The notes beneath the pieces were generated by a model. That model had not been told where the DNA came from. It was given only the letters and a program-made list of their open reading frames with translations, and made no database searches. A stretch of 64,000 nt of DNA from assembly GCA_000091205.1 (NCBI GenBank), contig AP006493.2. One strand, given 5' to 3'. The position numbers and the translations under genes are program-made. The DNA comes from Cyanidioschyzon merolae (lineage: Eukaryota). Below are positions 1 through 64,000 of the stretch, in pieces (positions within the stretch are counted from its first letter, which is position 1; each line of letters starts with the position of its first letter).

Positions 1-59
1 GCTCGGTAAATGCTCTGACTGATCCAGAAGTCTCCTCTCGCTGCCGTGCTCCTTTTCTG

Positions 60-330
60 TATCAAGTGCCGTGCTCGAAGATTACTACCTTTTTCTGAGC
101 GACCGCCTCAATTTTGAAACAATTACCGGAAGGAAAATCCCGGCTTGAGAGCAAGTCGAGACGTTTTGGTCCGTCTGCGATCCTTTGATGCGAACTAATG
201 ACATACGCTCCGTCGTAAGCGATCGCTCCGGTAACTGAATTCGGAGCCCGAGACCCTTTACCATGCAGGCAGAAGAGACTAGAGCCTCTTGGGAACATAT
301 TCCGGGAGCGGGGTCACGCTGCGGTCGAGT
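60..330. repeat. Diverged partial copy of sequence found in the long inverted-repeat arms; matches arm interval ~50440-50750 (left arm) / ~59260-59570 (right arm)
   Basis: Minus-strand ORF 62..298 (…RGSSLFCLHGKGSRAPNSVTGAIAYDG…) parallels arm ORF 50608..50802 (…RGSRLFCSHGKGCWTRTAVIAAMDSGG…). The DNA block 'accctttaccatgcaggcagaagagactagagcctct' aligns with 'accctttcccatgcgaacagaagagacgcgagcctct' at ~80% identity with indels. Confidence 0.45.
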
Positions 331-2164
331 GCTGTTCCGTCAATCGCCACAAAGTGAAGGCGATTTATCCTTCGAACCGAATCAATTATTGGACGTGAAA
401 ATTTCAGTGAACTCTATGCATGAACTTGCGCAGAAGTCGTCATAGAAGCAAGTCGAGTTCGTTTCTTCATTAATTTAGCGGCAACCATTGCTGCTCCCGC
501 AAGTTGCTTTGAAACAGAAAGATCGAAAACTAGAAGAATTCCTGATGGAATCATTGCTACTCGTACGCAAAGGAGCGGTGTGAGGGCTTGTATGTACGAA
601 TTGGATAATGGTATTGGTCACATCACGAGCCCTTGTTAGACAACGTCGCGAGGCATCTTGATACCTATTACGGAACGAATTCCAACGGCAAGGAGTATAA
701 GGAGCCGCTCCGAAAAATCGAACAAAGATCCTAAAACCACACATGAATTCGTTTGCCCTTATTAGGGCACCTGGAATACCGAGGCTGTACATGTCGAAAA
801 CTTCAGAAAAAACCCAAAGGCACTAACACAGCGAACCGTTCAGCGTTCCATGCGAATCTGACACGGGTATCGCGGTTGCATCATCGTTCAGGGCGTGCGT
901 TTATGAAAATAGAATACAATATCCAGTCAATAGTAACATGTTAAATCGGAATACTCGGGCGGTTCGTTTCATGCACAACTGTGTATCATGCACAGCTTCA
1001 TCAGATGGACTGCGCACCTTTGGATTTCGAGGACTATCTTAAGAGACCACGAAAGCGACGGAACCCGCTAACTCGAGAGAGGCCCTCAGGGCGCAAAAGT
1101 AGCTTCCTTGGGCGAAACGCGTATATAAAGAGCACGACCAAGCACGGTCACGCCGAAATGATCTACGTGGTTTTCGTTGAACTCACTTGTGAGCGCTGCT
1201 CCTGAATGATCAGTTGCTTAAGCTCTTTGTACATTCGTCTTTTTTCATCCAGTAGCTTGTTCTTCTCTTCTTCAAGAGATTTAAGGAGCGACTCTGTTTT
1301 AGCTTCTGACCCGCCTTCCGTGTCGCCTTTCTCGTCCGTTCTGCGAGACGTACTTTCACTATGTGGAGTTCGGGTCTCGCACGGGGTATCGTGCCCGCCT
1401 ACAGCGCTGCCATCCACTGGGTACGCCGCGTTGTCTGTTTCACAGCACGTCCACCCACGCTCCTGGTGTAGTCTGGCAGCAATGAACTCTTCGAAAACGA
1501 GCCAATCTTCAACACGCGGCCCCAGAAAGGAGAACATGCGCGGTTTTCGAGCAGCGTCGGACGCAAACCCCATATTTTGCTCTCAATCAAGCGAAAAAGT
1601 ATCAGTATGGTACGAATACCTCGGAAGCGCCACGTTCCACTCAGACTTGACGAAAACACGCTTGCATAGAGTGTAGCACGAGCGCAACGGCGCTCTCAAT
1701 ATTCTAGAGGCTCGAATACCATAAATCCACCTGAAGGGCGATTTGTTTTCATCGACATAACATGTACATGAACCAGAGATCCCCGATTTTTTTGATCGAA
1801 AGTATACATGAACTGGGGATCTACGATTTGTGCGATGGATATCAACATCCGGTGTGGACGGAAAAAGAACAGAAACGAAGCACTTGCCAGCGACTACATG
1901 ACAATTTATATGCCCCATTACGGAAAGCGTTCAAAGGGGAAAAGATTTCCGTATTTTCGCGACTTTACCTTCTAGGCGGAAGGTCGCGCAAGCCAGACGA
2001 GTCTGCCCGATTTGCGCTTCCTGCGACTCTGCAGTGCTGGGTGCTACAGTGAGACCTAAGCAGCTTGTGCGAAACGCAATACAATCTGAGATTAGAAGTG
2101 AGTAGAATGCTTCTGGGCGTCTCCCTGGTCGCAGTGGACTCCTAGTATATTGGTCCGCGCTGTT

Positions 2165-2510
2165 CCGGGCAGTAAGTCCATCAGCACAACTTGCAGGCTC
2201 CCAGAACGACGATGAGCCCCGATTCCGCGCCGAGTAAAGTACGCCTCGAGCCGACGCCCGCAGTGGTATACCAAAGCCGTTCTGTCTCCGAGCTGCATCT
2301 GCTCCAGCGGTATATGCGATACGACGGTCGCTCGCGGCAGGCTCGGCGCACGATAGAACGTACGAAACGAGCAGTATATCCGAGAGAAAGTACGGGTAAT
2401 CGAAATGAAAGGTAGGATGCAGCATGATGGAAGCTCTTCCAATCACCTTTACCTATCCCGCAATTTGGAATCCCCGATCGATGAAACTTTCTGTCAAACA
2501 AAAAAATTCC
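2165..2510 (-). repeat. Dispersed ~330-bp repeat family, copy 1 (SINE/MITE-like; begins with a T-rich tract followed by AG)
   Basis: The reverse complement aligns with 40990-41340 and 55805-56060. Shared blocks include 'tctcggatat(a/t)ctg(c/g)tcgtttc(g/a)tacgt', 'ccgctggagcaga' and 'agacagaacggc(t/g)ttg…gggcgtc(g/a)gctcgaggcgt'. Mirrored ORF translations agree (DRTALVYHCGRRLEAYFTRRGIGAH vs DRTALPYHRGRQLEAWFTRRRIGSH). Confidence 0.55.
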
Positions 2511-5111
2511 CCCAGTGAAGCAATCATTACGTTTCAAGATTGAAAACAATCATTCGATTCGGTTGAACTACGGAGCCTATTGAGGAATGAAAAGCAGTCC
2601 TACCCCGGTAGTCTCGGCAAAAGCTCAAATGCAAGGGGAATAGAACGATGCCAGCTTGTCGAACAGAAGGCCATCTCCAGACGTCAGGGACGGATCTTCG
2701 ATCATTCGACGAAAGGGTTGCTGTTGTATGAGCGTCCCGTACGAGCGAAACTCAGGCCGTCAAATGAATCCATTCTAGCTCGAACAGATGATGATGTCCT
2801 CGTTCTCCTCGAGTTCTACCGAACATTGCACGGGCTCCGTCTCCGCAAATACCCATATACGCTTCAACCGCTTCATCCGAAGCAAGTCTCATCGACTGAA
2901 ACAAACCGATATGGCTCCGCTTCATGCTCATCGCGACGTTCCAGCAACGCTATCCTTGCGATTTCGGTGCAAGATGGTCGCGCGTGAACTACGACTCTTT
3001 TTGCGACTATATCCCAGTGTTTTCGGGACGACACGAACAAGCCGTTCAGAAACAGAGACGCCCGTGGTGGCTGTTACCGTCGCTTTTGCTTTCCATTACG
3101 TGATCAACGGCTCGTTTTCTATCATTGGCCGAAAGCAGTCTTTCACAGTACCAGTTTCTGGCGCGTGACGCCTATACTTCTTTCTTTCAGTTTCCCCAAC
3201 CATCTGAGTGCTGTGGTACGTCTGACCTGAATGCGGAATGCAGTCCTCGTTCCACTATTCAGTAAAGAATCTTTCCTACAGAAAGTTCGTCGTCAATCAA
3301 CAATATACATTGCGTAGTGTTTCCGATCTCCTGCAACACACCACGAAAAGCATTCCATTAAATGCAGCGAAGGTTGAACAATGTTGAGTGGAAACACTAT
3401 AAACAGGCGGATCTCCTCTGGTCTGGATGCAGCAAGTCGCTGATATGTCGCAGGATGTAACACTCGGTTTCAGGGAACTTTTATCGAGCTTTGGGACGAT
3501 TCCAGATCTCCTGAACGCTCTCGATTTGGCATCGTTCTGAGTTGTCGATTGCTGCAGCGTATGGACGTGGAGCCGTTCTCTGAGGAATTCCGATAAAACG
3601 CTTTCGAGTGCGTCTCAATTCGACCTAGGCATGAACAGCCGGGGCGTTGGAAGCGCCTCGGAAACGTCAGGCTGTGTGCAGCACATTAGCATTTGCTTGG
3701 GCAGGAAGCAAGGATTCCGCCTCGCATCACCTACATCGAAAGTGATCAAAGCATACAATCAACGCATCCGCCAGCTCAAATTCCAAAGTGCCAGCGAATG
3801 GACGGCCCGGTCGCGCTGGCGAACCTTGTGCGCAAGCCTCATGAGGAATCCCCAAACCTCTGGCGTATCCTGGCATCTGCACTTACCGATTCGCTTCACG
3901 AACATTCACCCATGCGCCGCAAGCAAACGCATTCCTGGCAGCAATGCTTTGTATGCGGATATTTCGTTAATATCGAAGCTTACAGGTTATCTTTCGCTGC
4001 AGCGACAGAACAGGGCATGCCGTGCAGCTCCGGCTGTCGCAAGCTTATTTGCAACCCTTCTCCTGAATCACGTATAGGCGACTGCGAACCGGCAACTACA
4101 GATTGCAGCTTCCGAGACGCGAACCAGCTTCTAATCGATGCCGGCGACGTTGCTCGCTATCGCACGCTGGCGGCAGCGCGTACCAGTCTCCCGTCGACGC
4201 ATGGGGAACGAGCATACGCAATCCAAATGCTCGTGTTTCTGTGCGTCATTCTCAAAATATATAGCTTTGTCTCTATCATTTGTCTGCCGATCCATGCACG
4301 CCCGTGCTGCTCGCATCGCCCCGTTTTCTCGACTGCACCATCAATCGATCATTCGAGCCGAATTCCCTGCATGCAGTGCGATTGCCGTCCGCAACCAAGG
4401 AAGCGTGAAGACACCTCCATGCCTTTCGGGGGCGCATGCAGCTCGCAGAAGACCCCGATCACTCGTCACGTTGCGTAGAACGCATGAACCCAGCGAATGC
4501 GCCATTGCTCAGCGCCATTTGAACCCCCCGCTGCGTCGCCGAAAGCGCCATCCACGCGATACCCGCCCAGCAACAGCGCAGCAGCGTCGACTCGAGACAC
4601 GCCTCCGGTTGCCTCGTGATCGACGAGCACCCGCAGCGCGTGCAGATCACCGGCGAGGGCAACGAAGAAGCCGCAAGGGGCATTGCGCTCCGGATTCGAG
4701 CTGCCAACGGACGCGCGCGTCCAGCGATGCGATGCGACGCGCTGGGGATCACGACGCCACGCATCGCCTTCGATTTTCTCCCAAAATGCGTTCATTTCTA
4801 CCACAAGTTTCGCGGGCTCCAACGGCGAAATCCATTTTTGGTGGGGACACGTGTCCGTTGTGATGGTGCGTTCCTGGCCAGTGAAATCTCTAAGGAAAAC
4901 AGAGCTCGAGACACCTCGACTGGATTCTTCTGCGGCGTGGCGGTTGTGGACAGACACCGTCGGCTACGTGGCATTATGTGGTGACGCGAACTTGCGAAAT
5001 CCATTCACGTGATCGTTGATTGTCGTTGTCTCTGTTCGAAAAGAAGACGTCGCAGAGAGCGTAGCGTTTCAGGTTGTACTACGCAAGATTTCTTCAAAAG
5101 GGTAAAATATA

Positions 5112-6020
5112 ATGCAGTACAAACTTCAAGTGCGCAACTTTATCTTCGTAGTGCTCAGTCTGGCGCTGCTCGTGGGCCTTGCCTCGAGTGTGGCCGCTGA
5201 AGCCCTGGACACGGAGGGTCGCTGGTATCAACAGCAAGTGACGGTGACTCCACAGGTGCAGTGCACACCTGTGACGTACACAGCAACTTGTGTGCCGAAG
5301 CAGGCGTGCGTTCAGTACACGACACAACAGGTTTGCGAGAAAAAGCAGACCGTATGCCAGCAGGTGCAGCAGGTGCAGCAGGTGCAACAAGTGCAGCAGG
5401 TGCAGAAGACGGTGATTCCGGTGAAGAAGACCGTCATGCCCATGAAGAAACAGCCCATGTATCGCTGGTACCAGTACGAGCAGGTTCAAGCAACGGCTAC
5501 GCCAACGCCGATTTGCACCCAGGTGTGTCAGTACGCGAACGTGCAGGTCTGTGCTGCCTACGAGCAATACGAGGTTTGCAAGGTTTGCACGCAACAGTAC
5601 GAGGAAGTTCAGAAATGTCAGCAGCAGTACCAGCAGCAGTACCAGCAGCAGTACCAGCAGCAGTACCAGCAGCAGTACCAGCAGATGTATCGGTGGTATC
5701 AGCAGGTGCAGGTGACCCAGTGCCCGGTTGAATGCCAGGCGGGTCAGGTGCAATGCCAGTACGTGAAGCAGGTGATCTCGACACCGAAGGTACCGTTGAC
5801 GAAATTGCCGCCACCACCACCACCACCAAGTGTGACGCCAGTGCCAACGGTAATCCCTACCGTCATCCCGACGACCGTCATTCCTACGGTCATCCCGACG
5901 ACCGTCATTCCAACGATCGTGCCAACGACCGTCATTCCGACAGTCGTCTCGACGACGATCATTGCGGTGCCTACTACGTCACCAGTCTCGGTTACGGAGA
6001 TGTCGTCAAGCGTATATTGA
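5112..6020 (+). CDS. Secreted cysteine-pattern, Gln-rich protein with Thr/Pro/Val-rich mucin-like C-terminal tail (family member A)
   Basis: N-terminal hydrophobic signal peptide (FIFVVLSLALLVGLASSVAAEA). Cys-pattern segments 'QVCEKKQTVC' and 'VCAAYEQYEVCKVCTQQYEEVQKC', plus RWY motifs. (QQV)n and (QQY)n trinucleotide-derived runs. PPPPPPP followed by (TVIPT)n repeats. It shares the 'VCEKK' and C-x2-Y-x5-VC-x6-[VI]C-x-[VA]C patterns with ORFs 53222..54382(-) and 56625..57701(-). Confidence 0.6.
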   Translation: MQYKLQVRNFIFVVLSLALLVGLASSVAAEALDTEGRWYQQQVTVTPQVQCTPVTYTATCVPKQACVQYTTQQVCEKKQTVCQQVQQVQQVQQVQQVQKTVIPVKKTVMPMKKQPMYRWYQYEQVQATATPTPICTQVCQYANVQVCAAYEQYEVCKVCTQQYEEVQKCQQQYQQQYQQQYQQQYQQQYQQMYRWYQQVQVTQCPVECQAGQVQCQYVKQVISTPKVPLTKLPPPPPPPSVTPVPTVIPTVIPTTVIPTVIPTTVIPTIVPTTVIPTVVSTTIIAVPTTSPVSVTEMSSSVY

Positions 6021-8740
6021 ATTACATCAGGAGCACTGGGTTGAGCCCGGATGGAGGCAGAGGGGTACGAGGCCAAGATCGGCCTTTCGTATGGAGAGAA
6101 CGAATTAGAGGCATTGGAATCGGGGTAGACTTTCAGGCGATGGAGCTAGTCAATGAATACATTACTTCTATGAAATGGAAAGGATGTCTCTCGGCCGCAG
6201 TGCCGTGACTAGAACTTGTGACGAAAAGCATCGAAGAGAAGAGCCAGCAGCGATAGAGAGGTGTGCTCTAGTCTCTGGCTTTCTGCGCATTATTCATTTG
6301 CGCTTTTGCCAATCCCCGTTGTGGCCAGTCAAGTGCAGTGCGGTCGAAAGTGGGCAGTGTACTCTATAGATGGAAACGCAGGAGATGGAGACCTTGAGAT
6401 CGCATGGGGATGGACCGATACGGATCGTAAAGATGCATTCTGTAGTTTTCTGGTGATGTCGAGGACGCATTCGTTTCGATCGAGCACTTTTTACTTACCG
6501 ACCTGGACACTGCTGTCTCATTCGGAGCGGCACTCCACGAGCGTCTTTGTTTTACTGCTACTGTCCTGGGGCCTGTGTGATGCTCTCCTGAAAGCGTCAG
6601 CGTTCCGGAGGGATCGCCCACGCACTGGAACGAGCTACGCTGTGCAAGCGCCTATGCGTGCGGCCCCTGCAGTCTCCAGGCACGAGAAAATGTTCATTTC
6701 TTGGAAGCTCGGATGCCTTCTACGAGAAATCCGTCGTCGCTCAACCCGAAGCAGGAGTTAAACACGCGAATCGGCAACGCGGGACACGAAGCATCGTGTT
6801 GCAGCGAACGAAATGAATGGTTGCATCGCATTCGACGCAGTCGTCGGCTGACACAGACCATGCAGCGCCAGAAACCAGAGCTTCTGGGATGAAGAAGGTG
6901 TTCCTCTTCAAGGGGCCCTCGTACGCCTGCAGTGGCCCTGGAACAAAAACGATGGCACCTTTGGTATTGTGGCAGGCGCAGCTCCGACACAATCCGACAA
7001 AGTCAAGAGTTCGGCTTTGAAATATATCAGAGGCGTCTGTGCCAAATCGCATGTCCGCGAATACAGCAGGGAAACCAAAGTCATTCCCAACGACAGAGAG
7101 AAAGAGGGATTTTGGGTGCAGAGCAACAGGCTGAACTCGAATCCATGTTCGCGGTACACAAGACGCTTTATACCTGTATCAGAATAGAATGGAAGAGATC
7201 GATGCTGCCGAATCCGGCCCACATGGCATCGTTTTGATATATCCCCAATACCATTATCACCAGACTTTGCGGGGATTTTTCTGTTACTCCCTACGTTTCC
7301 TCTAGTTTGTCTCTGGCTTTAAATAGGTTGATATCTCTTTTCTCTACAGCTCCATTGGCAGCAGTTGAATGATTATGACGACAGCGTTCAAGTACCGATT
7401 CCACCTCTTCCCGGTGTTGGCGACGCATTTATTGCACATCCGGTAGATTCGATATCCGTTTCACTTTCCGTTTTCATCGTCTTTGTATCCAGCATCGTTG
7501 CACCCGTCGCAGCAGCTACACTCGATTATGGTCAGGTGTTTCGATATACGCACTGAGTCTCTTCCTCGAAGCCCCGACTTATGGCACGTAAACGCTCGCT
7601 TCATCGCACGGCACACGCCCTTGTCGGGTATAGAGGGATACCCCCGATGCGCTCTAACTTTTCCGCGCCTGGTATCGTACCCGACGATCATGCCCCTCTA
7701 TTTGGCGACCCTTCGGTGAGAACCCTGTTTGTTGCTCACGCAAGCCAACGCTGCACCGTTCGACAGAGGTTTTGTGAAACGCAATGTTATCCTTGAGGAA
7801 AAAAGTAGCGGATGCAAAATCCAGGTTGTAGAATGCTCGTCGAGCGTTTTGATCCGTTGCCTGTTTTTTGTTGCGACATGGTGAAGCACTCTTGACCGGA
7901 ACCGATCGCTTTGATGACTAAAGTCCGAGTCCAAGACCCTTGTCCATATGAAAAGAAGAAGCAAGAGCCTCCAAAAGCATGGCTCGTGACAGGTTTCATG
8001 CTGGTGTCGAGTGCAGTATCGTCGGTGGTCACCGAGAGAGGAGCACTTGTTTTTCGAGCGGAATAGATTAAGCGAGATAATATCTCGTTGAACTTTCGGC
8101 CCGATTTTGTGAGCAATTGATCGAGGGACGACCTCGGGCTGTTTTCCTTGTCTAGGAAGCGATGCGAACTGCTGTGCTAGCGAGTTGCCTCGAAACAGCA
8201 AGATTGAAAGCTTGGAAAATGCGTGATTTGAGCCTACTATACATGAGGAAAGGAGAAGAGTGGAAAGGTGCACGCACGGATTTGATCAGGTTATCGCTAA
8301 TTTTAAAAATCCTTGTTCAGTTGCTTCACGAATCATCTGGATTCCGGTGTCGTAACGAATTCCAGCGGCGAACCGTCGAACTAGTCAATCCGAAAAGACG
8401 CCCGAGCATCTTAAGATTTCGTATGCATTTTCAATCTTTGGTTGCTGCTCTTCGACTGTTCAAACTGTACAGATTTAAACATGTTCGGAAAAAAGATCCA
8501 AAGGCAGGAAGAGAACAAGCGGTTTAGGGTTTCGTGTTCTATGAACCTGGCTGGAATGCATGCACCACGTCGTAAACGAAACAAGTATGATACGTTTGGG
8601 ATAAATATGGATTATAAGGACGCATGACGGAAAGTGGCCCCCGCGCCGCGCGCATGCGAAACTGTTTCTTCCAGCTCCAGGCTGTACCCAGTGCCGCACT
8701 GCTAGTATAGCGGATCGCACTGGGCTGTGGATTAGGTCTC

Positions 8741-10552
8741 ATGAAGACTTTATGGTATGGCGTGTTATTAAGCGTTTTCTTATGCTTCTTTGCACGTACA
8801 CTCCAGACGATGGCAGCTGGGGAAGCTATGGGAAACGCCTGCTCAGTGGGTCTCATCGGGATACGCCGCTCAGCTAAGACCTACCGTCTGCGCGCGGACA
8901 ATCTAGTGGAGGTGCACTGGACGCTTGATCTGCAGCTTCAAGCTGAGTCTGCGGTCGCTGGCGTTTCCGATGGCGTCAAAAGAGTTTGTTTGAACCTTAC
9001 CGACTACGAGACCGATCGCCTGGTATCCTTCACAGCTGTGCGGGAGCGAGGCGGGTCTGGGAAAAGCTCGGACGGCAAGGGTGTCCGCCACTCAGGCACG
9101 TTAAAGATCCGCGCTTTTAACACCAGTTCAGGATATCCTGGACATTTTATGGTGCTGCGTTGTCCGGATGATGCTGCCTGCAACGAAGCGCAAGCGCTGA
9201 ACATATTCGCTGGCGAAAGCTCGCGGAATAAACCCTTGAAACTCGAACTCTCATATTTGCTCGTGCGAGGCGTTTGTCCTCTGGCGCACGTGCGAGCACT
9301 AGACGAAAGCTTCAATCAAACCAAATCGAAGCCGCGTGATGCGCTCGTGCAACGATACCGTTTCCGCTTGGAATCGATGCTCGTCAAGTCTCTGTATCCT
9401 GTTCAGGAACAACGATTGCAGATACAGAAAGTAGCTTCACCAAGTGGCTTTCGTGCCCGACTCGTTGGCTCGCCAGAGGGCCTTGAGCCGGCATCCATCC
9501 GTATCGCACCGGGTGACATCGAGAAGGCAGCCTCTCAGGATTCGGAATTCGATTTTGAAGTAAGATATGGCCCGTTTACAGATGCAGATCATTCCATGCT
9601 AGAGGCAGCACACGTGGATTTGGCATTCGATGCCCCGTCGGGTCTCGAGCCAAGCGATATTGCACTCTCCGCTATGGCGTTGGCGGGAACTTTTCGTGCG
9701 CTTAAGGCGAAACGGGTTCTGGCTGTATCGCATCGTGGTCATATCCAGGTCACAGAGACGATGACTCTCCTGAATGATTACCCCGCAGCCAAAGAAGGCA
9801 CCTGGTCCAGGCTCGACTTGCTCGTGGCCCTTCAGCAGAACCCCTTTGCTACACGCACGATTCAAGAGTTTTTTGCCGTTGTTCCCGCGAACGCTCGCAA
9901 CTTTTTTTATCGCGACATTACTGGTAACATTTCGACCTCAGGATTTCATTCGCTGTCGCGTCTGTTGGCACCATTTGAACAATACAAGCGATGGCAGACG
10001 CCAGAGGGAAAGAGGACTGTTGCTGCGCTAGGTGCGAAACGGAATACACACCAGGTTTTGGGGCTACGGCCTCGCTTCCCGTTAGCTCCATCATGGAGGA
10101 CTAATATCGAGTTCGGATTCGAGGTTCCTGTTCGTGCCGGCGATATTTGGAAGCATCTCGGAGGTGGTACGTTTCGATTACACCAGGCGCTAACACCCCC
10201 GCTGCATGGCCTTGTCATCGATGATTTGGATTTGTGGGTTGTTTTGCCCAATGCCGCCGTGGTACTGGATATTCAGATACCAGATGATCAGCAGTTGTAT
10301 ACGCTATCCATTGAACACTGGAAAGGATACGGCTATCTCGATTTCGTTCCGCGTACGGTGGTGCACGTCAGACGACGCAATCTGGTGACTGATCTGAGTC
10401 CGCAAACGGATTCGTACCTCGAAATCACGTATCGTGTTCATGCGTTCTATGCGCTATGGCTCAAACCGCTCATTTTTGTCGGGTATTTGATCATCGCAGT
10501 TGTGCTGTTAGCGTTGATACCTCGGCTGCATTTACGTATTCGAAAAATCTAG
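8741..10552 (+). CDS. OST1: Ribophorin I (oligosaccharyltransferase complex subunit OST1)
   Basis: Signal peptide at the N-terminus and a single C-terminal TM helix (LWLKPLIFVGYLIIAVVLLALI). The blocks 'FYRDITGNISTS' and 'RPRFPLAPSWRT' match the conserved ribophorin I blocks 'YYRDEIGNVSTS' and 'RPRFPLFGGWKT'. Confidence 0.85.
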   Translation: MKTLWYGVLLSVFLCFFARTLQTMAAGEAMGNACSVGLIGIRRSAKTYRLRADNLVEVHWTLDLQLQAESAVAGVSDGVKRVCLNLTDYETDRLVSFTAVRERGGSGKSSDGKGVRHSGTLKIRAFNTSSGYPGHFMVLRCPDDAACNEAQALNIFAGESSRNKPLKLELSYLLVRGVCPLAHVRALDESFNQTKSKPRDALVQRYRFRLESMLVKSLYPVQEQRLQIQKVASPSGFRARLVGSPEGLEPASIRIAPGDIEKAASQDSEFDFEVRYGPFTDADHSMLEAAHVDLAFDAPSGLEPSDIALSAMALAGTFRALKAKRVLAVSHRGHIQVTETMTLLNDYPAAKEGTWSRLDLLVALQQNPFATRTIQEFFAVVPANARNFFYRDITGNISTSGFHSLSRLLAPFEQYKRWQTPEGKRTVAALGAKRNTHQVLGLRPRFPLAPSWRTNIEFGFEVPVRAGDIWKHLGGGTFRLHQALTPPLHGLVIDDLDLWVVLPNAAVVLDIQIPDDQQLYTLSIEHWKGYGYLDFVPRTVVHVRRRNLVTDLSPQTDSYLEITYRVHAFYALWLKPLIFVGYLIIAVVLLALIPRLHLRIRKI

Positions 10553-11547
10553 TTTTCGGTTGTGACTCTCGTTGCCTTATGCACATCTATACCCGACGAA
10601 AACATTTGGGATAAGAGTGCGCCCCCGAGAAAGCTATTTTTGCTTCTGTCCAAAGACGAACAAACAAGTTTCTGAATCGCTGGTGTCTGTTCTTCCGAAA
10701 GAGACAAGGCATCGATTCGCGACAGCGGCGACGGAAAAGCTGTGACGACCACTTGTCCCAGACGAGGCCGGATGAACCTGAAGGGACCACTCCTATTCAA
10801 ATGGTATGCTTTCGCACGGCAAGTCCGTTTTGGGAGGGCCAAACCTCAGGTCTTAGCGTTGAGCGGGGCATGATCGAGGCCAAACACCAAGAACTTGACT
10901 CTTGAACGCATGAAAAGCGCTCTACTGGTCACTTGAGACTGTTGACGATCTGGATTCTCGTTGCGGACGTTTCTCTCTACATGCTCAGGATGGAGGTGCA
11001 AGTGCTATTCAGCGGAAGCATCTGTACCTATCGTTCCAGCAACGGCTGTATCGTTATTGGTTCTGTCTCATAATTCATGGGCGCGTTTCCAGAACCTCTG
11101 CTTCCTAAAGCGTCCTGGTTAGGAAACCTGGCGTCGACTCGAGACGCTCGAGAGCACCGATGCTAAAGGAGCGCGTTTTTCTTGGTATGCCCCGCTCGAC
11201 GGCCTCGAGCATAGACAAGGCTCCTGAAAGTATCGAAGGTCACGCCGCTGGCGGCCTTAGAGGAGCTTCCCATGTCCATCAATGTCATCTGATTCACGGT
11301 CCTGCATCGTATACCCATGTCGACATGAAGAACGCCTTGTTTCGGGTTCTTATTTTCTAGTGGAAAACGCTGTAGCGTTATCGTTGCGGGTCAAATTACT
11401 CGATTTCTGTTATTCTAACCAGTTGCGGCAACTTGAGTGGATAACGTGTGGATGCGTCCAACAAGCTTTTTCAAGACTGTGTTAGTGTTGAACATATCGC
11501 CAAGTACGTGACCACCCGGGCTTTTCTTCTAGAAGAAGAGCCTTTTA

Positions 11548-12066
11548 TTGGAGTCGATGGAGGCAAACACGAGCAGTTCAGGAACAGTAACAGGCCAGCG
11601 TTTCGCGGAGCGGAGACGTTCGCTCCCGCCTGGGGCAGAGCTGCGACAACGATTACTAAAACAGCTGAAAGAGCTTTGTGACCAGATCGGAAAGGCCTAC
11701 AGCACCCTGGTACAAAAGGCAGCGCTCGTGATAGAGCCTGCTGATCAGGCAGTTTCATTGGAGCCGGACACGCAACGGCAGGCGACTTGCATCACGAACC
11801 TGTCTGATGAGGGAGAGCTCTGGACCACAGTGTACGAGCTAAACCTTGGAGTCCAGAACCTTCTAATGTTCATTGAGGATATCCGTTTGCTTCTGCTGAC
11901 GCAAGCGCAAGTGCCGGGACCCTCTGTCGAGGAGAACGGCTTGAAAACAGCGGGAAAAGGTGGGTGCTCGCCAACAGAGCTTGAAGGTGCTCGTTTCTCA
12001 GACAGACTGTCATCCAGTAACACGCACCGGTTTCTAGAGCAACTGTGGGATCGTTACACTCCTTAA
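11548..12066 (+). CDS. Hypothetical protein (172 aa), no recognisable domain
   Basis: Non-repetitive ORF with protein-like composition between ribophorin I and the TrmH-like gene. No motif identified. Confidence 0.25.
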   Translation: MESMEANTSSSGTVTGQRFAERRRSLPPGAELRQRLLKQLKELCDQIGKAYSTLVQKAALVIEPADQAVSLEPDTQRQATCITNLSDEGELWTTVYELNLGVQNLLMFIEDIRLLLLTQAQVPGPSVEENGLKTAGKGGCSPTELEGARFSDRLSSSNTHRFLEQLWDRYTP

Positions 12067-13774
12067 AGACTCATGCATTTATCATCGTGAGCAAGTCGAT
12101 GTGGTCTCTTTTTAGACCTCTGGTTGTTCACGCAACTGTAGATGGAGAGCTCTCAGACCGAATCCTCTCAAACGTTCCAAGGCAATAACGTTTTGCTGGA
12201 CACGCTTGCCAGCATGCTTAGAGTCGGCATCGAAGCGATCCTCGCTCAGCAGTGTGGATTCGAGTGCCTCGCCTATGTAGAAATAACAAACTGGTGTCTG
12301 CAAATGTCCACGAATCAAAGAGATGAGCCCGTGTCTATCGTCTGGAAAGCGGAACGTATAGCGTGAACCAATGAGCTTCATGGACATCCATATGCGAAGA
12401 GACTCTATTCCGACAAAAGACGCAGCACCAGCATATCGCTATTCCGATACCGAGTGCACGTTGCCGCCTAACGGAGCGAACGCTATGCAAGCACCACAGA
12501 GACAGGAGACTGGTATGGCTAACCATTCTTTTGAGAAGCTCCAGAGTATCTGAAAGCTCCAGAGCTCTCTTGACGAGACGAAAGCGAGTTATCCGTGGAT
12601 GACTCGTCTCTTACCCTGACCCAGGTTGCAGGCTCCTTCATATACGAAAGCATCCAGTCAAACGATGAGGTTACACAGTAAGCTGCGCTTGAGCGATAGA
12701 CCATAACGCCGCCTTATGCAAACGAGAACGTCTCTCTTACGATACTCGTATCCTGGGGTCAAGACGTCTGAACTCCGGAAACGGCACAGGTGCGACGCTC
12801 GTGCAGGTCCCAGGGAATGACCACGGTGCCCAATGCGCTGTCGGTAGCTTTGCACAAAGGCTACCGAACACAGGTTCTTTACTGATACGCACACGGTCTC
12901 TGCTGGGCAGGGGGCATCCCACTGAAGTACGCGTTCAGTGCCACCTGTCGGCGCACAAGCAGCCGCAAGGCTGACCGGACCTGGAAACCTGTGCGCGTCT
13001 CCAACAGTAGAGCCAGGTGCTTGGCAAAAGTCACAAATTCATCCTGAAAAACATACGGAAATCCTGGTCGAATCCGTGAGCAATCAAAGCAAGTGACATT
13101 TTTCGCACACCAACATGAATTGACTGCGTCGGAACGATGTATTTATTCTATCATTGGGAATATGGTACACGGAGCTGCATATCTTCTTCCCATCGCCCAG
13201 GCTGGTACCTCTGCTATGTTTCTACCGTTCGATCACGATGACAACAACCCGGTGGCTGCGTATATGCACGATCGAGTGCGTCTGATCTCTTCTATGTTGC
13301 AGATAGACGGACTCCAGAGTGTTGTGCATACTCCAGCCCAGGCACAGGCAAGTTTTCGTCGTATCCGAGCCAGGACCTGCACTGGGAGCAGTCGTTTCTT
13401 TAGGACTCACCTTGCAGCTAGACGTGAACTTAACCGAATGATCCCCTGGCTTGACGAGTCACCTAAAGACGCTGAATCTGTGGAGAGCAGAGGGCGATTC
13501 CCTCCGTGGGTACCTTTCTGTTGCTCTGAGCAGGCGACGTACAGCGTGGCGCTGAGAACATGAGACAGTGTCCACAGCACTGAGGTCCGCAGCTGCGAAC
13601 CTCGATCAGAAAAGCAGAACCGGAATTCGTTCGAAATACCAGGTAGTGGCCAAAACAATCGGGTCCATTACTGCGAGTCAGAGAAACACACAGCTCTGCG
13701 TCAGAACCGTGTCGAACATCCAGAAACCAGCAATTCGATAACCAAGTAAACGCATCTGCTCTGTCTCAAAGAAA

Positions 13775-14704
13775 CTAGATCTCGTCATATTTGATACCGT
13801 TTCGCTCGAGAACGGGCCGGAGATTACGATTCGCCCGAACAAGCCATCGAGTATAGAGATCTTGCAGCTGCTCTGGTGACAAGTCCGGTTGGATGCATCC
13901 TTTCATCCGCAGGTGATAGAGCATACAAGCAGCTGCAACGCTAACATTGAGCGATTGGGAAAAACCCACCATAGGCAGGTGAATGAGTTGCTCACAATGG
14001 CGCTGCATTGCACTGCTCAGGCCGCGCTCCTCGTTGCCCAAGACAATACAGATCCGCTTCAAGGACGTAAAATCGACGTTGTCGATCGGTACTGAGCGTG
14101 TGGTGTCTAACGTCGTGCCGATGAGGCTGTAACCATTCGCTCGCAAGCTTGCCAGGCATTCGTTGAGCTGATGGAATCGACGAATACGCAACCATTGGTC
14201 ACATGAGCGGCTCACGCCTCTCGTTGACCCGCAGTCATCGGGTACCGTGTGACTATGACAGCGGAAGCTCTCAATGGATTCCAGAACATGAACGAATTGA
14301 ATACCAAAGCACTCGCATGTGCGCAGGATAGCTGCGCCATTGTGCGGATCCGCGAGGTTCTCCAGGAGCAGCGTCACCCGCTCACATCGTTGGAGCAGCA
14401 CCTGCTCCATTCGAGCCACTCTTTTCGGACGGAGTCTACCGCGAAGCAGGTCAAGAAAGCATGAACGTGGAACGAGTCCGCCGTCTCCATAGAACCGCTG
14501 AGGCCGCGCAAGTGGTGGTGACTGCGGGTCCGCTTCCAGCCCGCGACTCGATTCTATATCAGCGTGCTCCGGGATGCTGGAAGAGAGCGCCCTCCTCGGC
14601 ATGAACTCGGTGTGGTTATGAGTAGGTTCTGGAGGAGCTTCGGGCATTGGAGACCCCAGGTTCATGTTCTGCATGGCGCTCTCCAGACGCCCGCTGTTTC
14701 CCAT
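13775..14704 (-). CDS. SpoU/TrmH-family RNA 2'-O-ribose methyltransferase (SPOUT class)
   Basis: SpoU motif 1 'LENLADPHNGAAILRTCECFG', motif 2 'IVLGNEERGLS', and motif 3 'IHLPMVGFSQSLNVSVAAACMLYHL'. Confidence 0.8.
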   Translation of the reverse strand: MGNSGRLESAMQNMNLGSPMPEAPPEPTHNHTEFMPRRALSSSIPEHADIESSRGLEADPQSPPLARPQRFYGDGGLVPRSCFLDLLRGRLRPKRVARMEQVLLQRCERVTLLLENLADPHNGAAILRTCECFGIQFVHVLESIESFRCHSHTVPDDCGSTRGVSRSCDQWLRIRRFHQLNECLASLRANGYSLIGTTLDTTRSVPIDNVDFTSLKRICIVLGNEERGLSSAMQRHCEQLIHLPMVGFSQSLNVSVAAACMLYHLRMKGCIQPDLSPEQLQDLYTRWLVRANRNLRPVLERNGIKYDEI

Positions 14705-15365
14705 TGGCTCCGCACACTCAAGCCGCTCACAATTATTTCTAGTGCTTCGTTACAAACGAGACGCTTCAGAGCTGATCTAACTGGTAGCCGATGTGCTCTG
14801 AAAACGCACAAGCCAGGTAGGTCCAGAGGCAAACTCTAAAGCACGCTCTGCTCCTGGCCTGTTCGCCACGAGTGCCCGTACACTTCAGCGCGTTTCTCTT
14901 GTACCTGGAAGTTTCGCTCCTTTACCGCGTGTACGTGCTGTCGACGCACTTTAGACGCTCTGCCCTCTAGTACTTGGAAACAGTGCCCGTTGGCCGCCTG
15001 TTAGCCCTGTCGACGCACCAGAAACGCACTACCTGATCGTGCTACCCTACTCCAGCGCACTGGTGCCTGTCGAGATCGCTTCCAGCTCCTTGCATAGGCA
15101 GGCAGCGTGCCACCGAGCCCCGAGTACCTGCACGACTACCACCCAGGAGCTTGCTCCGCTACGCTGCCCAGCGTGTGCGTTTTCACCAGATGAAAACGCA
15201 CGGATTCGTACTGATCTAGTAGCTCGCCCGTCTATGGACCTCTGTACGCTTCAGAAACGGAACCAACCTTTACTTTTCGACAGCGTTAGCGTTCAACAAA
15301 CTCGGACGCAAGCCACAGGTCTGAAGGCCTTCGCTGCCTGCTGCTGCGCTGCAGCATAGGCGCAC
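14705..15365. promoter_or_regulatory. Divergent intergenic region between the TrmH-like (-) and ePHD (+) genes; putative shared promoter
   Basis: Head-to-head gene arrangement with a ~660-bp spacer. The motif 'ctgtcgacgcac' occurs twice (~14940, ~15010). This is inference only. Confidence 0.25.
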
Positions 15366-18263
15366 TTGGCGCTTCGACGGCGCAGGGTGCGGAGCACTTG
15401 CGACGTTGCCCCACCGCGAGCCTTCTCGTTAGCTTGGCGCGACTCTATGAGCTCAAAGCAACTAGAGTCAAAGATAGTATGTCCTCTGTGCCCGCAATCA
15501 AGGCAAGAGGCGGGCACGATTCCAGCAGAAGTGGTGGGTCCTCTCCAGGGTCCCGCTGTAGGGACGCGTCGGGCTGCGCACCGGGCTACTGCACACCGAA
15601 ACTGCATCATTTGGTGTCCAGAAGTTTGTGCTGGTGAACGGGGTCAACTGGTGAACGTGGATAAGGCGGTCGCGCGGGCGAGTCGCATCAAGTGCCGACA
15701 CTGTGGTGAAAAAGGGGCTTCCATCGGTTGCTGGGAGCCTCGGTGTTCCGCGAGCTACCACCTGGTGTGTGCGTACGATCCGGCGTGCGACGTGGATCTC
15801 ATCCTTCCTGACCTAGAACTATGGTGTCCAAAACACGCTGAAGGTCCTACATACCAGGCTTACGAGGAAGCCAAACGGGAAGCGCGTGCAGCTGCGGCAG
15901 AGGAGTTGGGGGGCGGATTTGCGTCTCCCGAGTCGTCGCAGAAGCACCGACGCGGTGCGAGCGCTGCTCAGGGCGCTTCGGAGCTGCAGACTCCAACACG
16001 CGGTGCAGATGGGACCTTTGAGTTCAGCCCGCGCGGTAGCTGGCGACACACTGAGCGCATCGCGCCGCCTTCTGGACAGCGACCTTTTCAGAGTGGGGCA
16101 CCGCAGTATGCCGCGGATGCCGCAGACGACACCAGTTCCGCTTCCCGAGGTACATCCAGAACACAACGGAATGCGGCGCTGTATGGACTGGGCGAAACGA
16201 AGCGCAAGCGAGGTCGACCGCCTCGCTCGTTGGTCGAGTCTGCGCCGGAGTCTCGTCGCCGGCGGACCGCTTTCCGCACTGGTGTACCGGCAGGTGGCAT
16301 CGACATCACAGTATCGTCGCCTGGCGAGCGTGGACAGACTCGGAACTACCATCGGCAACATCTCGGGGGTGTTCACCAGGATGCTGATGCTGGTCGTGGT
16401 TGGGAGGTTCAAAAAGCGACTGCGCCGCCGCATGGTTACCAGAGCTCGAATTTGGCGGAAAGCAGGTCCACGTCGCGGTACAACACGCAGCGACAAATGC
16501 AGTCGAATGACCGCCAATTGACCATGGTGGAAACGCTTGGGAGACACCCTAGATCAACAGGCGCTCGGGTGTCGTCGGCGCAGACGGAGGACTCTGCGAA
16601 CGTTCCCGAAACGAGCAGCAACAGCCGCAACCATTCAGAGACAAGCGCGGCCCATCGGAGTGACCAGAGTAGCGATCGAGACTCGGAAGCTTCGCTCCGA
16701 GGAGAAGGACTTGAGCGCGAGGAAGCTGAATGGAAATGGGAACTCGAACGACGACAAAAGCGCTGGAAGCGTCGCGCACGTGATCAACGAGCATCGAGAA
16801 TTTTCTCACAAATTCTTGCTGACGTTACAGCCGAGACCGTCAAAGAGCGTCAGAAGCTCTTTGAACCGATGTCCGGTGAAGCCTTGCAGCGCTTCATTCG
16901 TGAGGCGGAACCCTACACCACCAAAGTGCCGCAAGATTACGAGCTGCGAGAAGCGATTCCGCAGCTGCTTCAAGACTTGCCCTGGATCGAAGCCCGACCG
17001 AACCTCCACCTTTGTGAACGAGACAGCGTGCTCTACTTCTACACCCGAACCGACGTTTGGGGCTGGTATTCAGACGTCCGTACCATCTGCGGAGCGGGCC
17101 ACCCGCACACGATCAAAGTGATCACCAAACCGCGCCCAGAGCATCGCCTCTCGATTCATCTCCGCTGGGCAGTACCTGAGGAGCCGATTGGGCGAATGCG
17201 CTTTGCAGACCCGTTTAACACACAGCACGCCTTCCGTGATAATGTCTTGATGATGAGATGGGTACTGAATGGACCCTTCAAACGAACACGATCCTGTGAT
17301 CTCATCGCTCATGGACTTTGCTACTTTCCCGAGTTACCGACGGCGAGGCTGTGGTTCACACTCTGTCGCGAGATCATTCGCGGTCTGAAACCGGTCCCCG
17401 TTCCCATCCTACCTTATCGAGCGTACATCGATAGCGCACAGCCACTGGAGACACCGTTTAATTACTCACGAGGATCCGCCAGGAGTCTCAGTTTTCAACC
17501 AGAGGGCACTGCATCGTATCAGGTGCTGCTTGCGGGAGGCAACGGGGCTAGCACGGTAGCCACTGCAGCGCAACCTGGAGCGCTGCTGACGACAGCTGCG
17601 GGCAATGCTGCCTACGCTGGAGTGGGCTTGTGGCGTTCTCGACCAAGCCGTTCCGCTACAACGACCGGCTGGCTAGGCTCGAATGCAGTCGACGGAGCGT
17701 TCTCGGAGGAGGCGCGCGAGCGTGTCCGCCGCCAGGGCTACGGTTTTGAACTCGATGATCTCGAGGGCGCAGATGCGAGCTCCGAAGAAGAGGAGGTGCT
17801 CGCACAGCTCGTACAGTGGCAAGCGAAGCAGCTTGAACTCGTTGGAGAATTCCCCGAACCGGGCGATCGTTTCTGGCCATTCAGTGAGAATACGGATCCT
17901 TGCTTGCGGGTTCTGGACTCTGCTTGGAAAGTGGAGACGCAACATCCCCTGGAGCTGATCGAGAAACGAAACTGGGCTCGGATGGATGCGCTGTTCCATC
18001 ACGACTCGGATAACCTGGTGATCCTGGCCCGCACGGAAACACAACTTCGAGACAAGTATGGCAGTGCGTATGCTAGCGCCGTGCTAGCAGCTAGCGCATA
18101 TAATCGAGAGCTGCTCACAGAGCGGCAAGCGCTGCTTCATCAACGTTTTGGGGAGCGACGCAGCACGCTTACCAACAGAAGAGCAACGCCTGGAGGTTTG
18201 CCCAGTGAAGGATTTTCCAGTTCGAGCGACACGGATAGCGAGCTGGATCATGCTCTGGACTGA
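15366..18263 (+). CDS. Extended-PHD (C2HC pre-PHD + PHD) zinc-finger protein with long low-complexity middle region
   Basis: The N-terminal segment 'CPLCPQ…HRNCIIWCPEV…IKCRHCGEKGASIGCWEPRCSASYHLVCA' fits the ePHD pattern seen in PHF7/G2E3/BRPF-type fingers. The remainder is a Ser/Arg/Ala-rich region and a conserved-looking C-terminal domain of unknown function. The start codon is uncertain (alternative Met at ~15447). Confidence 0.65.
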   Translation: MALRRRRVRSTCDVAPPRAFSLAWRDSMSSKQLESKIVCPLCPQSRQEAGTIPAEVVGPLQGPAVGTRRAAHRATAHRNCIIWCPEVCAGERGQLVNVDKAVARASRIKCRHCGEKGASIGCWEPRCSASYHLVCAYDPACDVDLILPDLELWCPKHAEGPTYQAYEEAKREARAAAAEELGGGFASPESSQKHRRGASAAQGASELQTPTRGADGTFEFSPRGSWRHTERIAPPSGQRPFQSGAPQYAADAADDTSSASRGTSRTQRNAALYGLGETKRKRGRPPRSLVESAPESRRRRTAFRTGVPAGGIDITVSSPGERGQTRNYHRQHLGGVHQDADAGRGWEVQKATAPPHGYQSSNLAESRSTSRYNTQRQMQSNDRQLTMVETLGRHPRSTGARVSSAQTEDSANVPETSSNSRNHSETSAAHRSDQSSDRDSEASLRGEGLEREEAEWKWELERRQKRWKRRARDQRASRIFSQILADVTAETVKERQKLFEPMSGEALQRFIREAEPYTTKVPQDYELREAIPQLLQDLPWIEARPNLHLCERDSVLYFYTRTDVWGWYSDVRTICGAGHPHTIKVITKPRPEHRLSIHLRWAVPEEPIGRMRFADPFNTQHAFRDNVLMMRWVLNGPFKRTRSCDLIAHGLCYFPELPTARLWFTLCREIIRGLKPVPVPILPYRAYIDSAQPLETPFNYSRGSARSLSFQPEGTASYQVLLAGGNGASTVATAAQPGALLTTAAGNAAYAGVGLWRSRPSRSATTTGWLGSNAVDGAFSEEARERVRRQGYGFELDDLEGADASSEEEEVLAQLVQWQAKQLELVGEFPEPGDRFWPFSENTDPCLRVLDSAWKVETQHPLELIEKRNWARMDALFHHDSDNLVILARTETQLRDKYGSAYASAVLAASAYNRELLTERQALLHQRFGERRSTLTNRRATPGGLPSEGFSSSSDTDSELDHALD

Positions 18264-18680
18264 GTCGAGAAACTTGGTGGACGAGCGAATGCCACGGGGT
18301 TTTGCAAGAGCGCGCGCCCTGCGAATGAGGTCCATGCATCACATGCGGATGCTTGTTGTAGAGCTTCTGTGGATTACAGCATATAGGTATCAGTTCGTAG
18401 AAACGTGCTGACTGCATCCACAGCTCTCTTTTAAAGTATTTTGCTTGTTCGATACACAGTATTTCAGCTGCACAGGCGATCAAGAAGCACGCTGTCCAGG
18501 GCATTTATCGCGGTGAGCTTCACTGCCCTATCGATGCAGACGTAGATACGCAATAGATTAGGGTCGCCCCTATAGTATACTGGATCCTGAACTTTTTGAC
18601 AGGAGCTATGCTGTACCCTAAAGCGCTGGAAGTAGGAAAGGATCTGCAGTTTCTACCCTGTAAGAGACAAGTTCCACGAA

Positions 18681-18897
18681 TACCGTCAAAAAAGCGCTCT
18701 TTGAGCGACTCCATAGCTTCAAACGCTGCCACCAAGCTCAGACCTGCAGATTCTACCTACACAGCAACTAGGTGTGCCCTCACCGTCAACAAAGCGCTCT
18801 TTGAGCGACTCCATAGCTTCAAACGCTGCCACCAAGCTCAGACCTGCAGATTCTACCTACACAGCAACTAGGTGTACCCTCACCGTCAACAAAGCGC
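18681..18897. repeat. Tandem repeat, 100-bp unit x ~2.2, immediately upstream of the UBR4-like gene
   Basis: Unit 'caccgtcaacaaagcgctctttgagcgactccatagcttcaaacgctgccaccaagctcagacctgcagattctacctacacagcaactaggtgt(g/a)ccct' recurs at 18681, 18781 and partially at 18881, with a period of exactly 100 bp. Confidence 0.8.
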
Positions 18898-18950
18898 TGG
18901 TGAAGTGACTCGTATACAGATCATTACTTCGAATAGCTGGCGCTTCGCTG

Positions 18951-21900
18951 GTGTCGGCCAGAACGAACGCCCGCTTTTCGTCTATGCTGAATGGCTCTGC
19001 TGGGATTTCGTACTCAGGACGACGCAATCTCCGAAGCAATGTTCCCCTCGATGCCGGGCTTCTTCTTCTTCTTCTTGTTCATAAAGTGCCAAACATGGAC
19101 CAAGTCGCGGCTTGTTTCAGAGCAGCATATGCGGATGCGGTTGGGAGCACTCCTTTGCTAGCGTCCGCTGAGGAACGTGCGGTCTTCGTCAAGAACTCGC
19201 TCGAGTTTGCGTTAAAGGTCGAAGCACAGTCCAGAGACGTTACCGCAGCCGGAGCTGAGCAGCAGCGAACCGAGATTGATCGGGCGAGACAGCGACTTTG
19301 GTTCTTCTGTGTGGGTGCTGCTGAGCTCCTGAAGGAACCTGGGGCTCAGTTTCCTTCGCCTTCCTTGGTTACAGCTGCCCAGCAGGCTCTTCGCCAGCGT
19401 CAGCAACATTGGTGCAATCGCCTCGCTGCTGCGAGTCGCTTATCGGCTGATACTACCCTGTCAACTGCTGACGAGGTGGATTCGCTGATAGCCCTAGTCC
19501 GAATAGGGCTGACTGTGCTTGGCCTCTTCGTTTGCCTGAGTATCCTCGGAGAGCGTGAACACTGGCGGGGGCCGTTTCTCTGTGAGCTCTGGCAGCAAGG
19601 CCGTGCCGTCTATGAAGCCTTGGAACGACAAAAGGCCTCGTCTGCAGCTTTGAGAACGACCGCTTCCTTCTTACAGAGCTACTGGTTGGATGCACTCTGC
19701 ACTGCTACCTGGTGGATCGCTGACCTTTCCAATCATGCTGCGGCAACAGCATGGACGCTCGACACATCCCCATCCAGTCTGCTACAAATCAGAGACTCTG
19801 CCTCTGCTCAATGCTCAGTCTGGAATCCTCTTCACTGTAGTTTTACTCAGCCTTGCGCTACTATCCGGGACCAGCACTGGAATTGCAGAGGCTGCAGCGC
19901 CCTGCAAGCCTCATCCTGGACTCCTCATCAATGTACTTTCCTTCTGACTGGACGCTCGTTTCGTGACCAGCATTGGTATCGCTGTAGCACTTGTGCCTTT
20001 CGGGAGGATGAGGGCGTCTGCACGAGCTGTGCACTCATATGCCATGCCGGACACGAGGTTTCGTATGTTCGTTTCAGCGGCTTTTTCTGTGACTGTGGCG
20101 CCAATGCTGCTGCTACGACACCCCGGACAAAGTGTCTCTTATGTACGCTGGTCAGGAGCGAAGAGACATCTTCGACGACGAGCTCTAGCGAAGCCCTGCA
20201 TACATCAACGGAGACGCCCAGAGGTGCTGAACGACGTCCCGCCAAGGCGCCCGAACTCCGTGACGAACACTTGCTGTGGATGAGGCCGCCCTCCGTGAGC
20301 CCGTTGGTGGAGCTCGACTCCACCAAGGCCTGCTTCTACCACGTTTTCATGGAAATTGCCCAGCTTCATGGATCGAGCGACCGCTGCCCTGTCCGCGACG
20401 CTTCGGGTAGCGGAGAAACTGCTCCGGCAGGCGTCCTTCTTGCGAAGGCGATTACAGAACATTTACAATCAACATTCGAGTGGCTTCGCGACAGCGTTTT
20501 GTTTCGTTTTCTACAATCACCGACACCAGGGGAAATACCCCTAGAGACAAATGCTCAGTCGCAGAGCGTTGTGCAAATGCCCGGCACAGAGCAAGCTCCG
20601 CGGAAAGCGTTCCTTCCAGCGCTGCACAGAGCAGCTGCTGCTGGAGATGAGTCGCCCCGCACTGCGACCTGCAACGCTCGAGATGTACGGGAAATTCAAC
20701 AGGACACATGCCAAGTACGCGGAGCCGGCACTTACATTCAGCGAGCGACCTGGAAACCGGAAGCCGTCCAAGTCCTCACGCGTGTGCGCCACGTGGACAC
20801 GAACCAGGGACAGTCGACGCTGGGCATGGGGGTGTTTTGGCAACTGCTTCCCTGCGGAAAGCAGGAGGCCAGGAACCCACGCGAGCTGCATTGGCACCAT
20901 GAGCCGGTACTCGCCTTCGTCGATGGACTCTTTCTCGTGACGTTAGCGGCTTCCGAGCATCACGTTGCATTTCTATCCGATGAAGCGGATATTCGCAGGA
21001 GTTCAGCATCGGTGCCAGTGCACCCGAGTTCGGAACCGCTCGAGAGAGCTCCACTTGCTGGTTGTGCTTGTACAGGCACAGTGAGATCCACTCGTCCAAC
21101 AGCACTGGATGCTCGGCGCTGGATACGACGCCCTCTGGGCTTCTGCGCAGGTGAACTGGGATTTGCACCCAGCTGCCCGCGACGGGGAAGTCTGCAGCGT
21201 CTCCTTGCGCTCAATCGAGAAACGTCAACGCTACGGCTGTACTGCGTTGGCTCGACAGTCGCGGATGTCGATGGGTCTTTGCACGCCCAAAGCTGCGCTA
21301 GCGAGTCACCAAGTCGTCCTGTTGCAGCTGCGGCACATCCGGTGGTGGAACCCGATAAAGTTCGATCGGTGACGCTCCCAACGTCTGGGCAGTCGTTCAC
21401 AGCGTCATGGGGTACCACTGATGCGGCTGCGGCTGGTGATGGAACAACTGTTGTTCATTCTGCGGAAGCGCTTGTTGGTGCATCAGGCTCACGACCTGCT
21501 CCTGCTGGTCCTTCTGCGAACACTGCCACACTTGTGAACGCTGTTGGCGTTTCTGCTGATGCCGTTGTAAGCGACCAGCTAGCCGAGTATCCGTCTAACA
21601 CCCGCAGCAGGATGCAAGCACCAGCGAGACGATCGACGATTCGAGCACATCGGGCTCAACGGGTGCTGCAACGGTGGCGTGAGTATCACCAGGTTCACGC
21701 AAAACGCTGTTTGCGTCTGCTGCTCCGACCAGTGCCTGGCCCAGGAGCAGCGAGTGCGGAGGGCGGTACAGCGTATGGCGCTGCGGAAGTGGCAACTGTA
21801 CCGAAGACCACGCCTGCGACGCTGTCGCTCGAGCAGCCTGAACGCTCGTCCACTGGCACGATGACGTTCGCAGCGCCGGCTGAAGCGTCACAATTCGGTG

Positions 21901-24900
21901 CTCGCCGAGCAACCAGCACAGATACCACATCATCACAGCATCCAGGCAGGTTGTATCTGCTTCTAGAGCGCCAATGCCTCGAAACAGGGGAGCCCATCCA
22001 AGAGGCATCCTGGCTGGATGCCTATGCTATAGACTGGTTGCTTTGTCTGGGACGCTCGCGCTCAAGCCTTGAGGTGCTATCTATCGAGTACGCCTGTTGG
22101 TGTTGGTTCTGCCGATGGATTCGTGAGGCACACGGGGAAGCTGCAGCATCAGCAGCGGATACGACGTCGAGGCCAGCGGGTCCAGACGGCACGGAAACGT
22201 GCCTGACTGTCTCTGAAGCGCCCTCTGGCACCGTGTCCAATGACGAGGAGCCGTTTCTCTGGCTCTCGTTTGCCGATATGGATGAAGCGCTCGCTGCAAG
22301 ACAGCCGTGCACGCTGCGGCCGGCTCCATGTACAGAGGCAGCAGCGGAGAATGCTCGTTTACTTCTAGAACAGACGACAGGTAGTGAATCCCAAATTCTT
22401 CGCTGGTTACCTGACGCTGCACCAGAACATGACCCGTGGCACATGCGGGAGCGGAAACGTTTCCGTCTCATGTTTAGCAACGCACGAGATGGAGTAGCGG
22501 AAGGTTTTGTCGCGAGCAGCGCAACTACAGCTCGGGATATCTGGCACAGTGAGGTCACAGAAGCGACTCTGGCGGGCCCAGTGACTGCCTGGACGTACGG
22601 TCGAGTGTTCTTCGACGCTTCAGACCGGAACCGGTCACCTCCTGGTCGTCTTCTGTTGTTCCTTGTACTATCAAATCAACACCTCGTGGTTTACGAGTAT
22701 GTTGCTGAAGCGCGTGCCGCCTCTTCCGTCGATATTGAGACATCCGGCCTGCGGCAGGTGGCCTCGCTGGAACTCCCGCTGTTCGATACAACACCTTGCA
22801 TGCATACACTGGCAAACGCTCCTGAGGAGAAACCGTCTTCACCGAGCGCAACATCAACATCGACACCAGCACGCGTCTTGGGCCTCTTCTATGAGGCAGC
22901 ACAGCAGGAACTCATGCTCTACTGGTCGAACGGTCACTGGAGTCGATGGAAGCTAACCTGGTGTCGTGAACCTGGTCTCGATGCTGCACCAGAGCCGGAC
23001 ATCGGCTCGCGTTCTATTCGAAATGGGCATCGCTCGCTTTCCAGTGAGCGCCTCCTGCCGTTCATGCCGCAACTCGAACTGACATCTGTGAATTCTGGAT
23101 GCCTTTTCGAGGGAAAGGCGATTGTCGCTGAGCGCGAAGCTCTCGAGGATGTCCAACGAGTTCCCGTCCGATGCCCGCATGGGTGTTGCTGCACCTCGTC
23201 GTCGTGCTCACTGATGCTGTTGCGATCCGCACGAACGCTTTATCTGCTTTGGTGGCAGAGAGAAAAGCGCTGCTGGATGGCGACTCGACAAGGCGCACCA
23301 TATTCGTCTGTGTCGGATGTGCGAGTTCGACAAGCTGGAGCGAACTCAGGCGCGGAAACAGCAGCGCAGAACACCTCCATGGCGACACAAGCAGACTCGC
23401 GAGAACAGCTGGCGATACTCTGCAGTCTCGATGCCGGTACTCAGGATGCTTTGCTACCAGAAAGAGCTCGTCGAATGGATCGACCTATTCCCGAGCGTTG
23501 CAGGCAGCAGCGACTAATCCAGGCTACAGGCTGGGCGCAACTCGAAGCCACAGCGTGCGAATCAGCGTCAGCGTTTCTCATCGATGTGATCATGCTTCTT
23601 GAGGACGGCACCGTTCTGGGTACGCAGACGCGTCTCTCATGCGACGTGCAGATATCCTGGAACGCTCTGGAAGGTTCAGAGCGACCTGATCGGCAGCCTG
23701 TGTCTGCAGTAGATTCTTGGAAGCAACAGAAACATCCAGAGGGCGTCAGGTACTCCTGTTCAGGCGACGTGCGTCTGTCACAGCCTCACGAGCGAGACTT
23801 GAGCACAGCAGCTGCTCGCTTTGCGCATCTGTACTGGAATCATTCGACAGCGGAGGCCGTGTGGCTACCAGCTAGCCCAGAGGACGGCGTTGCTGCTGCT
23901 GACGATGAGGATGAAGCTACACCTCCTGATGTTGCTTCTCTTCCTGAAACTCCTGTTGAAGATCATCGAGGCGTTCGCGGAAATCCTGTTTTGCAAGTGC
24001 GTTACCCGTGGATACACTGTGCGACGAGCGTTGCATATCAGATGACCTGTTCGCGGTCGGTATCGCCATGGCTAGGGCGACCGCAAGGCAACTCGGTGCC
24101 TTCAGCGCTGCTCCTTGCTGATCAGCGGAACAGCAACGGCGGTCTGGTGGGCTTTTTTGAGCTCCTCGACCGGGTACCTTCCGGGATGCTCGCCTGGACC
24201 GGTGATATGTGGCAACTTGGCCTGCGTTCGATGACCGAGACACAGTCATGGTTGGAGCAGTGGCCCAGCGACTCGATGGAGCTGCTCAGCGCACCGATAC
24301 GAGCATTCACGTACCGGTCCTCGGCGGAGCAGAGACCTTTCCGTCGCGAAGATGACGCCCCTGGGACGCGACTCACGGTGCTAGCGTACCGAGTGCACTC
24401 GACGTCCAGCTCTGGTGCGGCTAGGGAGAAGCGCACCGCAGGCCTGCTGCAGATGCCCCAGCGATGTGAGGATACTCCGCTGCCTCTGGCGGCGGATGCG
24501 CTTCTCGGCCAAGAGCAAGGCCAACATCATCAACTGGTGTTTCATGTGTCCAATGTCGGTGATAATGATGCTAGCTGGGCTCTTCTGGGTATACGAATGG
24601 CGTGGTTGCAACCTAACCGTTCCGGTGTGCAGGGTGTTGCGACACCAACGCAGCTGGAGCCGCAGCTGGTCGAGCTCCTCGTCCAGGGCGACCATGAACC
24701 AGCAACCGTTCCAGAGCGGGGAACGTCTGCACCCTGGACTTCGCGCTTGTCACTGGAGTTGCTTCCTGATCCCTGGGTGAATCCGGTGCCTCCTGAGCAG
24801 GGCACTTGGCGCTGGATGGAATACTGCTGGGATGATCCTGTGGTCCTGCGGCGCAATCCCTGCAATCGACAAGTTGTACTGACGATACGGGCACCAGCAA

Positions 24901-27900
24901 TGGACGCTGCAGAGGCGTCCGCTTGGTTGGTGCTCGGCACCATAGAGGTGTACGGAGTGCGACTTTGCGACAGCCGCTGGCCTAACCTGCTGGGCTTCCT
25001 CGAATGGAGGCGAAAACTCCTGAGACAGCTCGATTCCGCTGGGAACACACGGCCTCGTGCGGAAGCTAGGAAGGGAGAGGTTTCCGCGCTCCAGTCGCAG
25101 GCTACGACTAGGCCAGGAACGGCATTGTCGTCAACCTGTCCGCGGTTAGCAGATAAGGATGAAATTGGAAAGGCCTTACACGCTCAGGATAGACTGGCTC
25201 CAGCATTGTCCGTGTCCGGTACTGCTGTATCATCGGGAATACCGGTCGGAAATGCATTGCCAGCAGCAGACGACGGAATAGCCACCACCGTGGAGCAGCG
25301 TTCTGAACGCTCACGAATGGAAATCAACGCTTCTAGCGCAGAGGTGGCATCCTCTTCCGCCGCAGTATCTTCGGGAACGCCTCTACTGCCAGCACAGCAC
25401 ATCGCTTTGTGTGAACGCGATAAGCTTCGCTCAACGGAAGCTGCACATTCGGCAGCAGTCCAAGATATCGCTTCCGCGGATAACATCGAGGACACTGCCG
25501 CTGGACGAATTGTCTGGCGAGCATGCTGGATGCTTGCCGCTATCTTGGCGATCACGGGGGATAATGCGACGACCGGGCTCCAACTAGTCGATGGTTCACT
25601 GCAACATCGCCTGAAGAGCTTTCCTGGTGCTAGCGATGCAGCAGAGGACGCCAACTCGCCACAAATGAAGCATCCAAGCGGCTACCTTGATCGCCACTGG
25701 TTCGGAACGTGGCGTGCGTTATGGAAACTTCTCAGCACTAGGAAGTATTGTTGGCAAAAGCGTCTGATGTTTGCGCAGTCGCTTCAGGAGACTGGCGATG
25801 AACACGCTGCGCTCGAGCAACTCTTGCATGCGGAGACGCATCAAGCCAGACGCTTTCTACGTCTAGATGATACGGAGAACACGCTTCTCCTACAGCAACA
25901 AGCCCGGAAATGCTTCGGCTGCTGGTCAGCGGATCAGGATCAAGTACCAGCAGCTTGGACGAGGGACTTGGTATGCTGGACGGTTGACAGTCTCGACACG
26001 TGCAGCGATCAACACCAGGGACGAGAGGCACTCCTCTGGGCTATCCAGGGACTAGAATGGCTCTACGAAGCGTGCGCTTCATGGACTACCACCACCACCA
26101 CCACCACTGCCACCACCGCAGCACATTCGACAACTCGTTCGGATCAAGGGCATCCTTTATCGATAGATGCGGCCAGCGTCTGCTCTTCACAGGAGACGCT
26201 TGTCTTATCGATAGACTTGGCCCGTGTGTACGCAGAGACTGCGGCAGCTTGGCTGAGCGCCTTTGACACCGAGGGTGCTGGTTCTGCGTCCGCGCCAAAT
26301 GAAGAAGATGAATCATCGCAACGGGATCGACCAACGTTTACAGAACGGAACCTCTGGACAGGTTTCCTCGTGGCGGCGAAACGACTCGGAGACGCCTGGT
26401 GCTCGTCGAGCCGGTGCTGGCAACAGCGTCCAAGTCGGCATGCGAACGAAGGTTCCTCGTCGGAACTCGATTTCTCCGCAGTTTTCTCGTGGTTATTTGA
26501 ACCATTTATTACGGAAGCAGCACCGAATGTGCTTACGAGATTCTTGCAAGTCTGGCTCACGGATGTCGACAAGTTGATCGGCGTCGATGCAACGCATCCT
26601 TCTGCGTTCGACTACTTGGACACTTGGCTTAGGGCCTGCTCTCATCACTGTGCACTGCACTCCTCTGAGCAGACGGAGTGTCGAGCGCGGATGCAAGCGG
26701 CCCCGAGTGCTTTACACGGGCGCTGTGCCCTGCCCTGGCGACGGCTGCCTCCTGAACGGCTACGCCTCATCTTGCGAGCGAGCCTCCTATGTGTCTCTGA
26801 CCAGAATCACTGGTGGTCGTTGTTGCGCCTCATCAACAACGTCGTTACGTCCGCTTCTCACATGGACGAAGCGCTGCGCACTGCCGAGCATTTCGCTGCC
26901 TTACTCAGCGATGAAGAGGCTGTTGTAGAATCGTCGACGCGAGCTATGGATTCCTGGTCGACTTTGGAAGTTTTCTGGATAGTATCAAACACCGTAGCAC
27001 CGCACATGATGGACTCGATGTCATTGTTCGAAACTGCAACTGGACCTGGAGCAACATTCGAGGCACTTGCGGCTGGACGGCAGCGCGAATGTTCACAACG
27101 CCGAGAGACACACCACGATATAGCGCTCTCTGTATGGATCAGGTGTTTTCAACAGCAATGGGTACCTGATCATTGGTCAGACTGTACTGCCTGGTTGCGA
27201 GCGTACTTTTTTCTGGTACTTGCTGCGAGTTGTCTCTGGTTTACGGTTGGTAATGGGAATGATCTTTCTGGTTCGGCTGACGCTACGACGACCTGCATTG
27301 CTGCTGCTGCTGCTGCTGCTGCTACTTCTAGTACTTGCAGTCGTGACACCACTACTGCTCGTATGCGTACTTCTACTGTTGTTGATGATGGTGATGATGA
27401 TGCGACTACCGTATCTCCTGCCTCTACGTTTACTGCTACCGATCCAGCAACGGCTAGAATGAGGCCCTGCGAGGCCGGTGTTGCCTCAGCTTGCAGCCCC
27501 GATAGCCTTGTGGAAGCCAGCAACTCGGGCAATGAGCCGGGCTGGAACGTTGCTGCCACGCGAACGCTCATCGAGTCGGTAGAGTTAGCGCTCTGGGACT
27601 GGTACGGTGCTGGTTTGTGTTTCGGATACCTGGAACAGCCTCCAGCTGCCTTAACAGACCTCGTGGAGGTGCTCATACCCTCGCGAGATGTCGTATCCGC
27701 GGCGTTCCAGCTCGTCGCCGTTCGCCAGACTCTAGCAGCGTTATCCACAGTGGACAATGGAGCATCTGCGCTATGCGACGCCTGCTGCGACCCTGCTGGC
27801 CAAACACAACGAAAAACGTCCACGTACTGGAACCGGTGGCAACGGCAGCAGCGGGTACAACAGGCTGTGCTCTGGATAAGCGCTGTACGGGAACGTGAGT

Positions 27901-30839
27901 TGTGCACGGACCTGGGACTAGCCACGCTTTTACCGACACTAGTCACTGCATTGAAGCACGATGATCGCTATTCAGCGGGTCTTTTGTTGCAATCGCTGCT
28001 CACATTGGGGAGCGAGCTAGCGCACTGGCAACAGATATCGCTTTCCCTGCGTTTGACTTGGGCCTGGCAACTTTTGCGCCTCCTCCTGGTGGAGCCAGAA
28101 CTCCGGCACTGGGCCCAAGACGCTTTGGTGATTGTTCTGGAACGATTGCTGTGCGACTTGATGGATGCTCCAGACCCTGGGGCCTGGGCAGCAACAGGGC
28201 AGCAGTCACCAGCATGCGCTGGTGTATGCGACGCTTCCGAGGCATCGATGTTGCTGGTGCTTTTGCGAAAGTACGTGGCGCTCTATCGACCCCGAGCGCT
28301 CTGCAAAGCGCTACCTACACTCGCAGACTGGGTCACGCTCCTTGCTGCACACTTGCATATCACAGCGGAACTGGTTGGACTCGAACGCTTCCTGATGCAG
28401 GCGACATTCCCGGGGTCCACGACCGCGGTCACTGAACGCAGCTGTGGGCGCGAGGCAGGCGCAACACCATCCAACAACCAGGAGCAAGTCTCTTGGCCGC
28501 TTTCTTGGTTACTGGCATCGCCGGTGTGTGTGGACTGTTTCCACGAGGCGCAAGGTGCGGGCCTGACGCTCCAGGCGGCCGGAGTGCATGGCGCTAGGAG
28601 CAGTGCATCGTTGCAGACTGCACAGCTTAGCGGAAGCACTTGCCTGGGCGGTGCTTCGTCGGCAGCAGCAGTCGCTGGAACGTTCGTCAAGCGCCAACCT
28701 CTATCGACTCTGGCGACTTGCGTACGCTTTGATGACGATCGTATTCAGGCGACATGGACGAGCCCGAAACGACTGCACTGTTTGGGTGTGCGCTTGCGTC
28801 ACACTCGTCGAAGCTTGGCCACGATACTCGGGTTTCGTGTATTGGTGCGCTCTCTAGGTACCGCGCTGGATGCTGCCGAAGTTCCTGGAGCAAGTGCAAC
28901 GCGTGCTCCAGCGAACTGGCGATGCCTCTGTGAACTAGTCTACCGCCAGGATGGGGCGCTGCTTGGTGTGCTCTGCTTTCTGGATGAATGGCCGGAACCG
29001 CTGTTGGGTGCTGATAACGCCCTCGCAACTGGACTTGCACTCGGCTTGACGCGTCAGACTGGCCGTTGTTGTGTACCCGAAACGCAAATTTGTCCGCGAT
29101 GTGCTCGCCTGGTGAGTGAACGGGGCGGCGTCTGTCCAGCTTGTCGAGAGAACGTCTATCAGTGTCGAGCGTGTCGCTTCATTGATTACGGGCGACTTGA
29201 TGCCTTGCTGTGTCGTGAATGTGGCAACTCGCGTCTCATGCGTTGTGATATTCAAGTCGAGACGAGCGACGTTGATCAGGAAGGGACGTTGTTGGAAGCG
29301 CTCATGCATTGGCGCTTCCGGCACACAACCGGTACAAGCAGCAGCAGCATCAGCAACACCGGAAGCGGAGGCGGAACGGAAACTGCACCAGGGGGAAATG
29401 CTAGCGCACCGGCAGTCAGCGCGGAAACGCATGAACCGAAAGCTGCTGCTGCTGCTGCTGCTGCTGCATGGATCGGTGCTCGAGAACGTCGAACAGCGCT
29501 CGTCGCGTGGTGCCTACACGCCCCCACTGAGGCGCTTTTACCGGTTGCGTGTGCGCGATGTGCGCAACGGCGGCTTCCTCGCCTTTGGACGATGTTCGCT
29601 GAAGCAGTTGGGCGTGCTGAATCCGCATCGACTGACCAGTGGAGCCAAGTGTTCGAGCCTCTGCACCGTGCCTTGTTGGTGCTGTTCAGTAGTGGCGGTT
29701 TCATCGATGGCGAGAGAGCAACGCAACAGCTGCCAGTGACGCTGGGCTCATTGCCGCAGCCGGCTCGCGACGCTTGGTTGCGCATCTTGGAGGAGGCACT
29801 CGTCGCTTCCGAATCTGGACCTCGAAATGAGCATGGTGAGGATGCTCGTTCGCGCTGCGAGTTCCAATGTGATCTCGGACAAGCGTATCTGCACCTCCTG
29901 ACGCAGTCGTTTGCATGCTCGGGAGCGTTTGGTGCAGATCGCTTGCTGCAGGGCGCAGAAGCGACCAGCGCTACGACGATGCTGGGCGGCATGCAGCAGC
30001 GTATTGTTATTCCTGCTACGCTGTTCAACAGCACCGCCGACTATCTAGCCGCAGTATATAGCCAAAGGTGGTGTGTACGTCTTTTCCAAAGGCGCTGGTG
30101 TCGGGGCCAAAGTCCGTGGCGGAGGCCCTGTCCCGAGCAATCCTGCAGCGAGGCGTGTATCTGGCGTGCACTTTTTCATCCGTATGCCCCAGGAGTACGC
30201 ACTTGGGCGCTTCGCGTCCTCGCACAGCGACCAGGGTACTGGCGTTGGCTCTTTCACCATAGAATCCTGCTGTTTGGTTGTTGGCAAGCGCTCCGACACG
30301 GTTGTGTTGACATGCTCGACGCGTACTGGGCGCTATGGAGTTGGCTATGGCACCACGAGCGAGCCTGGGTGGACTTTTGGGACTCCACTGGCGGCCTGGA
30401 GTTGCTCTGTACCGTGATTGCTTTCGCAGCTGGCGGTGTACCCTCTGGTGCAGACTCGAAAACGGCCATAGCTTGTGGATGTAGGCGAAACGCTTGGGTT
30501 CCGTCGCTCGCGGAAGCAGTCATTCATGCATGCTTGGAGCGCATCCAGGAGGCTGTGGTGCTGCGAGGGCGTTTACAGTGGACACGAGCTGCACTGGACT
30601 GTTTGCTCTGTGCGTTTGAAGCGCTCTATGTAGTTGCCGACACGAGGATGTCGCTAGCGGCGCAGTTAGCGCTGCTGATACAACGCCAAGCGGAACGGGA
30701 GCCGCTCCTGGCCCATTGGCAAGCTCGGTGGATGACGCAGCGTCTAGAGCGGTTGACAATGTCAGCTGGGACGGTTTCGTGTTTGCATACCGGAGCGACA
30801 GTGCTCGAAAGGAACGAGGGAAATGCTTACGATCGTTGA
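18951..30839 (+). CDS. UBR4: UBR4/BIG (p600/Calossin)-type N-recognin E3 ubiquitin ligase, single 11.9-kb ORF
   Basis: Canonical UBR box at ~19932-20090 (CTFLLTGRSFRDQHWYRCSTCAFREDEGVCTSCALICHAGHEVSYVRFSGFFCDCG). C-terminal cysteine-rich module at ~29091-29250 (CPRCARLVSERGGVCPACRENVYQCRACRFIDYGRLDALLCRECGNSRLMRCD) typical of the UBR4 E3 domain. Protein length is 3,962 aa. An alternative start is Met at 19095. Confidence 0.9.
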   Translation: MSARTNARFSSMLNGSAGISYSGRRNLRSNVPLDAGLLLLLLVHKVPNMDQVAACFRAAYADAVGSTPLLASAEERAVFVKNSLEFALKVEAQSRDVTAAGAEQQRTEIDRARQRLWFFCVGAAELLKEPGAQFPSPSLVTAAQQALRQRQQHWCNRLAAASRLSADTTLSTADEVDSLIALVRIGLTVLGLFVCLSILGEREHWRGPFLCELWQQGRAVYEALERQKASSAALRTTASFLQSYWLDALCTATWWIADLSNHAAATAWTLDTSPSSLLQIRDSASAQCSVWNPLHCSFTQPCATIRDQHWNCRGCSALQASSWTPHQCTFLLTGRSFRDQHWYRCSTCAFREDEGVCTSCALICHAGHEVSYVRFSGFFCDCGANAAATTPRTKCLLCTLVRSEETSSTTSSSEALHTSTETPRGAERRPAKAPELRDEHLLWMRPPSVSPLVELDSTKACFYHVFMEIAQLHGSSDRCPVRDASGSGETAPAGVLLAKAITEHLQSTFEWLRDSVLFRFLQSPTPGEIPLETNAQSQSVVQMPGTEQAPRKAFLPALHRAAAAGDESPRTATCNARDVREIQQDTCQVRGAGTYIQRATWKPEAVQVLTRVRHVDTNQGQSTLGMGVFWQLLPCGKQEARNPRELHWHHEPVLAFVDGLFLVTLAASEHHVAFLSDEADIRRSSASVPVHPSSEPLERAPLAGCACTGTVRSTRPTALDARRWIRRPLGFCAGELGFAPSCPRRGSLQRLLALNRETSTLRLYCVGSTVADVDGSLHAQSCASESPSRPVAAAAHPVVEPDKVRSVTLPTSGQSFTASWGTTDAAAAGDGTTVVHSAEALVGASGSRPAPAGPSANTATLVNAVGVSADAVVSDQLAEYPSNTRSRMQAPARRSTIRAHRAQRVLQRWREYHQVHAKRCLRLLLRPVPGPGAASAEGGTAYGAAEVATVPKTTPATLSLEQPERSSTGTMTFAAPAEASQFGARRATSTDTTSSQHPGRLYLLLERQCLETGEPIQEASWLDAYAIDWLLCLGRSRSSLEVLSIEYACWCWFCRWIREAHGEAAASAADTTSRPAGPDGTETCLTVSEAPSGTVSNDEEPFLWLSFADMDEALAARQPCTLRPAPCTEAAAENARLLLEQTTGSESQILRWLPDAAPEHDPWHMRERKRFRLMFSNARDGVAEGFVASSATTARDIWHSEVTEATLAGPVTAWTYGRVFFDASDRNRSPPGRLLLFLVLSNQHLVVYEYVAEARAASSVDIETSGLRQVASLELPLFDTTPCMHTLANAPEEKPSSPSATSTSTPARVLGLFYEAAQQELMLYWSNGHWSRWKLTWCREPGLDAAPEPDIGSRSIRNGHRSLSSERLLPFMPQLELTSVNSGCLFEGKAIVAEREALEDVQRVPVRCPHGCCCTSSSCSLMLLRSARTLYLLWWQREKRCWMATRQGAPYSSVSDVRVRQAGANSGAETAAQNTSMATQADSREQLAILCSLDAGTQDALLPERARRMDRPIPERCRQQRLIQATGWAQLEATACESASAFLIDVIMLLEDGTVLGTQTRLSCDVQISWNALEGSERPDRQPVSAVDSWKQQKHPEGVRYSCSGDVRLSQPHERDLSTAAARFAHLYWNHSTAEAVWLPASPEDGVAAADDEDEATPPDVASLPETPVEDHRGVRGNPVLQVRYPWIHCATSVAYQMTCSRSVSPWLGRPQGNSVPSALLLADQRNSNGGLVGFFELLDRVPSGMLAWTGDMWQLGLRSMTETQSWLEQWPSDSMELLSAPIRAFTYRSSAEQRPFRREDDAPGTRLTVLAYRVHSTSSSGAAREKRTAGLLQMPQRCEDTPLPLAADALLGQEQGQHHQLVFHVSNVGDNDASWALLGIRMAWLQPNRSGVQGVATPTQLEPQLVELLVQGDHEPATVPERGTSAPWTSRLSLELLPDPWVNPVPPEQGTWRWMEYCWDDPVVLRRNPCNRQVVLTIRAPAMDAAEASAWLVLGTIEVYGVRLCDSRWPNLLGFLEWRRKLLRQLDSAGNTRPRAEARKGEVSALQSQATTRPGTALSSTCPRLADKDEIGKALHAQDRLAPALSVSGTAVSSGIPVGNALPAADDGIATTVEQRSERSRMEINASSAEVASSSAAVSSGTPLLPAQHIALCERDKLRSTEAAHSAAVQDIASADNIEDTAAGRIVWRACWMLAAILAITGDNATTGLQLVDGSLQHRLKSFPGASDAAEDANSPQMKHPSGYLDRHWFGTWRALWKLLSTRKYCWQKRLMFAQSLQETGDEHAALEQLLHAETHQARRFLRLDDTENTLLLQQQARKCFGCWSADQDQVPAAWTRDLVCWTVDSLDTCSDQHQGREALLWAIQGLEWLYEACASWTTTTTTTTATTAAHSTTRSDQGHPLSIDAASVCSSQETLVLSIDLARVYAETAAAWLSAFDTEGAGSASAPNEEDESSQRDRPTFTERNLWTGFLVAAKRLGDAWCSSSRCWQQRPSRHANEGSSSELDFSAVFSWLFEPFITEAAPNVLTRFLQVWLTDVDKLIGVDATHPSAFDYLDTWLRACSHHCALHSSEQTECRARMQAAPSALHGRCALPWRRLPPERLRLILRASLLCVSDQNHWWSLLRLINNVVTSASHMDEALRTAEHFAALLSDEEAVVESSTRAMDSWSTLEVFWIVSNTVAPHMMDSMSLFETATGPGATFEALAAGRQRECSQRRETHHDIALSVWIRCFQQQWVPDHWSDCTAWLRAYFFLVLAASCLWFTVGNGNDLSGSADATTTCIAAAAAAAATSSTCSRDTTTARMRTSTVVDDGDDDATTVSPASTFTATDPATARMRPCEAGVASACSPDSLVEASNSGNEPGWNVAATRTLIESVELALWDWYGAGLCFGYLEQPPAALTDLVEVLIPSRDVVSAAFQLVAVRQTLAALSTVDNGASALCDACCDPAGQTQRKTSTYWNRWQRQQRVQQAVLWISAVRERELCTDLGLATLLPTLVTALKHDDRYSAGLLLQSLLTLGSELAHWQQISLSLRLTWAWQLLRLLLVEPELRHWAQDALVIVLERLLCDLMDAPDPGAWAATGQQSPACAGVCDASEASMLLVLLRKYVALYRPRALCKALPTLADWVTLLAAHLHITAELVGLERFLMQATFPGSTTAVTERSCGREAGATPSNNQEQVSWPLSWLLASPVCVDCFHEAQGAGLTLQAAGVHGARSSASLQTAQLSGSTCLGGASSAAAVAGTFVKRQPLSTLATCVRFDDDRIQATWTSPKRLHCLGVRLRHTRRSLATILGFRVLVRSLGTALDAAEVPGASATRAPANWRCLCELVYRQDGALLGVLCFLDEWPEPLLGADNALATGLALGLTRQTGRCCVPETQICPRCARLVSERGGVCPACRENVYQCRACRFIDYGRLDALLCRECGNSRLMRCDIQVETSDVDQEGTLLEALMHWRFRHTTGTSSSSISNTGSGGGTETAPGGNASAPAVSAETHEPKAAAAAAAAAWIGARERRTALVAWCLHAPTEALLPVACARCAQRRLPRLWTMFAEAVGRAESASTDQWSQVFEPLHRALLVLFSSGGFIDGERATQQLPVTLGSLPQPARDAWLRILEEALVASESGPRNEHGEDARSRCEFQCDLGQAYLHLLTQSFACSGAFGADRLLQGAEATSATTMLGGMQQRIVIPATLFNSTADYLAAVYSQRWCVRLFQRRWCRGQSPWRRPCPEQSCSEACIWRALFHPYAPGVRTWALRVLAQRPGYWRWLFHHRILLFGCWQALRHGCVDMLDAYWALWSWLWHHERAWVDFWDSTGGLELLCTVIAFAAGGVPSGADSKTAIACGCRRNAWVPSLAEAVIHACLERIQEAVVLRGRLQWTRAALDCLLCAFEALYVVADTRMSLAAQLALLIQRQAEREPLLAHWQARWMTQRLERLTMSAGTVSCLHTGATVLERNEGNAYDR

Positions 30840-32329
30840 GGTCGGACGCAATGGACACCTGAGGCTGGATGCATGCGAAGCAGTGGCGCAGACTCCGGAA
30901 ACACGAAATGGAAACGATTTTGGTCGTTGAGGATGGGCACGATCGGATTCCGGTGACTGGAACAGCACACTGCAGACGAGGTTCAGCACGATTCGGAGCG
31001 GAAAGCGACCAAACATGAAATCTCACCTTTCCTGCGATTCATATCGGATGCATTCGTGTGGTGCAATCTTATGAGCGGCTGGTGCGAGCTGCATACCAAG
31101 CGGAATTGGGAGCATTGTTCGTTTACTACCTTTTGTGAACGATGGATGAAACGTTTGTACAGAGGAAATAAAAGTCAATATGTTTATGCACAGAGAGCAT
31201 GTGCTCGTTCTTTGCACAAGTATGGACTTGGCGAGCGGGCATCTCAAGAAATACCGATTCAGCGAATGCATGGATCCAATGCATCTGGACTTGGGGGAAT
31301 GTCGATCATTTCCAGGGTACTCGAATCCATCCGAAAAGATGCCTTTGGATGCAGCGTAGTGCATTCAGAACGACCTGTATCAGCGCGGCGCTCAAGAATT
31401 TTCGTTTGTGTTTTACTCTCGATGGTGATCAACAAAGCGAATGCCTCTTGTCGACTGGCGAACGCTTGCGAAAAAGCCTTGAAGCCGTCATTGCTGGCTT
31501 GTGTAAAAACGGGTTTGCGCGCACGAGTCAGTCATTCTATGGTGAGCAGGTGGCTGAAGAACCCCTCTTGTCGTCGACGTTCTGCATGTTGTGTACCCAA
31601 GACAGAGCTAATCAGACTTGGTCTACGTGGTTATCTGCTCGTCGATTCTTTCGAAGGTATCGATCAAGTGCCACCGAAGACTGCACAGAATACGAGGATT
31701 CCGTCTTGTTGATAAGAACGATGATAGCACGACACTGCTGGACAATGACAAAAACTCAATGATATCTGGAGAGCGTCGTGCTATGCAGAGCTCTCTCTCT
31801 CCATGGAGTAGAGAAACGCGAACGCTTCGTATAATAGATAATAATTTCGCGGCACTCGATGCAACTGTATTCGGAAGAAGTAATAGACCAAAACATGCGT
31901 ACCCAAAGAGTGGACACCGCTGTTCGTAGAAAAGAAACTAGCGGGCATGCTGACAACATCAGCCTCGGCAGCGATGCTGCCATGTGTTCGCCTACGAATC
32001 GTGGTGCAGCCAGGGTCATCCAATACCTGATTCTTCATCGGAGGACATTTCGTGGCGTCCCTAATCCGCATGCCTCTGTCCAAGTCATTGACAAGGTCGT
32101 GCTCCATCACTCCATACGGTGCAGGCATACGCAGCTGCGGTTGGCGGAGTGTTGCTCACAGTGCCTGCTTCAGCGCCCGAATGCACAGAGTTCAATGCGT
32201 CTCCTCTGTGGTAGAACGTCGCTTTTGTTTCGGCTCCGGGATCAGTCGACAAGCCGTTCGCATCCGTGACTCTGTTCTTCGACACGTCATTCTCGGGGTT
32301 CAACATCTTCGTGCTGGTCGATCGCTTCA

Positions 32330-32641
32330 GTGATCAACCGCTGGGGGGAGTGGAAGTACATGCCTCGGTCCGCGCGCCTAGTCGCGACGGAGGTGTCCAA
32401 GACGATTTACCTGGGGAATGTGGTATACATCGATGAAAAAGGCCAGTTTCAGTGCTACGGATCTTTAATTGCGTCTGAATCTCAAGGAAATTGCATAAGG
32501 ATGATAGCGATTCCATCCAGGCAACTGCGTCCAGTAAAGGAGACGGAGAAGAAGAAGCCTGGCTCTGCGAGCAAGTATGATATTTATGAGCAGCTTTACG
32601 AGGAACATCGGAAGTTCCCGTTCAAGTTTTGTTGTTTATAG
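32330..32641 (+). CDS. Hypothetical small protein (103 aa) in AT-richer convergent intergenic region
   Basis: ORF only. The beta-rich N-terminal segment (TIYLGNVVYIDEKGQFQCYGSLIASE) is loosely reminiscent of small Sm/KOW-like folds, but no motif could be confirmed. Confidence 0.15.
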   Translation: MINRWGEWKYMPRSARLVATEVSKTIYLGNVVYIDEKGQFQCYGSLIASESQGNCIRMIAIPSRQLRPVKETEKKKPGSASKYDIYEQLYEEHRKFPFKFCCL

Positions 32642-33869
32642 GGATGATGGAGAACGACGGCATCTATATTTGTACGCACTTTGTGAAAACTAGGCCTGAG
32701 TCAAACACAGGGACTCGCATTTAACCTTTCAAAGCACATGAAAAAGCGAAAGACGCTGCCGTGGGCGTGCATCCCGTGTTGAAAACCGACATCGCCGGTG
32801 CCGTGTCTCAAACTCAGGAGGAGGGAGCCAATGATCCGAATGGAAAGCATTCGAAGCTCGTGAACGTTTCCAAGAATCCATAACATCGAGATGCGGGTAT
32901 CATGCACGGCAGGAGACATGTCAACAAGTCCAGTGAGCGTGTCACGAGGTGTCCTGTGCTCGGAACACCATATCGTGCAGTGCGGAATGCTTTGTGCGGT
33001 TCAGTCAGAGCGCACCTGATCGTCTACGAGGCTTATGCGGATGAACGTTGGCAGTGGTACACGAGATGGTGCTATGGATGTCGAAGGTTTCGGTTATTTG
33101 ATGGCAACGAGCGAGCACTCGCAAAGCTGTTCGACGAGGTGGAAAGCGATACGGCCGATAGTACGCGTCGTATGGTGGTAGTCCGTGGCGCTGGGCGTTT
33201 TCTAGTACGCAACTGCGGCACTCCTGCAACTTCGACGAGTCCGTGCAACGAGTGCAGGAATCGGATCCCTAGAGTGCTTATCGATACGTCCAGAAGGATG
33301 GATATGCACCATGAGCGCGGGTGCACGCTGAAACTGGTAAAGGAGAAGAAGCGTGTGAAACAGAGACCGCCGGATGAGAGGGTGCGCTGTAGCTTGATCG
33401 ACCGTCATTCGAAGAAGCAGCCGACTTTGAGACACTTCCTATGGTGCGATGCTACCGGCGACAATACAAGCAAGCGCTTTCTTCGCCGAATCGTGAGCGC
33501 CTTGATCAGTAGGCGGGACAGCGTTGTGCCTCTGGAGCGTCCACCAAGTTTATGTTTAGCGTGATTTAGAGAGCATTTTTTGGTACTCGGTGTAAGCATT
33601 GTACTGAAGCGCTGAAGACGCACGATGCAACAAAACCAGTGGCCAAGACAGAGAAGATTGCGAACTCGCACGGAGCGAGGCACTGGTGCGGTACGTTTCA
33701 GATGGCCAGCGAGACTAGAACCCAGTATGTGTCCATCGAAAATGATTTTCTCGGGCAGATTTCATCGACGATCATCACGTTCCATGATTCATTCGTACAA
33801 GATATACAAGAGAAACCTATCCGGTATCCGAATCGCCACGGAAGTTCCTCGACGCAAGTGTCCAGCGCT

Positions 33870-36800
33870 TTACAGCGCCAGGTGACCAACACTGTGATCG
33901 AGTGTCGCATGCAGTTGCGCAACTCGTTCCGCAGAGACGTGTTGGCGTAACCACTCCAGAAACACGCCATCATCATGACGCTCTGCTCGCCAGTCATGAA
34001 TCCAGGCGTCTGTTAGCGCCAGAGCAACCGCTAAGCGCGGCTTTTCGCTTGCCCAGTGCTGTGCCGCTGCCTCCACATGCGGCCTGACTTGTTGCCATGA
34101 AGCACGCGTCAAGTAGACGAGGCAACACGCCAAACCAATCCATAGAGGCCAAAGCGGCTTGTTCACTGACTTGTCGTCCGAAAGCGTATGCGTCCAGCCT
34201 GGAGCCGCTAGGGGTGACGGCTCCTCGGGCGTGCACGCCTCGAAGACAGACGCTCTGTCAGGCGGAGCGACGTGTGCCCATGCGGGCGCTAGTCGCTCAC
34301 CGACTCGCAACGAATTCGATTTGGATTCGAACACCAGCTGTCCCAGTTCACAGAAAAACTTCTGCAGTGAAGCAGACCAACTGAATGGCGCGTTGCTCTG
34401 CGGCTCGACCTCGGCACAAAGAAGGTCCGCTTCTAGGAGCTCGATCGCGCTTAGCGTCGTTTCGCCTCGAGCAGCGTTCTGTGCTGCTGCATTGGACGAT
34501 GTCAGCGTACTGGATAACTCCAAAATCGCTGCAACCCAGTGGGGTAAAAGGGAAAGCGCTTTCTCGGCTGGTGGACGCCACCGTTGCTGCCCCTGTGATG
34601 CCGTTTTCGCTGCTGGATGTGGCGCGCTGCCCACAGTACTAGTCGCATCTGCGACTGATTCCGGTCCCATCTGGTAGAGGAACAGTGCTAAACTAGCGAG
34701 CAGCAACGCACGTATTCGCAGCGGGGATCTGAGGACAGCTCCACGCTGAGCATCCGGGTAAAACGGTGCCGTAGGATACATCTTCTCGACGCTGCTTACC
34801 AGATTCTGAAGCATATCTTGCGCGTTGGTACGCTGCCCCTGAACGCAGAGCGGGAACAGAACAATCGTCTTCGCCGTCTTGCTGTCGACTGGGCCGCAAG
34901 CACATGACTGTACCAACGCTAGGTATGCTGCGAGAGCGCGCGCATCGTTTTGCAATGCTCGGCGATGACAGGACTCGTGCGCTACCGACAATCCCGCCGT
35001 GCTCATCGAGAATACCCACAACGGCTCGATGTGCACTGCTGCCTCGACTGCATTAGCGCTCGATATGTGACCATGAACAGCGCTTTGGCGCCGAAGCATC
35101 CTCCAGTTCCGAGAGAGGTCTAGTGCCTGGAGCACCACATAGGCACCAAGCGCGTCAGATGTATCGAGCGTATTCGTTTCTCGACAGAAGACACAGGTTT
35201 CGGCTGCCGCACTGCTTTCGTTGCGACATGCTGCCGCCTCCGGGCGTTGACAGAGTGCATCTATTTGACGCTGTATCGCTTGCGTTGCTCGCTGACGAGC
35301 AAGGAGCGCCGCCTGGCGCCGAGTGCTCTGCAAAAGCGCTGCAGCATCATGAAGGTGCTGTGATCCGGGACCGCCGACCCGGTTGATGGCCTCGATAAGG
35401 TCCTCCGCAGCGTTCCCGATGCTACTTGGCTGTCTAGCAAGCTGGATGAGGCTGCTCGCTACTTGGACAGAGTTCGGGAAATGCCCTAGGCGCTTTTGGA
35501 GCTCAGCTGGTGCACTCGTCACCGCCAGCTGGAGAAAGCGACATAGGTCCTCGATACGAATCTCTGTGCTTCCGGATTGCAGCGCCCTTGTTGCTGTCTG
35601 TGATCCAGTCGGTTGTGTGGACGCTGGTGGCAGCCTCTGATGCGGCACCTGCTCGGTGCCATTTGAGGAGCCGGTCTTCACGTCAGTACGCACGGCTGAC
35701 ATGAGATCCTGCAGGGTCTGTTGGCACCACGCGATAAAGCCGCAAGTATCGAGGGCGTTCCACAGATCGCCACGCGGGAGGAAGCTCAGCATGATGCCGC
35801 ATTGTCGTACGGCCGTCTTCGGCCAGTGCTCGGATGCTATTGATACAGCCGACGTAAGTGGAAGACGCAATGCGGTAAGCACCGTCGGGACGTCCCCGAA
35901 ACGCGCCAGCAAACGAAGCCACAGGCGTTCTTTCTCGGCAGTGGGGGCGTCCTGCGCACCCGAAAACGCCCCAGTTAATCCCGTGCAGCTGCGATGATCT
36001 CGCGCGGGCGGTTGCTTCTGTTGCTGTTGCTGTTGCCGAGGCGTCGAGCGTCGCAACCACAGACTCGCCTGTTCACATATCGCGGACGCACAGGGCGAGC
36101 AGCTGGTGTCCTGCTGTCGTGCCTCCAACGGTGTCAGCTGTTTCGCCAGCAGGTCCAGCAATTGGTTGGCTATTGCGGCAAGTTCCGGGGAGCCTCGTGC
36201 CGCTAGCTGCGCAGCAGCGAGGAACGCCTCGTTTGTAAGACGCTGCCGTCGGGCCGTATCTAGACATGCCGACCAACATCTTGCCAGCTCCGACTCCTTG
36301 ACCGATACCTGATGTGTGCTGCTGCGATGGCTATCATCCGACGCTTCCATATCAAAAAGGGCTACCAGCTGGTGAATAGCCGCAGACGGTGCGAGCGGTA
36401 TGAGTCGCACGACGTGTTCCAGCCCACCGCCCCGAACAAAGCTTTTGAAAAGGAGCCGTCGGACCACGCGGGATGGATTTGATCTTGCTGCCGTGCCAGA
36501 AGCGTCTTCGGCCGGTGGCTTTGCAGTTTCGACCGTAAAGTGCGGCTCAGTTGCCTCGCCATCAAGACCTGCCAACCGATAAATGACCACGATAGTGCTG
36601 GTGGCGGCTTCTATAGAGCGAATAACTGCAAGTAAGGGCAAGGAAAGCGGAACCAAACGCCCACCGATCAAAAGCTCAAGCGCAAAGTCGTCCGAAAGCA
36701 AGGATTTGAGGTCTAGCTGCAAGCAAATGAAATCCTTGAGCACTCGCATGGTCCAGGCATGAGGTTCCTTCAAGGAAAGACTGAGCCCAGCTCTTTGACA

Positions 36801-37112
36801 CGTTTCAACAATACGAGTCAAGCGGAACCGCTGCCCATAGAGCGAGCCTCGTATAAAGTCCTCTTGTGAGGGCGCCTTTTGAAACTCGAAGACCACGCTG
36901 TCGGTCTGGTGCTCGTTTGTCTGCGCTGGAGCCGCGCCCCGCCCTGGTGACGACACGTGCAGCTGACTTCGCTCCTGGTGTCGTTCTTGCTGCTCACGAA
37001 CCGCATAGAGGAACGGATACGGCGTCGCCGCTTCGGATACCTGCAGGTCAAAGAGCGCAAAGAGCGCCTCCGCAGACGCTGCACACGTTCTCGCAGACTC
37101 GGGCGCACTCAT
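33870..37112 (-). CDS. Large hypothetical protein (1,080 aa), convergent with the UBR4-like gene; contains a possible degenerate UBR1-type RING-like segment
   Basis: Long uninterrupted ORF with protein-like composition and a poly-Q run (QQQQQKQ). The segment 'CVFCRETNTLDTSDALGAYVVLQALDLS … SVAHESCH … IVLFPLCVQ' resembles the UBR1/2 atypical RING region (CILCQEEQEV…AMVLSACVQKS … SCGHVMH … YLCPLCK). No UBR box is present. Confidence 0.6.
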   Translation of the reverse strand: MSAPESARTCAASAEALFALFDLQVSEAATPYPFLYAVREQQERHQERSQLHVSSPGRGAAPAQTNEHQTDSVVFEFQKAPSQEDFIRGSLYGQRFRLTRIVETCQRAGLSLSLKEPHAWTMRVLKDFICLQLDLKSLLSDDFALELLIGGRLVPLSLPLLAVIRSIEAATSTIVVIYRLAGLDGEATEPHFTVETAKPPAEDASGTAARSNPSRVVRRLLFKSFVRGGGLEHVVRLIPLAPSAAIHQLVALFDMEASDDSHRSSTHQVSVKESELARCWSACLDTARRQRLTNEAFLAAAQLAARGSPELAAIANQLLDLLAKQLTPLEARQQDTSCSPCASAICEQASLWLRRSTPRQQQQQQKQPPARDHRSCTGLTGAFSGAQDAPTAEKERLWLRLLARFGDVPTVLTALRLPLTSAVSIASEHWPKTAVRQCGIMLSFLPRGDLWNALDTCGFIAWCQQTLQDLMSAVRTDVKTGSSNGTEQVPHQRLPPASTQPTGSQTATRALQSGSTEIRIEDLCRFLQLAVTSAPAELQKRLGHFPNSVQVASSLIQLARQPSSIGNAAEDLIEAINRVGGPGSQHLHDAAALLQSTRRQAALLARQRATQAIQRQIDALCQRPEAAACRNESSAAAETCVFCRETNTLDTSDALGAYVVLQALDLSRNWRMLRRQSAVHGHISSANAVEAAVHIEPLWVFSMSTAGLSVAHESCHRRALQNDARALAAYLALVQSCACGPVDSKTAKTIVLFPLCVQGQRTNAQDMLQNLVSSVEKMYPTAPFYPDAQRGAVLRSPLRIRALLLASLALFLYQMGPESVADATSTVGSAPHPAAKTASQGQQRWRPPAEKALSLLPHWVAAILELSSTLTSSNAAAQNAARGETTLSAIELLEADLLCAEVEPQSNAPFSWSASLQKFFCELGQLVFESKSNSLRVGERLAPAWAHVAPPDRASVFEACTPEEPSPLAAPGWTHTLSDDKSVNKPLWPLWIGLACCLVYLTRASWQQVRPHVEAAAQHWASEKPRLAVALALTDAWIHDWRAERHDDGVFLEWLRQHVSAERVAQLHATLDHSVGHLAL

Positions 37113-38387
37113 GGCATTCGAACGTGTCCAGTACGCACAGAGTCCAATTCGAGCTCAACACGATAACTACGAAAGCAACAAAGATAGAACGCTCAATGAA
37201 AGGAGGAAAACTGTTATTCAAGTTGTGAGTGTTTCCGGTGTGTAGCTTGTCTCCTAGGTTTGTTAGGGAGTCGTTGAGCGTCGCTGGTTGACGCACTGTT
37301 GTTTTCCAGTGAAGCTGGCCGGTCGCTGGTCGAGGCGCGATCTCGAAATTGGCGCGAGCGGCGCTCGCTTTCTCTGTCTAGCGCCCGACGCAAACCAGAA
37401 GTTTTCATGGAATCTGTTGAGACAGGCGCGAAAACGCTGAGGCGCTGATATGTTATCCTTGGCTTGGAGGTACCCGAAAAGAGATTGTTGCTTGGGTAGT
37501 TCAAGAGAAACAGCGTCAAATAGCGGATGTGGGCGGGGATAGTGAAATGGTTGTATAGGGAACTGTTCCCGGTGCCTACTGGAGCGGTGGACTCCCGAAG
37601 AGCGTCTATTTACGGGAAGTATCATTCGGCGGTGCCGAGGACTAGTTCGGATACCTAGCTGCAAGCTATATGAGCGAAGAGTGTATAGTAAAGGGAAATC
37701 CTTTTGATACAAAAGTTGGACTGCGTGCTTTTGTCTCTTGAGGTCTCGAAAGCGGTGGCGTTTCTGTGTGGCCTATCGATACGTGTTATCTGATGGTGCC
37801 GGGCGTGCGTGACCTATGCTTTTCTGATTGACAGAGCGGTTACGAAGACCGAGAGTCCACCCGTCCTTCCCTCGGAGATAATGGTGATTTCGTACATTCC
37901 ATGGTACGCTGCACGGAGACAGAACGTCTTTGCCTGACGCTTACGCGCGGGTCCAGTGCATGTGCGTCCGCAAATGCCAGGCATCGATAGCGCCCCTACT
38001 GAGGCGAACTTGCGCGGGCGCAGATATCCAATATGCAGCGACTAATGGTTGTCGCTGCCCGCGTTACACACTCTGTGGGATGATATACATAGATTTATGG
38101 GAGTTCAAGCGGATTCGCAGCTCTCTGCCCAAAAAGAAGCGTTCGAGGTTCATGTATGTGCGAATTTTTCGGTATGACGCGACATGTCGTAACACGGCTA
38201 AATGAGCAGCCCCGAACAAGCCCGCTGATTCGATCAAGCGACCGCGTCCTTAGAGGACGTCGGGGGCGGCACCGCGGTACCCGTCCGCAATGCCACGCTC
38301 CACAGATTCTAGGCTAGTATCCGCCTATCGCTGGTCGCTTTATCGTGACACGAACGCATAGGCGAGACAGCTGCGGGGGGCTCTCGT

Positions 38388-39059
38388 TCACGTTCGTAAG
38401 GGGGCCGCAGCATCTGCAAACGGCACTGTTAAGTCAGCCGGGCCGAAGAATGCCGCGAACCAGCGCGGTGTCTCAAGAAGGCGGCATCCCGTCAGAGATG
38501 GGTATACATCAGACAGGAAATAGTATACATGGCCCACGGCAATACCAAGCAGATCGACGGTCGCTGACGCCCCGAAAAGAACCGTGAACAGCAACAGCAA
38601 CCACGGAAGAAACGGTGCTGAAAAGTTCACCAACCCCAGGAAACTCAAAGAAACACTCTCGTTCCGTCTTGACCACAGGTAAACCATGGCGAACGTTAGG
38701 GACGGACCCATAAACAATACATTCACGAAGGGTGCTGTCAAGGTTAGTAAGGTCCCACAGACCAGGAGGAACCAGGCGTAGTCTGCAGAGCGACCGCGAA
38801 ACGTCGTCTCTTCCAGCAAACGACTATACCGAGCAAGAAAAAATACGTGAAATATAAAGTCCAATGATATCGACGGTCCGAAAAACGTAAAATTCGTGAG
38901 CAACCGCCACGGCTGAACAGGAATTCGCGTCCACGACAAGTACAGTTTCAGCGGTGATACAACTTCCAGCGCGCACCCCAGCGTCGTCAACACAGCCAAC
39001 GTCACATACGTTCGTGTTACCGGGGGTATAGAGCGATATATTTCCTCAATGGACGACAT
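38388..39059 (-). CDS. DER1: Derlin (Der1-like ERAD membrane protein)
   Basis: Near-collinear match to Derlin-1/2: 'IPPVTRTYVTLAVLTT', 'WRLLTNFTFFGP', 'FLARYSRLLEETTFRGRSADYAWF', 'VYLWSRRNESVSLSFLGLVNFSAPFLPW', 'VDLLGIAVGHVYYFLSDVYP'. It has four TM segments. Confidence 0.9.
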   Translation of the reverse strand: MSSIEEIYRSIPPVTRTYVTLAVLTTLGCALEVVSPLKLYLSWTRIPVQPWRLLTNFTFFGPSISLDFIFHVFFLARYSRLLEETTFRGRSADYAWFLLVCGTLLTLTAPFVNVLFMGPSLTFAMVYLWSRRNESVSLSFLGLVNFSAPFLPWLLLLFTVLFGASATVDLLGIAVGHVYYFLSDVYPSLTGCRLLETPRWFAAFFGPADLTVPFADAAAPLRT

Positions 39060-39420
39060 TCAATCGACCTCAAACGTGTCGGATGGTGCACTAGCAACGC
39101 TGCTGCGTCGAGGCACACCCGCCCTGGAATGACTCGCCAGAGAACAAAGATCCGCGGGTGACGCGGCCTGTACAGCGCGTTGCGGGCATCTGTCCCGAAC
39201 GTGCGCGAAGGGCCTAGCGAGGCCGCACTGCTGGCGAGCGCCGCCTCCGCCCGAGATGCGATCGGCAGCGGCTGCGCGGGTGGATCCATGCATTGTCCTA
39301 GTCCATACTTTTATGTACAGTTATGTCCAGGATAGAGGATTCGACGAATGGCGCCCCATGGGGATACAGCAGGGGATCCCGCTGCGCGTCAGGCACCCGT
39401 TCGGACGCATGGTCCGAAAC

Positions 39421-40719
39421 CTACACCAACGACGATTCTTGTGCGCGCTCCTCCAGGAAAGTTTTGCACAGTTCGTAAGTGACAAAGGTCAGAACAGTTG
39501 CCGGCAAGGTGCGGAAAAGCGTTGCCCCGATACCCCGATAAAACGCGCTGATACCCTCTTCCTTAAGCATGTAGCGCACAAGCCGTAGCATTCGCACAGG
39601 CTCGGTACCGATACCTTTCGCGGTTCGATTAAGGAACGGTTCTGGTGGTGGTATACCGCTCTCTACTGACAATATGGATATCATTTGCAAGCGGCTTCGA
39701 ATGACCTCATGGGGATACGCTACAGCGCTGGCGACAATTTTGCTGACCGACGAGGCGACCATGATTCGCCATACTGGTGGGCGCGCCTCCGTTAGCGCAG
39801 ATGTGCTGGCCCCAGGTTCTTTGGAGCGCGGTCGGCTTACAACCCAGCTGCGCTTGAGTGCTTCGTATAGCGGGAACTGGACAGCGACATGAATCAGACC
39901 TAGGAGACTCGGGGTCAGGCCGCGATAGAGCGCGGCGAGGCCCTCCTCGCGAGCAATTCGGCGCAGGCATTCAAGCGGGTTCCGATATCGGGGAACTGAT
40001 CCCGGTAGGACAACCTCAGCTTGCATGCGCGTTTTCACAACCCAAAGCGGTGAGCAAAGCAGAGCCGTCGCAGCACCAGCGCCCATACTAGCCATCATCG
40101 AGGCCAGCATGTCCTTTGACAGACCTCTGCTGGGAAACAGGTTCGCCCCGAGTCGAGACCGTTTTGGCGGATTCTTCGACCACTGCTCCAGAAGCGTTCC
40201 CCGAAGTTGCTCGTACAGCGAGAAGTAAATCGCCCAGTTCGGCATGAACGCCATAAGCGATGCAGTTAAGCCGCGGTAGAAACCACCGATACCCTCCGTA
40301 CGAAACGTGGCACGAAAAACATCCCGAAAATGACGGAGCTCCAGACCGCTACCCGTACGCAGCGCGTGTGCGGTGTTCCCAAAACTTCCCACTTGCATGC
40401 GCGTACGTACCACGTCCAACGGACTGAGCACCAACGTGTTCACCATTCCAGAGACTGCTCCAGCAGTGAATGAGTACGAAAATTGCCGAGCATGTTTCGC
40501 CACTGAGTTGAATCGTTTGAAAAACAGTGTCTTTTTTGGATTCTTTTCCACACCCAGAGCGCCGTACTCTTCCTCGCCTCTCGAGTGCATGCCCGGTGGT
40601 GCGCTCCTGGAGCAGCCGCAGTCGCGCGGCAGTAGCCCGCTGTCTAAGCTTGTGGACAGAGGCACTGACGACAAGGACTGCAGCTTATTGGTCCGCGCAG
40701 TTCCAGAACGCGCGGCCAA
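39421..40719 (-). CDS. Mitochondrial carrier family (SLC25) protein, NAD+/folate/pyrimidine-nucleotide carrier subgroup
   Basis: Three MCF repeats with signature motifs 'PLDVVRTRMQ', 'PLWVVKTRMQ' and 'PHEVIRSRLQ'. There is an N-terminal extension of ~90 aa, and the start codon is uncertain. Confidence 0.85.
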   Translation of the reverse strand: MAARSGTARTNKLQSLSSVPLSTSLDSGLLPRDCGCSRSAPPGMHSRGEEEYGALGVEKNPKKTLFFKRFNSVAKHARQFSYSFTAGAVSGMVNTLVLSPLDVVRTRMQVGSFGNTAHALRTGSGLELRHFRDVFRATFRTEGIGGFYRGLTASLMAFMPNWAIYFSLYEQLRGTLLEQWSKNPPKRSRLGANLFPSRGLSKDMLASMMASMGAGAATALLCSPLWVVKTRMQAEVVLPGSVPRYRNPLECLRRIAREEGLAALYRGLTPSLLGLIHVAVQFPLYEALKRSWVVSRPRSKEPGASTSALTEARPPVWRIMVASSVSKIVASAVAYPHEVIRSRLQMISILSVESGIPPPEPFLNRTAKGIGTEPVRMLRLVRYMLKEEGISAFYRGIGATLFRTLPATVLTFVTYELCKTFLEERAQESSLV

Positions 40720-40989
40720 ACGCCGTTCTAAACTCGAACGACGCCGACCGTGTACCGTAGTGGCGACGACAGCGCCCTAGACAAGAAGTCTCCGATTGAC
40801 GTGCAGACGCCCCCTCGCCTTTTGGACCGGCCAACTACTACTGCTTCAAACTTTTTCTCATATAGTTCGACTTTGAGAGGTTGTCCAACAAAGTTCTGTC
40901 TTGTCCATGCTGGAGGTCTCGTCTCCAGCACCGCACATCTCCTGACATTGATTTTTTTCATTGACAAAACGTTTACTTAGCCTATCGTT

Positions 40990-41340
40990 CTCCGATTGTG
41001 CGCTAGTTCTTTTCTTACTTTTTTGTTTTTTTCAGTGCGAGGTGAGATATCCATCAACCCCCTACCTCCAAGTTACGCTACCCAGAATTTTCCTCGGATA
41101 TTCTGGTCGTTTCATACGTCCTATCGTGTGTGCCTAGTACCTGCAGTTCCGTATCCGCCTCTGGGCCTGAACCGCTGGAGCAGATAATTCATAGAGACAG
41201 AACGGCGTTGCCGTACCACAGAGGGCGTCAGCTCGAGGCGTGGTTCACCCGGCGTAGAATCGGGTCTCATTGTCTGTCTGTGCTCGGACAGTCTGCGGAT
41301 GCAGGCTTGTCTTCGCTGCACGACACGCTGGAGAAACTTG
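40990..41340 (+). repeat. Dispersed ~330-bp repeat family, copy 2 (begins 'cttttcttacttttttgtttttttcag|tgcgaggtgag')
   Basis: Aligns with the reverse complement of 2165-2510 and of 55805-56060. It has a polypyrimidine tract plus AG at the 5' end. It lies ~300 bp from the 3' end of the degenerate LINE. Confidence 0.55.
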
Positions 41341-41649
41341 GCTGTTAGGATATATCCTGGGAGCCGCCTCTCTCCTTCGTGATCATGCATGGAGTGCGTT
41401 GTTGTCGGTTGGCAATGCGGGTTTCTGCTTGACACCCACCACAGTGGGTAGACGCAGAAAGCGCACTGAGCCCGTGTGCGCATCCGATTCGCTGGACCCT
41501 TCTTTCTAGAAGGTAGCATGTGAGTTTGTTCGCCACTAATGAGCGCTGAGGCTCCGTTAGCGGGCCATCAGTTGCCAGTGCTACACTCAAAGTGTGTGTC
41601 CGGCCTTTGGCTATCAAGGTGATGCCCAGCTGCTGCTGTCCTCCAAGGA

Positions 41650-44600
41650 GCTCGCTGCGCTCGTGTTTCCAGCGCGGGCACTGTAAGCCTAACTATGTCA
41701 GCGTCTCGGGGTTCTCGTTTCCACAGCAGGGACAGTGTGACTCCCAGTGCGATTCCAGTGTTCCTATGCGGCTTAGAGCCGGTGCTGGTAGCCAGAAGCC
41801 ACCAACGCGCATTTTGGCCAGCCACTGGGTACCTCGAGCAAGTCCCGGGAACTCCAGCGTCTCCCACCAGTGCTTGCATGTGTATGCTAGGTTGTAGTTC
41901 CGGTATAGAGTCAAGCCGGCGTTACTCGCGCGACTGGTACCGTGTCTACGTTCCCATATTGGTGTTTGGACCTTTCGCTTCAGGTGACGGGAGAATTCTA
42001 TATTTCTGGGGAACGATTGGGTAGCGTGTTTTCGCCTGAGAGGCGCTTCACCGAAATCTGCGTCGATTTCATCCAAGTGTTCTTGCGGTGGGTTGGGGTC
42101 TTCATGAAACTCCGACTGAACCAGGTGCGCATAGTGGGCCCTTTGGCCCGTATACATGCCCGGCAGCCTGCTGCTATCGCTTATATCGAGAGTATTTGGA
42201 GTTCAAGTCCGAGTGTCAGCGGGTTGGTCGCTCTGCTCTGCACTGAGCATCCAACAACAACAACGAGTCGCATTGCCCTGTTGGCGGCTGTCTGCAGACG
42301 TGAGGCATTTGGGTGCTTCATGCCGCACCATTCAGCACCCCAGGTCGCAGGCTGGATGATACACATCCTTAGTGCGCTGGTACGGATTGCTATGCAGATA
42401 GAGGGGTCGGATAAGAATGGGCCTGCGATCGCTATACGTCTATGCATCTTGGCGATCATCTCGTCGATGTGTGCCTTTTCGTCGAGCGTCGGCGTGAGAC
42501 AGACCCCCGGGTAGCGATCTTTTTCCACGATTGGAATTTCCTGATTCTGCAACCGCCACGAGCGATTGCGAATGCTCTGCGAGTCTCCATGGATGACCAT
42601 GACGCCGCACTTCGATGCTCCTATGCTCATCTCTCAGCGATCGGTCCAGGCGCTGACTTGTTCCATGCTACCCGCAAGCGTTTCCGGGGCGGGTGCCAAC
42701 AGCACGACATCGTCCGCAACTAGACGGCCTGCGAGGCGGTTTCTATGTGAGGGCTCCTCACCGGACATCTCCACAGTCTATCCACGGCGCCTCAGCCGCG
42801 AATTGTCTGCAGTTGTTCAGCAGATCGTTGATGAAGATGTTGAAAAGGAGCGGGGATGCGGGGTCGCCCTGTCGCAGTCCACGGTGGATTCTTATGGAAG
42901 GGGTTCTTGAGCAGTCGCCCAGTCGGATGCGCATCCATGAGTCTGCATAGAGCGCACGGAAGAACGCTAAGCACTTTCCGGAGACTCCGGCTCGTTCCAT
43001 CTTCAGAAATGGAGCCTCGTGCGGGACCGTGTCCAAGGCCTTTTGAAAGTCGGTGAAGCATACGTAAGCTGGTTGTTGGCCGCTAATCGAGCAACGTTGC
43101 ACCACTTCAGTTAGGGTCAGGGTATGGCTCATGCACTCCTCGTGGCTCCGGAATCCAGCCTGTTCTGGGGCGAAGAACTTGCGTTCCTGGAGGCCTCTCT
43201 GGATCCGGTTCGTGGGAATGGCGCAAAGTAGCTTCATGATTGACGGGATGAGGCGCATAGTCCGGTAGATGTTCATGTCTGTGTGGGAGTCCTTTTTGAG
43301 GATCGGTACGACCTCGGCAGTCCTCCGTACATCTGGGATGCACGCTTCTTCAAACATGCGTTGAATGAGCTCCAGAAGGCGTTTGCATAAGATTGTGTCA
43401 GGTTCATCTGGTATCGATAGTGTCCCTGTTGTCCCGTCTTTTGGGGTCGCCAGTTTCATCCACTCCGCCGCGATGCCGCCGATGCCAGGTGTTTTGCGGT
43501 TGCTTGAGCATAGCAGGGTCCGAACAGATTCAGGCCAGAAGATTGGGTCGTTCCATTCCGGTACCGGTTCGAGGCGCCGTAGTTCTGCAGCATATTGGTG
43601 CCGATAGATTCGGTTTTGGCAGTGCCCAGTTGCGTCTTCATGCAGCTCTGGCCCGTGGTCCGTCCAGGCCTCATTCACTGAGGCACTCTCCGTCCTCAGC
43701 GCTTCCTCATAAACGATTGGTGTGAGCCCCAAGCACTTTTTCGGTGGGTCGAGTCTCGATCGAATGTAGCCTGGGGTTTCATCTTCGCTGGTGCTCTCTA
43801 GCATAGATTTCGCCAGGGCGGCGATTTTGCGGCTTCGATCCTCTCGTTTGTCTTCTCTGGAAAGTTTCTTCTTTTTTTTGATAGCTTCTTCATGTTGCGC
43901 CTGTAGCGCCAGTAGCGCTGCCTTCGCTTCCTTGTCTCCGGCGTTGGTGCGTATGGCGGTGCGGTTGACGTTCTTATTGAGTCGATGGCATTCATCAATC
44001 CGAGTTTTGGTACGTCGTTTCAGGTACTGAGGTTTGCAACTGTTGTGTTCTGGTGCAAGCAGTCCCAGTTCTCTGGCAGTCTTCTTATTCCCATCTACAA
44101 ACTCGCGTGCCAATTGGTCTAAAGATTTGCATGCACGGCTTTTCGGATCTTCAGCGCTGTGAGTAGGTGCCTGGGTTTGGCGACGGCTTTCTTGAGTTCC
44201 AGCTGGGGCACTCTTTCAGGGGATCACTCATGATGGGCTCGTTTGGGGGGGGGTCTTCTTTCTCTTCTTCTGTTTTTTCTTGTCGGTCTTCCTCGTCTTC
44301 TTCGGGCTCTTTCCTGAGCTAAATTCTCTGGTTATTTTGCATCTAGGTGGATCATGAGGTTTCTGTGCCTCCTTCTCCGTATCCCGTTGGGTCTCTTTCG
44401 CTATTGCAGAGTCCTCTATTCGTGTCTCTTCTTCGTTAATGTACTGATAATTCGTTATCTCGTAGTTCAATACCGAGGCTATCCCGCAAATATTCCATGA
44501 TGCGAAACCTATCGAGTCGTAGCGCATAAGTGAATAGGAATAGCGCTGCGGTACTCCAGAGGTACGTCGTCGATTTAGACGCACGCTCCATGGGGTGTGT

Positions 44601-44750
44601 GAGCGTACATGCCACAATTGCCTCCTGCATTCCACTCGTTCACTGAGTGTCTGCCGCAGCACAAGCGTAGAATCAGAAGTACAATAGTCAAGGTCGATTC
44701 GAATGCGACCTTTATCTTGCCGGACGCGTGAAGCTCCCCTCAATTACTGG
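41650..44750 (-). mobile_element. Degenerate, frameshifted non-LTR (LINE) retrotransposon: APE-like N-terminal remnant, RT, C-terminal zinc-knuckle
   Basis: RT motifs 'FTDFQKALDTV' and 'GLRQGDPASPLLFNIFINDL' in ORF 42758..44113(-). The RT continues in a different frame (42181..42630: 'VMVIHGDSQSIRNRSWRLQNQEIPIVEKDRYPGV'). A third frame carries 'HWESHCPCCGNENPETLT' (41693..42157). The APE-type start motif 'IGFASWNICGI' sits at ~44560 (ORF 44228..44743). Multiple frameshifts indicate a dead copy. Confidence 0.75.
42758..44113 (-). pseudogene. Reverse-transcriptase ORF fragment of the degenerate LINE
   Basis: 451-aa ORF with RT palm motifs. It is truncated relative to a full ORF2, and the downstream RT/Zn-finger segments lie in other frames. 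Confidence 0.7.
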
Positions 44751-45433
44751 GAACAGTCTACGAATTACCCTTTCAGCGGCTTCGTATCCGCTCCCCAAAC
44801 ACATCGGCGGGCAAGTCGCTTGTTCCAGCTTCTACCGCGAACATACCGCCAGCTGTCTTCCGAAGTATCCGCCGAGATTGTTTCCAGAGTTGAGGTAGGT
44901 ACCCAAGGTAGGAGGTAAAACTGAGCCCGATCTCGAGGATGGGTACAGGATTTGCGCCCGAACTTGCAGCGTCGATTCTAGAGCAGCGGATAACTACTCA
45001 GAATTCCCTTCAACATTCTCTGCTGCTGCTGCCTTCTACCCTCCGTTCGTTGCGGTCAAGGTCCCTGGCGTGGGCTTCCTTCCCAGTCGCCCAAACACCT
45101 CGGTTTAACCCACTTTCAGAGCTCCTCCGGTAAAACTAGACCTCTTAGGCGGACGTAATGTGTGGGGCTTTAAGATAGTTGTTCTTTGATAAATAGTTTG
45201 TGACTGGTTTGTTTTGTTGTTTTCCTATTCCGCCCGGTGCATTCGATGCAGGCTTTGGCGCGGCCGCACACCCGTTCGACTGCAAAACGGATTCATTCTT
45301 AAGGTCTATCTACTTTTGGAAATAGTTTGGAACGGTGCCGCAAGGCCCCAGTGGTGTCGTGCCAGCGTTGAACAGGTACCTGCCCACAGTCGAGAACTCC
45401 GAGCACCAGCATATACGCTCGAGTTTGACGCAA

Positions 45434-47770
45434 ATGTGTGGCATATTTGCCTATGTGGTCTACGGAGTGGAGCGCTCCCGAGACGACATCGCTGCAGTGC
45501 TGGTGAACGGGTTACGGCGCTTAGAGTACCGTGGCTACGACTCGGCTGGGATCGCGTTGGACGATATTGTAAATCCTTCAACTGGCGAGCGTAAGCCTTT
45601 GGTGATCAAAGGACCTGGCAGCGTGGGCTGTCTGGCGGAACAAGTAGCAACGGCGTTGCGCTCGAGTCCGAACTTCAAGGTCAGGCAGCACGTGGGTCTG
45701 GCGCATACGCGTTGGGCAACGCACGGCGCCCCCAGCGTCGAGAATAGTCATCCACAGGCTTCGGGACCTGAAAACGAGTTTCTCGTGGTGCATAATGGAA
45801 TAATCACCAACTATGCTGCGCTGAAGCAGGTTCTCGGGAAACGCGGCTACCAGTTTGTCTCGGAAACTGACACCGAAGTCGTTGCAGTGCTTCTGAAACA
45901 CCTCTATCTAGAGATGAAAGCTGTGTGCGATACAGTCTCTTTCCCAAGGCTCGTGATGCTCATGATGCACGAACTGGAAGGAGCGTATGCGTTAGCGATT
46001 CGATCACAGTTCTTTCCTGGCGAGCTGGTTGCGTGCAAGCGTGGTTCTCCACTCGTGCTCGGGATCGCGTACCATGACGGCGAACAGGTACACCTCGTCC
46101 AGCACAGCGAGCCGGCAAAAACTGATGCTTCAAGATCGCCAGCATCGACACCAGGTGCAGTGGAGAGCGAAGGAACGACGCGAGCGGCGATGTCCGCAGC
46201 AGAAACGGCGACCGCGAATGGACGCTTTGAATCCTCTGCTGTGGCCGCTGCCCGACAACGTGACGGACTAGAACCGGCATCTTCAGGCAGCGTCGCCAAG
46301 AGTACTGGAGGTAGGTGCTTCCGTCGCCGGACCCCGCGTCGCCACTCGATCGATTTCAAAGTCGCACAAGTGAATCTCGACTGTGAACTGCCGCACGGAT
46401 TCAGCTTCAATACTAGTACATCGGCACCGGACTCAGGAATGGGCGAAAGAGCGGGGGGTGTAGAGCTCTTTTTTGCATCAGATGTGAGCGCACTTGTGGA
46501 ACATACCCGTGAAGTGGTTGTGCTTGAAGATAACGATGTCGTCCATGCCAGCGCAGACGGATCGGTGGATATCTTTTCTTTTCTAGATGCGGAATCGCAG
46601 TCGCTGTTGACGCAAACACGTGCGCTTTGTACACTTGATATAGAGTTGGAACAGATTGAACGTGGTCGCTTCGAGCATTTTATGCTGAAAGAGATCTTTG
46701 AACAGCCTGAGAGCATCCGAGGAACAATGCGCGGCCGCGTGCAACCCGCGACGGGAACTGTACTGCTCGGTGGCTTACGCGAACGCCTCGATGACCTTGT
46801 TCGCAGTAACCGCTTGATATTTGTGGGTTGTGGAACCAGCTACCATGCGGCACTTGCATGTCGGCAACTTGTCGAACAGCTGACCGAACTTCCCGTCTCC
46901 GTGGAGCTGTCCAGCGATTTTTTGGATCGCGCTTGTCCGCTCTTTCGCTCCGACGTTTGCGTTTTCGTAAGCCAATCCGGGGAGACGGCAGACACCCTTG
47001 AGGCACTCCGGTACGCCAAACGACGACATGCACTAACAGTCGGTGTTGTCAACGTCGTCGGGTCTGCTATCGCCCGCATAACGGATTGCGGTGTCCACCT
47101 GAATGCGGGTTGCGAGATTGGAGTCGCATCCACGAAATCGTATACTTCGCAGATCGTCGCTATTATTATGATCGCGCTTTTGCTGAGCGCTGATCGTTTG
47201 AGCAAGCAAACTCGGCGAAGAGAGATTATTGACGGACTTGCCGCGTTGCCAACCGCAATTGAACGGGTGCTGATGCTGAATGATAAGTTGAGAATGTTGG
47301 CTGTAGGGGTCTTGCGGGACGCGGTATCCATTCTAGTGTGCGGTCGTGGGTACCAGTACGCTACGTGTCTTGAGGCAGCACTCAAAATCAAAGAGGTCAG
47401 TTATATTCACACCGAGGGTATTCACGCAGGCGAACTGAAGCATGGACCCCTGGCTCTAATCGATCAGGAAATGCCAATGATAGTCTTTGCGACTCGCGAT
47501 AACGGCTATGAGGCGATCTGTAACGCGGTGCACCAGCTTCTGGCGCGTGGAAACCCACAGCGCATGATTGTTGTATGCAGCGAGGGCGACGGCCATTTCT
47601 TTCAGGGCTTAGGTGTTGGTACCACGCTTGAAGTTCCGCACACTGCAGACTGCCTCCAAGGTGTCGTGAACATCGTTCCAATGCAGTTGATTGCCTATCA
47701 TCTCGCAGTTGCGCGAGGTTTAAATGTGGATCAACCACGCAATTTGGCGAAATCGGTTACGGTGCAATAG
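45434..47770 (+). CDS. GFA1: Glutamine:fructose-6-phosphate amidotransferase (GFAT; glucosamine-6-phosphate synthase) with low-complexity insertion
   Basis: N-terminal 'MCGIFAY' (Ntn Cys after Met), 'RLEYRGYDSAGIA' and 'AHTRWATHG' glutaminase motifs. Two SIS domains ('GCGTSYHAA', 'VFVSQSGETADT', 'SIAR', 'VASTKSYTSQ'). The C-terminal 'RNLAKSVTVQ' matches the GFAT tail. The upstream in-frame Met at 45335 is unlikely to be the true start. A ~90-aa Ser/Ala-rich insert lies between the domains. Confidence 0.9.
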   Translation: MCGIFAYVVYGVERSRDDIAAVLVNGLRRLEYRGYDSAGIALDDIVNPSTGERKPLVIKGPGSVGCLAEQVATALRSSPNFKVRQHVGLAHTRWATHGAPSVENSHPQASGPENEFLVVHNGIITNYAALKQVLGKRGYQFVSETDTEVVAVLLKHLYLEMKAVCDTVSFPRLVMLMMHELEGAYALAIRSQFFPGELVACKRGSPLVLGIAYHDGEQVHLVQHSEPAKTDASRSPASTPGAVESEGTTRAAMSAAETATANGRFESSAVAAARQRDGLEPASSGSVAKSTGGRCFRRRTPRRHSIDFKVAQVNLDCELPHGFSFNTSTSAPDSGMGERAGGVELFFASDVSALVEHTREVVVLEDNDVVHASADGSVDIFSFLDAESQSLLTQTRALCTLDIELEQIERGRFEHFMLKEIFEQPESIRGTMRGRVQPATGTVLLGGLRERLDDLVRSNRLIFVGCGTSYHAALACRQLVEQLTELPVSVELSSDFLDRACPLFRSDVCVFVSQSGETADTLEALRYAKRRHALTVGVVNVVGSAIARITDCGVHLNAGCEIGVASTKSYTSQIVAIIMIALLLSADRLSKQTRRREIIDGLAALPTAIERVLMLNDKLRMLAVGVLRDAVSILVCGRGYQYATCLEAALKIKEVSYIHTEGIHAGELKHGPLALIDQEMPMIVFATRDNGYEAICNAVHQLLARGNPQRMIVVCSEGDGHFFQGLGVGTTLEVPHTADCLQGVVNIVPMQLIAYHLAVARGLNVDQPRNLAKSVTVQ

Positions 47771-47906
47771 ACTTAAAGTTCTACAGTGCGGGAAAATCGT
47801 TCTGCTGCCACTGCTGCCGATCGACTAGATCCATGTCTGTATGGAAGGAAACGGATGCACTCGAGTAACTGGGGTGTACAAACTGAAGTTTAAGCGTCAA
47901 GTCAAT

Positions 47907-50900
47907 GTCACGAAAGCCATCCCATGGCAGCTTTTGCTGCGGCTGATCGCTTTTCCTCTCTCTTAGCTCCGGGCTGGAATACGCCGGTCTCTACTTTCTT
48001 TCCAGCACTGTTGTAGGCTGTCGAGGGATGCTAATCGCGGCGTTGGGGTCGCAGTTTCACAGGTTCCGGCAGTTGCCTGCGTATTCGATGTACAGGCGGA
48101 GGTTGCGATTGACGGATCGCTTGCCGTTTTCTTCGTTTCCTAGAATTCAGTACTGGTGCGCGCCTCGTAGCGGTTAACCTGGTTGTGTTCAGATATTCCC
48201 GTATGTGTTCACGAGCTCGCATTCCCTGGGAGCCGACCTGCAGCATGCGAGCGCTTGCTGCATCCCTCCGTAGCTGTCGTTGACGGGTACAGAAGGCTCT
48301 ACGCGATGCCTTGCTCCGTTTTCGCGCCCAGTGCTGTGCCCCGTGATCATGCACTTGCTCTTCTGGACGACTTCTTGTGCGAGTGCGCTGCCCGCTGCAC
48401 TCGCAAGCGCACGCTATTCCATTCGGTACCTCAACAACCGATTCCTTGTGCGCTCTTGCTTTCCTGCGTTCCCTTCCCACAAACTGTGCAGATGAGCGTG
48501 ACGGGCCATCAGGTCCGATTGTGCCACATGCTTGTGATAATGCCGCCAAGGCTACTGGGACTCTCTCCTGTCTCACTCGTTTGCGCGTCGGACGAGTGCC
48601 TCACTCGCTCACCGTCCGCTTAGGCGAACATATGAGGTACTCGAGTCCAAGCTACGACTTTGAGCGGGAATCGGCGTGTTCGAGACTCGCGGCTCCAGTG
48701 CGTCGTCGGTGACCACAGGCAAGTCGGGCATCCCTTCGGATCTCGCAATCATCGTGAAGGTTCAGGGACCCGGTCTCTTTGGGTCCAAGTTGAGGCCGAT
48801 CGCATTGGGGAGCAAGTTCGCGCCGCCGCGCATCCCAGTTGTTCGTTGTTCATCCACACATTTCCCCCTCTAACCAGGGTGCATCTGCACCCTGACGATT
48901 CTTCAGTCGTATAGAGCGTTCGCGCTTGACGGCGATGGACACACTCGCGCTATCGGAAGCGAACGACGACTCTACTTCTCCTGTTGGAAGCGCGAAGCTC
49001 CGGTTCCTCCGGTCTCCCTTCGCCTCCGCGCCCTCCTGCGCGCTCCGTCGCTTCTCGCTCGTCAAGCGGTTCATGAGTTTCTTCGAATCTTCGGGTGCGG
49101 GCGCATAGTTCGCTGTCTGGGCTTGCACCTAGCGATCAGCCTCTCTTCCTCTTCCTCGACACACTTGTTCTCCATCGGACGCATCTGCGTAACCCTCGCG
49201 CGGCGTCACGATCCACGACAAAGCGAAAAAGTGTGCTTGCTGGCAGTGCCACGAGCCACGGAGACGTGCGTTCGTAAAAGCCGCGTACTCCTCCCCTGAC
49301 GGAGGCTCTGGACCGGCACGCTGGGTGCAGACGCGCCATCGCATTCGTGGGTGCGTTAGTCGCATGCGACAGGTCCATCTTCGAGACAACGTCCTCGTCG
49401 CGAAGGGCCAGATGACGGACATTCATCATGGTCTCCCAATCCTTCGAGCCGACTGGCTGCAATGAAGCGTCGGTCATGAAGAGCTCCTTCATACCGCCCA
49501 TGCCGGTCGCCGAGTCGTCGCACTTTCGCCTCCACCCCATAGAATCTTTCACGTGCCGGTGGAGGTGTATGCTCACCCTTCTCAGCGTCACTGTGCGTAT
49601 CATTCCCCGTACCCATTCGTATTATCTGGGGCGCTTTGAGTCACCAAGCGAGAGAGGCCCTCGACGCTCCCAATGCTGTCCAGCTTGGGAGCCGACGTCC
49701 GTGCGTCGCCGATGAAGGCTAGTTGCGGGTCAAGTCTGCCTGGTGCGCACTCGGGGACAACTAGGACGAAAAGCTTATCGGTGTCAGCTGCGCTTCTACA
49801 AAGTGCTGGACGTTTCCAAAGACCTCGGCACACTCGAAGCACGCGGACTTGAGTTTGAGGCAAGCGTGTCGCCGGAGCTTGCTGCAAAGAACCACCAGGT
49901 ACATGTCGCGTGCCACGTGTTCCGGTGGGAGCACGCACGTTCCAAGCTGGCACTGAACGACCGCCGTTTCCGGCAGTAACGATGAGCGCCGCTCCTCGTC
50001 CGTGAACACACCCAAGCGAAGCGTTCCGTTCAGGAAACCGCCCCGTCCGAGACTGGCGAGCTCGTCTGGAAGCGGTACGCATCTCTTTTCGTTACGCTCT
50101 TGGACGATTTTCGTCCAACTACACAGTCGTTTCTCTGAGACCTCTCGTGTGCGGCGGTTGTGTGCCTCCGTCGATAAGCATGCCGTATAACTAAAGTATT
50201 TATACCTTGTTTTTCTCTTCGTACTACTTCGGAATTCCACGAACCGCAATCGTCAGCGAGTTTCCCTATACAAACTCCAACAGGTCCATTGGTCTGAACG
50301 GCAGTTCCTCGAGCACTGGGCATCAGTTCGTGTCGAGAGCGAGCCGCGTTATCCCGAAGCGTGCATCGGCCTCTCTGAGGCTGCGTTTGACGGCCCCGCA
50401 ACCGTTCTCCATCGGTTTGAAACACAGAGCATAAGCTGGTGTGTGCGTGTGCAGGATGACCAATGCCCGCTCTTTGCTGTTTGCCGAATAGAAGGGAATT
50501 CGTGGAACGCGTTGCTGTCTATGATGAAACACGCAGTGGCTGGAGTGGAACTCCAGATTCGCGACGCAGCGTAGAAACGTCGATCCGTCGGCGCTCCTGC
50601 CGTGCCGCTAAGCGATGACGCACTTGCCACCGGAATCCATCGCTGCGATGACTGCAGTCCGCGTCCAGCACCCTTTCCCATGCGAACAGAAGAGACGCGA
50701 GCCTCTGGGAGCGGATCCCACGGGCGGGAATGTGGTTGTGGTGGTGGTGCTGCTGCTCCTGCTGCTGCTGCTGATTTCGGGTCCCTTCTCTTCGATGGCC
50801 ACGGAGCGGGCTGGAATTGTCTTTCGGGCGGGATCGATTGCTTAACGTGACGAGCTCATTGAGCTTTCGGCGGGAGCGTGTGGAGAAGTCACCAAGGGAT

Positions 50901-51299
50901 GGCGCCGCGCTCCTTTTCTCGTCGGGTCGGCAGCGCGAATCGTTGCGCCTACGAGTTGCGTCGCGACTGAAATGACGAAAACTCGAAGAATACGTGATTC
51001 GAGCGTGATAGACGTAAGGAAAGGAGGAGCGTGGCGGTCACTCACATGAACAGGACGGTGATATCGAATATTTTTTTGAAATCTTTTTTTAGGACGCCGC
51101 ATTTCGTCTTGATTCCAGAGCCGTAACGAGCTGCAGTTGTGAAGCATTGAACGAGCCATTGCGAAAAGACAACCTAGAGTCGGAGAACGGACCGTGAATC
51201 CGAAATTCCTTATTATTGGACTTTGAACGTCTAGGATGTGTATCTATAAATTTTCAGGAGGAAATTGAAAGATAGAAACATGTCGAACCGCTTAGTGCT
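47907..51299. repeat. Left arm of a 3,393-bp long inverted repeat (~98-99% identical to 58707-62099)
   Basis: The coordinate sum is constant (x + x' = 110006) for mirrored ORF pairs (48031..48576 vs 61430..61975; 50842..51159 vs 58847..59164) and for hand-checked end sequences (cgaaagccatcccatgg… vs …ccatgggatggctttc). Protein-level differences of 7 in 181 aa imply ~1.5% nucleotide divergence. Confidence 0.85.
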
Positions 51300-51945
51300 T
51301 TATTTCCAGATGACGCGAACGTTGGAATGCGCAGTGCAGCGCACGGAGAGCCGCGCCTGCGCACCGATTGCCTGCTGCGCTCGGTGACGTGTCTAGCACG
51401 CATCGCGCTCTTTGCACGCATCTCGGCGCATGCGTGTAACATAACATTTGCACGCTTGTTGTTGCGTAAAACTTCCGTTTTAAAGTTGTTTTTCTATTTT
51501 TGGAGTTCCTTGCTTGGGCGATGCGTTGCTCTGAACATGAAAAACTGGCAAGAATTTCAGGTATTTTGGTCGACCCACGTTTATCGCGAACGTGGGTCAC
51601 GAAACGCTCGCGACGAGTGCGTGGTACGGCCCGAGGTAACGTGCGACACAGAACGTACAGCAGTGGTGTGTTGCACTGGTTTGGTTGAGTTGTTTCGGCA
51701 ATTTCTGTCCTTAATCGTTTGCGCCAGGCATCTCGGGCCTCTTGGCGTCTATCTTTAGAAATATGCTTTCACACGGGAAACTGAACTTCGCTTGAACAAA
51801 AACAGCGCTTTCAATGCTGAAAAAGCTGCTCGAGGCGCTTTGCTTTGTTTCCTCGGTACCTCGGTAAGATTTTCTTATCCTTAGACTAGTTCACCCAAAC
51901 TTCATGGTGGTTGCTGGCTGGGGGCCGATCATCTTTCAAGGCGGA

Positions 51946-54382
51946 CTACGAGTCTTTCCTTGTCACTGGATTCATACCTGTTACGGAATTGCCGCCGCCG
52001 CTGCCCATTGGGCCGCCAGAGTTTTGCCCACCGAGGCCACCTCCAGTACCAGATCCGCTAGACATATCCGGTGCGTTCGGACGGGTCGGTGGTGCTTGCG
52101 TTTGCGGTGGTGGTGGTGGTGTAGGCTGCTTCGGTGGCGCCAATATGGGAGCCTGTGGTGCTGTAGGCCCATCCCCATTCATCATTTGTTGCCCATTTCT
52201 GGGGCCGTTGCCGCCACCGCTGCCTATTGATCCGCCAGAGTTTTGCCCACCGAGGCCACCTCCAGTACCGGATCCGCTAGACATATCCGGTGCGTTCGGA
52301 CGGGTCGGTGGTGCTTGCGTTTGCGGTGGTGGTGGTGGTGTAGGCTGCTTCGGTGGCGCCAATATGGGAGCCTGTGGTGCTGTAGGCCCATCCCCATTCA
52401 TCATTTGTTGCCCATTTCTGGGGCCGTTGCCGCCACCGCTGCCTATTTGTGCGCCAGAGTTTTGCCCACCGAGGCCACCTCCAGTACCAGATCCGCTAGA
52501 CCCGTCCAGCAGATTTGGCTGAGGCTGTGGTGTGTGCTGATGTGGTGGTGGTGTTGGCGGCTTCGGTTGCGTTGGTGTTGGAGCCTGTGGCGCTGTAGCC
52601 CCGTTCTCATTCATCATTTGTTGCCCATTTCTGGGGCCGTTGCCGCCACCGCTGCCTATTTGTGCGCCAGAGTTTTGCCCACCGAGGCCACCTCCAGTAC
52701 CAGATCCGCTAGACCCGTCCAGCAGATTTGGCTGAGGCTGTGGTGTGTGCTGATGTGGTGGTGGTGTTGGCGGCTTCGGTTGCGTTGGTGTTGGAGCCTG
52801 TGGCGCTGTAGCCCCGTTCTCATTCATCATTTGTTGCCCATTTCTGGGGCCGTTGCCGCCACCGCTGCCTATTTGTGCGCCAGAGTTTTGCCCACCGAGG
52901 CCACCTCCAGTACCAGATCCGCTAGACCCGTCCAGCAGATTTGGCTGAGGCTGTGGTGTGTGCTGATGTGGTGGTGGTGTTGGCGGCTTCGGTTGCGTTG
53001 GTGTTGGAGCCTGTGGCGCTGTAGCCCCGTTCTCATTCATCATTTGTTGCCCATTTCTGGGGCCGTTGCCGCCACCGCTGCCTATTTGTGCGCCAGAGTT
53101 TTGCCCACCGAGGCCACCTCCAGTACCAGATCCGCTAGACCCGTCCAGCAGATTCGGCTGAGGCTGTGGTGTGTGCCGATGTGGTGGTGGTGTCGGCGGC
53201 TCCGTAGTCGGTGTAGGCGGCTTAGTCATTGGCGTTGGCGGCTCCGTAGTCGGTGTTGGCGGCTTCGTAGTCGGCGTTGGCGGCTTCGTAGTCGGTGTCG
53301 GCGGCTTCGTAGTCGGCGTTGTCGTGCCTAGTCGTCGGTGTCGGCGGCTTAGTAGTCGGCGTAGGCGGCTTAGTAGTCGGTGTAGGCGGCTTAGTAGTCG
53401 GCGTAGGCGGCTTAGTAGTCGGCGTAGGCGGCTTAGTAGTCGGCGTAGGCGGCTTAGTAGTCGGTGTAGGCGGCTTCGTAGTCGGTGTAGGCGGCTTAGT
53501 AGTTGGCGTCGGCGGCTTCGTAGTCGGTGTAGGCGGCTTAGTCGTCGGTGTTGGCGGCTTAGTCGTTGGCGTCGGCGGCTTAGTCGTCGGCGTTAATGTT
53601 GGTGTCGGCGTTGGTATTATTGTAATCGGTGGCATTGGTGTCGGTATCTGCGTAGTAGTCGGCGTTGGAGGTATCGTTGGCTTGACTATTATGATCGTTG
53701 GTGTTTGCGTTGGTGTTTGAATGGAAAATACCTCCTGATGACATACACGTTTCACTTCTTTGCAGATGATTGTACAAGCTGGCTGAGCGGGGCTCTTCGA
53801 CGCAACAGTTCCCTGAACTTTTCCCAGAGTAGTCTTCTGTGGTGTGCTAGGTATCCACCTATCCGAAACTGGAACCTTCCCTGATACGTCCTTCTGTGGT
53901 CCAAACACCAACGAGCACTTTTCCTCTGCTGTGAAGCTTTCAACGCACACTCGACAGATATTCTTCAGTGCATACATCTCGCACACTGTTTGGTTCTTAT
54001 AGATGCATTTCTGGTAACAGTCATTTGGAGCATGAACTGGCACGTTCCCTTTCCTCACATTTGTGTATCCTTCTGTCCTTGCATTCTTTGAAAGCCCATA
54101 CTTTTCCTTGGGCGAGGCGTTCTCGAAGTTCGAGCTCGCTGGACAAATCCAGACTTTCTTCTCACAGACTTTCACTACTGCCTCTTCAATGCAGACTTGC
54201 TCCAGACGGCAGTCTTCGATCGTGATCAAAGGCTGGCAGTAGTCCAGGTTGCGTTGGAGCGAGTTTCGTGCCGGCGAAACTTCGCTCCAAGTTTCTCGTT
54301 GGATACCATTGGTAAGCACAGCGCTGTTTAGGTACAAAAGAATGAGCAGCCAAAAGATCCCAACTGAAACAAAGCTTCTCAT
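51946..54382 (-). CDS. Large secreted mucin-like protein (family member B): signal peptide, Cys-pattern domain, (TTKPPTPT)n repeats, then Gly/Pro/Gln-rich 71-73-aa repeats; apparent +1 frameshift at ~53320-53335
   Basis: ORF 53222..54382 has a signal peptide (FVSVGIFWLLILLYLNSAVL), 'KVCEKKVWIC' and 'CYQKCIYKNQTVCEMYALKNICRVCVESFTAEEKC', then TTKPPTPT x ~10. ORF 51946..53229 starts in the same TTKPPTP reading ('MTKPPTPTTEPP…') and both frames stay open across the junction. A divergent repeat unit 'cacgacaacgcc' (12 nt versus the expected 11) produces the frame change. Confidence 0.55.
52000..53200. repeat. Tandem repeats inside mucin-like gene B: 213-bp unit x ~3.5 (52440-53190) and 219-bp unit x 2 (52000-52440), encoding 71/73-aa Gly/Pro/Gln-rich modules
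   Basis: Period measured directly: 'gcctatttgtgcgccagag' at 52441 and 52654 (213 bp); 'ttttgcccaccgaggccacc' at 52022 and 52241 (219 bp). The protein modules are '…NLLDGSSGSGTGGGLGGQNSGAQIGSGGGNGPRNGQQMMNENGATAPQAPTPTQPKPPTPPPHQHTPQPQP' (71 aa) and the 73-aa variant 'DMSSGSGTGGGLGGQNSGGSIGSGGGNGPRNGQQMMNGDGPTAPQAPILAPPKQPTPPPPPQTQAPPTRPNAP'. Confidence 0.8.
53230..53600. repeat. 24-nt tandem repeat array (ggcggcttagtagtcggcgtaggc)n encoding (TTKPPTPT)n on the minus strand
   Basis: More than 11 near-identical 24-nt units are visible in the sequence. They generate spurious G/V-rich ORFs on the plus strand (53171..53596, 53319..53720). Confidence 0.8.
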
Positions 54383-54750
54383 GGCTAACGAGCTTCTATT
54401 CTCAGAGAATGATGTACCCTTCCAAGTTCAGCAATATGTTTTCGTTATGAACTAAAATCCTGAGGTCAAAAACTCTGTGTTACCGTTGTCCACGGCCCAA
54501 GTCTATTAGGACTGAAAACAAAAAAAAAGATATGTGGTAGTGAGCGCCCCGGTGGTGAAGTAGAGACCTGCATCAGCTCGTTACCGCATAAAGTGCGGTA
54601 ATTCTCGCAACGCACGACATCGCGCGACAACGAATGAGGTATCCGCGACATGCACAGGGGTGCAACGATGAGTCTGCACCGTACGTAATGCCGATCTACG
54701 TCAAATGGATGGCTTTCGTTCCATGAAAATGATCTCATGCGCGTCGTTCA

Positions 54751-54798
54751 TCGCACAGAATGCATCGCACAGAATGCATCGCACAGAATGCATCGCAC
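54751..54798. repeat. Short tandem repeat, 14-bp unit (tcgcacagaatgca) x ~3.4
   Basis: Direct reading of 54751-54798. Confidence 0.7.
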
Positions 54799-55804
54799 GC
54801 GAGCGCCGGCGACGCGAATCGCGCGTGCTCCGCCTCGATGACACGTAGCTTATCGTTTTTACCGCACGCACGCTTGACCGCGAAATACCGTTGAGCAGGC
54901 CTCCGAATCGGGTGCGTATTTGACGCAAACTTGGACCGGCGCACAGATATTTGCACTTCTATCAAACCTTGCCCCTTAACTGCATTCCATCTCCAGGTGC
55001 AGAGATTCTGATGCGTTTTCGCGATTTGTAGCAGACGCGTTCGAAGTGCGATCGGTTCAAAAATAGAAAACATTGCAAAGGTACGGTATGGACACAGAAG
55101 TCGGGGATTCTGGAGGGCTCTCATCGCCAGCTGGTGGAAACAAAAGCCCCCGTCTCGTCGACCAACGCGGAATTTACGGATCTTGATCTTTGCAGCGTCG
55201 TTAGCTTGCTCTGAAACGTAGGCCCCAGCCTTTGGACAGCAAGCGAGGTTGCAGGCCGAATGCATCACTTGCGACCTGCTGTACTTTTGCCTGCCGATGT
55301 GCTGGTAGCGCCCCTCGACACTTGTTTAGAACGAAAAGCTGTGAGTGATTTCTCAGACAGTGCGCCCAAATTTTCCCTTCGCTAGGACACCGTCAATCAT
55401 AGTATAGGACTGAACGGAGCTGTTTCTATCAAAGGAATCGATATTCTATCACCAGTTTTTGGTAATAATGCTAGAAATGATAAAAATTTTAACGGAATCG
55501 CGAGCCGTCACGTAATTCACGGTTCTGTGCTCTGACCGAGGCTCGTGTACACCCGCAAAAGCTGTATGTATTTGTATCGTGATAGAATCAATCGACGTGC
55601 GATCACGTGCAAGAGGCTTCTCAGAAAATGGATTGCCGAATAGTGAATAAAGGATTCGCAATGGGGTAGCACCGGTGGCATCGCACAACCGGGATATCAA
55701 GAGAACGCCTTTCACGGAATAGAGAAAAGCTGCTGTTACGTGGTACTTTATATTGATTCACGAAATCTGCGTCACGAGAGGGAAACGTTGTCTAGTTTCA
55801 TGGA

Positions 55805-56060
55805 AGCCAATTCCTCGAGCCGACGCCCTCTGTGTGCTACGGCAACGCCGTTCTGTCTCCGTGCAGCGACCGCACCCGCGCTATAGGCGCCATTGCTGTC
55901 GCTTTCGGCAGGCTCGGCACAACATAGGACGTATGAAACGACCAGAATATCCGAGAAGAAGTAAAGGTAATGTAACTTGGAGGCAGGGCATTTGGCGGAT
56001 ACCTCATCGCGCACTGAATAAAACACAAAAAAGTAAGAAAAGAAAAAAGCGCAGAGTCGG
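55805..56060 (-). repeat. Dispersed ~330-bp repeat family, copy 3 (3'-diverged/truncated), located between the two mucin-like genes of the cassette core
   Basis: The reverse complement 'ctttttgtgttttattcag|tgcgcgatgaggtatcc…cctgcctccaagttac…tctcggatattctggtcgtttcatacgtcctat…agacagaacggcgttgccgtagcacacagagggcgtcggctcgagg' aligns with copy 2. Mirrored ORFs agree (PPSYITFTSSRIFWSFHTSY vs PPSYATQNFPRIFWSFHTSY). Confidence 0.5.
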
Positions 56061-56624
56061 AGAACGCTGGCCTATGTCAACATCTTGTTAATTTAAAAAA
56101 ATAGAAGCCGATTCCACGGAAATATGAAAAGAAAAATTACGTATGTAGTTACACGTGCACCGACGGGTAAATTGAAATCGAGAAGAAACCGTGAATCTCC
56201 TAGGACGTATGTGGCGGAACAGATGCATCCCGAGGCGAGTTCGTTGCTGGATGAGTCTTGCGTAGGTGACATGTAATGGACCAGCCCCGAAATGCGACGG
56301 AGGACCTCGGTGCAGCTAGCACTCGCTTGTTAGGTTACGTCCAAAAACTGGTGAACTAGCTGAAACTTGCATTAGCAGTAGTCTAGGCAAAAGGCATGAC
56401 AAATCATAATGCGGAACGTAAGTGTTTCTCAGATTTATCCATTTGAAATATATAGCACTACATAAGGGTTACCAAGAGATGCGCCTTCGAGTCTTCGAAA
56501 GTATCCTCATTTCGCTGCAAGTTTCAAACCGAAGACTGCATCCATTCAGGTCGTTTGCTGCTTTACATGGCAGCAAGGACATGAGTTCATTGCGAAAAGC
56601 GTAAGATAGACATGCAAACATCCA

Positions 56625-57701
56625 CTATATGAGAGTGACGATGGAGCTCACCGCGCTCAAGGGCGCCGACGGCGAGGCTACCGAAATCGATGGGCTTGTG
56701 CTCGGTGAGACGGAGGAGCTTATAGAGGTCGTCGCGCTCACGGACACCGACGGCGAAGCTACCGAAATCGATGAACTTGTGCTCGGTGAGACAGAGGAGC
56801 TTATAGAGGTCGTCGCGCTCACGGACACCGACGGCGACGCTACCGAAATCGATGGGCTTGTGCTCGGTGAGACGGAGGAGCTTACGGAGGCCGTCGCGCT
56901 CACGGACACCGACGGCGAAGCTACCGAAATCGATGGGCTTGTGCTCGGTGAGACAGAAGTGCTTATGGAGATAGTCGCGCTCACAGTCGCCGATGGCGAA
57001 ACGCTTCTTGACACTGTTGCTGACGGAGAGGCAGATGGTAGCAGTGTAGGCTGCACAGTCGGAGTCGGAAGGAAAGTGCCGATGATTACGTTCCTGCATT
57101 GCTTTCCGCTGAACAGACATTCATACTGACAGTTTCCATTTTGCTGTTGATACGACTGCCCCCAGCGCTTTGATACCGGATCGGAACCATCCAATGTCCG
57201 TTGAACCACAGTATCGCAAACTTCCACAAGCTCGTAATTCGTCCTGCATGCTGTGCACACATTTGCCGTGCGATACTCTACACAGGTTTGCTCGCCGAAA
57301 GACAAGCAGTCACCACATCCGCTATATTGATTTTGCCTCCAACGCAGCACCTTGAAATCTTTCGAGTCGAATCCCGCCAAACCCTGATTTTCTTTGGTAG
57401 CTTCACGGCCGAGCGTCTGGCTGCCGTGACCACTGCCAATCTCAGCAGAGGAGCGTAGCGTACATGCCGTGCCTGTGAGAGAACAGCTTCCGTTGACAAT
57501 CACTTTCGTGCATACGTTCTGCAGGGTGCAGTTATGCAGCGAAGAAGACGAGGGGCACACATAAACACTGTTTCCACCGCTCGTATACCAACGCCTTTCC
57601 GCTGGCCTCGCTGCTAGTACAGAGTCCACTCGCACTGCGTTCGTGAACAGAAGGAGCAACAAAACCGCCAAGGAATGTGTACGGAGCGCGTTATGAATCA
57701 T
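56625..57701 (-). CDS. Secreted cysteine-pattern protein with Ser-rich mucin-like tail (family member C)
   Basis: Signal peptide (LAVLLLLLFTNAVRVDSVLA). Contains 'RRWY', 'CVEYRTANVCTACRTNYELVEVC' and 'KRWGQSYQQQNGNCQYEC'. The C-terminal tail is 27-aa Ser/Val/Pro/Thr repeats (SVSPSTSPSISVASPSVSVSATASVSS) x ~3.5. Confidence 0.6.
   Translation of the reverse strand: MIHNALRTHSLAVLLLLLFTNAVRVDSVLAARPAERRWYTSGGNSVYVCPSSSSLHNCTLQNVCTKVIVNGSCSLTGTACTLRSSAEIGSGHGSQTLGREATKENQGLAGFDSKDFKVLRWRQNQYSGCGDCLSFGEQTCVEYRTANVCTACRTNYELVEVCDTVVQRTLDGSDPVSKRWGQSYQQQNGNCQYECLFSGKQCRNVIIGTFLPTPTVQPTLLPSASPSATVSRSVSPSATVSATISISTSVSPSTSPSISVASPSVSVSATASVSSSVSPSTSPSISVASPSVSVSATTSISSSVSPSTSSSISVASPSVSVSATTSISSSVSPSTSPSISVASPSAPLSAVSSIVTLI
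56650..56990. repeat. 81-bp tandem repeat (x ~3.5) encoding the Ser-rich 27-aa units of mucin-like gene C
   Basis: Period of 81 bp visible in 'cgaaatcgatgggcttgtgctcggtgagacggaggagcttatagaggtcgtcgcgctcacggacaccgacggcgaagctac'. The mirrored plus-strand ORF 56629..57129 reads (GEATEIDGLVLGETEELIEVVALTDTD)n. Confidence 0.75.
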
Positions 57702-58706
57702 CCTGTATAGCCCCCTTGAGGTTGTTGAAGAACAACAATATTATTTTGAATATTTCCGGACGAAATTCTTTTTTGAGTGCTATGCACGGGGATGATGCAC
57801 GGATTCGCGCATCTGCGGACAGCGATTTTCCCGCCAACTTCAATTTCGCGAACGATTGATTACGTTCGCGCCAAATCGAACCGCTGCGCACCATACGATT
57901 GCGACGCTCGTATCCTTAAACATGCTGGAACGCTAGTCGCGCAAGCTCAGCTTTCCCGGGCAGTTATGCGAATTAAAACAGTTCCGACACGCTTTGGATA
58001 GAGTACCATTAGTCTTGTCACGTTGCAATAACGACTTGAGGCGTAAAACATGGATCATTGTAGCGGGGTGCTACCCTCGAGCGTCGGCGCCAGAGTAAGC
58101 CTCTGATCCTGAATAGGGTGTACAAGAGAAGATGCGAGCTCGCAAGTGCGAAGTAGCCAGTTCTATTGCACGTCGCAGATGCGTCCAGCGTGTGCGAATT
58201 GTCGATCGGGCAAGAGGGCAGGCGTCATAGCGACCGCATACGGATATTCGAAATCTATAGGGCATCGGTTCCGACCTGCTTTGGTATATAGATATTTTGA
58301 ACTTCTGCATGTACGTTATTTGGCGTATACACTGAAGACTTCTGTCGTGGAAAATTTTAAACCTCGTACGCTTAGGCTTGCGTCTCTCAAATCGGTGTGG
58401 CGAGGTGAAGGCCTCAAATAAATGTAGGTTTACGCATTCTTTTGCTCAACAAGGACCTGGCATCCAAATCATTAATTTCATATATTGAGAAATTTCTCAG
58501 AGAATGTATGTGAACGCCTCGCCCTATTGCCTTAAAAGACAGCTATTTGGCGACATGTCGTATGCGTGTTAACGAGGCGCTGAATATTGACAGCGCAAGA
58601 TCGCCTGCCAGAGCACCACAGGACTCTAGATATCCGAATCTAAAGTGCAATTTCTACTCAGTATAAAGAGCATTGGTGCAGTCTCTAAAGAAACTAGTTA
58701 TGATGG

Positions 58707-61700
58707 AGCACTAAGCTGTTCGACATGTTTCTATCTCTCCATTTCCTCCTGAAAATTTATAGATACACATCCTAGACGTTCAAAGTCCAATAATAAGGAA
58801 TTTCGGATTCACGGTCCGTTCTCCGACTCTAGGTTGTCGTTTCGCAATGGCTCGTTCAATGCTTCACAACTGCAGTTCGTTACGTCTCTGGAATCAAGAC
58901 GAAATGCGGCGTCCTAAAAAAAGATTTCAAAAAAATATTCGATATCACCGTCCTGTTCGTGTGAGCGACCCCCACGCTCCTCCTTTCCTTACGTCTATCA
59001 CGCTCGAATCACGTATTCTTCGAGTTTTCGTCATTTCAGTCGCGACGCAACTCGTAGGCGCAACGATTCGCGCTGCTGACCCGACGAGAAAAGGAGCGCG
59101 GCGCCATCCCTTGGTGACTTCTCCACACGCTCCCGCCGAAAGCTCAATGAGCTCGTCACGTTAAGCAATCGATCCCGCCCGAAAGACAATTCCAGCCCGC
59201 TCCGTGGCCATCGAAGAGAAGGGACCCGAAATCAGCAGCAGCAGCAGGAGCAGCAGCACCACCACCACAACCACATTCCCGCCCGTGGGATCCGCTCCCA
59301 GAGGCTCGCGTCTCTTCTGTTCGCATGGGAAAGGGTGCTGGACGCGGACTGCAGTCATCGCAGCGATGGATTCCGGTGGCAAGTGCGTCATCGCTTAGCG
59401 GCACGGCAGGAGCGCCGACGGATCGACGTTTCTACGCTGCGTCGCGAATCTGGAGTTCCACTCCAGCCACTGCGTGTTTCATCATAGACAGCAACGCGTT
59501 CCACGAATTCCCTTCTATTCGGCAAACAGCAAAGAGCGGGCATTGGTCATCCTGCACACGCACACACCAGCTTATGCTCTGTGTTTCAAACCGATGGAGA
59601 ACGGTTGCGGGGCCGTCAAACGCAGCCTCAGAGAGGCCGATGCACGCTTCGGGATAACGCGGCTCGCTCTCGACACGAACTGATGCCCGGTGCTCTAGGA
59701 ACTGCCGTTCAGACCAATGGACCTGTTGGAGTTTGTATAGGGAAACTCGCTGACGATTGCGGTTCGTGGAATTCCGAAGTCGTACGAAGAGAAAAACAAG
59801 GTATAAATACTTTAGTTATACGGCATGCTTATCGACGGAGGCACACAACCGCCGCACACGAGAGGTCTCAGAGAAACGACTGTGTAGTTAGACGAAAATC
59901 GTCCAAGAGCGTAACGAAAAGAGATGCGTACCGCTTCCAGACGAGCTCGCCAGTCTCGGACGGGGCGGTTTCCTGAACGGAACGCTTCGCTTGGGTGTGT
60001 TCACGGACGAGGAGCGGCGCTCATCGTTACTGCCGGAAACGGCGGTCGTTCAGTGCCAGCTTGGAACGTGCGTGCTCCCACCGGAACACGTGGCACGCGA
60101 CATGTACCTGGTGGTTCTTTGCAGCAAGCTCCGGCGACACGCTTGCCTCAAACTCAAGTCCGCGTGCTTCGAGTGTGCCGAGGTCTTTGGAAACGTCCAG
60201 CACTTTGTAGAAGCGCAGCTGACACCGATAAGCTTTTCGTCCTAGTTGTCCCCGAGTGCGCACCAGGCAGACTTGACCCGCAACTAGCCTTCATCGGCGA
60301 CGCACGGACGTCGGCTCCCAAGCTGGACAGCATTGGGAGCGTCGAGGGCCTCTCTCGCTTGGTGACTCAAAGCGCCCCAGATAATACGAATGGGTACGGG
60401 GAATGATACGCACAGTGACGCTGAGAAGGGTGAGCATACACCTCCACCGGCACGTGAAAGATTCTATGGGGTGGAGGCGAAAGTGCGACGACTCGGCGAC
60501 CGGCATGGGCGGTATGAAGGAGCTCTTCATGACCGACGCTTCGTTGCAGCCAGTCGGCTCGAAGGATTGCGAGACCATGATGAATGTCCGTCATCTGGCC
60601 CTTCGCGACGAGGACGTTGTCTCGAAGATGGACCTGTCGCACGCGACTAACGCACCCACGAATGCGATGGCGCGTCTGCACCCAGCGTGCCGGTCCAGAG
60701 CCTCCGTCAGGGGAGGAGTACGCGGCTTTTACGAACGCACGTCTCCGTGGCTCGTGCCACTGCCAGCAAGCACACTTTTTCGCTTTGTCGTGGATCGTGA
60801 CGCCGCGCGAGGGTTACGCAGATGCGTCCGATGGAGAACAAGTGTGTCGAGGAAGAGGAAGAGAGGCTGATCGCTAGGTGCAAGCCCAGACAGCGAACTA
60901 TGCGCCCGCACCCGAAGATTCGAGGAAACTCATGAACCGCTTGACGAGCGAGAAGCGACGGAGCGCGCAGGAGGGCGCGGAGGCGAAGGGAGACCGGAGG
61001 AACCGGAGCTTCGCGCTTCCAACAGGAGAAGTAGAGTCGTCGTTCGCTTCCGATAGCGCGAGCGTGTCCATCGCCGTCAAGCGCGAACGCTCTATACGAT
61101 TGAAGAATCGTCAGGGCGCCGATGCACCCTGGTTAGAGGGGAAAATGTGCGGATGAACAACGAACAACTGGGATGCGCGGCGGCGCGAACTTGCTCCCCA
61201 ATGCGATCGGCCTCAACTTGGACCCAAAGAGATCGGGTTCCTGAACCTTCACGATGATTGCGAGATCCGAAGGGATGCCCGACTTGCCTGTGGTCACCGA
61301 CGACGCACTGGAGCCGCGAGTCTCGAACACGCCGATTCCCGCTCAAAGTCGTAGCTTGGACTCGAGTACCTCATATGTTCGCCTAAGCGGACGGTGAGCG
61401 AGTGAGGCACTCGTCCGACGCGCAAACGAGTGAGACAGGAGAGAGTCCCAGTAGCCTTGGCGGCATTATCACAAGCAGGTGGCACAATCGGACCTGATGG
61501 CCCGTCACGCTCATCTGCACAGTTTGTGGGAAGGGAACGCAGGAAAGCAAGAGCGCACAAGGAATCGGTTGTTGAGGTACCGAATGGAATAGCGTGCGCT
61601 TGCGAGTGCAGCGGGCAGCGCACGCGCACAAGAAGTCGTCCAGAAGAGCAAGTGCATGATCACGGGGCACAGCACTGGGCGCGAAAACGGAGCAAGGCAT

Positions 61701-62099
61701 CGCGTAGAGCCTTCTGTACCCGTCAACGACAGCTACGGAGGGATGCAGCAAGCGCTCGCATGCTGCAGGTCGGCTCCCAGGGAATGCGAGCTCGTGAACA
61801 CATACGGGAATATCTGAACACAATCAGGTTAACCGCTTTGAAGCGCGCACCAGCACTGAATTCTAGGAAACGAAGAAAACGGCAAGCGATCCGTAAATCG
61901 CAACCTCCGCCTGCACATCGAATACGCAGGCAACTGCCGGAACCTGTGAAACTGCGACCCCAACGCCGCGATTAGCATCCCTCGACAGCCTACAACAGTG
62001 CTGGAAAGAAAGTAGCGACCGGCGTGTTCCAGCCCGGAGCTAAGAGAGAGGAAAAGCGATCAGCCGCAGCAAAAGCTCCCATGGGATGGCTTTCATGAC
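58707..62099. repeat. Right arm of the 3,393-bp long inverted repeat (partner of 47907-51299)
   Basis: See left arm. End sequences were verified by reverse-complement comparison. The inner boundary is atgtcgaac(c/a)gcttagtgct (51280-51299 vs RC of 58707-58726). Confidence 0.85.
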
Positions 62100-62645
62100 T
62101 GAGGGAAGAGATGCGAGCTTTGCAGAGCTAGCCCTAGCTGGCTGGTCCGTTCCATTTCTGTCTAGTTTTGGAAGTAGCAAGTCGGTGGAGCGCTAGGGAT
62201 CAGAGTTCGCCAGAGTGACCGCCTCCAGAGATGCAGAAACGCCGACCTTTAACTTGTTCTTGGTGTTGCTTAAAGGAATGTTTCACCTAATCCGGATTAT
62301 ACACGATATCATGACTGCTTGATAGCAAGAACGCCAGTGCATTCCCTACCGCATTACACGTGGGGTTTCTCGGTGGTGTTGGAGAAGCAGTCTACCGATG
62401 AAGGCGGACCTCATTGCGACTAGATTCTTATCGTAACGGAATGACAATTTTCTCATATCTTTCGCTGATCGTACATCATGAAGAGAAGCAAAATAAGATG
62501 AAAACTTCCGCAGAAGCACATAGATGACGGATACCATGAAGGAAATAACCGCACGAAAAATGACGCATGCGGGCGGCGTCACCCGTGCCAGCGCGCCCCC
62601 GGCATCGCGCCTTCGACATGGAGCGATTCTCTCCACGGTTGGACG

Positions 62646-63671
62646 TTGAGGTATGCCTTTCGTGTCATCACGAGACATCAATCCTCAATGAAACTCGGCT
62701 ACCTTACTAGATTTGCGGCCCAGCCTTCGATCGGCACGGAGTACAAGGAACTGCCTCTCTACCTTTTTGCGCTGGTGGGCGTTATTGTAGTGCTTTTGGC
62801 TGGTGCGCAACTACTGCGCTTCCTTTACCGCCACCTGCTTCGAAGGCCCTCGCGCCTTGCCGACAAGTTTCGTGGGGATTGGGCCTTCATCACAGGAGCG
62901 TCCTACGGAGTAGGTGCAGGTTTTGCTAGAGAGTGTGCGCGTCGTGGTCTCAATCTTGTTCTGTTGGCACGCTCAGCAGAGAAGCTAGCGGCTGTTGCAG
63001 CGGACTGCGAACAGCACGGCGTTGCTGTTCGCGTGGTGGCTTTCGACCTGGCCCAGGCTTCAGAAGCGGAATGGAACGAACTCTTTGAAGGTATTTGTGA
63101 TTTGGAGATATCTGTCCTTATCAATAACGCTGGTGTCAACCTAGAGTTTCCTACGGAGTTTATCGATATGGACGAGGCAGCCATCGAGCGGATCGTGCGC
63201 GTGAACATTTGCGCTATGAACAAAATCACACGAAGACTACTACCGAAAATGATTGAACGGAAGAAGGGATGCCTCATATTTTTGTCTTCGGCCGGAGGTG
63301 CTGTAGTTCCCTGTCCGTTGCTCTCCGTGTACGGCGGCACAAAGGCGTACATCGATGCATTCGCCGTTGCGTTGTCTGGTGAAGTCCGTCGGCACAAGAT
63401 TGCGGTTCTGTCCCTGACACCATTTTGGATTACCAGCGAGATGAGCAAGATACGACGCGCCAACTGGATGGTGCCCTCCGCGGACGCGTTCGCACGGCTC
63501 GCTTTGGATCGTCTTGGATTGGAGCTGCGCTCGAATCCGCACTGGGCACATGAGCTCATAGCCTTGGGCTTAAAAGCCACCCGCAGCCTGCCCGCACAGG
63601 TTGCATATGTTGAACGTTTGCATCGGCGTATACGAGAGCGAGCCTTGCGCAAACTTAAGCGACAGCAATGA
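62646..63671 (+). CDS. Short-chain dehydrogenase/reductase, 3-ketoacyl-CoA reductase (HSD17B12/IFA38)-like with N-terminal membrane anchor
   Basis: N-terminal TM helix (LYLFALVGVIVVLLAGAQLL). Rossmann motif 'DWAFITGASYGVGAGFA', 'NNAG', and catalytic 'YGGTKAY' (YxxxK). The start codon is uncertain (possibly the internal Met 'MKLGY'). Confidence 0.8.
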   Translation: MRYAFRVITRHQSSMKLGYLTRFAAQPSIGTEYKELPLYLFALVGVIVVLLAGAQLLRFLYRHLLRRPSRLADKFRGDWAFITGASYGVGAGFARECARRGLNLVLLARSAEKLAAVAADCEQHGVAVRVVAFDLAQASEAEWNELFEGICDLEISVLINNAGVNLEFPTEFIDMDEAAIERIVRVNICAMNKITRRLLPKMIERKKGCLIFLSSAGGAVVPCPLLSVYGGTKAYIDAFAVALSGEVRRHKIAVLSLTPFWITSEMSKIRRANWMVPSADAFARLALDRLGLELRSNPHWAHELIALGLKATRSLPAQVAYVERLHRRIRERALRKLKRQQ

Positions 63672-64000
63672 AACCGGGTAAATCCGTTCTTCTATAGAAG
63701 TCTCTGCTCCGATCGGACGAACCGTCCGAGCGCTGCGCAACGTGTGTATACCGTATTATGGCAGGTCAGCAGCCTTTCCAGCAACGCCTTCTCAGATACG
63801 AACATAGTTCGTTACGAATCAAATCCACGGCGCTCAACTAAAAGTGCCGATGATCAGATTTGGTTTAGATTTTAGAGTCCGGAGAAAGAGGTATTGGCCT
63901 TCGAGAAGAGAACTATGACGGCAGTGGTGCTGCTTCACTGGACACGACGCATACACAGACGATCGCAGCACGTACAGCATGCACTGGACTAGTGAAGCGT

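Follow-up and report, generated by a model that had tools for sequence, protein, structure and literature searches.

The sequence resembling a cassette arm at the start of the window (the whole 64-kb stretch of DNA that was analysed) is, as judged by alignment, a member of a dispersed, non-coding repeat of approximately 1.3 kb, here named E. The inverted-repeat arms of the cassette at 47907-62099 are members of the same family that have acquired a 2.06-kb insertion, and not a unique structure. All four copies of E in the window border a locus of a secreted mucin-like gene family. The explanation we favor, with some confidence, is that this compact genome has collected relics of mobile elements in the neighborhood of rapidly evolving genes for surface proteins.

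The source of the window is an intron-poor cyanidiophycean red alga with a very compact genome. The top named matches of the GFAT open reading frame (ORF) are from Galdieria and other red algae, and a relative at 77% identity retains the gene order UBR, R4, Der1, mitochondrial carrier and GFAT. Few free-living eukaryotes have genomes as compact and as poor in transposons as those of the Cyanidiophyceae; in C. merolae, transposable elements are reported to comprise about 0.7% of the genome (PMC8504449 for the C. merolae figure). Old repeats make up approximately a quarter of the 64-kb window, according to a rough sum of coordinates, and are clustered around the secreted-protein family. The features of the window are collected in Table 1.

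Table 1. Positions of repeats, genes and candidate ORFs in the window
Feature	Position	Strand	Basis or remarks
E copy A, short form, cut by window edge	1-866	+	blastn, MAFFT, nhmmer
Candidate 136-aa ORF between copy A and R1	1163-1573	-	ORF list; coiled-coil-like C-terminus
R1	2202-2508	+	blastn; core 2244-2400, 3' part diverged
Paralog A, 302 aa	5112-6020	+	ORF; hydrophobic N-terminus, Cys-rich domain, T/P/V-rich repeat tail
E copy B, full-length short form	7257-8550	+	nhmmer, blastn, Smith-Waterman
UBR, 3962-aa UBR-box ORF	18951-30839
R4, E3_UbLigase_R4-domain gene	33870-37112
Fourth R piece, degenerate, between R4 gene and Der1 gene	37860-37913	-	nhmmer, E=0.001
R2, tail at 3' side of LINE relic	40952-41280	-
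LINE relic, RT ORF	42181-42630	-
LINE relic, RT ORF	42758-44113	-
GFAT, glucosamine--fructose-6-phosphate aminotransferase gene	45335-47770
Left arm, E copy with 2059-nt insert	47907-51299	+	E parts 47908-48428 and 50465-51316; insert 48432-50490
Cassette paralog	53222-54382	-
R3, between the two cassette paralogs	55813-56100	+	A-rich 3' end
Cassette paralog	56625-57701	-
Right arm, E copy with same insert	58707-62099	-	E homology to 62171

Further contigs were obtained from JGI metagenomes, which were scanned with a DNA pattern designed from three E copies; five E loci are now known in total, including the three from which the pattern was derived. One contig, L010, is from the same species (98.8% identical to window 1-3028) and adds 778 nt leftward. 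Another, L004, looks chimeric and was set aside. Paralog A and ribophorin I, used as exact-sequence queries against public assemblies, matched no record. Rfam returned nothing credible, either for the whole window at the gathering threshold or for the R copies in E-value mode, and ARAGORN found no tRNA. Pfam searches gave no domain in more than 30 ORFs from the first 8.8 kb and the arms, and no match for the candidate 136-aa ORF; PDB sequence searches with two arm ORFs were likewise without a match. We found no description of the secreted-protein family or of the E, R and X repeats in the literature.

E copies at the window start and in the cassette arms

The first-pass annotation had recognized, near the window start, an arm-like fragment, a copy of a 330-bp repeat and a mucin-like gene, paralog A, and all three are real. 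Local alignment of window 60-330 to the arms is significant: positions 128-312 align with 50542-50728 of the left arm with a Smith-Waterman score of 50, compared to 12.5+-1.3 in 200 dinucleotide shuffles (z=28). Default blastn detects only 214-312 against 50631-50728 (72%, E=3.5e-7), and with sensitive settings copy A aligns at 128-851 with arm positions 50542-51295 (58%, E=1e-30) and at 116-852 with copy B positions 7798-8536 (60%, E=2e-52). Window 2-107 also aligns with an outer segment of the arm, 48266-48377. Since the sensitive match reaches position 851 and a further match lies at 2-107, the fragment extends over approximately 1-866 and is larger than had been seen; nhmmer places E profile positions 352-1295 on this same interval. 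On L010 the copy is complete, at contig positions 2163-3380, and ends about 340-430 nt to the left of the window start.

Copy B, which is absent from the first-pass annotation, aligns with the arm in two blocks, 7271-7762 to 47952-48425 and 7771-8406 to 50499-51177 (sensitive blastn and three-way MAFFT alignment), and scores 115 by Smith-Waterman alignment against 14.4+-1.3 in shuffles. It begins 1.2 kb downstream of paralog A and lies 205 nt upstream of the ribophorin I ATG, so that copies A and B, which are 59% identical, flank paralog A in direct orientation. Neither of these short-form copies contains the arm segment 48432-50490, and they share nearly the same junction, for which reason the long form is most simply explained by an insertion into E rather than a deletion from it. 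In the right arm E homology runs 72 nt beyond the arm boundary (flank test 15 versus 7.8+-1.2 in shuffles, p<0.002); beyond the outer boundary of the left arm it is marginal (p=0.056), and past the inner boundary of the arms it is not significant. A further copy, D, consists of the inner ~650 nt only and lies on metagenome contig L008, which with L007 is perhaps from another species; this copy adjoins a DnaJ gene and has no family gene within about 3 kb.

The two arms are 3.4 kb in length and about 99% identical, a likeness that is probably upheld by gene conversion. In the metagenome contigs, GFAT-linked and interior-linked arms carry the same mosaic at 40 arm-distinguishing sites, a pattern that could instead reflect collapse of the two arms by the assembler. 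Arms of 3.4 kb could permit inversion of the cassette, and three contigs showed no inversion isomer.

These alignments bear on the proposal, made in the first-pass annotation, that a second inverted-repeat cassette, or its remnant, extends leftward out of the window, with its body and other arm located beyond the edge and the arm-like fragment being the inner portion of its near arm. The alignment to the inner arm segment on which this proposal drew is real, and the leftward inspection covered 778 nt only. Yet copy A, complete and of the short form, has no insert and ends inside the inspected extension; its inner end faces right, toward paralog A, and its partner, copy B, lies to the right as well. 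The L010 extension, which reaches 426 nt past copy A, contains no inverted E copy, and the 128 nt at its far end are part of another repeat, X, and match window 33591-33718 at 98% identity. With copy B on the other side of paralog A, there is no need to postulate an unseen inverted cassette past the left edge; nothing indicates that one exists, and we regard the proposal as hardly credible. The A/B pair itself was rejected as a cassette of the 47907-62099 type, being direct rather than inverted, 59% rather than 99% identical, and devoid of the 2.06-kb middle segment.

Nature and age of the E repeat

Copies A, B and D and both arms are about equidistant from one another, with a mutual identity of 57-59% that is uniform along their length, and their alignments score 54-91 standard deviations above shuffles. 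The inner ends of all copies coincide within ~20 nt and the outer end varies. A coding origin of E was rejected: mismatches between copies display no codon phase (p=0.44-0.97), and tblastx among copies yields similar scores in all frames, with none preferred. Pfam searches of the arm found no match, whether in its ORFs or in any reading frame, the three minus-strand frame translations included. The majority consensus of the copies contains a 255-aa minus-strand ORF (P about 0.01 versus shuffles), a weak lead whose HTH_32 match, at E=0.078, is non-significant.

We compared E to known classes of mobile element and could place it in none of the transposon classes. Aligning the outer 220 nt of A, B and both arms to the reverse-complemented inner 220 nt gave scores no better than those of shuffles (p=0.29-0.97), and a class II transposon or MITE with terminal inverted repeats was rejected on this result. 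Terminal direct repeats were not found either, and the young arms possess no clear target-site duplications or duplicated flanks. A solo LTR was rejected as well, as the young arms have no duplicated flank and signal for reverse transcriptase (RT), gag or integrase is absent between A and B. The A/B pair shows no greater mutual similarity than either member has with the other copies, which counts against paired LTRs. E resembles internally deleted non-autonomous DNA transposons and solo LTRs in being a discrete, ~1.3-kb non-coding unit with reproducible boundaries and a longer form that has both ends in common with the short one. It differs from them in that terminal inverted repeats, LTR-like direct repeats and target-site duplications were not found, and Pfam searches of the long form gave no sign of a transposase or RT.

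Downstream of GFAT in the 77% relative E is not detectable, Smith-Waterman scores there being at the level of shuffles. The equal divergence of the copies, the lack of coding signal, the one common and one variable end, and the undetectability of E at this orthologous site suggest that E would be what remains of a non-autonomous mobile element that spread in a burst long ago. The two cassette arms are further copies that took up the 2.06-kb insertion and have probably been kept alike by gene conversion.

The 330-bp repeat and the LINE relic

Based on its similarity and its position next to a LINE relic, the 330-bp repeat, R, is best described as the 3' tail of a LINE retroposon. The copy near the window start matches R2 on the reverse strand (2202-2416 versus 41280-41061; 71%, E=7e-29) and R3 (2244-2416 versus 55813-55987; 75%, E=3e-29). 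The RT ORFs are on the same strand as R2, which lies about 1.5 kb 3' of them; an RT ORF of the relic matches RVT_1 (E=1.6e-15), and its best PDB matches are to LINE-1 ORF2p (about E=1e-13). We infer from this arrangement that R2 and the RT ORFs are parts of one element.

The R copies are probably LINE 3' tails truncated at the 5' end. In R2 numbering their 5' starts fall at 41280 (R1), 41238 (R3) and about 41039 (L007/L008), and R2, R3 and the copy on L007 all terminate on the 3' side at about 40952-40956. Divergence of the copies is 23-28%, and their ends can be placed only approximately. R is like known 5'-truncated LINE copies in its location 3' of an RT relic on the same strand, its common A-rich 3' end and its differing 5' starts, and unlike them in having no pure poly(A) tail. 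Since the starts of R1 and R3 lie within about 40 nt of each other, R could also be a SINE-like unit borrowing the LINE tail. R is not confined to the loci of the secreted family, being found also beside the LINE relic and mitochondrial-carrier gene and between the R4 and Der1 genes; a piece similar to the latter occurs at the syntenic site of the relative (L012 4410-4466).

The secreted family and its association with repeats

Paralog A and the two cassette ORFs belong to one family: they share invariant Cys, R-W and Y positions, and pairwise BLASTP of paralog A with the cassette genes gives E=2e-7 and 8e-5. The hydrophobic N-terminus, assessed by eye, reads as a predicted signal peptide. The tails comprise 15- and 27-nt repeats encoding T/P/V/I in paralog A, and those of the two cassette genes are built from 21-nt and 81-nt units; the tandem repeat periods range from 9 to 213 nt, every one a multiple of 3, and paralog 2 has a frame change within its 21-nt repeats. 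In the N-terminal domain ten Cys residues are invariant in seven aligned sequences, and R-W motifs recur. The predicted products are thus like mucin-like glycoproteins in their putative signal peptide and long S/T/P-rich tandem-repeat tail, and unlike them in their Cys-rich N-terminal domain, which has no Pfam match. An AlphaFold2 model of this domain was of low confidence (pLDDT 58), and Foldseek matches to it were meaningless and provided no structural counterpart.

A profile of the three N-terminal domains, run against 1.84 billion representative proteins, detected 13 (E<=0.001), the majority being orthologs or alleles of the three window genes, with about three genes per genome. A family of this size does not fit the contingency gene family that had been suggested. 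An ortholog of paralog A, P0001, is 89% identical and located on JGI contigs L001/L002. In an 85% relative the paralog A ortholog is followed by sequence 72% similar to window 54952-55130, upstream of paralog 2. The 77% relative has a mucin-like gene downstream of GFAT.

The broader idea that the family is embedded in a repeat context stands in part. The three genes of the window do lie among the same repeat families, and every E copy in the window borders a family locus, a placement with a chance of about 1% in a rough calculation (three independent copies; 4 of about 15 intergenic slots). Something more than passive accumulation may therefore be involved. What is weakened is the notion of a single, specific three-part module: R, the LINE tail, is found elsewhere too, copy D neighbors a DnaJ gene, and the mucin-like gene of the 77% relative has no detectable E.

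One way to account for this placement is segmental duplication, in which an ancestral unit of E plus a family gene was copied, making the E copies as old as the paralogs, and E was never mobile by itself. E does lie upstream of a paralog in the same orientation twice, copy A 4.2 kb before paralog A and the right arm 1.0 kb before 56625-57701; divergence is deep and star-like in both E and the paralogs, and the 72% flank match in the 85% relative hints at once-linked loci or flank exchange. However, the spacers separating E from the family genes at the two loci retain no homology beyond one 25-nt motif, which fails multiple-test correction, while E retains 59% identity, and this speaks against co-duplication of whole units. 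The orientation of copy B and of the left arm does not suit such a unit, nor do the surroundings of copy D or the relative's mucin-like gene at the GFAT locus, and we judge segmental duplication an unlikely source of the arrangement.

E could alternatively be a functional non-coding module bracketing stage-specific surface-protein genes, either as a boundary or silencing element, for example one nucleating H3K27me3, or as a substrate for recombination leading to inversion, conversion or switching. Each of the two family loci in the window has E on either side, full-length copies that agree in their boundaries survive at 59% identity in a very compact genome, and the arms seem to evolve in concert. 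H3K27me3 in C. merolae marks transposons and repeats plus some genes, as cited in PMC13353863. On the other hand, the uniform identity along E leaves no conserved core, no Rfam family matches it, A and B are far too diverged for recombination, and neither copy D nor the relative's syntenic gene displays the expected pairing; a function of this kind is improbable. An extended form of the proposal, in which E pairs would be dedicated modules that delimit these loci either by nucleating or bounding facultative heterochromatin or as recombination arms, the direct pair at paralog A and the inverted, concerted pair of the cassette being two states of one system, we hold to be quite improbable.

We therefore return to relics of mobile elements as the favored explanation. 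Such relics may persist at the family loci because these are among the few gene-poor, dispensable stretches of the genome and, once in place, the repeats could supply homology for conversion and rearrangement. In the 'two-speed' genomes of filamentous plant pathogens, genes for secreted proteins reside in repeat-rich compartments. The window resembles these and subtelomeric compartments in having lineage-specific, fast-evolving secreted genes amid transposon relics, and near-identical repeats with signs of conversion, but its scale is tiny, with three genes in two loci that are interstitial among housekeeping genes. Subtelomeric gene families are described in Cyanidiophyceae (PMC13353863), and the secreted family of the window is distinct from the Hog, TFF and kelch families described for these algae.

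For annotation, the E, X and R repeat families merit masking and cataloguing, and the arms of the cassette should be treated as members of the E family. The window reveals no new mechanism; on a small scale, it is instructive as to how repeats and rapidly evolving surface genes become neighbors, and as to the concerted evolution of kilobase-sized inverted repeats.

The dispersed repeat E and the inverted-repeat arms

The first-pass annotation had described arm-like sequence at 60-330, and this similarity is genuine: the local match to the arm at 50542-50728 scores 50, compared with 12.5±1.3 for dinucleotide shuffles. Its extent was underestimated. Under sensitive scoring, 116-852 aligns with 7798-8536 (60%, E=2e-52) and also with arm 50542-51295, while two further segments match the arm, 7271-7762 at its outer end (47952-48425) and 7771-8406 in its inner part. 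In a three-way alignment with the arm, copy A at the window start and copy B at 7257-8550 prove to be one unit of ~1.3 kb, designated E, which equals the arm minus a 2059-nt middle segment. As the junction is almost the same in A and B, an insertion in the arm is the simplest explanation. This segment (48432-50490), present in both arms and absent from A and B, contains several overlapping minus-strand ORFs of 130-160 aa, which are protein-like in places, require frameshifts, and have no sequence matches in Pfam or PDB.

A degenerate 28-nt pattern from the best-conserved E block matches exactly the four copies in the window and none of 100 shuffles. Scanning JGI metagenome contigs with this pattern returned six contigs, four of which are 98.8-99.5% identical to the window. 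The five E loci (A, B, the two arms, and copy D on contigs L007/L008) are 57-59% identical in all pairwise comparisons. Since identity is uniform over the whole unit, mismatches are spread evenly over the codon phases, and tblastx reveals no preferred reading frame, E shows no coding signal and its copies are related in a star-like manner. No frame of the arm matches Pfam. The majority consensus of E copies contains a 255-aa minus-strand ORF (P ~0.01 vs shuffles), a weak lead whose HTH_32 match is non-significant (E=0.078). At the inner end all copies stop within ~20 nt of one another; the outer end differs by copy, and D comprises the inner ~650 nt only. Neither terminal inverted or direct repeats of E nor target-site duplications flanking the arms were found; like the absence of a Pfam match, this speaks against calling E simply a transposon. 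We infer that E is what remains of a non-autonomous mobile element that spread in an old burst.

The inverted repeat itself was confirmed as 3393 nt with 40 mismatches. Homology to copy A runs 72 nt past the boundary of the right arm (p<0.002), and the left arm has no clear extension. At the 40 arm-distinguishing sites, metagenome contigs from two samples (L006, L009, L011) were compared. The arm linked to the GFAT gene (glucosamine--fructose-6-phosphate aminotransferase; L009) and that linked to the cassette interior (L006) carry a near-identical mosaic of left (L) and right (R) alleles, with counts of 22R/8L and 31R/7L in left-linked and right-linked arm contigs, respectively. Such a shared mosaic is what concerted evolution through gene conversion yields, although collapse of both arms during assembly could mimic it. 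Taken with the 72-nt overhang, it points to the arms being E copies homogenised by conversion and not a one-of-a-kind structure.

It had also been proposed that a second cassette, or its remnant, extends beyond the left edge of the window. Contig L010 spans window positions 3028-1 and a further 778 nt leftward. Copy A is full length in this contig (2163-3380, nhmmer), terminating ~340-430 nt left of the window start, and the 778 nt contain no inverted E copy. Copy A is thus a complete, old, short E whose mate is copy B, to the right and in direct orientation, and a hidden cassette can be given almost no weight.

Repeats and family genes in the window and on metagenome contigs
Feature	Position	Strand	Remarks
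E copy A	1-866	+	continues left of window
E copy B	7257-8550	+	
Left arm	47907-51299		
Right arm	58707-62099		
330-bp repeat, R1	2202-2508	+	
330-bp repeat, R2	40952-41280	-	
330-bp repeat, R3	55813-56100	+	
Degenerate fourth R piece	37860-37913		between R4 and Der1
Degenerate LINE-type retrotransposon	41300-44800	-	frame-shifted RT ORFs 42758-44113, 42181-42630
X repeat	31349-33718		third non-coding dispersed repeat, ~2.4 kb
X repeat, contig L008	6514-8896		
X repeat, contig L010	3679-3806		
Paralog A	5112-6020	+	
Paralog 2	53222-54382	-	
Third paralog	56625-57701	-	

Gene setting, the 330-bp repeat and the X repeat

The window is eukaryotic, with nearly intron-free genes, long unbroken ORFs, and a GC content of 48-60%. 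Cyanidiophycean genomes have a GC content of ~55% and introns in 0.5% of genes, with ~0.7% transposable elements in C. merolae (PMC8504449). The long ORFs encode ribophorin I, a SpoU methylase, a PHD protein, a 3962-aa UBR-box protein (UBR), an E3_UbLigase_R4-domain protein (R4), Der1, a mitochondrial carrier, GFAT, and a short-chain dehydrogenase. Directly upstream of the UBR ORF, a 100-nt unit is repeated 2.2 times at 98% identity (18682-18898). Among named organisms, Galdieria species and other red algae have the closest relatives of the GFAT ORF, and a 100% identical protein occurs in JGI metagenomes only. The order UBR, R4, Der1, carrier, GFAT is kept on contigs encoding a 77% identical GFAT (the 77% relative). 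These matches and the shared gene order place the source among the cyanidiophycean red algae, which agrees with the published values above. Two assemblies of this relative, L012 and L013, are 99.8% identical until ~940 nt beyond GFAT and diverge totally after position 13296, with a PALP-domain gene in one and a PT-repeat gene in the other, the cause being structural polymorphism or a repeat-related misassembly.

The copy of the 330-bp repeat (R) reported near the window start is also real, 2202-2416 matching 55813-55987 and, in reverse, 41280-41061 (E ~1e-29). The second copy (41280-40952, minus strand) follows frame-shifted RT ORFs of that strand at a distance of ~1.5 kb on their 3' side. These ORFs match RVT_1; among solved structures LINE-1 ORF2p is best (~E=1e-13), and the non-LTR element R2 is also among the best PDB matches. 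The LINE relic is located between the mitochondrial-carrier and GFAT genes, an interval of only 1.9 kb in the relative. Given the upstream RT ORFs, the A-rich tail at the end of the second and third copies, and the common 3' end with differing 5' starts among R1, R3 and the L007/L008 fragment, R is the 3' tail of a LINE-type retroposon. R is not tied to family genes, since a degenerate piece lies between R4 and Der1, and the 77% relative has R-like pieces at this syntenic site (L012 4410-4466) and downstream of GFAT (L012 13122-13170). An R core of ~50 nt (CCTCGAGCCGACGCCC...GGTAT.GCAA.GCC) is recognisable, including at the syntenic site, across species whose intergenic DNA otherwise fails to align; related LINE tails that inserted independently, or a conserved motif, could explain this.

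X and its copy on L007/L008 share 56.5% identity, and no reading frame is favoured. Its right end (33591-33718) recurs at 98% identity just beyond the left edge of the window, as the final 128 nt of L010. In the 77% relative, the orthologous interval between UBR and R4 is only 174 nt long and lacks X.

The secreted mucin-like family

As annotated, the ORF at 5112-6020 is a paralog of the two cassette ORFs. All three share a hydrophobic N-terminus, about a dozen invariant cysteines, and a T/P/S-rich repeat tail. Searching 1.84 billion representatives with a profile built from the three N-terminal domains gave just 13 proteins at E<=0.001. Most are alleles or orthologs; three others are more distant relatives that have the same layout (signal peptide, Cys-rich domain, S/T/P-rich tail). 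No Pfam domain was found in family proteins. The AlphaFold2 model is poor (pLDDT 58), with three long beta-hairpins, and this low-confidence model had no fold match.

The 386-aa ORF of paralog 2 shifts frame inside its 21-nt repeats, with a stop at 53222. A 427-aa minus-strand ORF (51946-53229) keeps to the TPTTKPP frame and runs into G-, S-, Q- and P-rich repeats of 213 nt, and one more distant relative, P0128 (889 aa), has a similar G/S-rich end. Paralog 2 may therefore be a truncated longer gene; the ORF ends at about the same place on an independent contig, L003.

In an 85% relative (L001 1408-1587, L002), sequence just downstream of the paralog-A ortholog, past the equivalent of window position 6307, is 72% similar to window 54952-55130, a part of the cassette interior upstream of paralog 2. 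Near paralog A in the window, no copy of 54952-55130 exists. This hints that family loci may once have been linked or have exchanged sequence.

Association of repeats with family genes

The observation that E, R and family genes recur together holds; its interpretation as a cassette with a missing arm does not. Every E copy in the window borders a family locus, with a chance of ~1% by rough count, so some genuine association exists. On the other side, E and R are found at sites without family genes as well, and the family is very small. The 77% relative carries a minus-strand PT-repeat gene ~2.3 kb downstream of GFAT, where assemblies break or diverge, and no E is detectable downstream of GFAT or beside this syntenic mucin-like gene; the gene position is thus older than E. 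That E forms part of a functional module bracketing the genes seems quite improbable. Co-duplication of E and gene as units is somewhat less so, yet still unlikely: the sequences separating E from the family genes share no similarity, which does not sit easily with duplication of entire E-spacer-gene units unless E alone is under constraint. A 25-nt motif (21/25 identical; 6801-6825 and, in reverse, 56537-56561) lies downstream of both paralog A and the 56625-57701 paralog, oriented alike with respect to the gene in each case, and is not significant after multiple-test correction.

The best-supported account, which we consider probable, is that relics of mobile elements stayed on in the few dispensable, gene-poor intervals where the fast-evolving surface-protein genes lie, and that conversion acted between the youngest pair.

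Follow-up and report, generated by a model that had tools for sequence, protein, structure and literature searches.

We analyzed a 64,000-nucleotide stretch of the Cyanidioschyzon merolae genome (the window) and found that CMK161C, a protein encoded on its minus strand, is very likely the C-terminal catalytic module of the E3/E4 ligase UBR4 (BIG in plants), which became a gene of its own after a fission. The ORF listing gave an uninterrupted ATG-to-stop frame of 1,080 aa at 33870-37112, exactly as reported in the first-pass annotation, and its product was 100% identical to C. merolae 10D CMK161C (BAM80533.1 / M1VHU0). CMK161C and its orthologues are named 'hypothetical protein' in the source genomes, a record that can now be corrected to UBR4 module. 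The family and its chemistry are already known and do not represent a new kind of system; the automatic UniProt label of M1VHU0, 'E3 ubiquitin ligase UBR4 C-terminal domain-containing protein', also points to UBR4. In the literature searched, CMK161C was not mentioned in any paper, and UBR4 was never named alongside Cyanidioschyzon; the top-ranked papers of a broader search on red algae and gene fission did not mention UBR4 either. The features discussed below are as follows.

33870..37112, minus strand: CMK161C, 1,080 aa plus stop; very likely the detached UBL-armadillo-hemiRING-UZI module of UBR4
36906..37112, minus strand: N-terminal helices, residues 1-69 (predicted helices 4-28 and 31-47)
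36537..36905, minus strand: UBL domain, residues 70-192, with the YRLAGLDGEATE motif (phmmer, profile, pLDDT ~90; translation checked)
35208..36536, minus strand: helical/armadillo region, residues 193-635 (secondary structure, Foldseek)
34914..35207, minus strand: hemiRING zinc finger, residues 636-733 (alignments to human UBR4 and BIG; translation checked)
35193-35195, 35184-35186, 34977-34979 and 34968-34970, minus strand: codons of the putative zinc ligands C640, C643, H712 and C715, respectively (translation checked)
33873..34913, minus strand: UZI-like helical bundle, residues 734-1080, opening with a conserved LFPL strand (P754)
18951..30839, plus strand: UBR4 N-part, a 3,962-aa ORF tail-to-tail with CMK161C (Pfam zf-UBR)
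19965-20135, plus strand: UBR box of the N-part, aa 339-395 (Pfam zf-UBR)
29079-29273, plus strand: UBR4/BIG zinc finger of the N-part, aa 3377-3441 (matches BIG 3441-3495 and human UBR4 3655-3714)
30840..33869, no strand: spacer between the stop codons, 3,030 bp, read as an inversion junction
38388-39059, minus strand: synteny anchor DER1, an ORF upstream of CMK161C on the same strand
39421-40719, minus strand: synteny anchor mitochondrial carrier, an ORF upstream of CMK161C on the same strand

CMK161C matched the Pfam family PF13764 (E3_UbLigase_R4) with E = 1.1e-20 and a whole-protein score of 73.9 bits, above the gathering cut-off of 23 bits, which was also passed by the relatives P0002, P0003 and P0004. 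Its sequence matches in the PDB were limited to human UBR4 and Arabidopsis BIG, and a Foldseek search with the full-length model returned human UBR4 complexes as the top five PDB matches (E ~2e-9). The UBL domain aligned to residues 4357-4456 of human UBR4 by phmmer and to residues 4169-4265 of BIG by profile (PDB 9QT9), the latter being the best PDB profile match to CMK161C (E = 1e-15). The protein had been described as an orphan that matched nothing recognizable outside a RING-like segment, a description that these matches overturn. Identity among relatives was 62-64% in the UBL versus 34-36% protein-wide; the YRLxGLDGEATE motif was present, and R179, G182, G185, T188 and E189 were invariant in 38 sequences.

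Downstream of the UBL, the helical region recovered UBR4 chains first in Foldseek and then importin-alpha-type ARM repeats. Residues 555-635, with a conserved IGNAAEDLIEAI motif, were HMM-aligned to the pre-hemiRING region of UBR4 and corresponded to the human 4730-4832 region, which raises UBE2A affinity (PMC10873205). For the hemiRING itself, single-sequence phmmer of residues 600-780 against the PDB gave nothing significant, neither UBR4 nor UBR1, so the kinship is visible only by profiles and structure. A profile built from the three closest relatives aligned the hemiRING correctly to that of BIG (aCMVCREGY...IIHFQCH), but the score alone was not significant; an HMM of 42 non-cyanidialean UBR4 sequences matched residues 555-725 with E = 1.3e-6 (Z set to 1e6). 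The predicted structure was closest to human UBR4, with a fold match to its E3 module (PDB 8BTL, with UBE2A; Barnsby-Greer et al. 2024, PMC10873205) over 272 residues; in the CMK161C model, the hemiRING, predicted with moderate confidence (pLDDT 50-92), was packed on an all-helical UZI bundle. Compared to this human module, CMK161C showed 12-15% identity and contained a helical insert of ~30 residues between two hemiRING strands; it is also a separate 1,080-aa protein, whereas the human equivalent comprises residues ~4280-5183 of one chain.

The remainder of UBR4 was found in the neighboring gene. The convergence of CMK161C with a UBR4-like gene, noted in the first-pass annotation, was confirmed and proved meaningful: the 3,962-aa partner bears the UBR box that CMK161C, as had also been stated, lacks according to Pfam. 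Pfam detected only zf-UBR in this N-part and neither PF13764 nor any C-terminal E3 module. Since the neighbor lacks PF13764, CMK161C is its missing C-terminal part and not, as had been proposed, a decayed copy of an N-recognin. Thus, in C. merolae the UBR box and the ligase module lie on separate ORFs instead of one giant polypeptide, unlike BIG, a single 5,141-residue chain whose residues 3441-3495 are matched by the zinc finger of the partner. HMM mapping of the N-part and CMK161C onto UBR4 was collinear, and the distance from zinc finger to UBL summed over both ORFs (582 + 177 = 759 aa) falls inside the range of 730-1,119 aa observed in 19 intact UBR4s. Between the zinc finger and the C-terminus of the N-part, ~525 residues could not be aligned to intact UBR4s by HMM mapping, and the human-numbered cut point (~4280) is therefore extrapolated from the UBL alignment. 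The cut point appears common to relatives, since the N-part C-terminus aligned to near the end of the L002 homologue.

The split was not limited to C. merolae. The order mitochondrial carrier, DER1 and E3_UbLigase_R4 was also present at the loci L001, L002, L003 and L004, and orthologous convergent pairs in the same synteny were detected in Cyanidium caldarium, Cyanidiococcus and a metagenome relative. The two stop codons were separated by 79 bp in Cyanidium caldarium, where the partner ORF also carries zf-UBR, and by 174 bp in the metagenome relative; compared to this range of 79-174 bp, the spacer of C. merolae is much longer (3,030 bp). In this spacer, there was no Pfam match above threshold, tRNA, Rfam family or similarity to the loci of relatives; short two-copy repeats without evident meaning were the only elements observed. 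A scan for the locus in metagenomes yielded nothing beyond the same species, and word-index homologue searches gave only 2-4 proteins, with no wider red-algal sampling. A second UBR4 paralogue was rejected, as no other module-bearing C. merolae protein appeared in homologue searches. In the florideophyte red alga Gracilariopsis chorda, UBR4 is an intact single gene product of 5,110 aa (PXF48696.1), unlike that of C. merolae, with zinc finger (3358), UBL (4468) and hemiRING (4892-4987) in the same order, which indicates that the cyanidialean split is derived. Together, the gene arrangements point to an old fission of UBR4 in Cyanidiales, which may serve as a shared derived character for the group. 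In an ancestor of Cyanidiales, the 3′ part of the gene would have been severed immediately before the UBL and its orientation reversed; a single inversion is the simplest route and would yield two convergent genes, one for the UBR box, scaffold and zinc finger and the other, CMK161C, for the catalytic part.

How the two products work together can be proposed by homology. An E2 of the RAD6/UBE2A type would bind to the hemiRING and the preceding region, with the C2HC zinc site and Glu645 as contacts, the UBL would hold the acceptor ubiquitin for chain extension, and we infer that access to substrates would be gained by non-covalent binding of CMK161C to the N-part chain. This contact would probably be made by the N-terminal helices of CMK161C, a candidate docking element that could complete the broken helical repeat. 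Within these helices, residues 12-32 were 57-67% identical to relatives, compared to 34-36% overall. We give about an even chance to a stronger proposal, that cyanidialean UBR4 is an obligate two-subunit enzyme consisting of a ~4,000-aa receptor/scaffold and a ~1,000-aa catalytic chain rejoined via the severed armadillo repeat, and that its genes are kept tail-to-tail, in some lineages with stop codons as close as 79-174 bp, for coupled expression. The main competing explanation, possible but clearly less probable, is that CMK161C works on its own as a UBL-hemiRING E3/E4, unattached to the N-part, which would then be a non-catalytic scaffold or the partner of another ligase. Human UBR4 fragments 4730-5183 do autoubiquitinate alone with UBE2A (PMC10873205), and the human hemiRING is attached flexibly and is unresolved in cryo-EM maps. 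However, in none of the cyanidialean lineages examined have the two genes moved apart or been broken, even though protein identity has fallen to ~38%. Conservation also rises above background in the N-terminal helices of the C-part and over the ~90 C-terminal residues of its partner, as would be expected for a retained interface, and the human UBL is located within the C-terminal armadillo extension of the scaffold. If the two-subunit proposal is true, it would make cyanidialean UBR4 the first giant E3/E4 ligase that is naturally 'split', and one from a thermophile.

The sequence strings quoted earlier were located at residues 640-667 (CVFCRETNTLDTSDALGAYVVLQALDLS), 709-716 (SVAHESCH) and 750-758 (IVLFPLCVQ). 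The hemiRING keeps all four putative zinc ligands: C640, C643, H712 and C715 match C4838, C4841, H4887 and C4890, the zinc ligands of human UBR4 (PMC10873205), in a single C2HC site. A canonical RING was considered and rejected. The replaced ligands that had been reported belong to a second zinc site, which is absent in all UBR4s; the human protein is catalytically active with a hydrogen-bond network instead (PMC10873205). In alignments of 36-38 UBR4-family sequences, C640, C643, Y658, H712, C715, H716 and P754 were invariant or nearly so. The conserved Y658 corresponds to human Y4856, which belongs with N4884 and N4911 to the hydrogen-bond network, and C643-R644-E645 aligns to human C4841-R-E4843, whose glutamate is an acidic E2-contact residue that kills activity when mutated.

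The earlier claim that catalytic residues were lost is thus not supported, although the diglycine element and part of the hydrogen-bond network have changed. The EWEGAALRN / AALQN motif (EWESAALQN in human UBR4), which holds human Asn4911, was changed and not alignable in the C. merolae clade, and human Asn4884 is replaced by Ser709 in CMK161C and by His in relatives. The diglycine element of the UZI (non-RING element, NRE), G4979/G4980 in human UBR4, is required for full activity (PMC10873205); it was replaced in CMK161C (RPPAEKALSLLP), and C. merolae, like the relatives closest to it, has RPPAE instead. In the alignment, the GGGG-x-E/Q-SN column block corresponded to RWRPPAEKAL in CMK161C and MPSE / LPGE in P0002 / P0003. 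These changes are a real decay of some catalytic accessories, so that reduced or altered activity is possible.

A catalytically dead module, retained solely to bind ubiquitin or to play a structural part, would be close in spirit to the first-pass interpretation, and we consider it unlikely. The loss of the diglycine and EWEGAALRN / Asn4911 motifs and the Asn4884 replacement would fit such a protein, as would the UZI being its least conserved part (19-34% identity among relatives). Comparison with a 99%-identical strain gave 8.5 non-synonymous and 3.5 synonymous differences, a dN/dS of ~0.8 that is indistinguishable from neutrality but badly underpowered, with only 12 differences. On the other hand, there is no variation in any of the four zinc ligands, Glu645, Y658 or the LFPL strand, relatives share 47-48% identity in the pre-hemiRING E2-affinity region, and the predicted fold matches 8BTL over 272 residues. 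In addition, human Asn4913, the linchpin-equivalent residue, is dispensable, which implies that UBR4 tolerates weak activation.

The segment had originally been interpreted as a degenerate UBR1-type RING. The RING-related zinc finger and the UBR-family (N-recognin) affiliation stood, with key residues conserved across the UBR4-family alignments and the RING-like pattern thereby shown not to be a chance match, but the UBR1 type did not: an atypical RING of the UBR1/2/3 type with lost zinc ligands is very improbable. The yeast Ubr1 RING with its helical cap (PDB 7MEY) is a two-zinc RING, unlike the one-zinc hemiRING of CMK161C; no sequence similarity to it was detected, and UBR4 matched far better in structure. 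Still less probable, and rejected here, is an artefact in which a continuous UBR4 gene was assembled with a false inversion or wrongly annotated; ORFs are indeed fragmented in the Cyanidiococcus draft, but five independent assemblies or contigs, which represent at least four lineages, share this arrangement, the N-part stop codon and C-part ATG lie at equivalent positions in relatives, and the ORF listing shows an in-frame stop upstream of the CMK161C ATG.

UBR4, a ligase of ~570 kDa, is difficult both to produce and to study in parts; the definition of its catalytic module dates only from 2024 and that of its architecture from 2024-25. That the two halves have persisted while their sequences diverged deeply (~38% protein identity) shows that the catalytic module can stand apart from the rest of the enzyme as a unit, and the cyanidialean fission marks a tolerated cut site just before the UBL. 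C. merolae, which is thermophilic and genetically tractable, thus offers a compact 1,080-aa UBR4 module for biochemistry and structure work. Cyanidium caldarium CDCA04G1246 (KAK4535221.1, 923 aa) shares split, synteny and orientation with C. merolae, including a partner with UBR box, and is much more canonical than CMK161C (PF13764, E = 7e-49), with both EWEGAALRN and the GGGG diglycine block kept; its partner is shorter, a 2,593-aa ORF versus 3,962 aa.

We identified a conserved natural fission of UBR4, the giant E3/E4 ubiquitin ligase called BIG in plants, in which the catalytic module is parted from the scaffold/receptor portion. The two parts are encoded by convergent ORFs:

18951-30839 (+): N-part ORF, 3,962 codons
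30840-33869: spacer between the convergent stop codons, 3,030 bp
33870-37112 (-): CMK161C (C-part) ORF, 1,080 codons, uninterrupted, ATG start

Cyanidioschyzon merolae is a thermoacidophilic red alga nearly without introns. The product of the minus-strand ORF was 100% identical to CMK161C of strain 10D (BAM80533.1, UniProt M1VHU0). The first-pass annotation had described an orphan protein with a degenerate UBR1-type RING-like segment, no UBR box and a UBR4-like gene in convergent orientation. The orientation was confirmed by the ORF coordinates, and the quoted strings were found at residues 640-667, 709-716 and 750-758. However, CMK161C is not an orphan: it matched PF13764 (E3_UbLigase_R4, the UBR4 C-terminal region) in Pfam (E = 1.1e-20, 73.9 bits; cut-off, 23 bits), and PDB sequence searches returned UBR4 and BIG chains only. 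Neither a RING nor a UBR-box family was matched in Pfam, in agreement with the absence of a UBR box noted earlier. The region matched in the PDB searches is a ubiquitin-like (UBL) domain, residues 81-192 aligning with human UBR4 4357-4456, and a profile of the three closest CMK161C relatives matched Arabidopsis BIG at E = 1e-15. The UBR4 domain was already known, being flagged by UniProt's automatic name. A literature search returned no paper on CMK161C or on UBR4 together with Cyanidioschyzon, and the best-ranked results of a broader search included none on UBR4 in red algae.

An AlphaFold2 model of full-length CMK161C (mean pLDDT 66.8; UBL about 90) gave human UBR4 complexes as its best five PDB matches (E about 2e-9), followed by generic armadillo proteins only. 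For a separate model of residues 600-1080 (pTM 0.73), the sole significant Foldseek match was 8btl_A, the human UBR4 hemiRING-UZI module in complex with UBE2A (E = 1.1e-4, target TM 0.57; runner-up, E = 3.2). These matches are specific to UBR4, so the comparison with UBR1 reflects a distant relationship at most. Rather than an unrelated fold and no UBR-family profile match, we found 8btl_A and PF13764; the proposed UBR-family affiliation stood, with UBR4 in place of UBR1. Sequence, motif and fold tests all place CMK161C in the UBR4 C-terminal family, and a UBR1/2/3-type RING identity was rejected.

What resembled a RING is in fact the hemiRING of UBR4. In the human protein, this is a one-zinc C2HC finger (ligands C4838, C4841, H4887 and C4890) whose second zinc is replaced by a hydrogen-bond network (Barnsby-Greer et al., PMC10873205). 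TC(640)VFC(643)RE of CMK161C aligned to human TC(4838)CIC(4841)RE, and H(712)ESC(715)H to human H(4887)YDC(4890)H and BIG HFQCH. Counterparts of all four ligands are therefore present, contrary to the suggestion that several had been replaced. In alignments of 36-38 family members across eukaryotes, C640, C643, Y658 (human Y4856), H712, C715, H716 and P754 were invariant or nearly so. Glu645 aligned with human Glu4843, an essential residue for activity that touches Arg7 and Arg11 of UBE2A. An independent HMM, built from 42 UBR4 sequences, all non-cyanidialean, matched residues 555-725 (E = 1.3e-6, database size set to one million). A group of UBR4s including those of Gracilariopsis and Gracilaria (P0009, P0033, P0041, P0047, P0057, P0090 and P0097) reads CVVCGDGF where most hemiRINGs have CxxCREGY, such that the E2-contacting Glu is Asp and the preceding Arg is Gly. 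Cyanidium likewise has CVVCGDGH; the CRE of C. merolae was either reverted or retained.

The N-part carries a UBR box (aa 339-395) and lacks PF13764 in Pfam searches; it also has the zinc finger that spans residues 3655-3714 of human UBR4 and 3441-3495 of BIG. This finger lies 730-1,119 residues from the UBL motif in 19 intact UBR4 proteins. Across the two ORFs the distance is 759 residues (582 to the N-part end and 177 from the CMK161C start), and HMM mapping of both onto UBR4 was collinear, indicating that together they sum to one UBR4. The predicted cut lies about 70-80 residues ahead of the UBL. Unlike UBR4 and BIG, CMK161C is not on one giant chain and so is not a whole UBR4 protein.

The gene order Mito_carr, DER1, E3_UbLigase_R4 and convergent zf-UBR gene recurred in three other lineages when orthologs were sought in related genomes: Cyanidiococcus yangmingshanensis, a metagenomic relative (174 bp between stop codons) and Cyanidium caldarium (79 bp), compared with 3,030 bp in C. 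merolae. In Cyanidium, a UBR box was identified in the 2,593-aa partner ORF. N-part proteins of C. merolae and the metagenomic relative align up to about 25-40 residues from their ends, and C-part proteins have a conserved start region in common, implying a shared cut point. Word-index homologue searches and a metagenome scan yielded next to no further homologues. In the florideophyte Gracilariopsis chorda, zinc finger, UBL and hemiRING all occur in a single 5,110-aa protein, so the split is derived within red algae; the fission offers a synapomorphy of Cyanidiales. Inverting the 3' portion of the UBR4 gene once would yield exactly the tail-to-tail layout, and we infer this origin; alternatively, duplication may have been followed by complementary loss. 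Since independent assemblies show the arrangement, it is very unlikely to be an artefact of assembly.

Both halves are fragmented in Cyanidiococcus (VWRR01000010.1, 10001-22754): the C-part stops prematurely after 917 aa, whilst five or more called genes or ORFs make up the N-part, which could reflect draft-assembly frameshifts or genuine decay in this lineage. In Cyanidium (JANCYW010000004.1, 12851-20632), the partner gene is annotated as 2,020 aa without a Pfam match; its reading frame reaches 2,593 aa and then takes in the UBR box at aa 288-334, so the deposited model is probably truncated 5'.

By homology with human UBR4, whose UBL holds the acceptor ubiquitin while K48 chains are extended (bioRxiv 10.1101/2024.12.18.629163), the CMK161C UBL would position acceptor ubiquitin, the hemiRING and pre-hemiRING region would dock a RAD6/UBE2A-type E2, and the UZI bundle would support the finger. 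Among relatives of only about 35% overall identity, conservation clusters in the UBL (62-64%), the pre-hemiRING region (47-48%) and a short N-terminal helix (residues 12-32; 57-67%). The helix has no obvious partner within the molecule, and the C-terminus of the N-part is conserved; the two are a candidate surface through which the chains may rejoin. Action of the module independently of the N-part appears unlikely. A catalytically dead module is slightly less probable again, with several caveats in its favor: the UZI diglycine element (mutated in human UBR4 as G4979 and G4980 to assay its role in activity) aligns to RPPAE, Cyanidium having GGGG; the EWEGAALRN motif (site of human Asn4911) is not recognisable in the alignment; and Ser709 occupies the position of human Asn4884. 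Set against a strain 99% identical, dN/dS was about 0.8, an uninformative estimate from just 12 substitutions. The split reveals no new chemistry; for UBR4 biochemistry, it provides a tolerated cut site and, in CMK161C, a compact module from a thermophile.

The spacer is specific to C. merolae, lacks similarity to the relatives' loci and has no recognisable feature: GC is lower (about 52%), and neither a Pfam match above threshold, a tRNA nor an Rfam family was found, the one weak ZnF_RZ-type match (E = 0.004) being under the cut-off. Directly upstream of the N-part ORF start, a 100-bp unit is repeated 2.2 times (18682-18898, 98% identity). A 451-aa ORF (42758-44113, -) between the mitochondrial-carrier gene and a GFAT-like gene (45335-47770) has no counterpart among called genes of the three syntenic loci. 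Two adjoining coding tandem arrays at 51989-53593, one with 5.6 copies of a 213-bp unit (95% identity) and the other with 19 copies of a 21-bp unit, sit within overlapping long ORFs (51946-54382), coincide with extreme skews (AT, -0.38; GC, +0.12), and probably encode a repeat-rich protein. An 81-bp unit (4.3 copies, 27-aa repeats) occurs at 56652-57000 within ORF 56625-57701 (-).

Follow-up and report, generated by a model that had tools for sequence, protein, structure and literature searches.

A dispersed repeat of Cyanidioschyzon merolae very probably represents the 3' end of a LINE and its 5'-truncated retrocopies

The stretch of Cyanidioschyzon merolae DNA analyzed here, called the window below, is 64 kb long and contains long, intron-less open reading frames for ribophorin I, PHD-finger, UBR-box and UBR4-like proteins, a mitochondrial carrier, GFAT and a reverse transcriptase. 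The carrier frame (39421-40590, minus strand) is 100% identical to a protein of C. merolae 10D. Several repeated sequences other than the family under study were also seen. Just upstream of the 3962-aa UBR-box frame (18951-30839), a 100-nt unit is duplicated in tandem and in perfect register at 98% identity (18682-18881). Two arms of 3393 nt (47907-51299 and 58707-62099), 99% identical, form an inverted repeat that encloses 7.4 kb with tandem-repeat frames (51989-53661 and 56641-57045; periods of 21, 213/219 and 81 nt) and one copy of the repeat described below, copy 3; the arm itself was considered as a high-copy element, which it is not in the fetched loci. The segment 31399-32552 matches a sequence of about 1.2-1.6 kb in at least 25 metagenome loci at 57-63% identity (query L087:141-1713), and may correspond to the interspersed element of 3.2 kb with a WSV486-like frame of which Nozaki et al. 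(2007; PMC1955436) described 253 copies.

The subject of this study is a family of which the initial annotation had reported three mutually alike copies. These are real, and their similarity is far beyond chance in BLASTN, repeat and profile searches. By BLASTN within the window, copies 2 and 3 are 75.8% identical over 293 nt (E=1e-51), copies 1 and 2 are 70.9% identical over 220 nt (E=1e-30), and copies 1 and 3 are 75.4% identical over 175 nt; the repeat search aligned the same pairs in blocks of 74-85% identity. A profile of the tail, as we call the repeat unit, gave five matches in the window with nhmmer, of which the three main copies scored between E=4e-63 and E=4e-167. The other matches, seen with both BLASTN and nhmmer, are a degenerate fourth copy, which is probably ancient, and a fragment of about 50 nt (Table 1). 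The boundaries first given for copies 1 and 2 (2165-2510 and 40990-41340) proved too narrow, and those of copy 3 (55805-56060) have been revised.

Table 1. Copies of the repeat, the LINE and associated features in the window
Feature	Position	Strand	Evidence
Copy 1, solo tail of ~645 nt, divergent subfamily	1862-2509	+	nhmmer, profile positions 4-653, E=4e-167
Copy 2, 3'-terminal ~650 nt of the LINE, continuous with the LINE body	40950-41617	-	nhmmer, profile positions 4-652, E=4e-160
Copy 3, solo tail of ~288 nt, hot-spot class	55813-56100	+	nhmmer 55810-56102, profile positions 383-652, E=4e-63
Copy 4, degenerate, internally deleted	~37841-37949	-	BLAST; nhmmer ~37861-37935, E=3e-4 and 6e-3
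Fragment of ~50 nt, extreme 3' end of the tail	1739-1789	-	nhmmer, profile positions 604-654, E=2.8e-4 (weak evidence)
LINE, degenerate non-LTR retrotransposon, ~4.3 kb	40952-45211	-	RVT_1; homology to metagenome contigs
Internal A-rich stretch of the 3' UTR	41007-41035	-	Sequence; multi-copy alignments
True 3' terminus, ...AAACGTTTTGTCAATG(A)7, then target-derived TC	40952-40975	-	Homology to L003 and to solo copies stops here
Upstream TSD of copy 3, ATGGAAGCCAATTCC	55800-55814	+	13 of 15 bases match 56101-56115
Downstream TSD of copy 3, ATAGAAGCCGATTCC	56101-56115	+	Match to 55800-55814

Copy 3 starts with CCTCGAGCCGACGCC and corresponds by BLAST to positions 3863-4149 of the LINE reference. 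Copy 1 ends in an A-run (2500-2506), and its 5' limit (window 1860-1864) is common to at least 15 loci. Inspection of its flanks did not reveal a clear target-site duplication (TSD), and another repeat abuts it at position 2507. This second dispersed family of about 900 nt (2507-3400) was found at 10 or more loci at 66-72% identity; at other loci it reaches further on the 2507 side, whereas its window version breaks off precisely at the end of copy 1, a possible reason for the lack of a clear TSD in copy 1. Upstream of copy 1, a near-duplicate pair (acatgaaccagagatccccgattttt / acatgaactggggatctacgatttgt, at 1760-1830) overlaps the short tail fragment.

The reverse transcriptase frame (42758-44113, minus strand) matches Pfam RVT_1 and is 100% identical to a C. 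merolae protein that NCBI labels "retroelement, alive". Among solved structures it matches the reverse transcriptases of L1 ORF2p and R2, and its relatives are common in hot-spring metagenomes. One metagenome contig, L003, aligns with the window from 43821 down to 40952 at 90% identity, unbroken from the reverse transcriptase region through all of copy 2, and the alignment ends exactly at the outer boundary of the repeat. A second contig, L004, aligns from 45078 to 41231 at 85%, and homology to a third, L014, sets the 5' limit of the element at about 45211 and hence its length at about 4.3 kb. Because the L003 alignment runs without interruption from the reverse transcriptase region to 40952, copy 2, which had been described as lying next to a dead LINE, is the uninterrupted 3' end of that LINE, and its sense strand is opposite to the one first noted. 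The tail also lies directly 3' of LINE coding sequence at 14 unique loci among the matches listed, so that a 3' tail shared with the LINE family is found both in the window and elsewhere. On alignment, the three copies thus turned out to be fragments of a longer element, the LINE 3' end. Next to copies 1 and 3, a tblastn search of the window with LINE peptides detected no coding sequence of the LINE.

In intact relatives, the stop codon of ORF2 lies about 78 nt inside the 650-nt unit, so the unit starts about 25 codons before the end of ORF2 and continues through a 3' UTR of about 570 nt. The idea that the ~645-nt class of copies is exactly the 3' UTR was ruled out by the same position of the stop.

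The window LINE itself is degenerate. Its coding sequence, with two frameshifts, is split into three pieces in two frames, and the pieces downstream of the reverse transcriptase end in a cysteine motif, HCPCCG..ETLT(Y)LLLQCP, of a kind typical for the C terminus of LINE ORF2. An in-frame stop lies within this motif, where other copies read tyrosine. The frameshifts and the stop are thus present despite the "alive" in the database name. The N-terminal ~400 residues are rich in lysine and glutamate and match no known domain. In the window frames and in related metagenome proteins, all of them from degenerate or fragmentary copies, Pfam recognized RVT_1 only, and neither an APE nor a REL endonuclease. 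As no endonuclease domain was detected, the autonomous source element is not fully characterized.

The recognition of the sense strand bears on the feature that had drawn attention to the family. The copies had been described as beginning with a T-rich run that ends in cag. To the initial annotation this looked like a branch point and a polypyrimidine tract with its AG acceptor, behind which comes a GT-like donor, and it was reminiscent of elements that lend RNA-processing signals to neighboring genes. The motif exists in copy 2 (ttcttttcttacttttttgtttttttcag, then tgcgaggtgagat), and a similar one exists in copy 3, but copy 1 and all three aligned members of its subfamily are without a long T-rich run; the short T7 noted in copy 1 is the complement of its terminal A-run. 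Nor do the copies begin with the run, since homology extends about 55-75 nt past it in copies 2 and 3. Read on the sense strand, the supposed polypyrimidine tract with its cag is CTGAAAAAAACAAAAAAGTAAGAAAAGAA, an internal A-rich stretch that stops about 75 nt short of the true 3' end (...TTTTGTCAATGAAAAAAA), and its length differs between copies in the alignment. It is followed by some 75 nt more and then by the true terminus, ...AAACGTTTTGTCAATGAAAAAAA. A splice signal that is conserved in all copies and lies on the sense strand was not found among them. Moreover, T-rich complements are expected by default from A-rich stretches near LINE 3' ends, and only about 0.5% of C. merolae genes have introns (PMC1955436), which also speaks against a splice signal. 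With the motif antisense, internal, variable in length and missing from a whole subfamily, we consider a splicing element extremely improbable; judging by the alignments, the polypyrimidine tract-AG-GTGAG arrangement results when the internal A-rich stretch and neighboring UTR are read on the opposite strand, and would have no role in splicing. A trypanosomatid origin of the DNA, with a trans-splicing acceptor element such as SIRE, was also considered on account of the long intron-less frames, "mucins", the LINE and the polypyrimidine-AG motif, and was dropped in view of the carrier frame, which is that of C. merolae 10D.

To describe the family beyond the window, JGI metagenome contigs were scanned by exact pattern with a conserved 21-mer of the tail, which returned at least 120 stretches. 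Some are 99% identical to the window, and others come from related strains or species. After removal of loci with identical flanks, about 91 distinct loci from hot-spring metagenomes remained among the matches listed in which the 3' end is intact and both flanks are present; as they come from a mixture of strains and species, this number (~90) does not stand for the copy number of strain 10D. Those among the ~91 loci that are not attached to a LINE are referred to as solo copies. Among the matches listed, the ~91 loci all end at profile position 635 or beyond, whereas their 5' starts are spread over positions 3-598. The terminus is ...GTCAATG(A)5-8 in all copies. Individual copies are flanked by direct repeats of 9-20 bp, for example TCAAACTGCATGAAGCGA, CCCACACACTCGA, ATCGGATGTCGTG and TACAGCATGCAGTG. 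End repeats with a score of at least 10 were present in 24 of 58 unique truncated copies (among the matches listed), compared with 0-1 of 58 in controls with either flank shifted by 120 nt; in the window, copy 3 has a 15-bp TSD with 13 matching positions. The A-run is directly followed by TC in 18 of 46 unique copies (again among the matches listed), and many TSDs begin with ATCG or ATCC, which together suggest a target or priming preference for ATC, or ATC(G/C), right after the terminal A-run. An ATC junction of this kind lies at 40950-40958 in the window.

These properties bear on two of the other explanations that had been offered. A MITE or another derivative of a DNA transposon could account for copies that are short, dispersed and intergenic. 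The termini, CCTCGAGCC... and ...GTCAATGAAAAAAA, are however not inverted repeats, and the TSDs vary between 9 and 20 bp and are not of fixed length. In addition, the copies have a common 3' end but differing 5' ends, and the sequence forms one continuous element with a reverse transcriptase gene. We therefore give practically no credence to a DNA transposon origin.

A family of small structured RNA genes would be consistent with blocks such as GAAACGACCAGAATATCCGAG and CCTCGAGCCGACGCCC, which are highly conserved across subfamilies, and with a hairpin (ACGGC-AAC-GCCGT) in which a G-C pair is changed to A-U in nine sequences. This covariation is, however, within reach of controls, and the consensus structure of 40 tails reached only -2.5 kcal/mol with 11 pairs in RNAalifold. 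Rfam gave nothing relevant, whether in a scan of the whole window at gathering thresholds or in relaxed scans of copies 2 and 3. As TSDs, truncations and contiguity with the LINE likewise argue against genes for a structured RNA, we regard such a family as highly improbable. An HDV-like ribozyme at the 5' end of the hot-spot class (see below) was examined by eye and rejected; there was no P1 partner in range, and a long-range helix that might have served is not conserved in the other UTR subtype.

Although the 5' ends are spread widely, they are not evenly distributed. Of 77 solo copies among the matches listed, 24 start within profile positions 358-397, most of them at CCTCGAGCCGACGCC; this is the ~290-nt class that includes copy 3, and the motif is the starting point of no fewer than 17 independent loci, which differ in their TSDs. 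In the divergent subfamily, about 13 copies among the matches listed start near profile positions 3-9 at GGAAAAAGAACAGAAAC, the start of the ~645-nt class that includes copy 1 of the window and is shared by at least 10 loci of the subfamily. A smaller cluster of starts lies at positions 3585-3590 of the LINE reference, and intermediate 5' ends with TSDs were found at positions 3503, 3676, 3738, 3883, 3922, 3974 and 4017.

The clusters raise the question whether the ~290-nt and ~645-nt classes are discrete, non-autonomous, SINE-like retroposons that consist of the tail only, have an RNA 5' end of their own, set by a transcription start or by processing within the LINE 3' region, and are mobilized in trans by the LINE. 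The tightness of the two clusters is what such elements would predict. In a neighbor-joining tree, most short copies also stand in a clade of their own, apart from most LINE-attached tails, and a copy that starts at the same motif occurs in a species that is about 73% identical at the protein level. The same short-copy clade nonetheless includes L005, which is a LINE-attached tail, and L071, which is a longer copy; the hot-spot starts occur in both UTR subtypes, and many of the intermediate 5' ends carry TSDs. Of the features that define a SINE, a 3' tail shared with a partner LINE was found, but ARAGORN and Rfam revealed no head derived from tRNA, 5S or 7SL RNA and no pol III boxes, and ARAGORN found no tRNA in the window. 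The initial idea of a non-autonomous retroposon thus holds insofar as the solo copies are retroposed, flanked by TSDs and terminated by an A-run, but not as far as a SINE head is concerned.

A further argument comes from derivatives of the LINE with internal deletions, in which a 5' part is joined straight to the 3' tail (L014:1794-2993, L049:1-769, L053:12720-14445 and L020:1-678). L014 and L049 have the 5' ~530-640 nt fused to the 3' ~563 nt. On the LINE reference, the 3' breakpoints are at 3587 for L014 and L049 and at 3857 for L053, with another at 3973, and each of these falls on a hot spot or on a position where 5' truncation was seen. Because the internal-deletion derivatives break at the same points, we read the 5'-end hot spots as probable sites of reverse transcriptase fall-off or template breakage, and consider discrete tail-only elements unlikely. 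If they did exist, then C. merolae, which has been described as almost transposon-free, would host an abundant and undescribed family of head-less, SINE-like elements that is older than the split of the Cyanidioschyzon lineages.

Together, our data speak strongly for the view that these repeats all represent the 3'-terminal segment of a C. merolae LINE, consisting of the end of ORF2 and the ~570-nt 3' UTR; in this view, which we hold to be very probable, copy 2 still forms the intact end of the degenerate LINE, whereas copies 1 and 3, like the two degenerate fragments, are solo retrocopies. A shared 3' end, variable 5' ends, TSDs of variable length, an A-run at the terminus and contiguity with a reverse transcriptase are the features by which LINE retrocopies produced through target-primed reverse transcription are recognized. 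The common 3' end, the differing 5' ends and the TSDs identify the copies as 5'-truncated. We infer from the established mechanism of LINEs, the hallmarks of which are seen in the copies analyzed here, that reverse transcription of the LINE RNA would start from its 3' end where the target is nicked, preferentially at A-rich or ATC sites, and that synthesis or the template would end early, leaving copies with a common 3' end, differing 5' ends and flanking TSDs. Some points do not fit as well. The 5' ends are not random, and their clustering fits discrete source RNAs as well as it fits truncation; copy 1 is without a clear TSD; and the short copies are mostly separate from the LINE-attached tails in the tree.

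A comparison with a related species, in which the carrier protein is about 73% identical and the gene order is the same, bears on the age of the insertions. Between the genes for GFAT and the mitochondrial carrier, the spacer measures 2.1 kb in L001 and L002, with no hit to the LINE or the tail, versus 4.8 kb in the window. This is supportive of a lineage-specific insertion of the LINE, although the relative is distant and its spacer is not an exact empty site. The related species has a degenerate tail copy in the spacer between Der1 and UBR4, where copy 4 of the window also lies, and in the same orientation; copy 4 may thus predate the split of the two lineages. The sequence that flanks the 3' end of the window LINE (40716-40951) is itself a dispersed repeat, with at least 25 loci at 73-87% identity, and in other loci it continues upstream (...GACTTTAACGCCGCT joined to ATCAATAT...). 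Apparently this repeat was there first, and the LINE landed in it at an ATC site. At other loci, too, the repeat is frequently found beside a tail copy or nested with one.

The copies resemble the 5'-truncated, "dead-on-arrival" copies of L1, CR1 and L2 in their shared 3' end, variable 5' ends, variable-length TSDs and short A-rich terminus, in that some are contiguous with a reverse transcriptase body, and in that tails far outnumber full elements. They differ from them in that the tail is a short (A)5-8 after a conserved GTCAATG and not a long poly(A), in the ATC target preference and the strong 5'-end hot spots, and in the lack of a recognizable endonuclease domain in the copies examined. 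In trypanosomes, RIME/ingi and NARTc/L1Tc are pairs in which the retroposon derives from a LINE by internal deletion, and the internal-deletion derivatives found here (L014 and L049) would be comparable. Some SINEs share the 3' tail of a LINE, a part that is needed for recognition in "stringent" LINE/SINE pairs. The short C. merolae copies likewise share a LINE 3' tail; unlike SINEs, they have no pol III-type head, and transcription of their own would be putative.

Nozaki et al. (2007) counted 26 class I elements in C. merolae, all closest to non-LTR retrotransposons, and put transposons at 0.7% of the genome, counting only elements related to reverse transcriptase (PMC1955436). The reverse transcriptase frame of the window, being 100% identical to an annotated protein, belongs to one of the annotated elements (PMC1955436). 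The tail-only copies of 290-650 nt have no reverse transcriptase, unlike the elements of that census, and we found no description of them as a family in the searchable literature. A study from 2024 reported few dispersed repeats in C. merolae with RepeatMasker, while the de novo finder RED flagged 28% (PMC11050394).

The finding is thus a new but unremarkable example of the well-known 5'-truncated LINE copies. From the alignments, the repeats would be LINE tails, the usual remains of a transposon rather than a signal for RNA processing. The idea of a splice signal is dropped, and the three copies should be annotated as LINE tails. As the census counted only elements that bear a reverse transcriptase, tail-only retrocopies were missed; in the window alone there are four solo fragments besides one LINE. 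How reverse transcription of this LINE terminates could be approached through the 5'-end hot spots, the ATC preference suggested by the junctions and the breakpoints shared with the internal-deletion derivatives.

Follow-up and report, generated by a model that had tools for sequence, protein, structure and literature searches.

A near-identical inverted pair of dispersed repeat copies around two predicted mucin-like genes in Cyanidioschyzon merolae

Introduction

On chromosome 11 of the red alga Cyanidioschyzon merolae 10D, two 3.4-kb arms of nearly the same sequence face each other across a unique core that carries two predicted secreted mucin-like genes. These arms are probably two copies, in opposite orientation, of a non-coding dispersed element of about 3.45 kb belonging to the C. 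merolae lineage, standing on either side of a gene pair that was already in place. The locus is an inverted low-copy repeat of an ordinary kind, with arms that evolve in concert. Inverted low-copy repeats and palindromes are homogenised by arm-to-arm conversion, well-known cases being the palindromes of the primate X and Y chromosomes and the inverted repeats of plastids. A first-pass annotation of the window (the whole 64-kb stretch of DNA that was analysed) had instead described a 14.2-kb cassette, bounded by the arms and inserted between two conserved housekeeping genes. Here we examine the arms, the repeat family to which they belong, the enclosed genes, and the corresponding locus in wild strains and in a relative.

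Results

Aligned in inverted orientation, the two arms differ at 40 of 3,393 nt with no gaps (98.82% identity), and 7,407 nt lie between them (Table 1). They form the single inverted pair in the window by both a repeat finder and self-BLAST, just where the first-pass annotation had placed its near-identical arms, and such a pair cannot have arisen by chance. Three of the four junctions of the structure are recovered in independent wild-strain contigs: from the left-hand gene (GFAT) to the arm in L020, L038 and L051, from the arm to the right-hand reductase gene in L011, L015, L016 and many more, and from the core to the right arm in L016, L017, L037 and L044. The inverted structure is therefore not an assembly artefact. 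The ends of short-read contigs cluster at 50536-50886 and 59120-59482, near the microsatellites of the arms. A search of all six frames of the arms gave no Pfam match, no Rfam family or tRNA was found in them, and codon-usage scoring picked out no coding frame, which bears out the earlier description of the arms as non-coding structural sequence.

Table 1. Features of the locus, copies of the arm family and orthologues in the relative. Positions are those of the window unless a contig is named.
Feature	Position	Strand	Remarks
Arm-family copy, short, diverged	112..846	+	inner part only; profile E 6.6e-87
Arm-family copy, short, internally deleted, diverged	7177..8527	+	210 nt upstream of ribophorin I ATG at 8741
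GFAT, glucosamine-fructose-6-phosphate aminotransferase, left neighbour	45434..47770	+	exact match BAM80537; Pfam GATase and SIS domains
Left element copy, outermost ~78 nt, outside the 98.8% inverted repeat	47829..47906	+	homology to other members of the family; profile alignment from 47829
Left arm, near-identical part of left element copy	47907..51299	+	outer to inner along + strand; GC 56.7%
Abutting pair of small ORFs, 160 aa and 155 aa	49136..50082	-	low-polymorphism arm centre
(TGC/CAG) x 8.7 microsatellite in arm	50748..50773		mirror copy at 59233-59258
Core, unique 7.4 kb	51300..58706		wild-strain contigs L016, L037, L044 colinear with core
427-aa open frame continuing CMK168C mucin repeats	51946..53229	-	213-219-nt tandem units x 5.6
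CMK168C, secreted (predicted), N-terminal cysteine-rich, then TTKPPTP repeats	53222..54382	-	exact match BAM80538; 21-nt unit x 19
Separate dispersed repeat, ~300 bp	55813..56102		other copies 2202-2400 and 40951-41280
CMK170C, secreted (predicted), cysteine-rich, Ser-rich 27-aa repeat	56625..57701	-	exact match BAM80539; 81-nt unit x 4.3
Right arm, second near-identical element copy	58707..62099	-	inner end faces CMK170C 5' end, 1,006 nt off
CMK172C, 3-ketoacyl-CoA reductase, right neighbour	62688..63671	+	exact match BAM80540; ATG 588 nt past arm
Arm-family copy, unrelated locus	L053 4626-8048		3,425 nt; between DHQ synthase gene and another gene
Arm-family fragment	L019 59-293
Relative's CMK168C orthologue	about L027 121-1176	-
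Relative's CMK170C orthologue	about L027 3147-3974	-

The arms are both full-length representatives of a non-coding element family, dispersed and diverged, whose unit is about 3.45 kb; the left copy measures 3,471 nt. A further full-length copy, at an unrelated locus (L053), is 56.6% identical to the arm in a global alignment, the similarity running evenly along its length with few gaps. The copy upstream of the ribophorin I gene is without the central 2.2 kb of the arm and is colinear with it on either side (arm 47933-48353 with 7277-7694, and 50603-51251 with 7869-8480, at 65-74% nucleotide identity), and the copy nearest the window start may have had its outer part cut off there. Near-identical arm sequence is confined to the present locus among wild-strain contigs: all 10 of the places listed for the 160-aa arm ORF (of 24 contigs) map here, as do all seven of the metagenome stretches that carry an arm 23-mer. 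That the arm might simply be a generic dispersed repeat had been named beforehand as an outcome that would speak against a dedicated cassette, and it is largely what we find, in that the family also adjoins unrelated genes, although near-identity is limited to this one pair. The family as a whole must at some time have been mobile.

An interspersed repetitive element, novel when described, is known from C. merolae: it has 253 copies with a mean length of 3.2 kb, makes up about 5% of the genome, is transcribed, and contains a truncated ORF weakly similar to the WSSV protein WSV486, with BLASTX E-values of 1e-5 to 4e-2 (Nozaki et al. 2007, PMC1955436). The arm family is probably this element: both belong to the same organism, are dispersed in intergenic DNA and have no intact ORF, and the units are of similar length (the published mean is 3.2 kb; the copies at this locus measure 3.39-3.47 kb, the L053 copy 3.43 kb). 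The density is also of interest, with at least four arm-family copies in this window and a published genome-wide average of about one copy per 65 kb. The arm pair, at about 99% identity, stands apart from the other copies, full-length and internally deleted, whose nucleotide identity is about 57-74%. When 1.84 billion proteins were searched by phmmer with the 155-aa arm ORF, family copies alone were returned and no virus protein at E <= 1e-3, in a library so large that the published E-values would not survive it, and no relatives turned up in viral contigs.

The ends of the two copies differ. The family similarity stops where the inverted repeat ends on its inner side, this being the family's own terminus, while on the left side it extends about 78 nt past the outer boundary, where the left flank and the flank of the L053 copy give a local alignment score of 18 (8.5 +/- 1.4 in shuffles; 0 of 300 reach it). 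On the right, the 12-mer AAATGGAACGGA stands in the flank at the family-equivalent offset, as in the L053 copy (p about 0.07), and the right copy can be aligned to the family profile as far as 62162, which is 63 nt outside the inverted repeat. Both observations would suit a history in which two old, independent insertions occupied the two sites, and conversion later homogenised 3,393 nt and left the outermost 65-78 nt diverged. We hold that history to be quite unlikely. The right-flank similarity lacks significance (it is reached in 21 of 300 shuffles), as does that between the left and right flanks (124 of 300); the other family members, at the identities given above, are too diverged from one another to start homologous conversion; and the relative described below has no space for an element copy on its reductase side.

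The gene order in the window is GFAT, CMK168C, CMK170C and CMK172C, as established by exact protein matches. CMK172C is the ER 3-ketoacyl-CoA reductase (PMC4928187). The identities originally proposed for the neighbours (GFAT and a short-chain dehydrogenase) stand, but not the start at 62646 given for the latter, whose annotated ATG is at 62688. The stop codon of GFAT lies 137 nt from the inverted repeat and only about 59 nt from the end of the element. Within the core, CMK168C and CMK170C are indeed paralogous, if distantly (22% identity, E 1e-6), and have a common cysteine pattern, in agreement with the first-pass description of two paralogous secreted-protein genes. CMK168C starts with MRSFVSVGIFWLLILLYLNSAV... 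and carries (TTKPPTP)n, CMK170C starts with MIHNALRTHSLAVLLLLLFTNAV... and carries Ser-rich 27-aa repeats, and in each an N-terminal signal-like hydrophobic segment is seen by eye; the combination of a signal-like N-terminus with Pro/Thr/Ser-rich tandem repeats makes both of them predicted secreted mucin-like proteins. The mucin repeats of CMK168C shift by one frame (+1) within the 21-nt units, at about 53327-53347, and the TKPPTPT frame runs on to 51946.

The dispersed repeat of about 300 bp noted at first in the core is real: self-BLAST matches it at about 77% to 40951-41238 and 2244-2400. A weak match to the same repeat is also present downstream of the relative's GFAT. The annotation numbering skips CMK169 and CMK171, which hints at features other than proteins. 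The latter number, for which there is no protein, would lie between CMK170C and CMK172C, so that a non-protein feature is probably annotated near the right arm.

The history of the core can be read from a relative whose GFAT and reductase are 77% and 76% identical in amino acids to those of C. merolae. Three independent contigs of this relative (L027, L028 and L029) carry a CMK168C-like gene, a CMK170C-like gene, a spacer and the reductase, in the same order and orientation as in C. merolae. The spacer between the CMK170C orthologue and the reductase is only about 1.9 kb long and thus leaves no room for an arm on that side, and neither an inverted repeat nor an arm-family profile match was found at the relative's loci. 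The relative's mucin-like genes very probably adjoin GFAT as well: its GFAT contig, L033, ends in the mucin repeats with which L027 from the same sample starts, a link made by two contigs overlapping within tandem repeats, with a third contig, L032, diverging 941 nt after GFAT. In Cyanidium, the reductase and GFAT are not adjacent. Since a relative without arms keeps their orthologues in the same gene order, the mucin-like genes are ancestral residents and not cargo. The proposed insertion of a 14.2-kb cassette into a conserved backbone of GFAT next to the short-chain dehydrogenase is thus not supported.

The same data bear on the proposal that the whole 14.2-kb unit is a mobile, cargo-carrying DNA element that brought the mucin genes in, with the arms as its long terminal inverted repeats. 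Its architecture fits, in that near-identical inverted arms enclose a gene-bearing core and belong to a once-mobile repeat family. It is nevertheless an extremely improbable account: the supposed cargo is found in the relative without arms, and the unit with its near-identical arms occupies a single locus in every wild contig examined. The outer ends show no target-site duplication (...AGTCAAT on the left, TGAGGGA... on the right), with no direct repeat between the outer flanks (...GTCAAGTCAAT and TGAGGGAAGAG..., respectively). No transposase, recombinase or any other Pfam domain was found in the arm frames, CMK168C, CMK170C, the 427-aa ORF or the other core ORFs. Composite transposons, such as the bacterial IS-flanked ones, likewise consist of inverted element copies that bracket passenger genes; it is in its ancestral passengers and in having neither transposase, target-site duplication nor second location that the locus differs from them.

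The arms exchange sequence. Each of the haplotypes CCTT, TCTT and TGCG turns up on either arm, beside GFAT in one set of wild strains and beside the reductase in another, as scored at four sites within 84 nt of the unique flank in metagenome assemblies, not clonal genomes. At the 40 diagnostic sites the arms of other strains are mosaic, and many of the differences belong to one 10D arm alone; phasing is safe only to about 100 nt from unique sequence, and the deeper mosaics could in part be short-read assembly chimeras. The differences within 10D are gathered at the edges: 21 of the 40 mismatches fall within 300 nt of the outer edge or 493 nt of the inner edge (23% of the length; p = 6e-5), and the central 1.8 kb has 8 (p = 2e-5). 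Polymorphism is lowest at 49107-50306, where 1.2 kb holds 14 sites; the outer 300 nt hold 25. Gene conversion predicts such a pattern, quiet in the centre and divergent at the edges, and because the same edge haplotypes occur on either arm and the mismatches cluster at the arm edges, we infer that inter-arm gene conversion is what keeps the arms alike. This supports two of the original suggestions, that the arms are a recombination substrate and that gene conversion is ongoing.

Selection would be another way to account for both the identity of the arms and their quiet centre, if the arms were functional duplicated loci, encoding either a long non-coding RNA or a two-copy small protein. The polymorphism minimum within the arm would fit, the published element family is reported to be transcribed (PMC1955436), and there is a slight synonymous excess: the 155-aa and 160-aa ORFs have 6 synonymous and 4 non-synonymous changes (p = 0.02) and a 105-aa ORF has 8 synonymous changes out of 13 (p = 0.006), both values uncorrected for 11 ORFs. 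Low polymorphism together with this excess could reflect some constraint in the arm centre. Against a functional locus, wild strains often have frameshifted or truncated forms of the 155-aa ORF (the 113-aa and 90-aa members of its cluster; P0233, a frameshifted wild variant), ORF extents are not kept in the L053 copy, and the arms gave no Pfam, Rfam or codon-usage signal; moreover, the quiet centre is already predicted by gene conversion, and the same haplotype on either arm across strains goes beyond what selection alone would produce. We therefore consider selection on functional loci an unlikely explanation. The 160-aa and 155-aa ORFs, called hypothetical proteins in metagenomes, where the 113-aa and 90-aa variants also appear, are probably relics, not genes; the former has no homologue outside its own 90% cluster, and the latter matches its own cluster and two family-copy ORFs at 38-41% identity over 85 aa.

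Recombination between the arms could also act on the core. At 98.8% identity, 3.4 kb is ample substrate for homologous recombination, by which this organism integrates DNA (PMC12874030); the arms demonstrably exchange sequence, conversion is usually accompanied by some crossing over, and mosaic arms are also the residue expected of crossovers. These points would suit a functional flip-flop switch, in which inter-arm recombination inverts the core appreciably often and so affects the two surface-protein genes. Such a switch is nonetheless very unlikely here. Both genes lie inside the core together with 1.0 kb (CMK170C) and 2.2 kb (CMK168C) of upstream sequence, so that inversion of the core alters no promoter-gene or exon junction; 10D and L016, the only two sequences to run through a complete arm, agree in orientation; and no recombinase gene or domain that might serve a switch was found. 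Membership in the class of site-specific invertible switches was likewise rejected, no promoter or coding segment being swapped. A passive inversion polymorphism of the core is possible, though we lean against it. Yeast, Drosophila and plants offer well-documented inversions between pairs of transposable elements, arising by non-allelic homologous recombination. Their classical substrate is an inverted pair of dispersed-repeat copies such as this one, with its spacing of 7.4 kb; the locus differs from the known cases in being a candidate substrate, both arm-spanning sequences having the reference orientation.

Discussion

The preferred history, that of two opposite element copies around a resident gene pair, would have run as follows. 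One arm would have been copied from the other within the C. merolae lineage, after its split from the relative, and the left copy is the better candidate for the source, as it keeps about 78 nt more of the outer end of the family. The pair would then have been held at about 99% identity by non-allelic gene conversion, as is usual for inverted low-copy repeats in a recombination-proficient genome, and any inter-arm crossover would invert the 7.4-kb core without rewiring either gene.

The ends of the arms bear on how the second copy was made. The inner (3') terminus is intact and the right copy lacks about 78 nt at its outer (5') end, which would agree with a 5'-truncating retro-insertion; no target-site duplication, terminal inverted repeat or poly(A) tail was found. 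The arm pair might accordingly represent the youngest and most informative duplication of the element, made next door by an RNA-mediated route, and alternatively or additionally the core might flip in natural populations; we offer this as a doubtful, speculative extension of the preferred history. If true, the retro-insertion reading would provide the first handle on how an unclassified family that occupies 5% of the genome moves.

In its general behaviour the locus resembles the palindromes of the primate X and Y chromosomes and the inverted repeats of plastids: the inverted arms are about 99% identical, a gene-bearing unique spacer lies between them, haplotypes are common to both arms, divergence is found at the edges, and the spacer has the potential to invert. 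It differs from them in that each arm is a single copy of a dispersed element rather than a gene-bearing amplicon, the genes being in the spacer, and in its modest size (3.4-kb arms and a 7.4-kb spacer).

Neither a new kind of mobile element nor a system for switching surface antigens is revealed here. What the locus provides is a clean natural case of gene conversion between arms, in a red alga whose genome is otherwise very poor in repeats, and, for a still unclassified element family, exact termini and a series of long and short copies. There are practical consequences as well: short-read assemblies of the C. merolae genome break at the inverted pair, and since homologous recombination is the means by which this alga is engineered, two inverted arms of 3.4 kb with 99% identity pose a local risk of rearrangement and mis-targeting.

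Structure and gene content of the locus

Both a repeat finder and self-BLAST of the window return a single inverted pair, with abrupt boundaries on both sides of each 3,393-nt arm and a core of 7,407 nt between them (see table). The arms differ at 40 mismatches (24 transitions and 16 transversions) and no indels, an identity of 98.82%, which bears out the near-identical inverted arms of the first-pass annotation. The structure is not an assembly artefact, as independent hot-spring metagenome contigs reproduce three of its junctions (GFAT-arm, arm-reductase and core-right arm); for the left inner junction there is no spanning contig on record, and its support is the finished 10D reference only. 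Inside each arm is a (CAG/TGC) x 8.7 microsatellite, some frames of which give poly-Gln or poly-Ala, and short-read contigs entering the arms mostly end no more than a few hundred bases from it.

Coordinates of features at the inverted-repeat locus and of arm-family termini (window positions unless a contig is named)
Feature	Position	Strand	Remarks
Retroelement fragment	42758-45433		non-LTR reverse transcriptase, Pfam RVT_1; upstream of GFAT
GFAT	45434-47770	+	exact protein match BAM80537
Left arm	47907-51299		GFAT side; microsatellite 50748-50773
Core	51300-58706
Open Pro/Gly-rich repeat ORF	51946-53229	-	427 aa, ends at 51946
CMK168C	53222-54382	-	exact protein match BAM80538
CMK170C	56625-57701	-	exact protein match BAM80539
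Right arm	58707-62099		reductase side; microsatellite 59233-59258
CMK172C reductase	62688-63671	+	exact protein match BAM80540
Third paralogue of CMK168C/CMK170C	5112-6020	+	secreted cysteine-rich/Pro-Thr-Val-repeat type
Short arm-family copies	112-846; 7177-8527	+; +	flank the third paralogue
Dispersed repeat of ~300 bp	2202-2400; 40951-41280; 55813-56102		72-77% between copies; distinct from arm family
Inner terminus, ribophorin I	8531 to ATG 8741		window
Inner terminus, Rce1-like protease	L019 298 to ATG 565		wild-strain contig
Inner terminus, DHQ synthase	L053 4624 to ATG 4463		contig of an unrelated locus

The exact protein matches assign the window to chromosome 11 of C. merolae 10D, whose record is 852,849 bp long. 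Introns are absent from almost all C. merolae genes (PMC1955436), so an ORF-level reading suits the window. The reductase is an ER-localised 3-ketoacyl-CoA reductase (PMC4928187), followed immediately downstream by CMK173C, the ESC homologue (PMC5405695); searching the literature and its supplements by gene identifier placed only these two genes, and CMK167, CMK169 and CMK171 were not found. CMK168C and CMK170C are built alike: a signal-like N-terminus leads into ~200 aa rich in cysteine (22% identity, E 1e-6), and tandem repeats rich in Pro/Thr or Ser follow. The third paralogue in the window (E 7e-9 against CMK170C and 3e-7 against CMK168C) has no exact sequence match in the protein collection and is therefore probably annotated under different limits; none of the three has a Pfam match. 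In CMK168C, a +1 frame change falls at 53327-53347, within 21-nt TTKPPTP repeats: the 45 annotated C-terminal residues (RHDNADYEAAD...) are this repeat out of frame, and the true frame continues as the open repeat ORF of the table. Either 10D has a real truncating mutation here, or the reference is wrong in a mucin gene of ~810 aa. The GFAT of C. merolae has 778 aa, most of its homologues among those listed having 680-745 aa and many aligning to only 55-60% of it; on visual inspection, the additional residues form a low-complexity run rich in Ala, Ser and Thr that separates the glutaminase domain from the SIS domains.

The arms are members of a dispersed family

A search with the 160-aa arm ORF, which has no homologue beyond its own 90% cluster, had suggested that the arm is not a dispersed family, a view overturned by DNA and profile comparisons. 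Sensitive DNA comparison aligns arm positions 47933-48353 and 50603-51251 colinearly with window 7277-7694 and 7869-8480 at 65-74% identity, and the inner part of the arm with window 198-812; both window copies are without the central 2.2 kb of the arm. A full HMMER search with the 155-aa arm ORF recovered two diverged ORFs (38-41% identity over 85 aa) and so led to a complete, colinear copy at an unrelated locus (contig L053), where a DHQ synthase gene lies on one side of it and a 381-aa ORF on the other. This copy is 3,425 nt long against the 3,471 nt of 47829-51299, to which it has a global identity of 56.6%, evenly spread and with few gaps. A further fragment lies at 59-293 of L019, a wild-strain contig that carries GFAT. 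As judged from these alignments, the arm belongs to a diverged dispersed family, and on length, dispersal and the lack of an intact ORF this family is probably the interspersed element of Nozaki et al. (2007; PMC1955436), who report 253 transcribed copies with a mean length of 3.2 kb, some 5% of the genome, and a truncated ORF weakly similar to the WSSV protein WSV486. Viral contigs scanned with the arm-ORF alignment held no relatives.

Family similarity stops exactly at the inner inverted-repeat boundary. On the GFAT side it extends past the outer boundary by ~78 nt (score 18 versus 8.5 +/- 1.4, reached by 0 of 300 shuffles), and on the reductase side just one 12-mer is found at the equivalent offset (p ~0.07). 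The left copy is thus a complete element, and the right copy either lacks ~78 nt of the outer end or has a diverged tip. The outer arm ends show no target-site duplication, and the element ends neither a terminal inverted repeat nor poly(A).

Near-identical arm sequence occurs nowhere else in the data examined: all ten places shown for the exact 160-aa ORF (24 contigs read) and all seven stretches holding an arm 23-mer in the JGI metagenome collection map to this locus. The pair is special in its identity only.

All four arm-family copies in the window adjoin genes of the cysteine-rich family, since the two short copies flank the third paralogue; the copies on L053 and L019 are not beside such genes. 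In three independent copies, 161-267 nt separate the inner terminus from the ATG of a downstream, co-oriented gene, and the distance from the right arm's inner terminus to CMK170C is 1,006 nt. Such positions could reflect a promoter insertion preference or a promoter-proximal role of the family, in a small sample of n=3 copies.

Coding potential of the arms

None of the six arm frames has a Pfam match, nor do the core ORFs, and Rfam and tRNA scans found nothing in the arms. In a codon-usage log-likelihood scan no arm frame stands out, a non-decisive result given the weak bias of the genome. In the quiet arm centre, the 155-aa and 160-aa ORFs adjoin with an ATGA overlap and together hold six synonymous versus four non-synonymous differences (p = 0.02); a 105-aa ORF holds eight versus five (p = 0.006), both values being uncorrected for the 11 ORFs tested. 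Many wild contigs have frameshifted versions of 113 aa and 90 aa, ORF extents in the L053 copy differ from those of the arm, and the arm ORFs give neither a family-level nor a structure-level signal; for these reasons we treat them as relics.

The mucin-like genes as older residents

The first-pass annotation had read the locus as a 14.2-kb cassette inserted into a conserved GFAT-SDR backbone, possibly a large cargo-carrying DNA element. A related alga, whose reductase and GFAT are 76% and 77% identical in amino acids to those of 10D, bears on this directly. Upstream of its reductase, tblastx places orthologues of CMK168C (~121-1176(-) on contig L027) and CMK170C (~3147-3974(-)) in the order and orientation of 10D, a layout common to three contigs (L027 and L028 from JGI, and L029 from NCBI assembly GCA_041825655.1). 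From CMK170C to the reductase ATG the gap is ~1.9 kb in the relative versus 4,987 nt in 10D; they differ by 3.1 kb, nearly the length of the right arm. On L033, the contig with the relative's GFAT, synteny also extends upstream (genes for UBR4-like, derlin and mitochondrial carrier proteins), and the contig stops 2.4 kb past GFAT within the mucin repeats that open L027; L033 and L027 come from one sample. Neither an inverted repeat nor a match to the arm-family profile is present at the relative's loci, and between the arms and its intergenic DNA no nucleotide homology is detectable at that divergence. In Cyanidium caldarium, a RING/LON-domain gene lies upstream of the reductase. GFAT and the reductase thus form no conserved backbone that took in a cassette, and the arms came to surround two mucin-like genes that are older. 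Synteny, together with the tests for hallmarks of such elements, refutes the cassette and the transposon readings alike.

The relative's GFAT orthologue (784 aa) aligns full-length to that of C. merolae. Another of its contigs, L032, agrees with L033 for 941 nt beyond the GFAT stop and then differs, leading to a PALP-domain gene where L033 enters mucin repeats, through either a strain-level rearrangement or a chimeric contig. A weak match to the ~300-bp repeat sits downstream of the relative's GFAT (L033 ~13120-13170), so this repeat family may predate that of the arms.

Exchange between the arms

Wild strains in the sample differ little from 10D: they diverge from it by 0.1-0.6% in the GFAT coding sequence, 1.2-2.5% in the non-coding arm-to-reductase spacer and 0.75-1.4% in the arms. 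Independent evolution of the arms after a single duplication predicts left/right differences that are fixed across strains; such fixation is absent. Four diagnostic sites (47911, 47928, 47980 and 47990) are within 84 nt of unique flank, so that one k-mer or read phases them; here CCTT, TCTT and TGCG each occupy the arm beside GFAT in some contigs and the arm beside the reductase in other contigs. Farther from the flanks, the arms of other strains combine the two 10D haplotypes as mosaics over 40 diagnostic sites, mosaics of which part could be assembly chimerism, and of the 40 differences many are specific to a single arm of 10D. Along the arm the 40 mismatches are U-shaped: the outer 300 nt and the inner 493 nt together have 21 (p = 6e-5), and the middle 1.8 kb has eight (p = 2e-5). 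Pooled polymorphism has the same shape, which is the expected edge effect of gene-conversion tracts. The proposal of a recombination substrate undergoing gene conversion is thus upheld by haplotypes common to both arms, unfixed differences and U-shaped mismatches.

An older, 4%-diverged arm-carrying lineage, represented by L019, was considered and rejected: its divergence is that of the retroelement region 43300-45433, its GFAT coding sequence differing by just 0.1-0.6%, and we accordingly make no claim of a pair far older than its 1.2% divergence. That region differs by 5-10% among wild contigs, the adjoining GFAT coding sequence by 0.1-0.6%. L019 (1-2715, against window 42758-45433) has an Rce1-like gene upstream where 10D has a carrier gene, a difference that may come from a structural polymorphism or from mis-assembly of paralogues at the retroelement.

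Crossing over between the arms would invert the core, which contains the whole of both genes, with 1.0 kb (CMK170C) and 2.2 kb (CMK168C) of upstream sequence, so inversion would change no promoter-gene junction. A whole arm is spanned only in 10D and in the wild-strain contig L016, which agree in orientation; short reads are unable to phase 3.4 kb.

Conclusions

Two copies of a dispersed element lie here in inverted orientation, the element being of a type known from earlier work on C. merolae, and the arm pair behaves like inverted low-copy repeats in general. Its value is local, lying in C. merolae genome engineering and in defining the termini of the species' unclassified repeat family.
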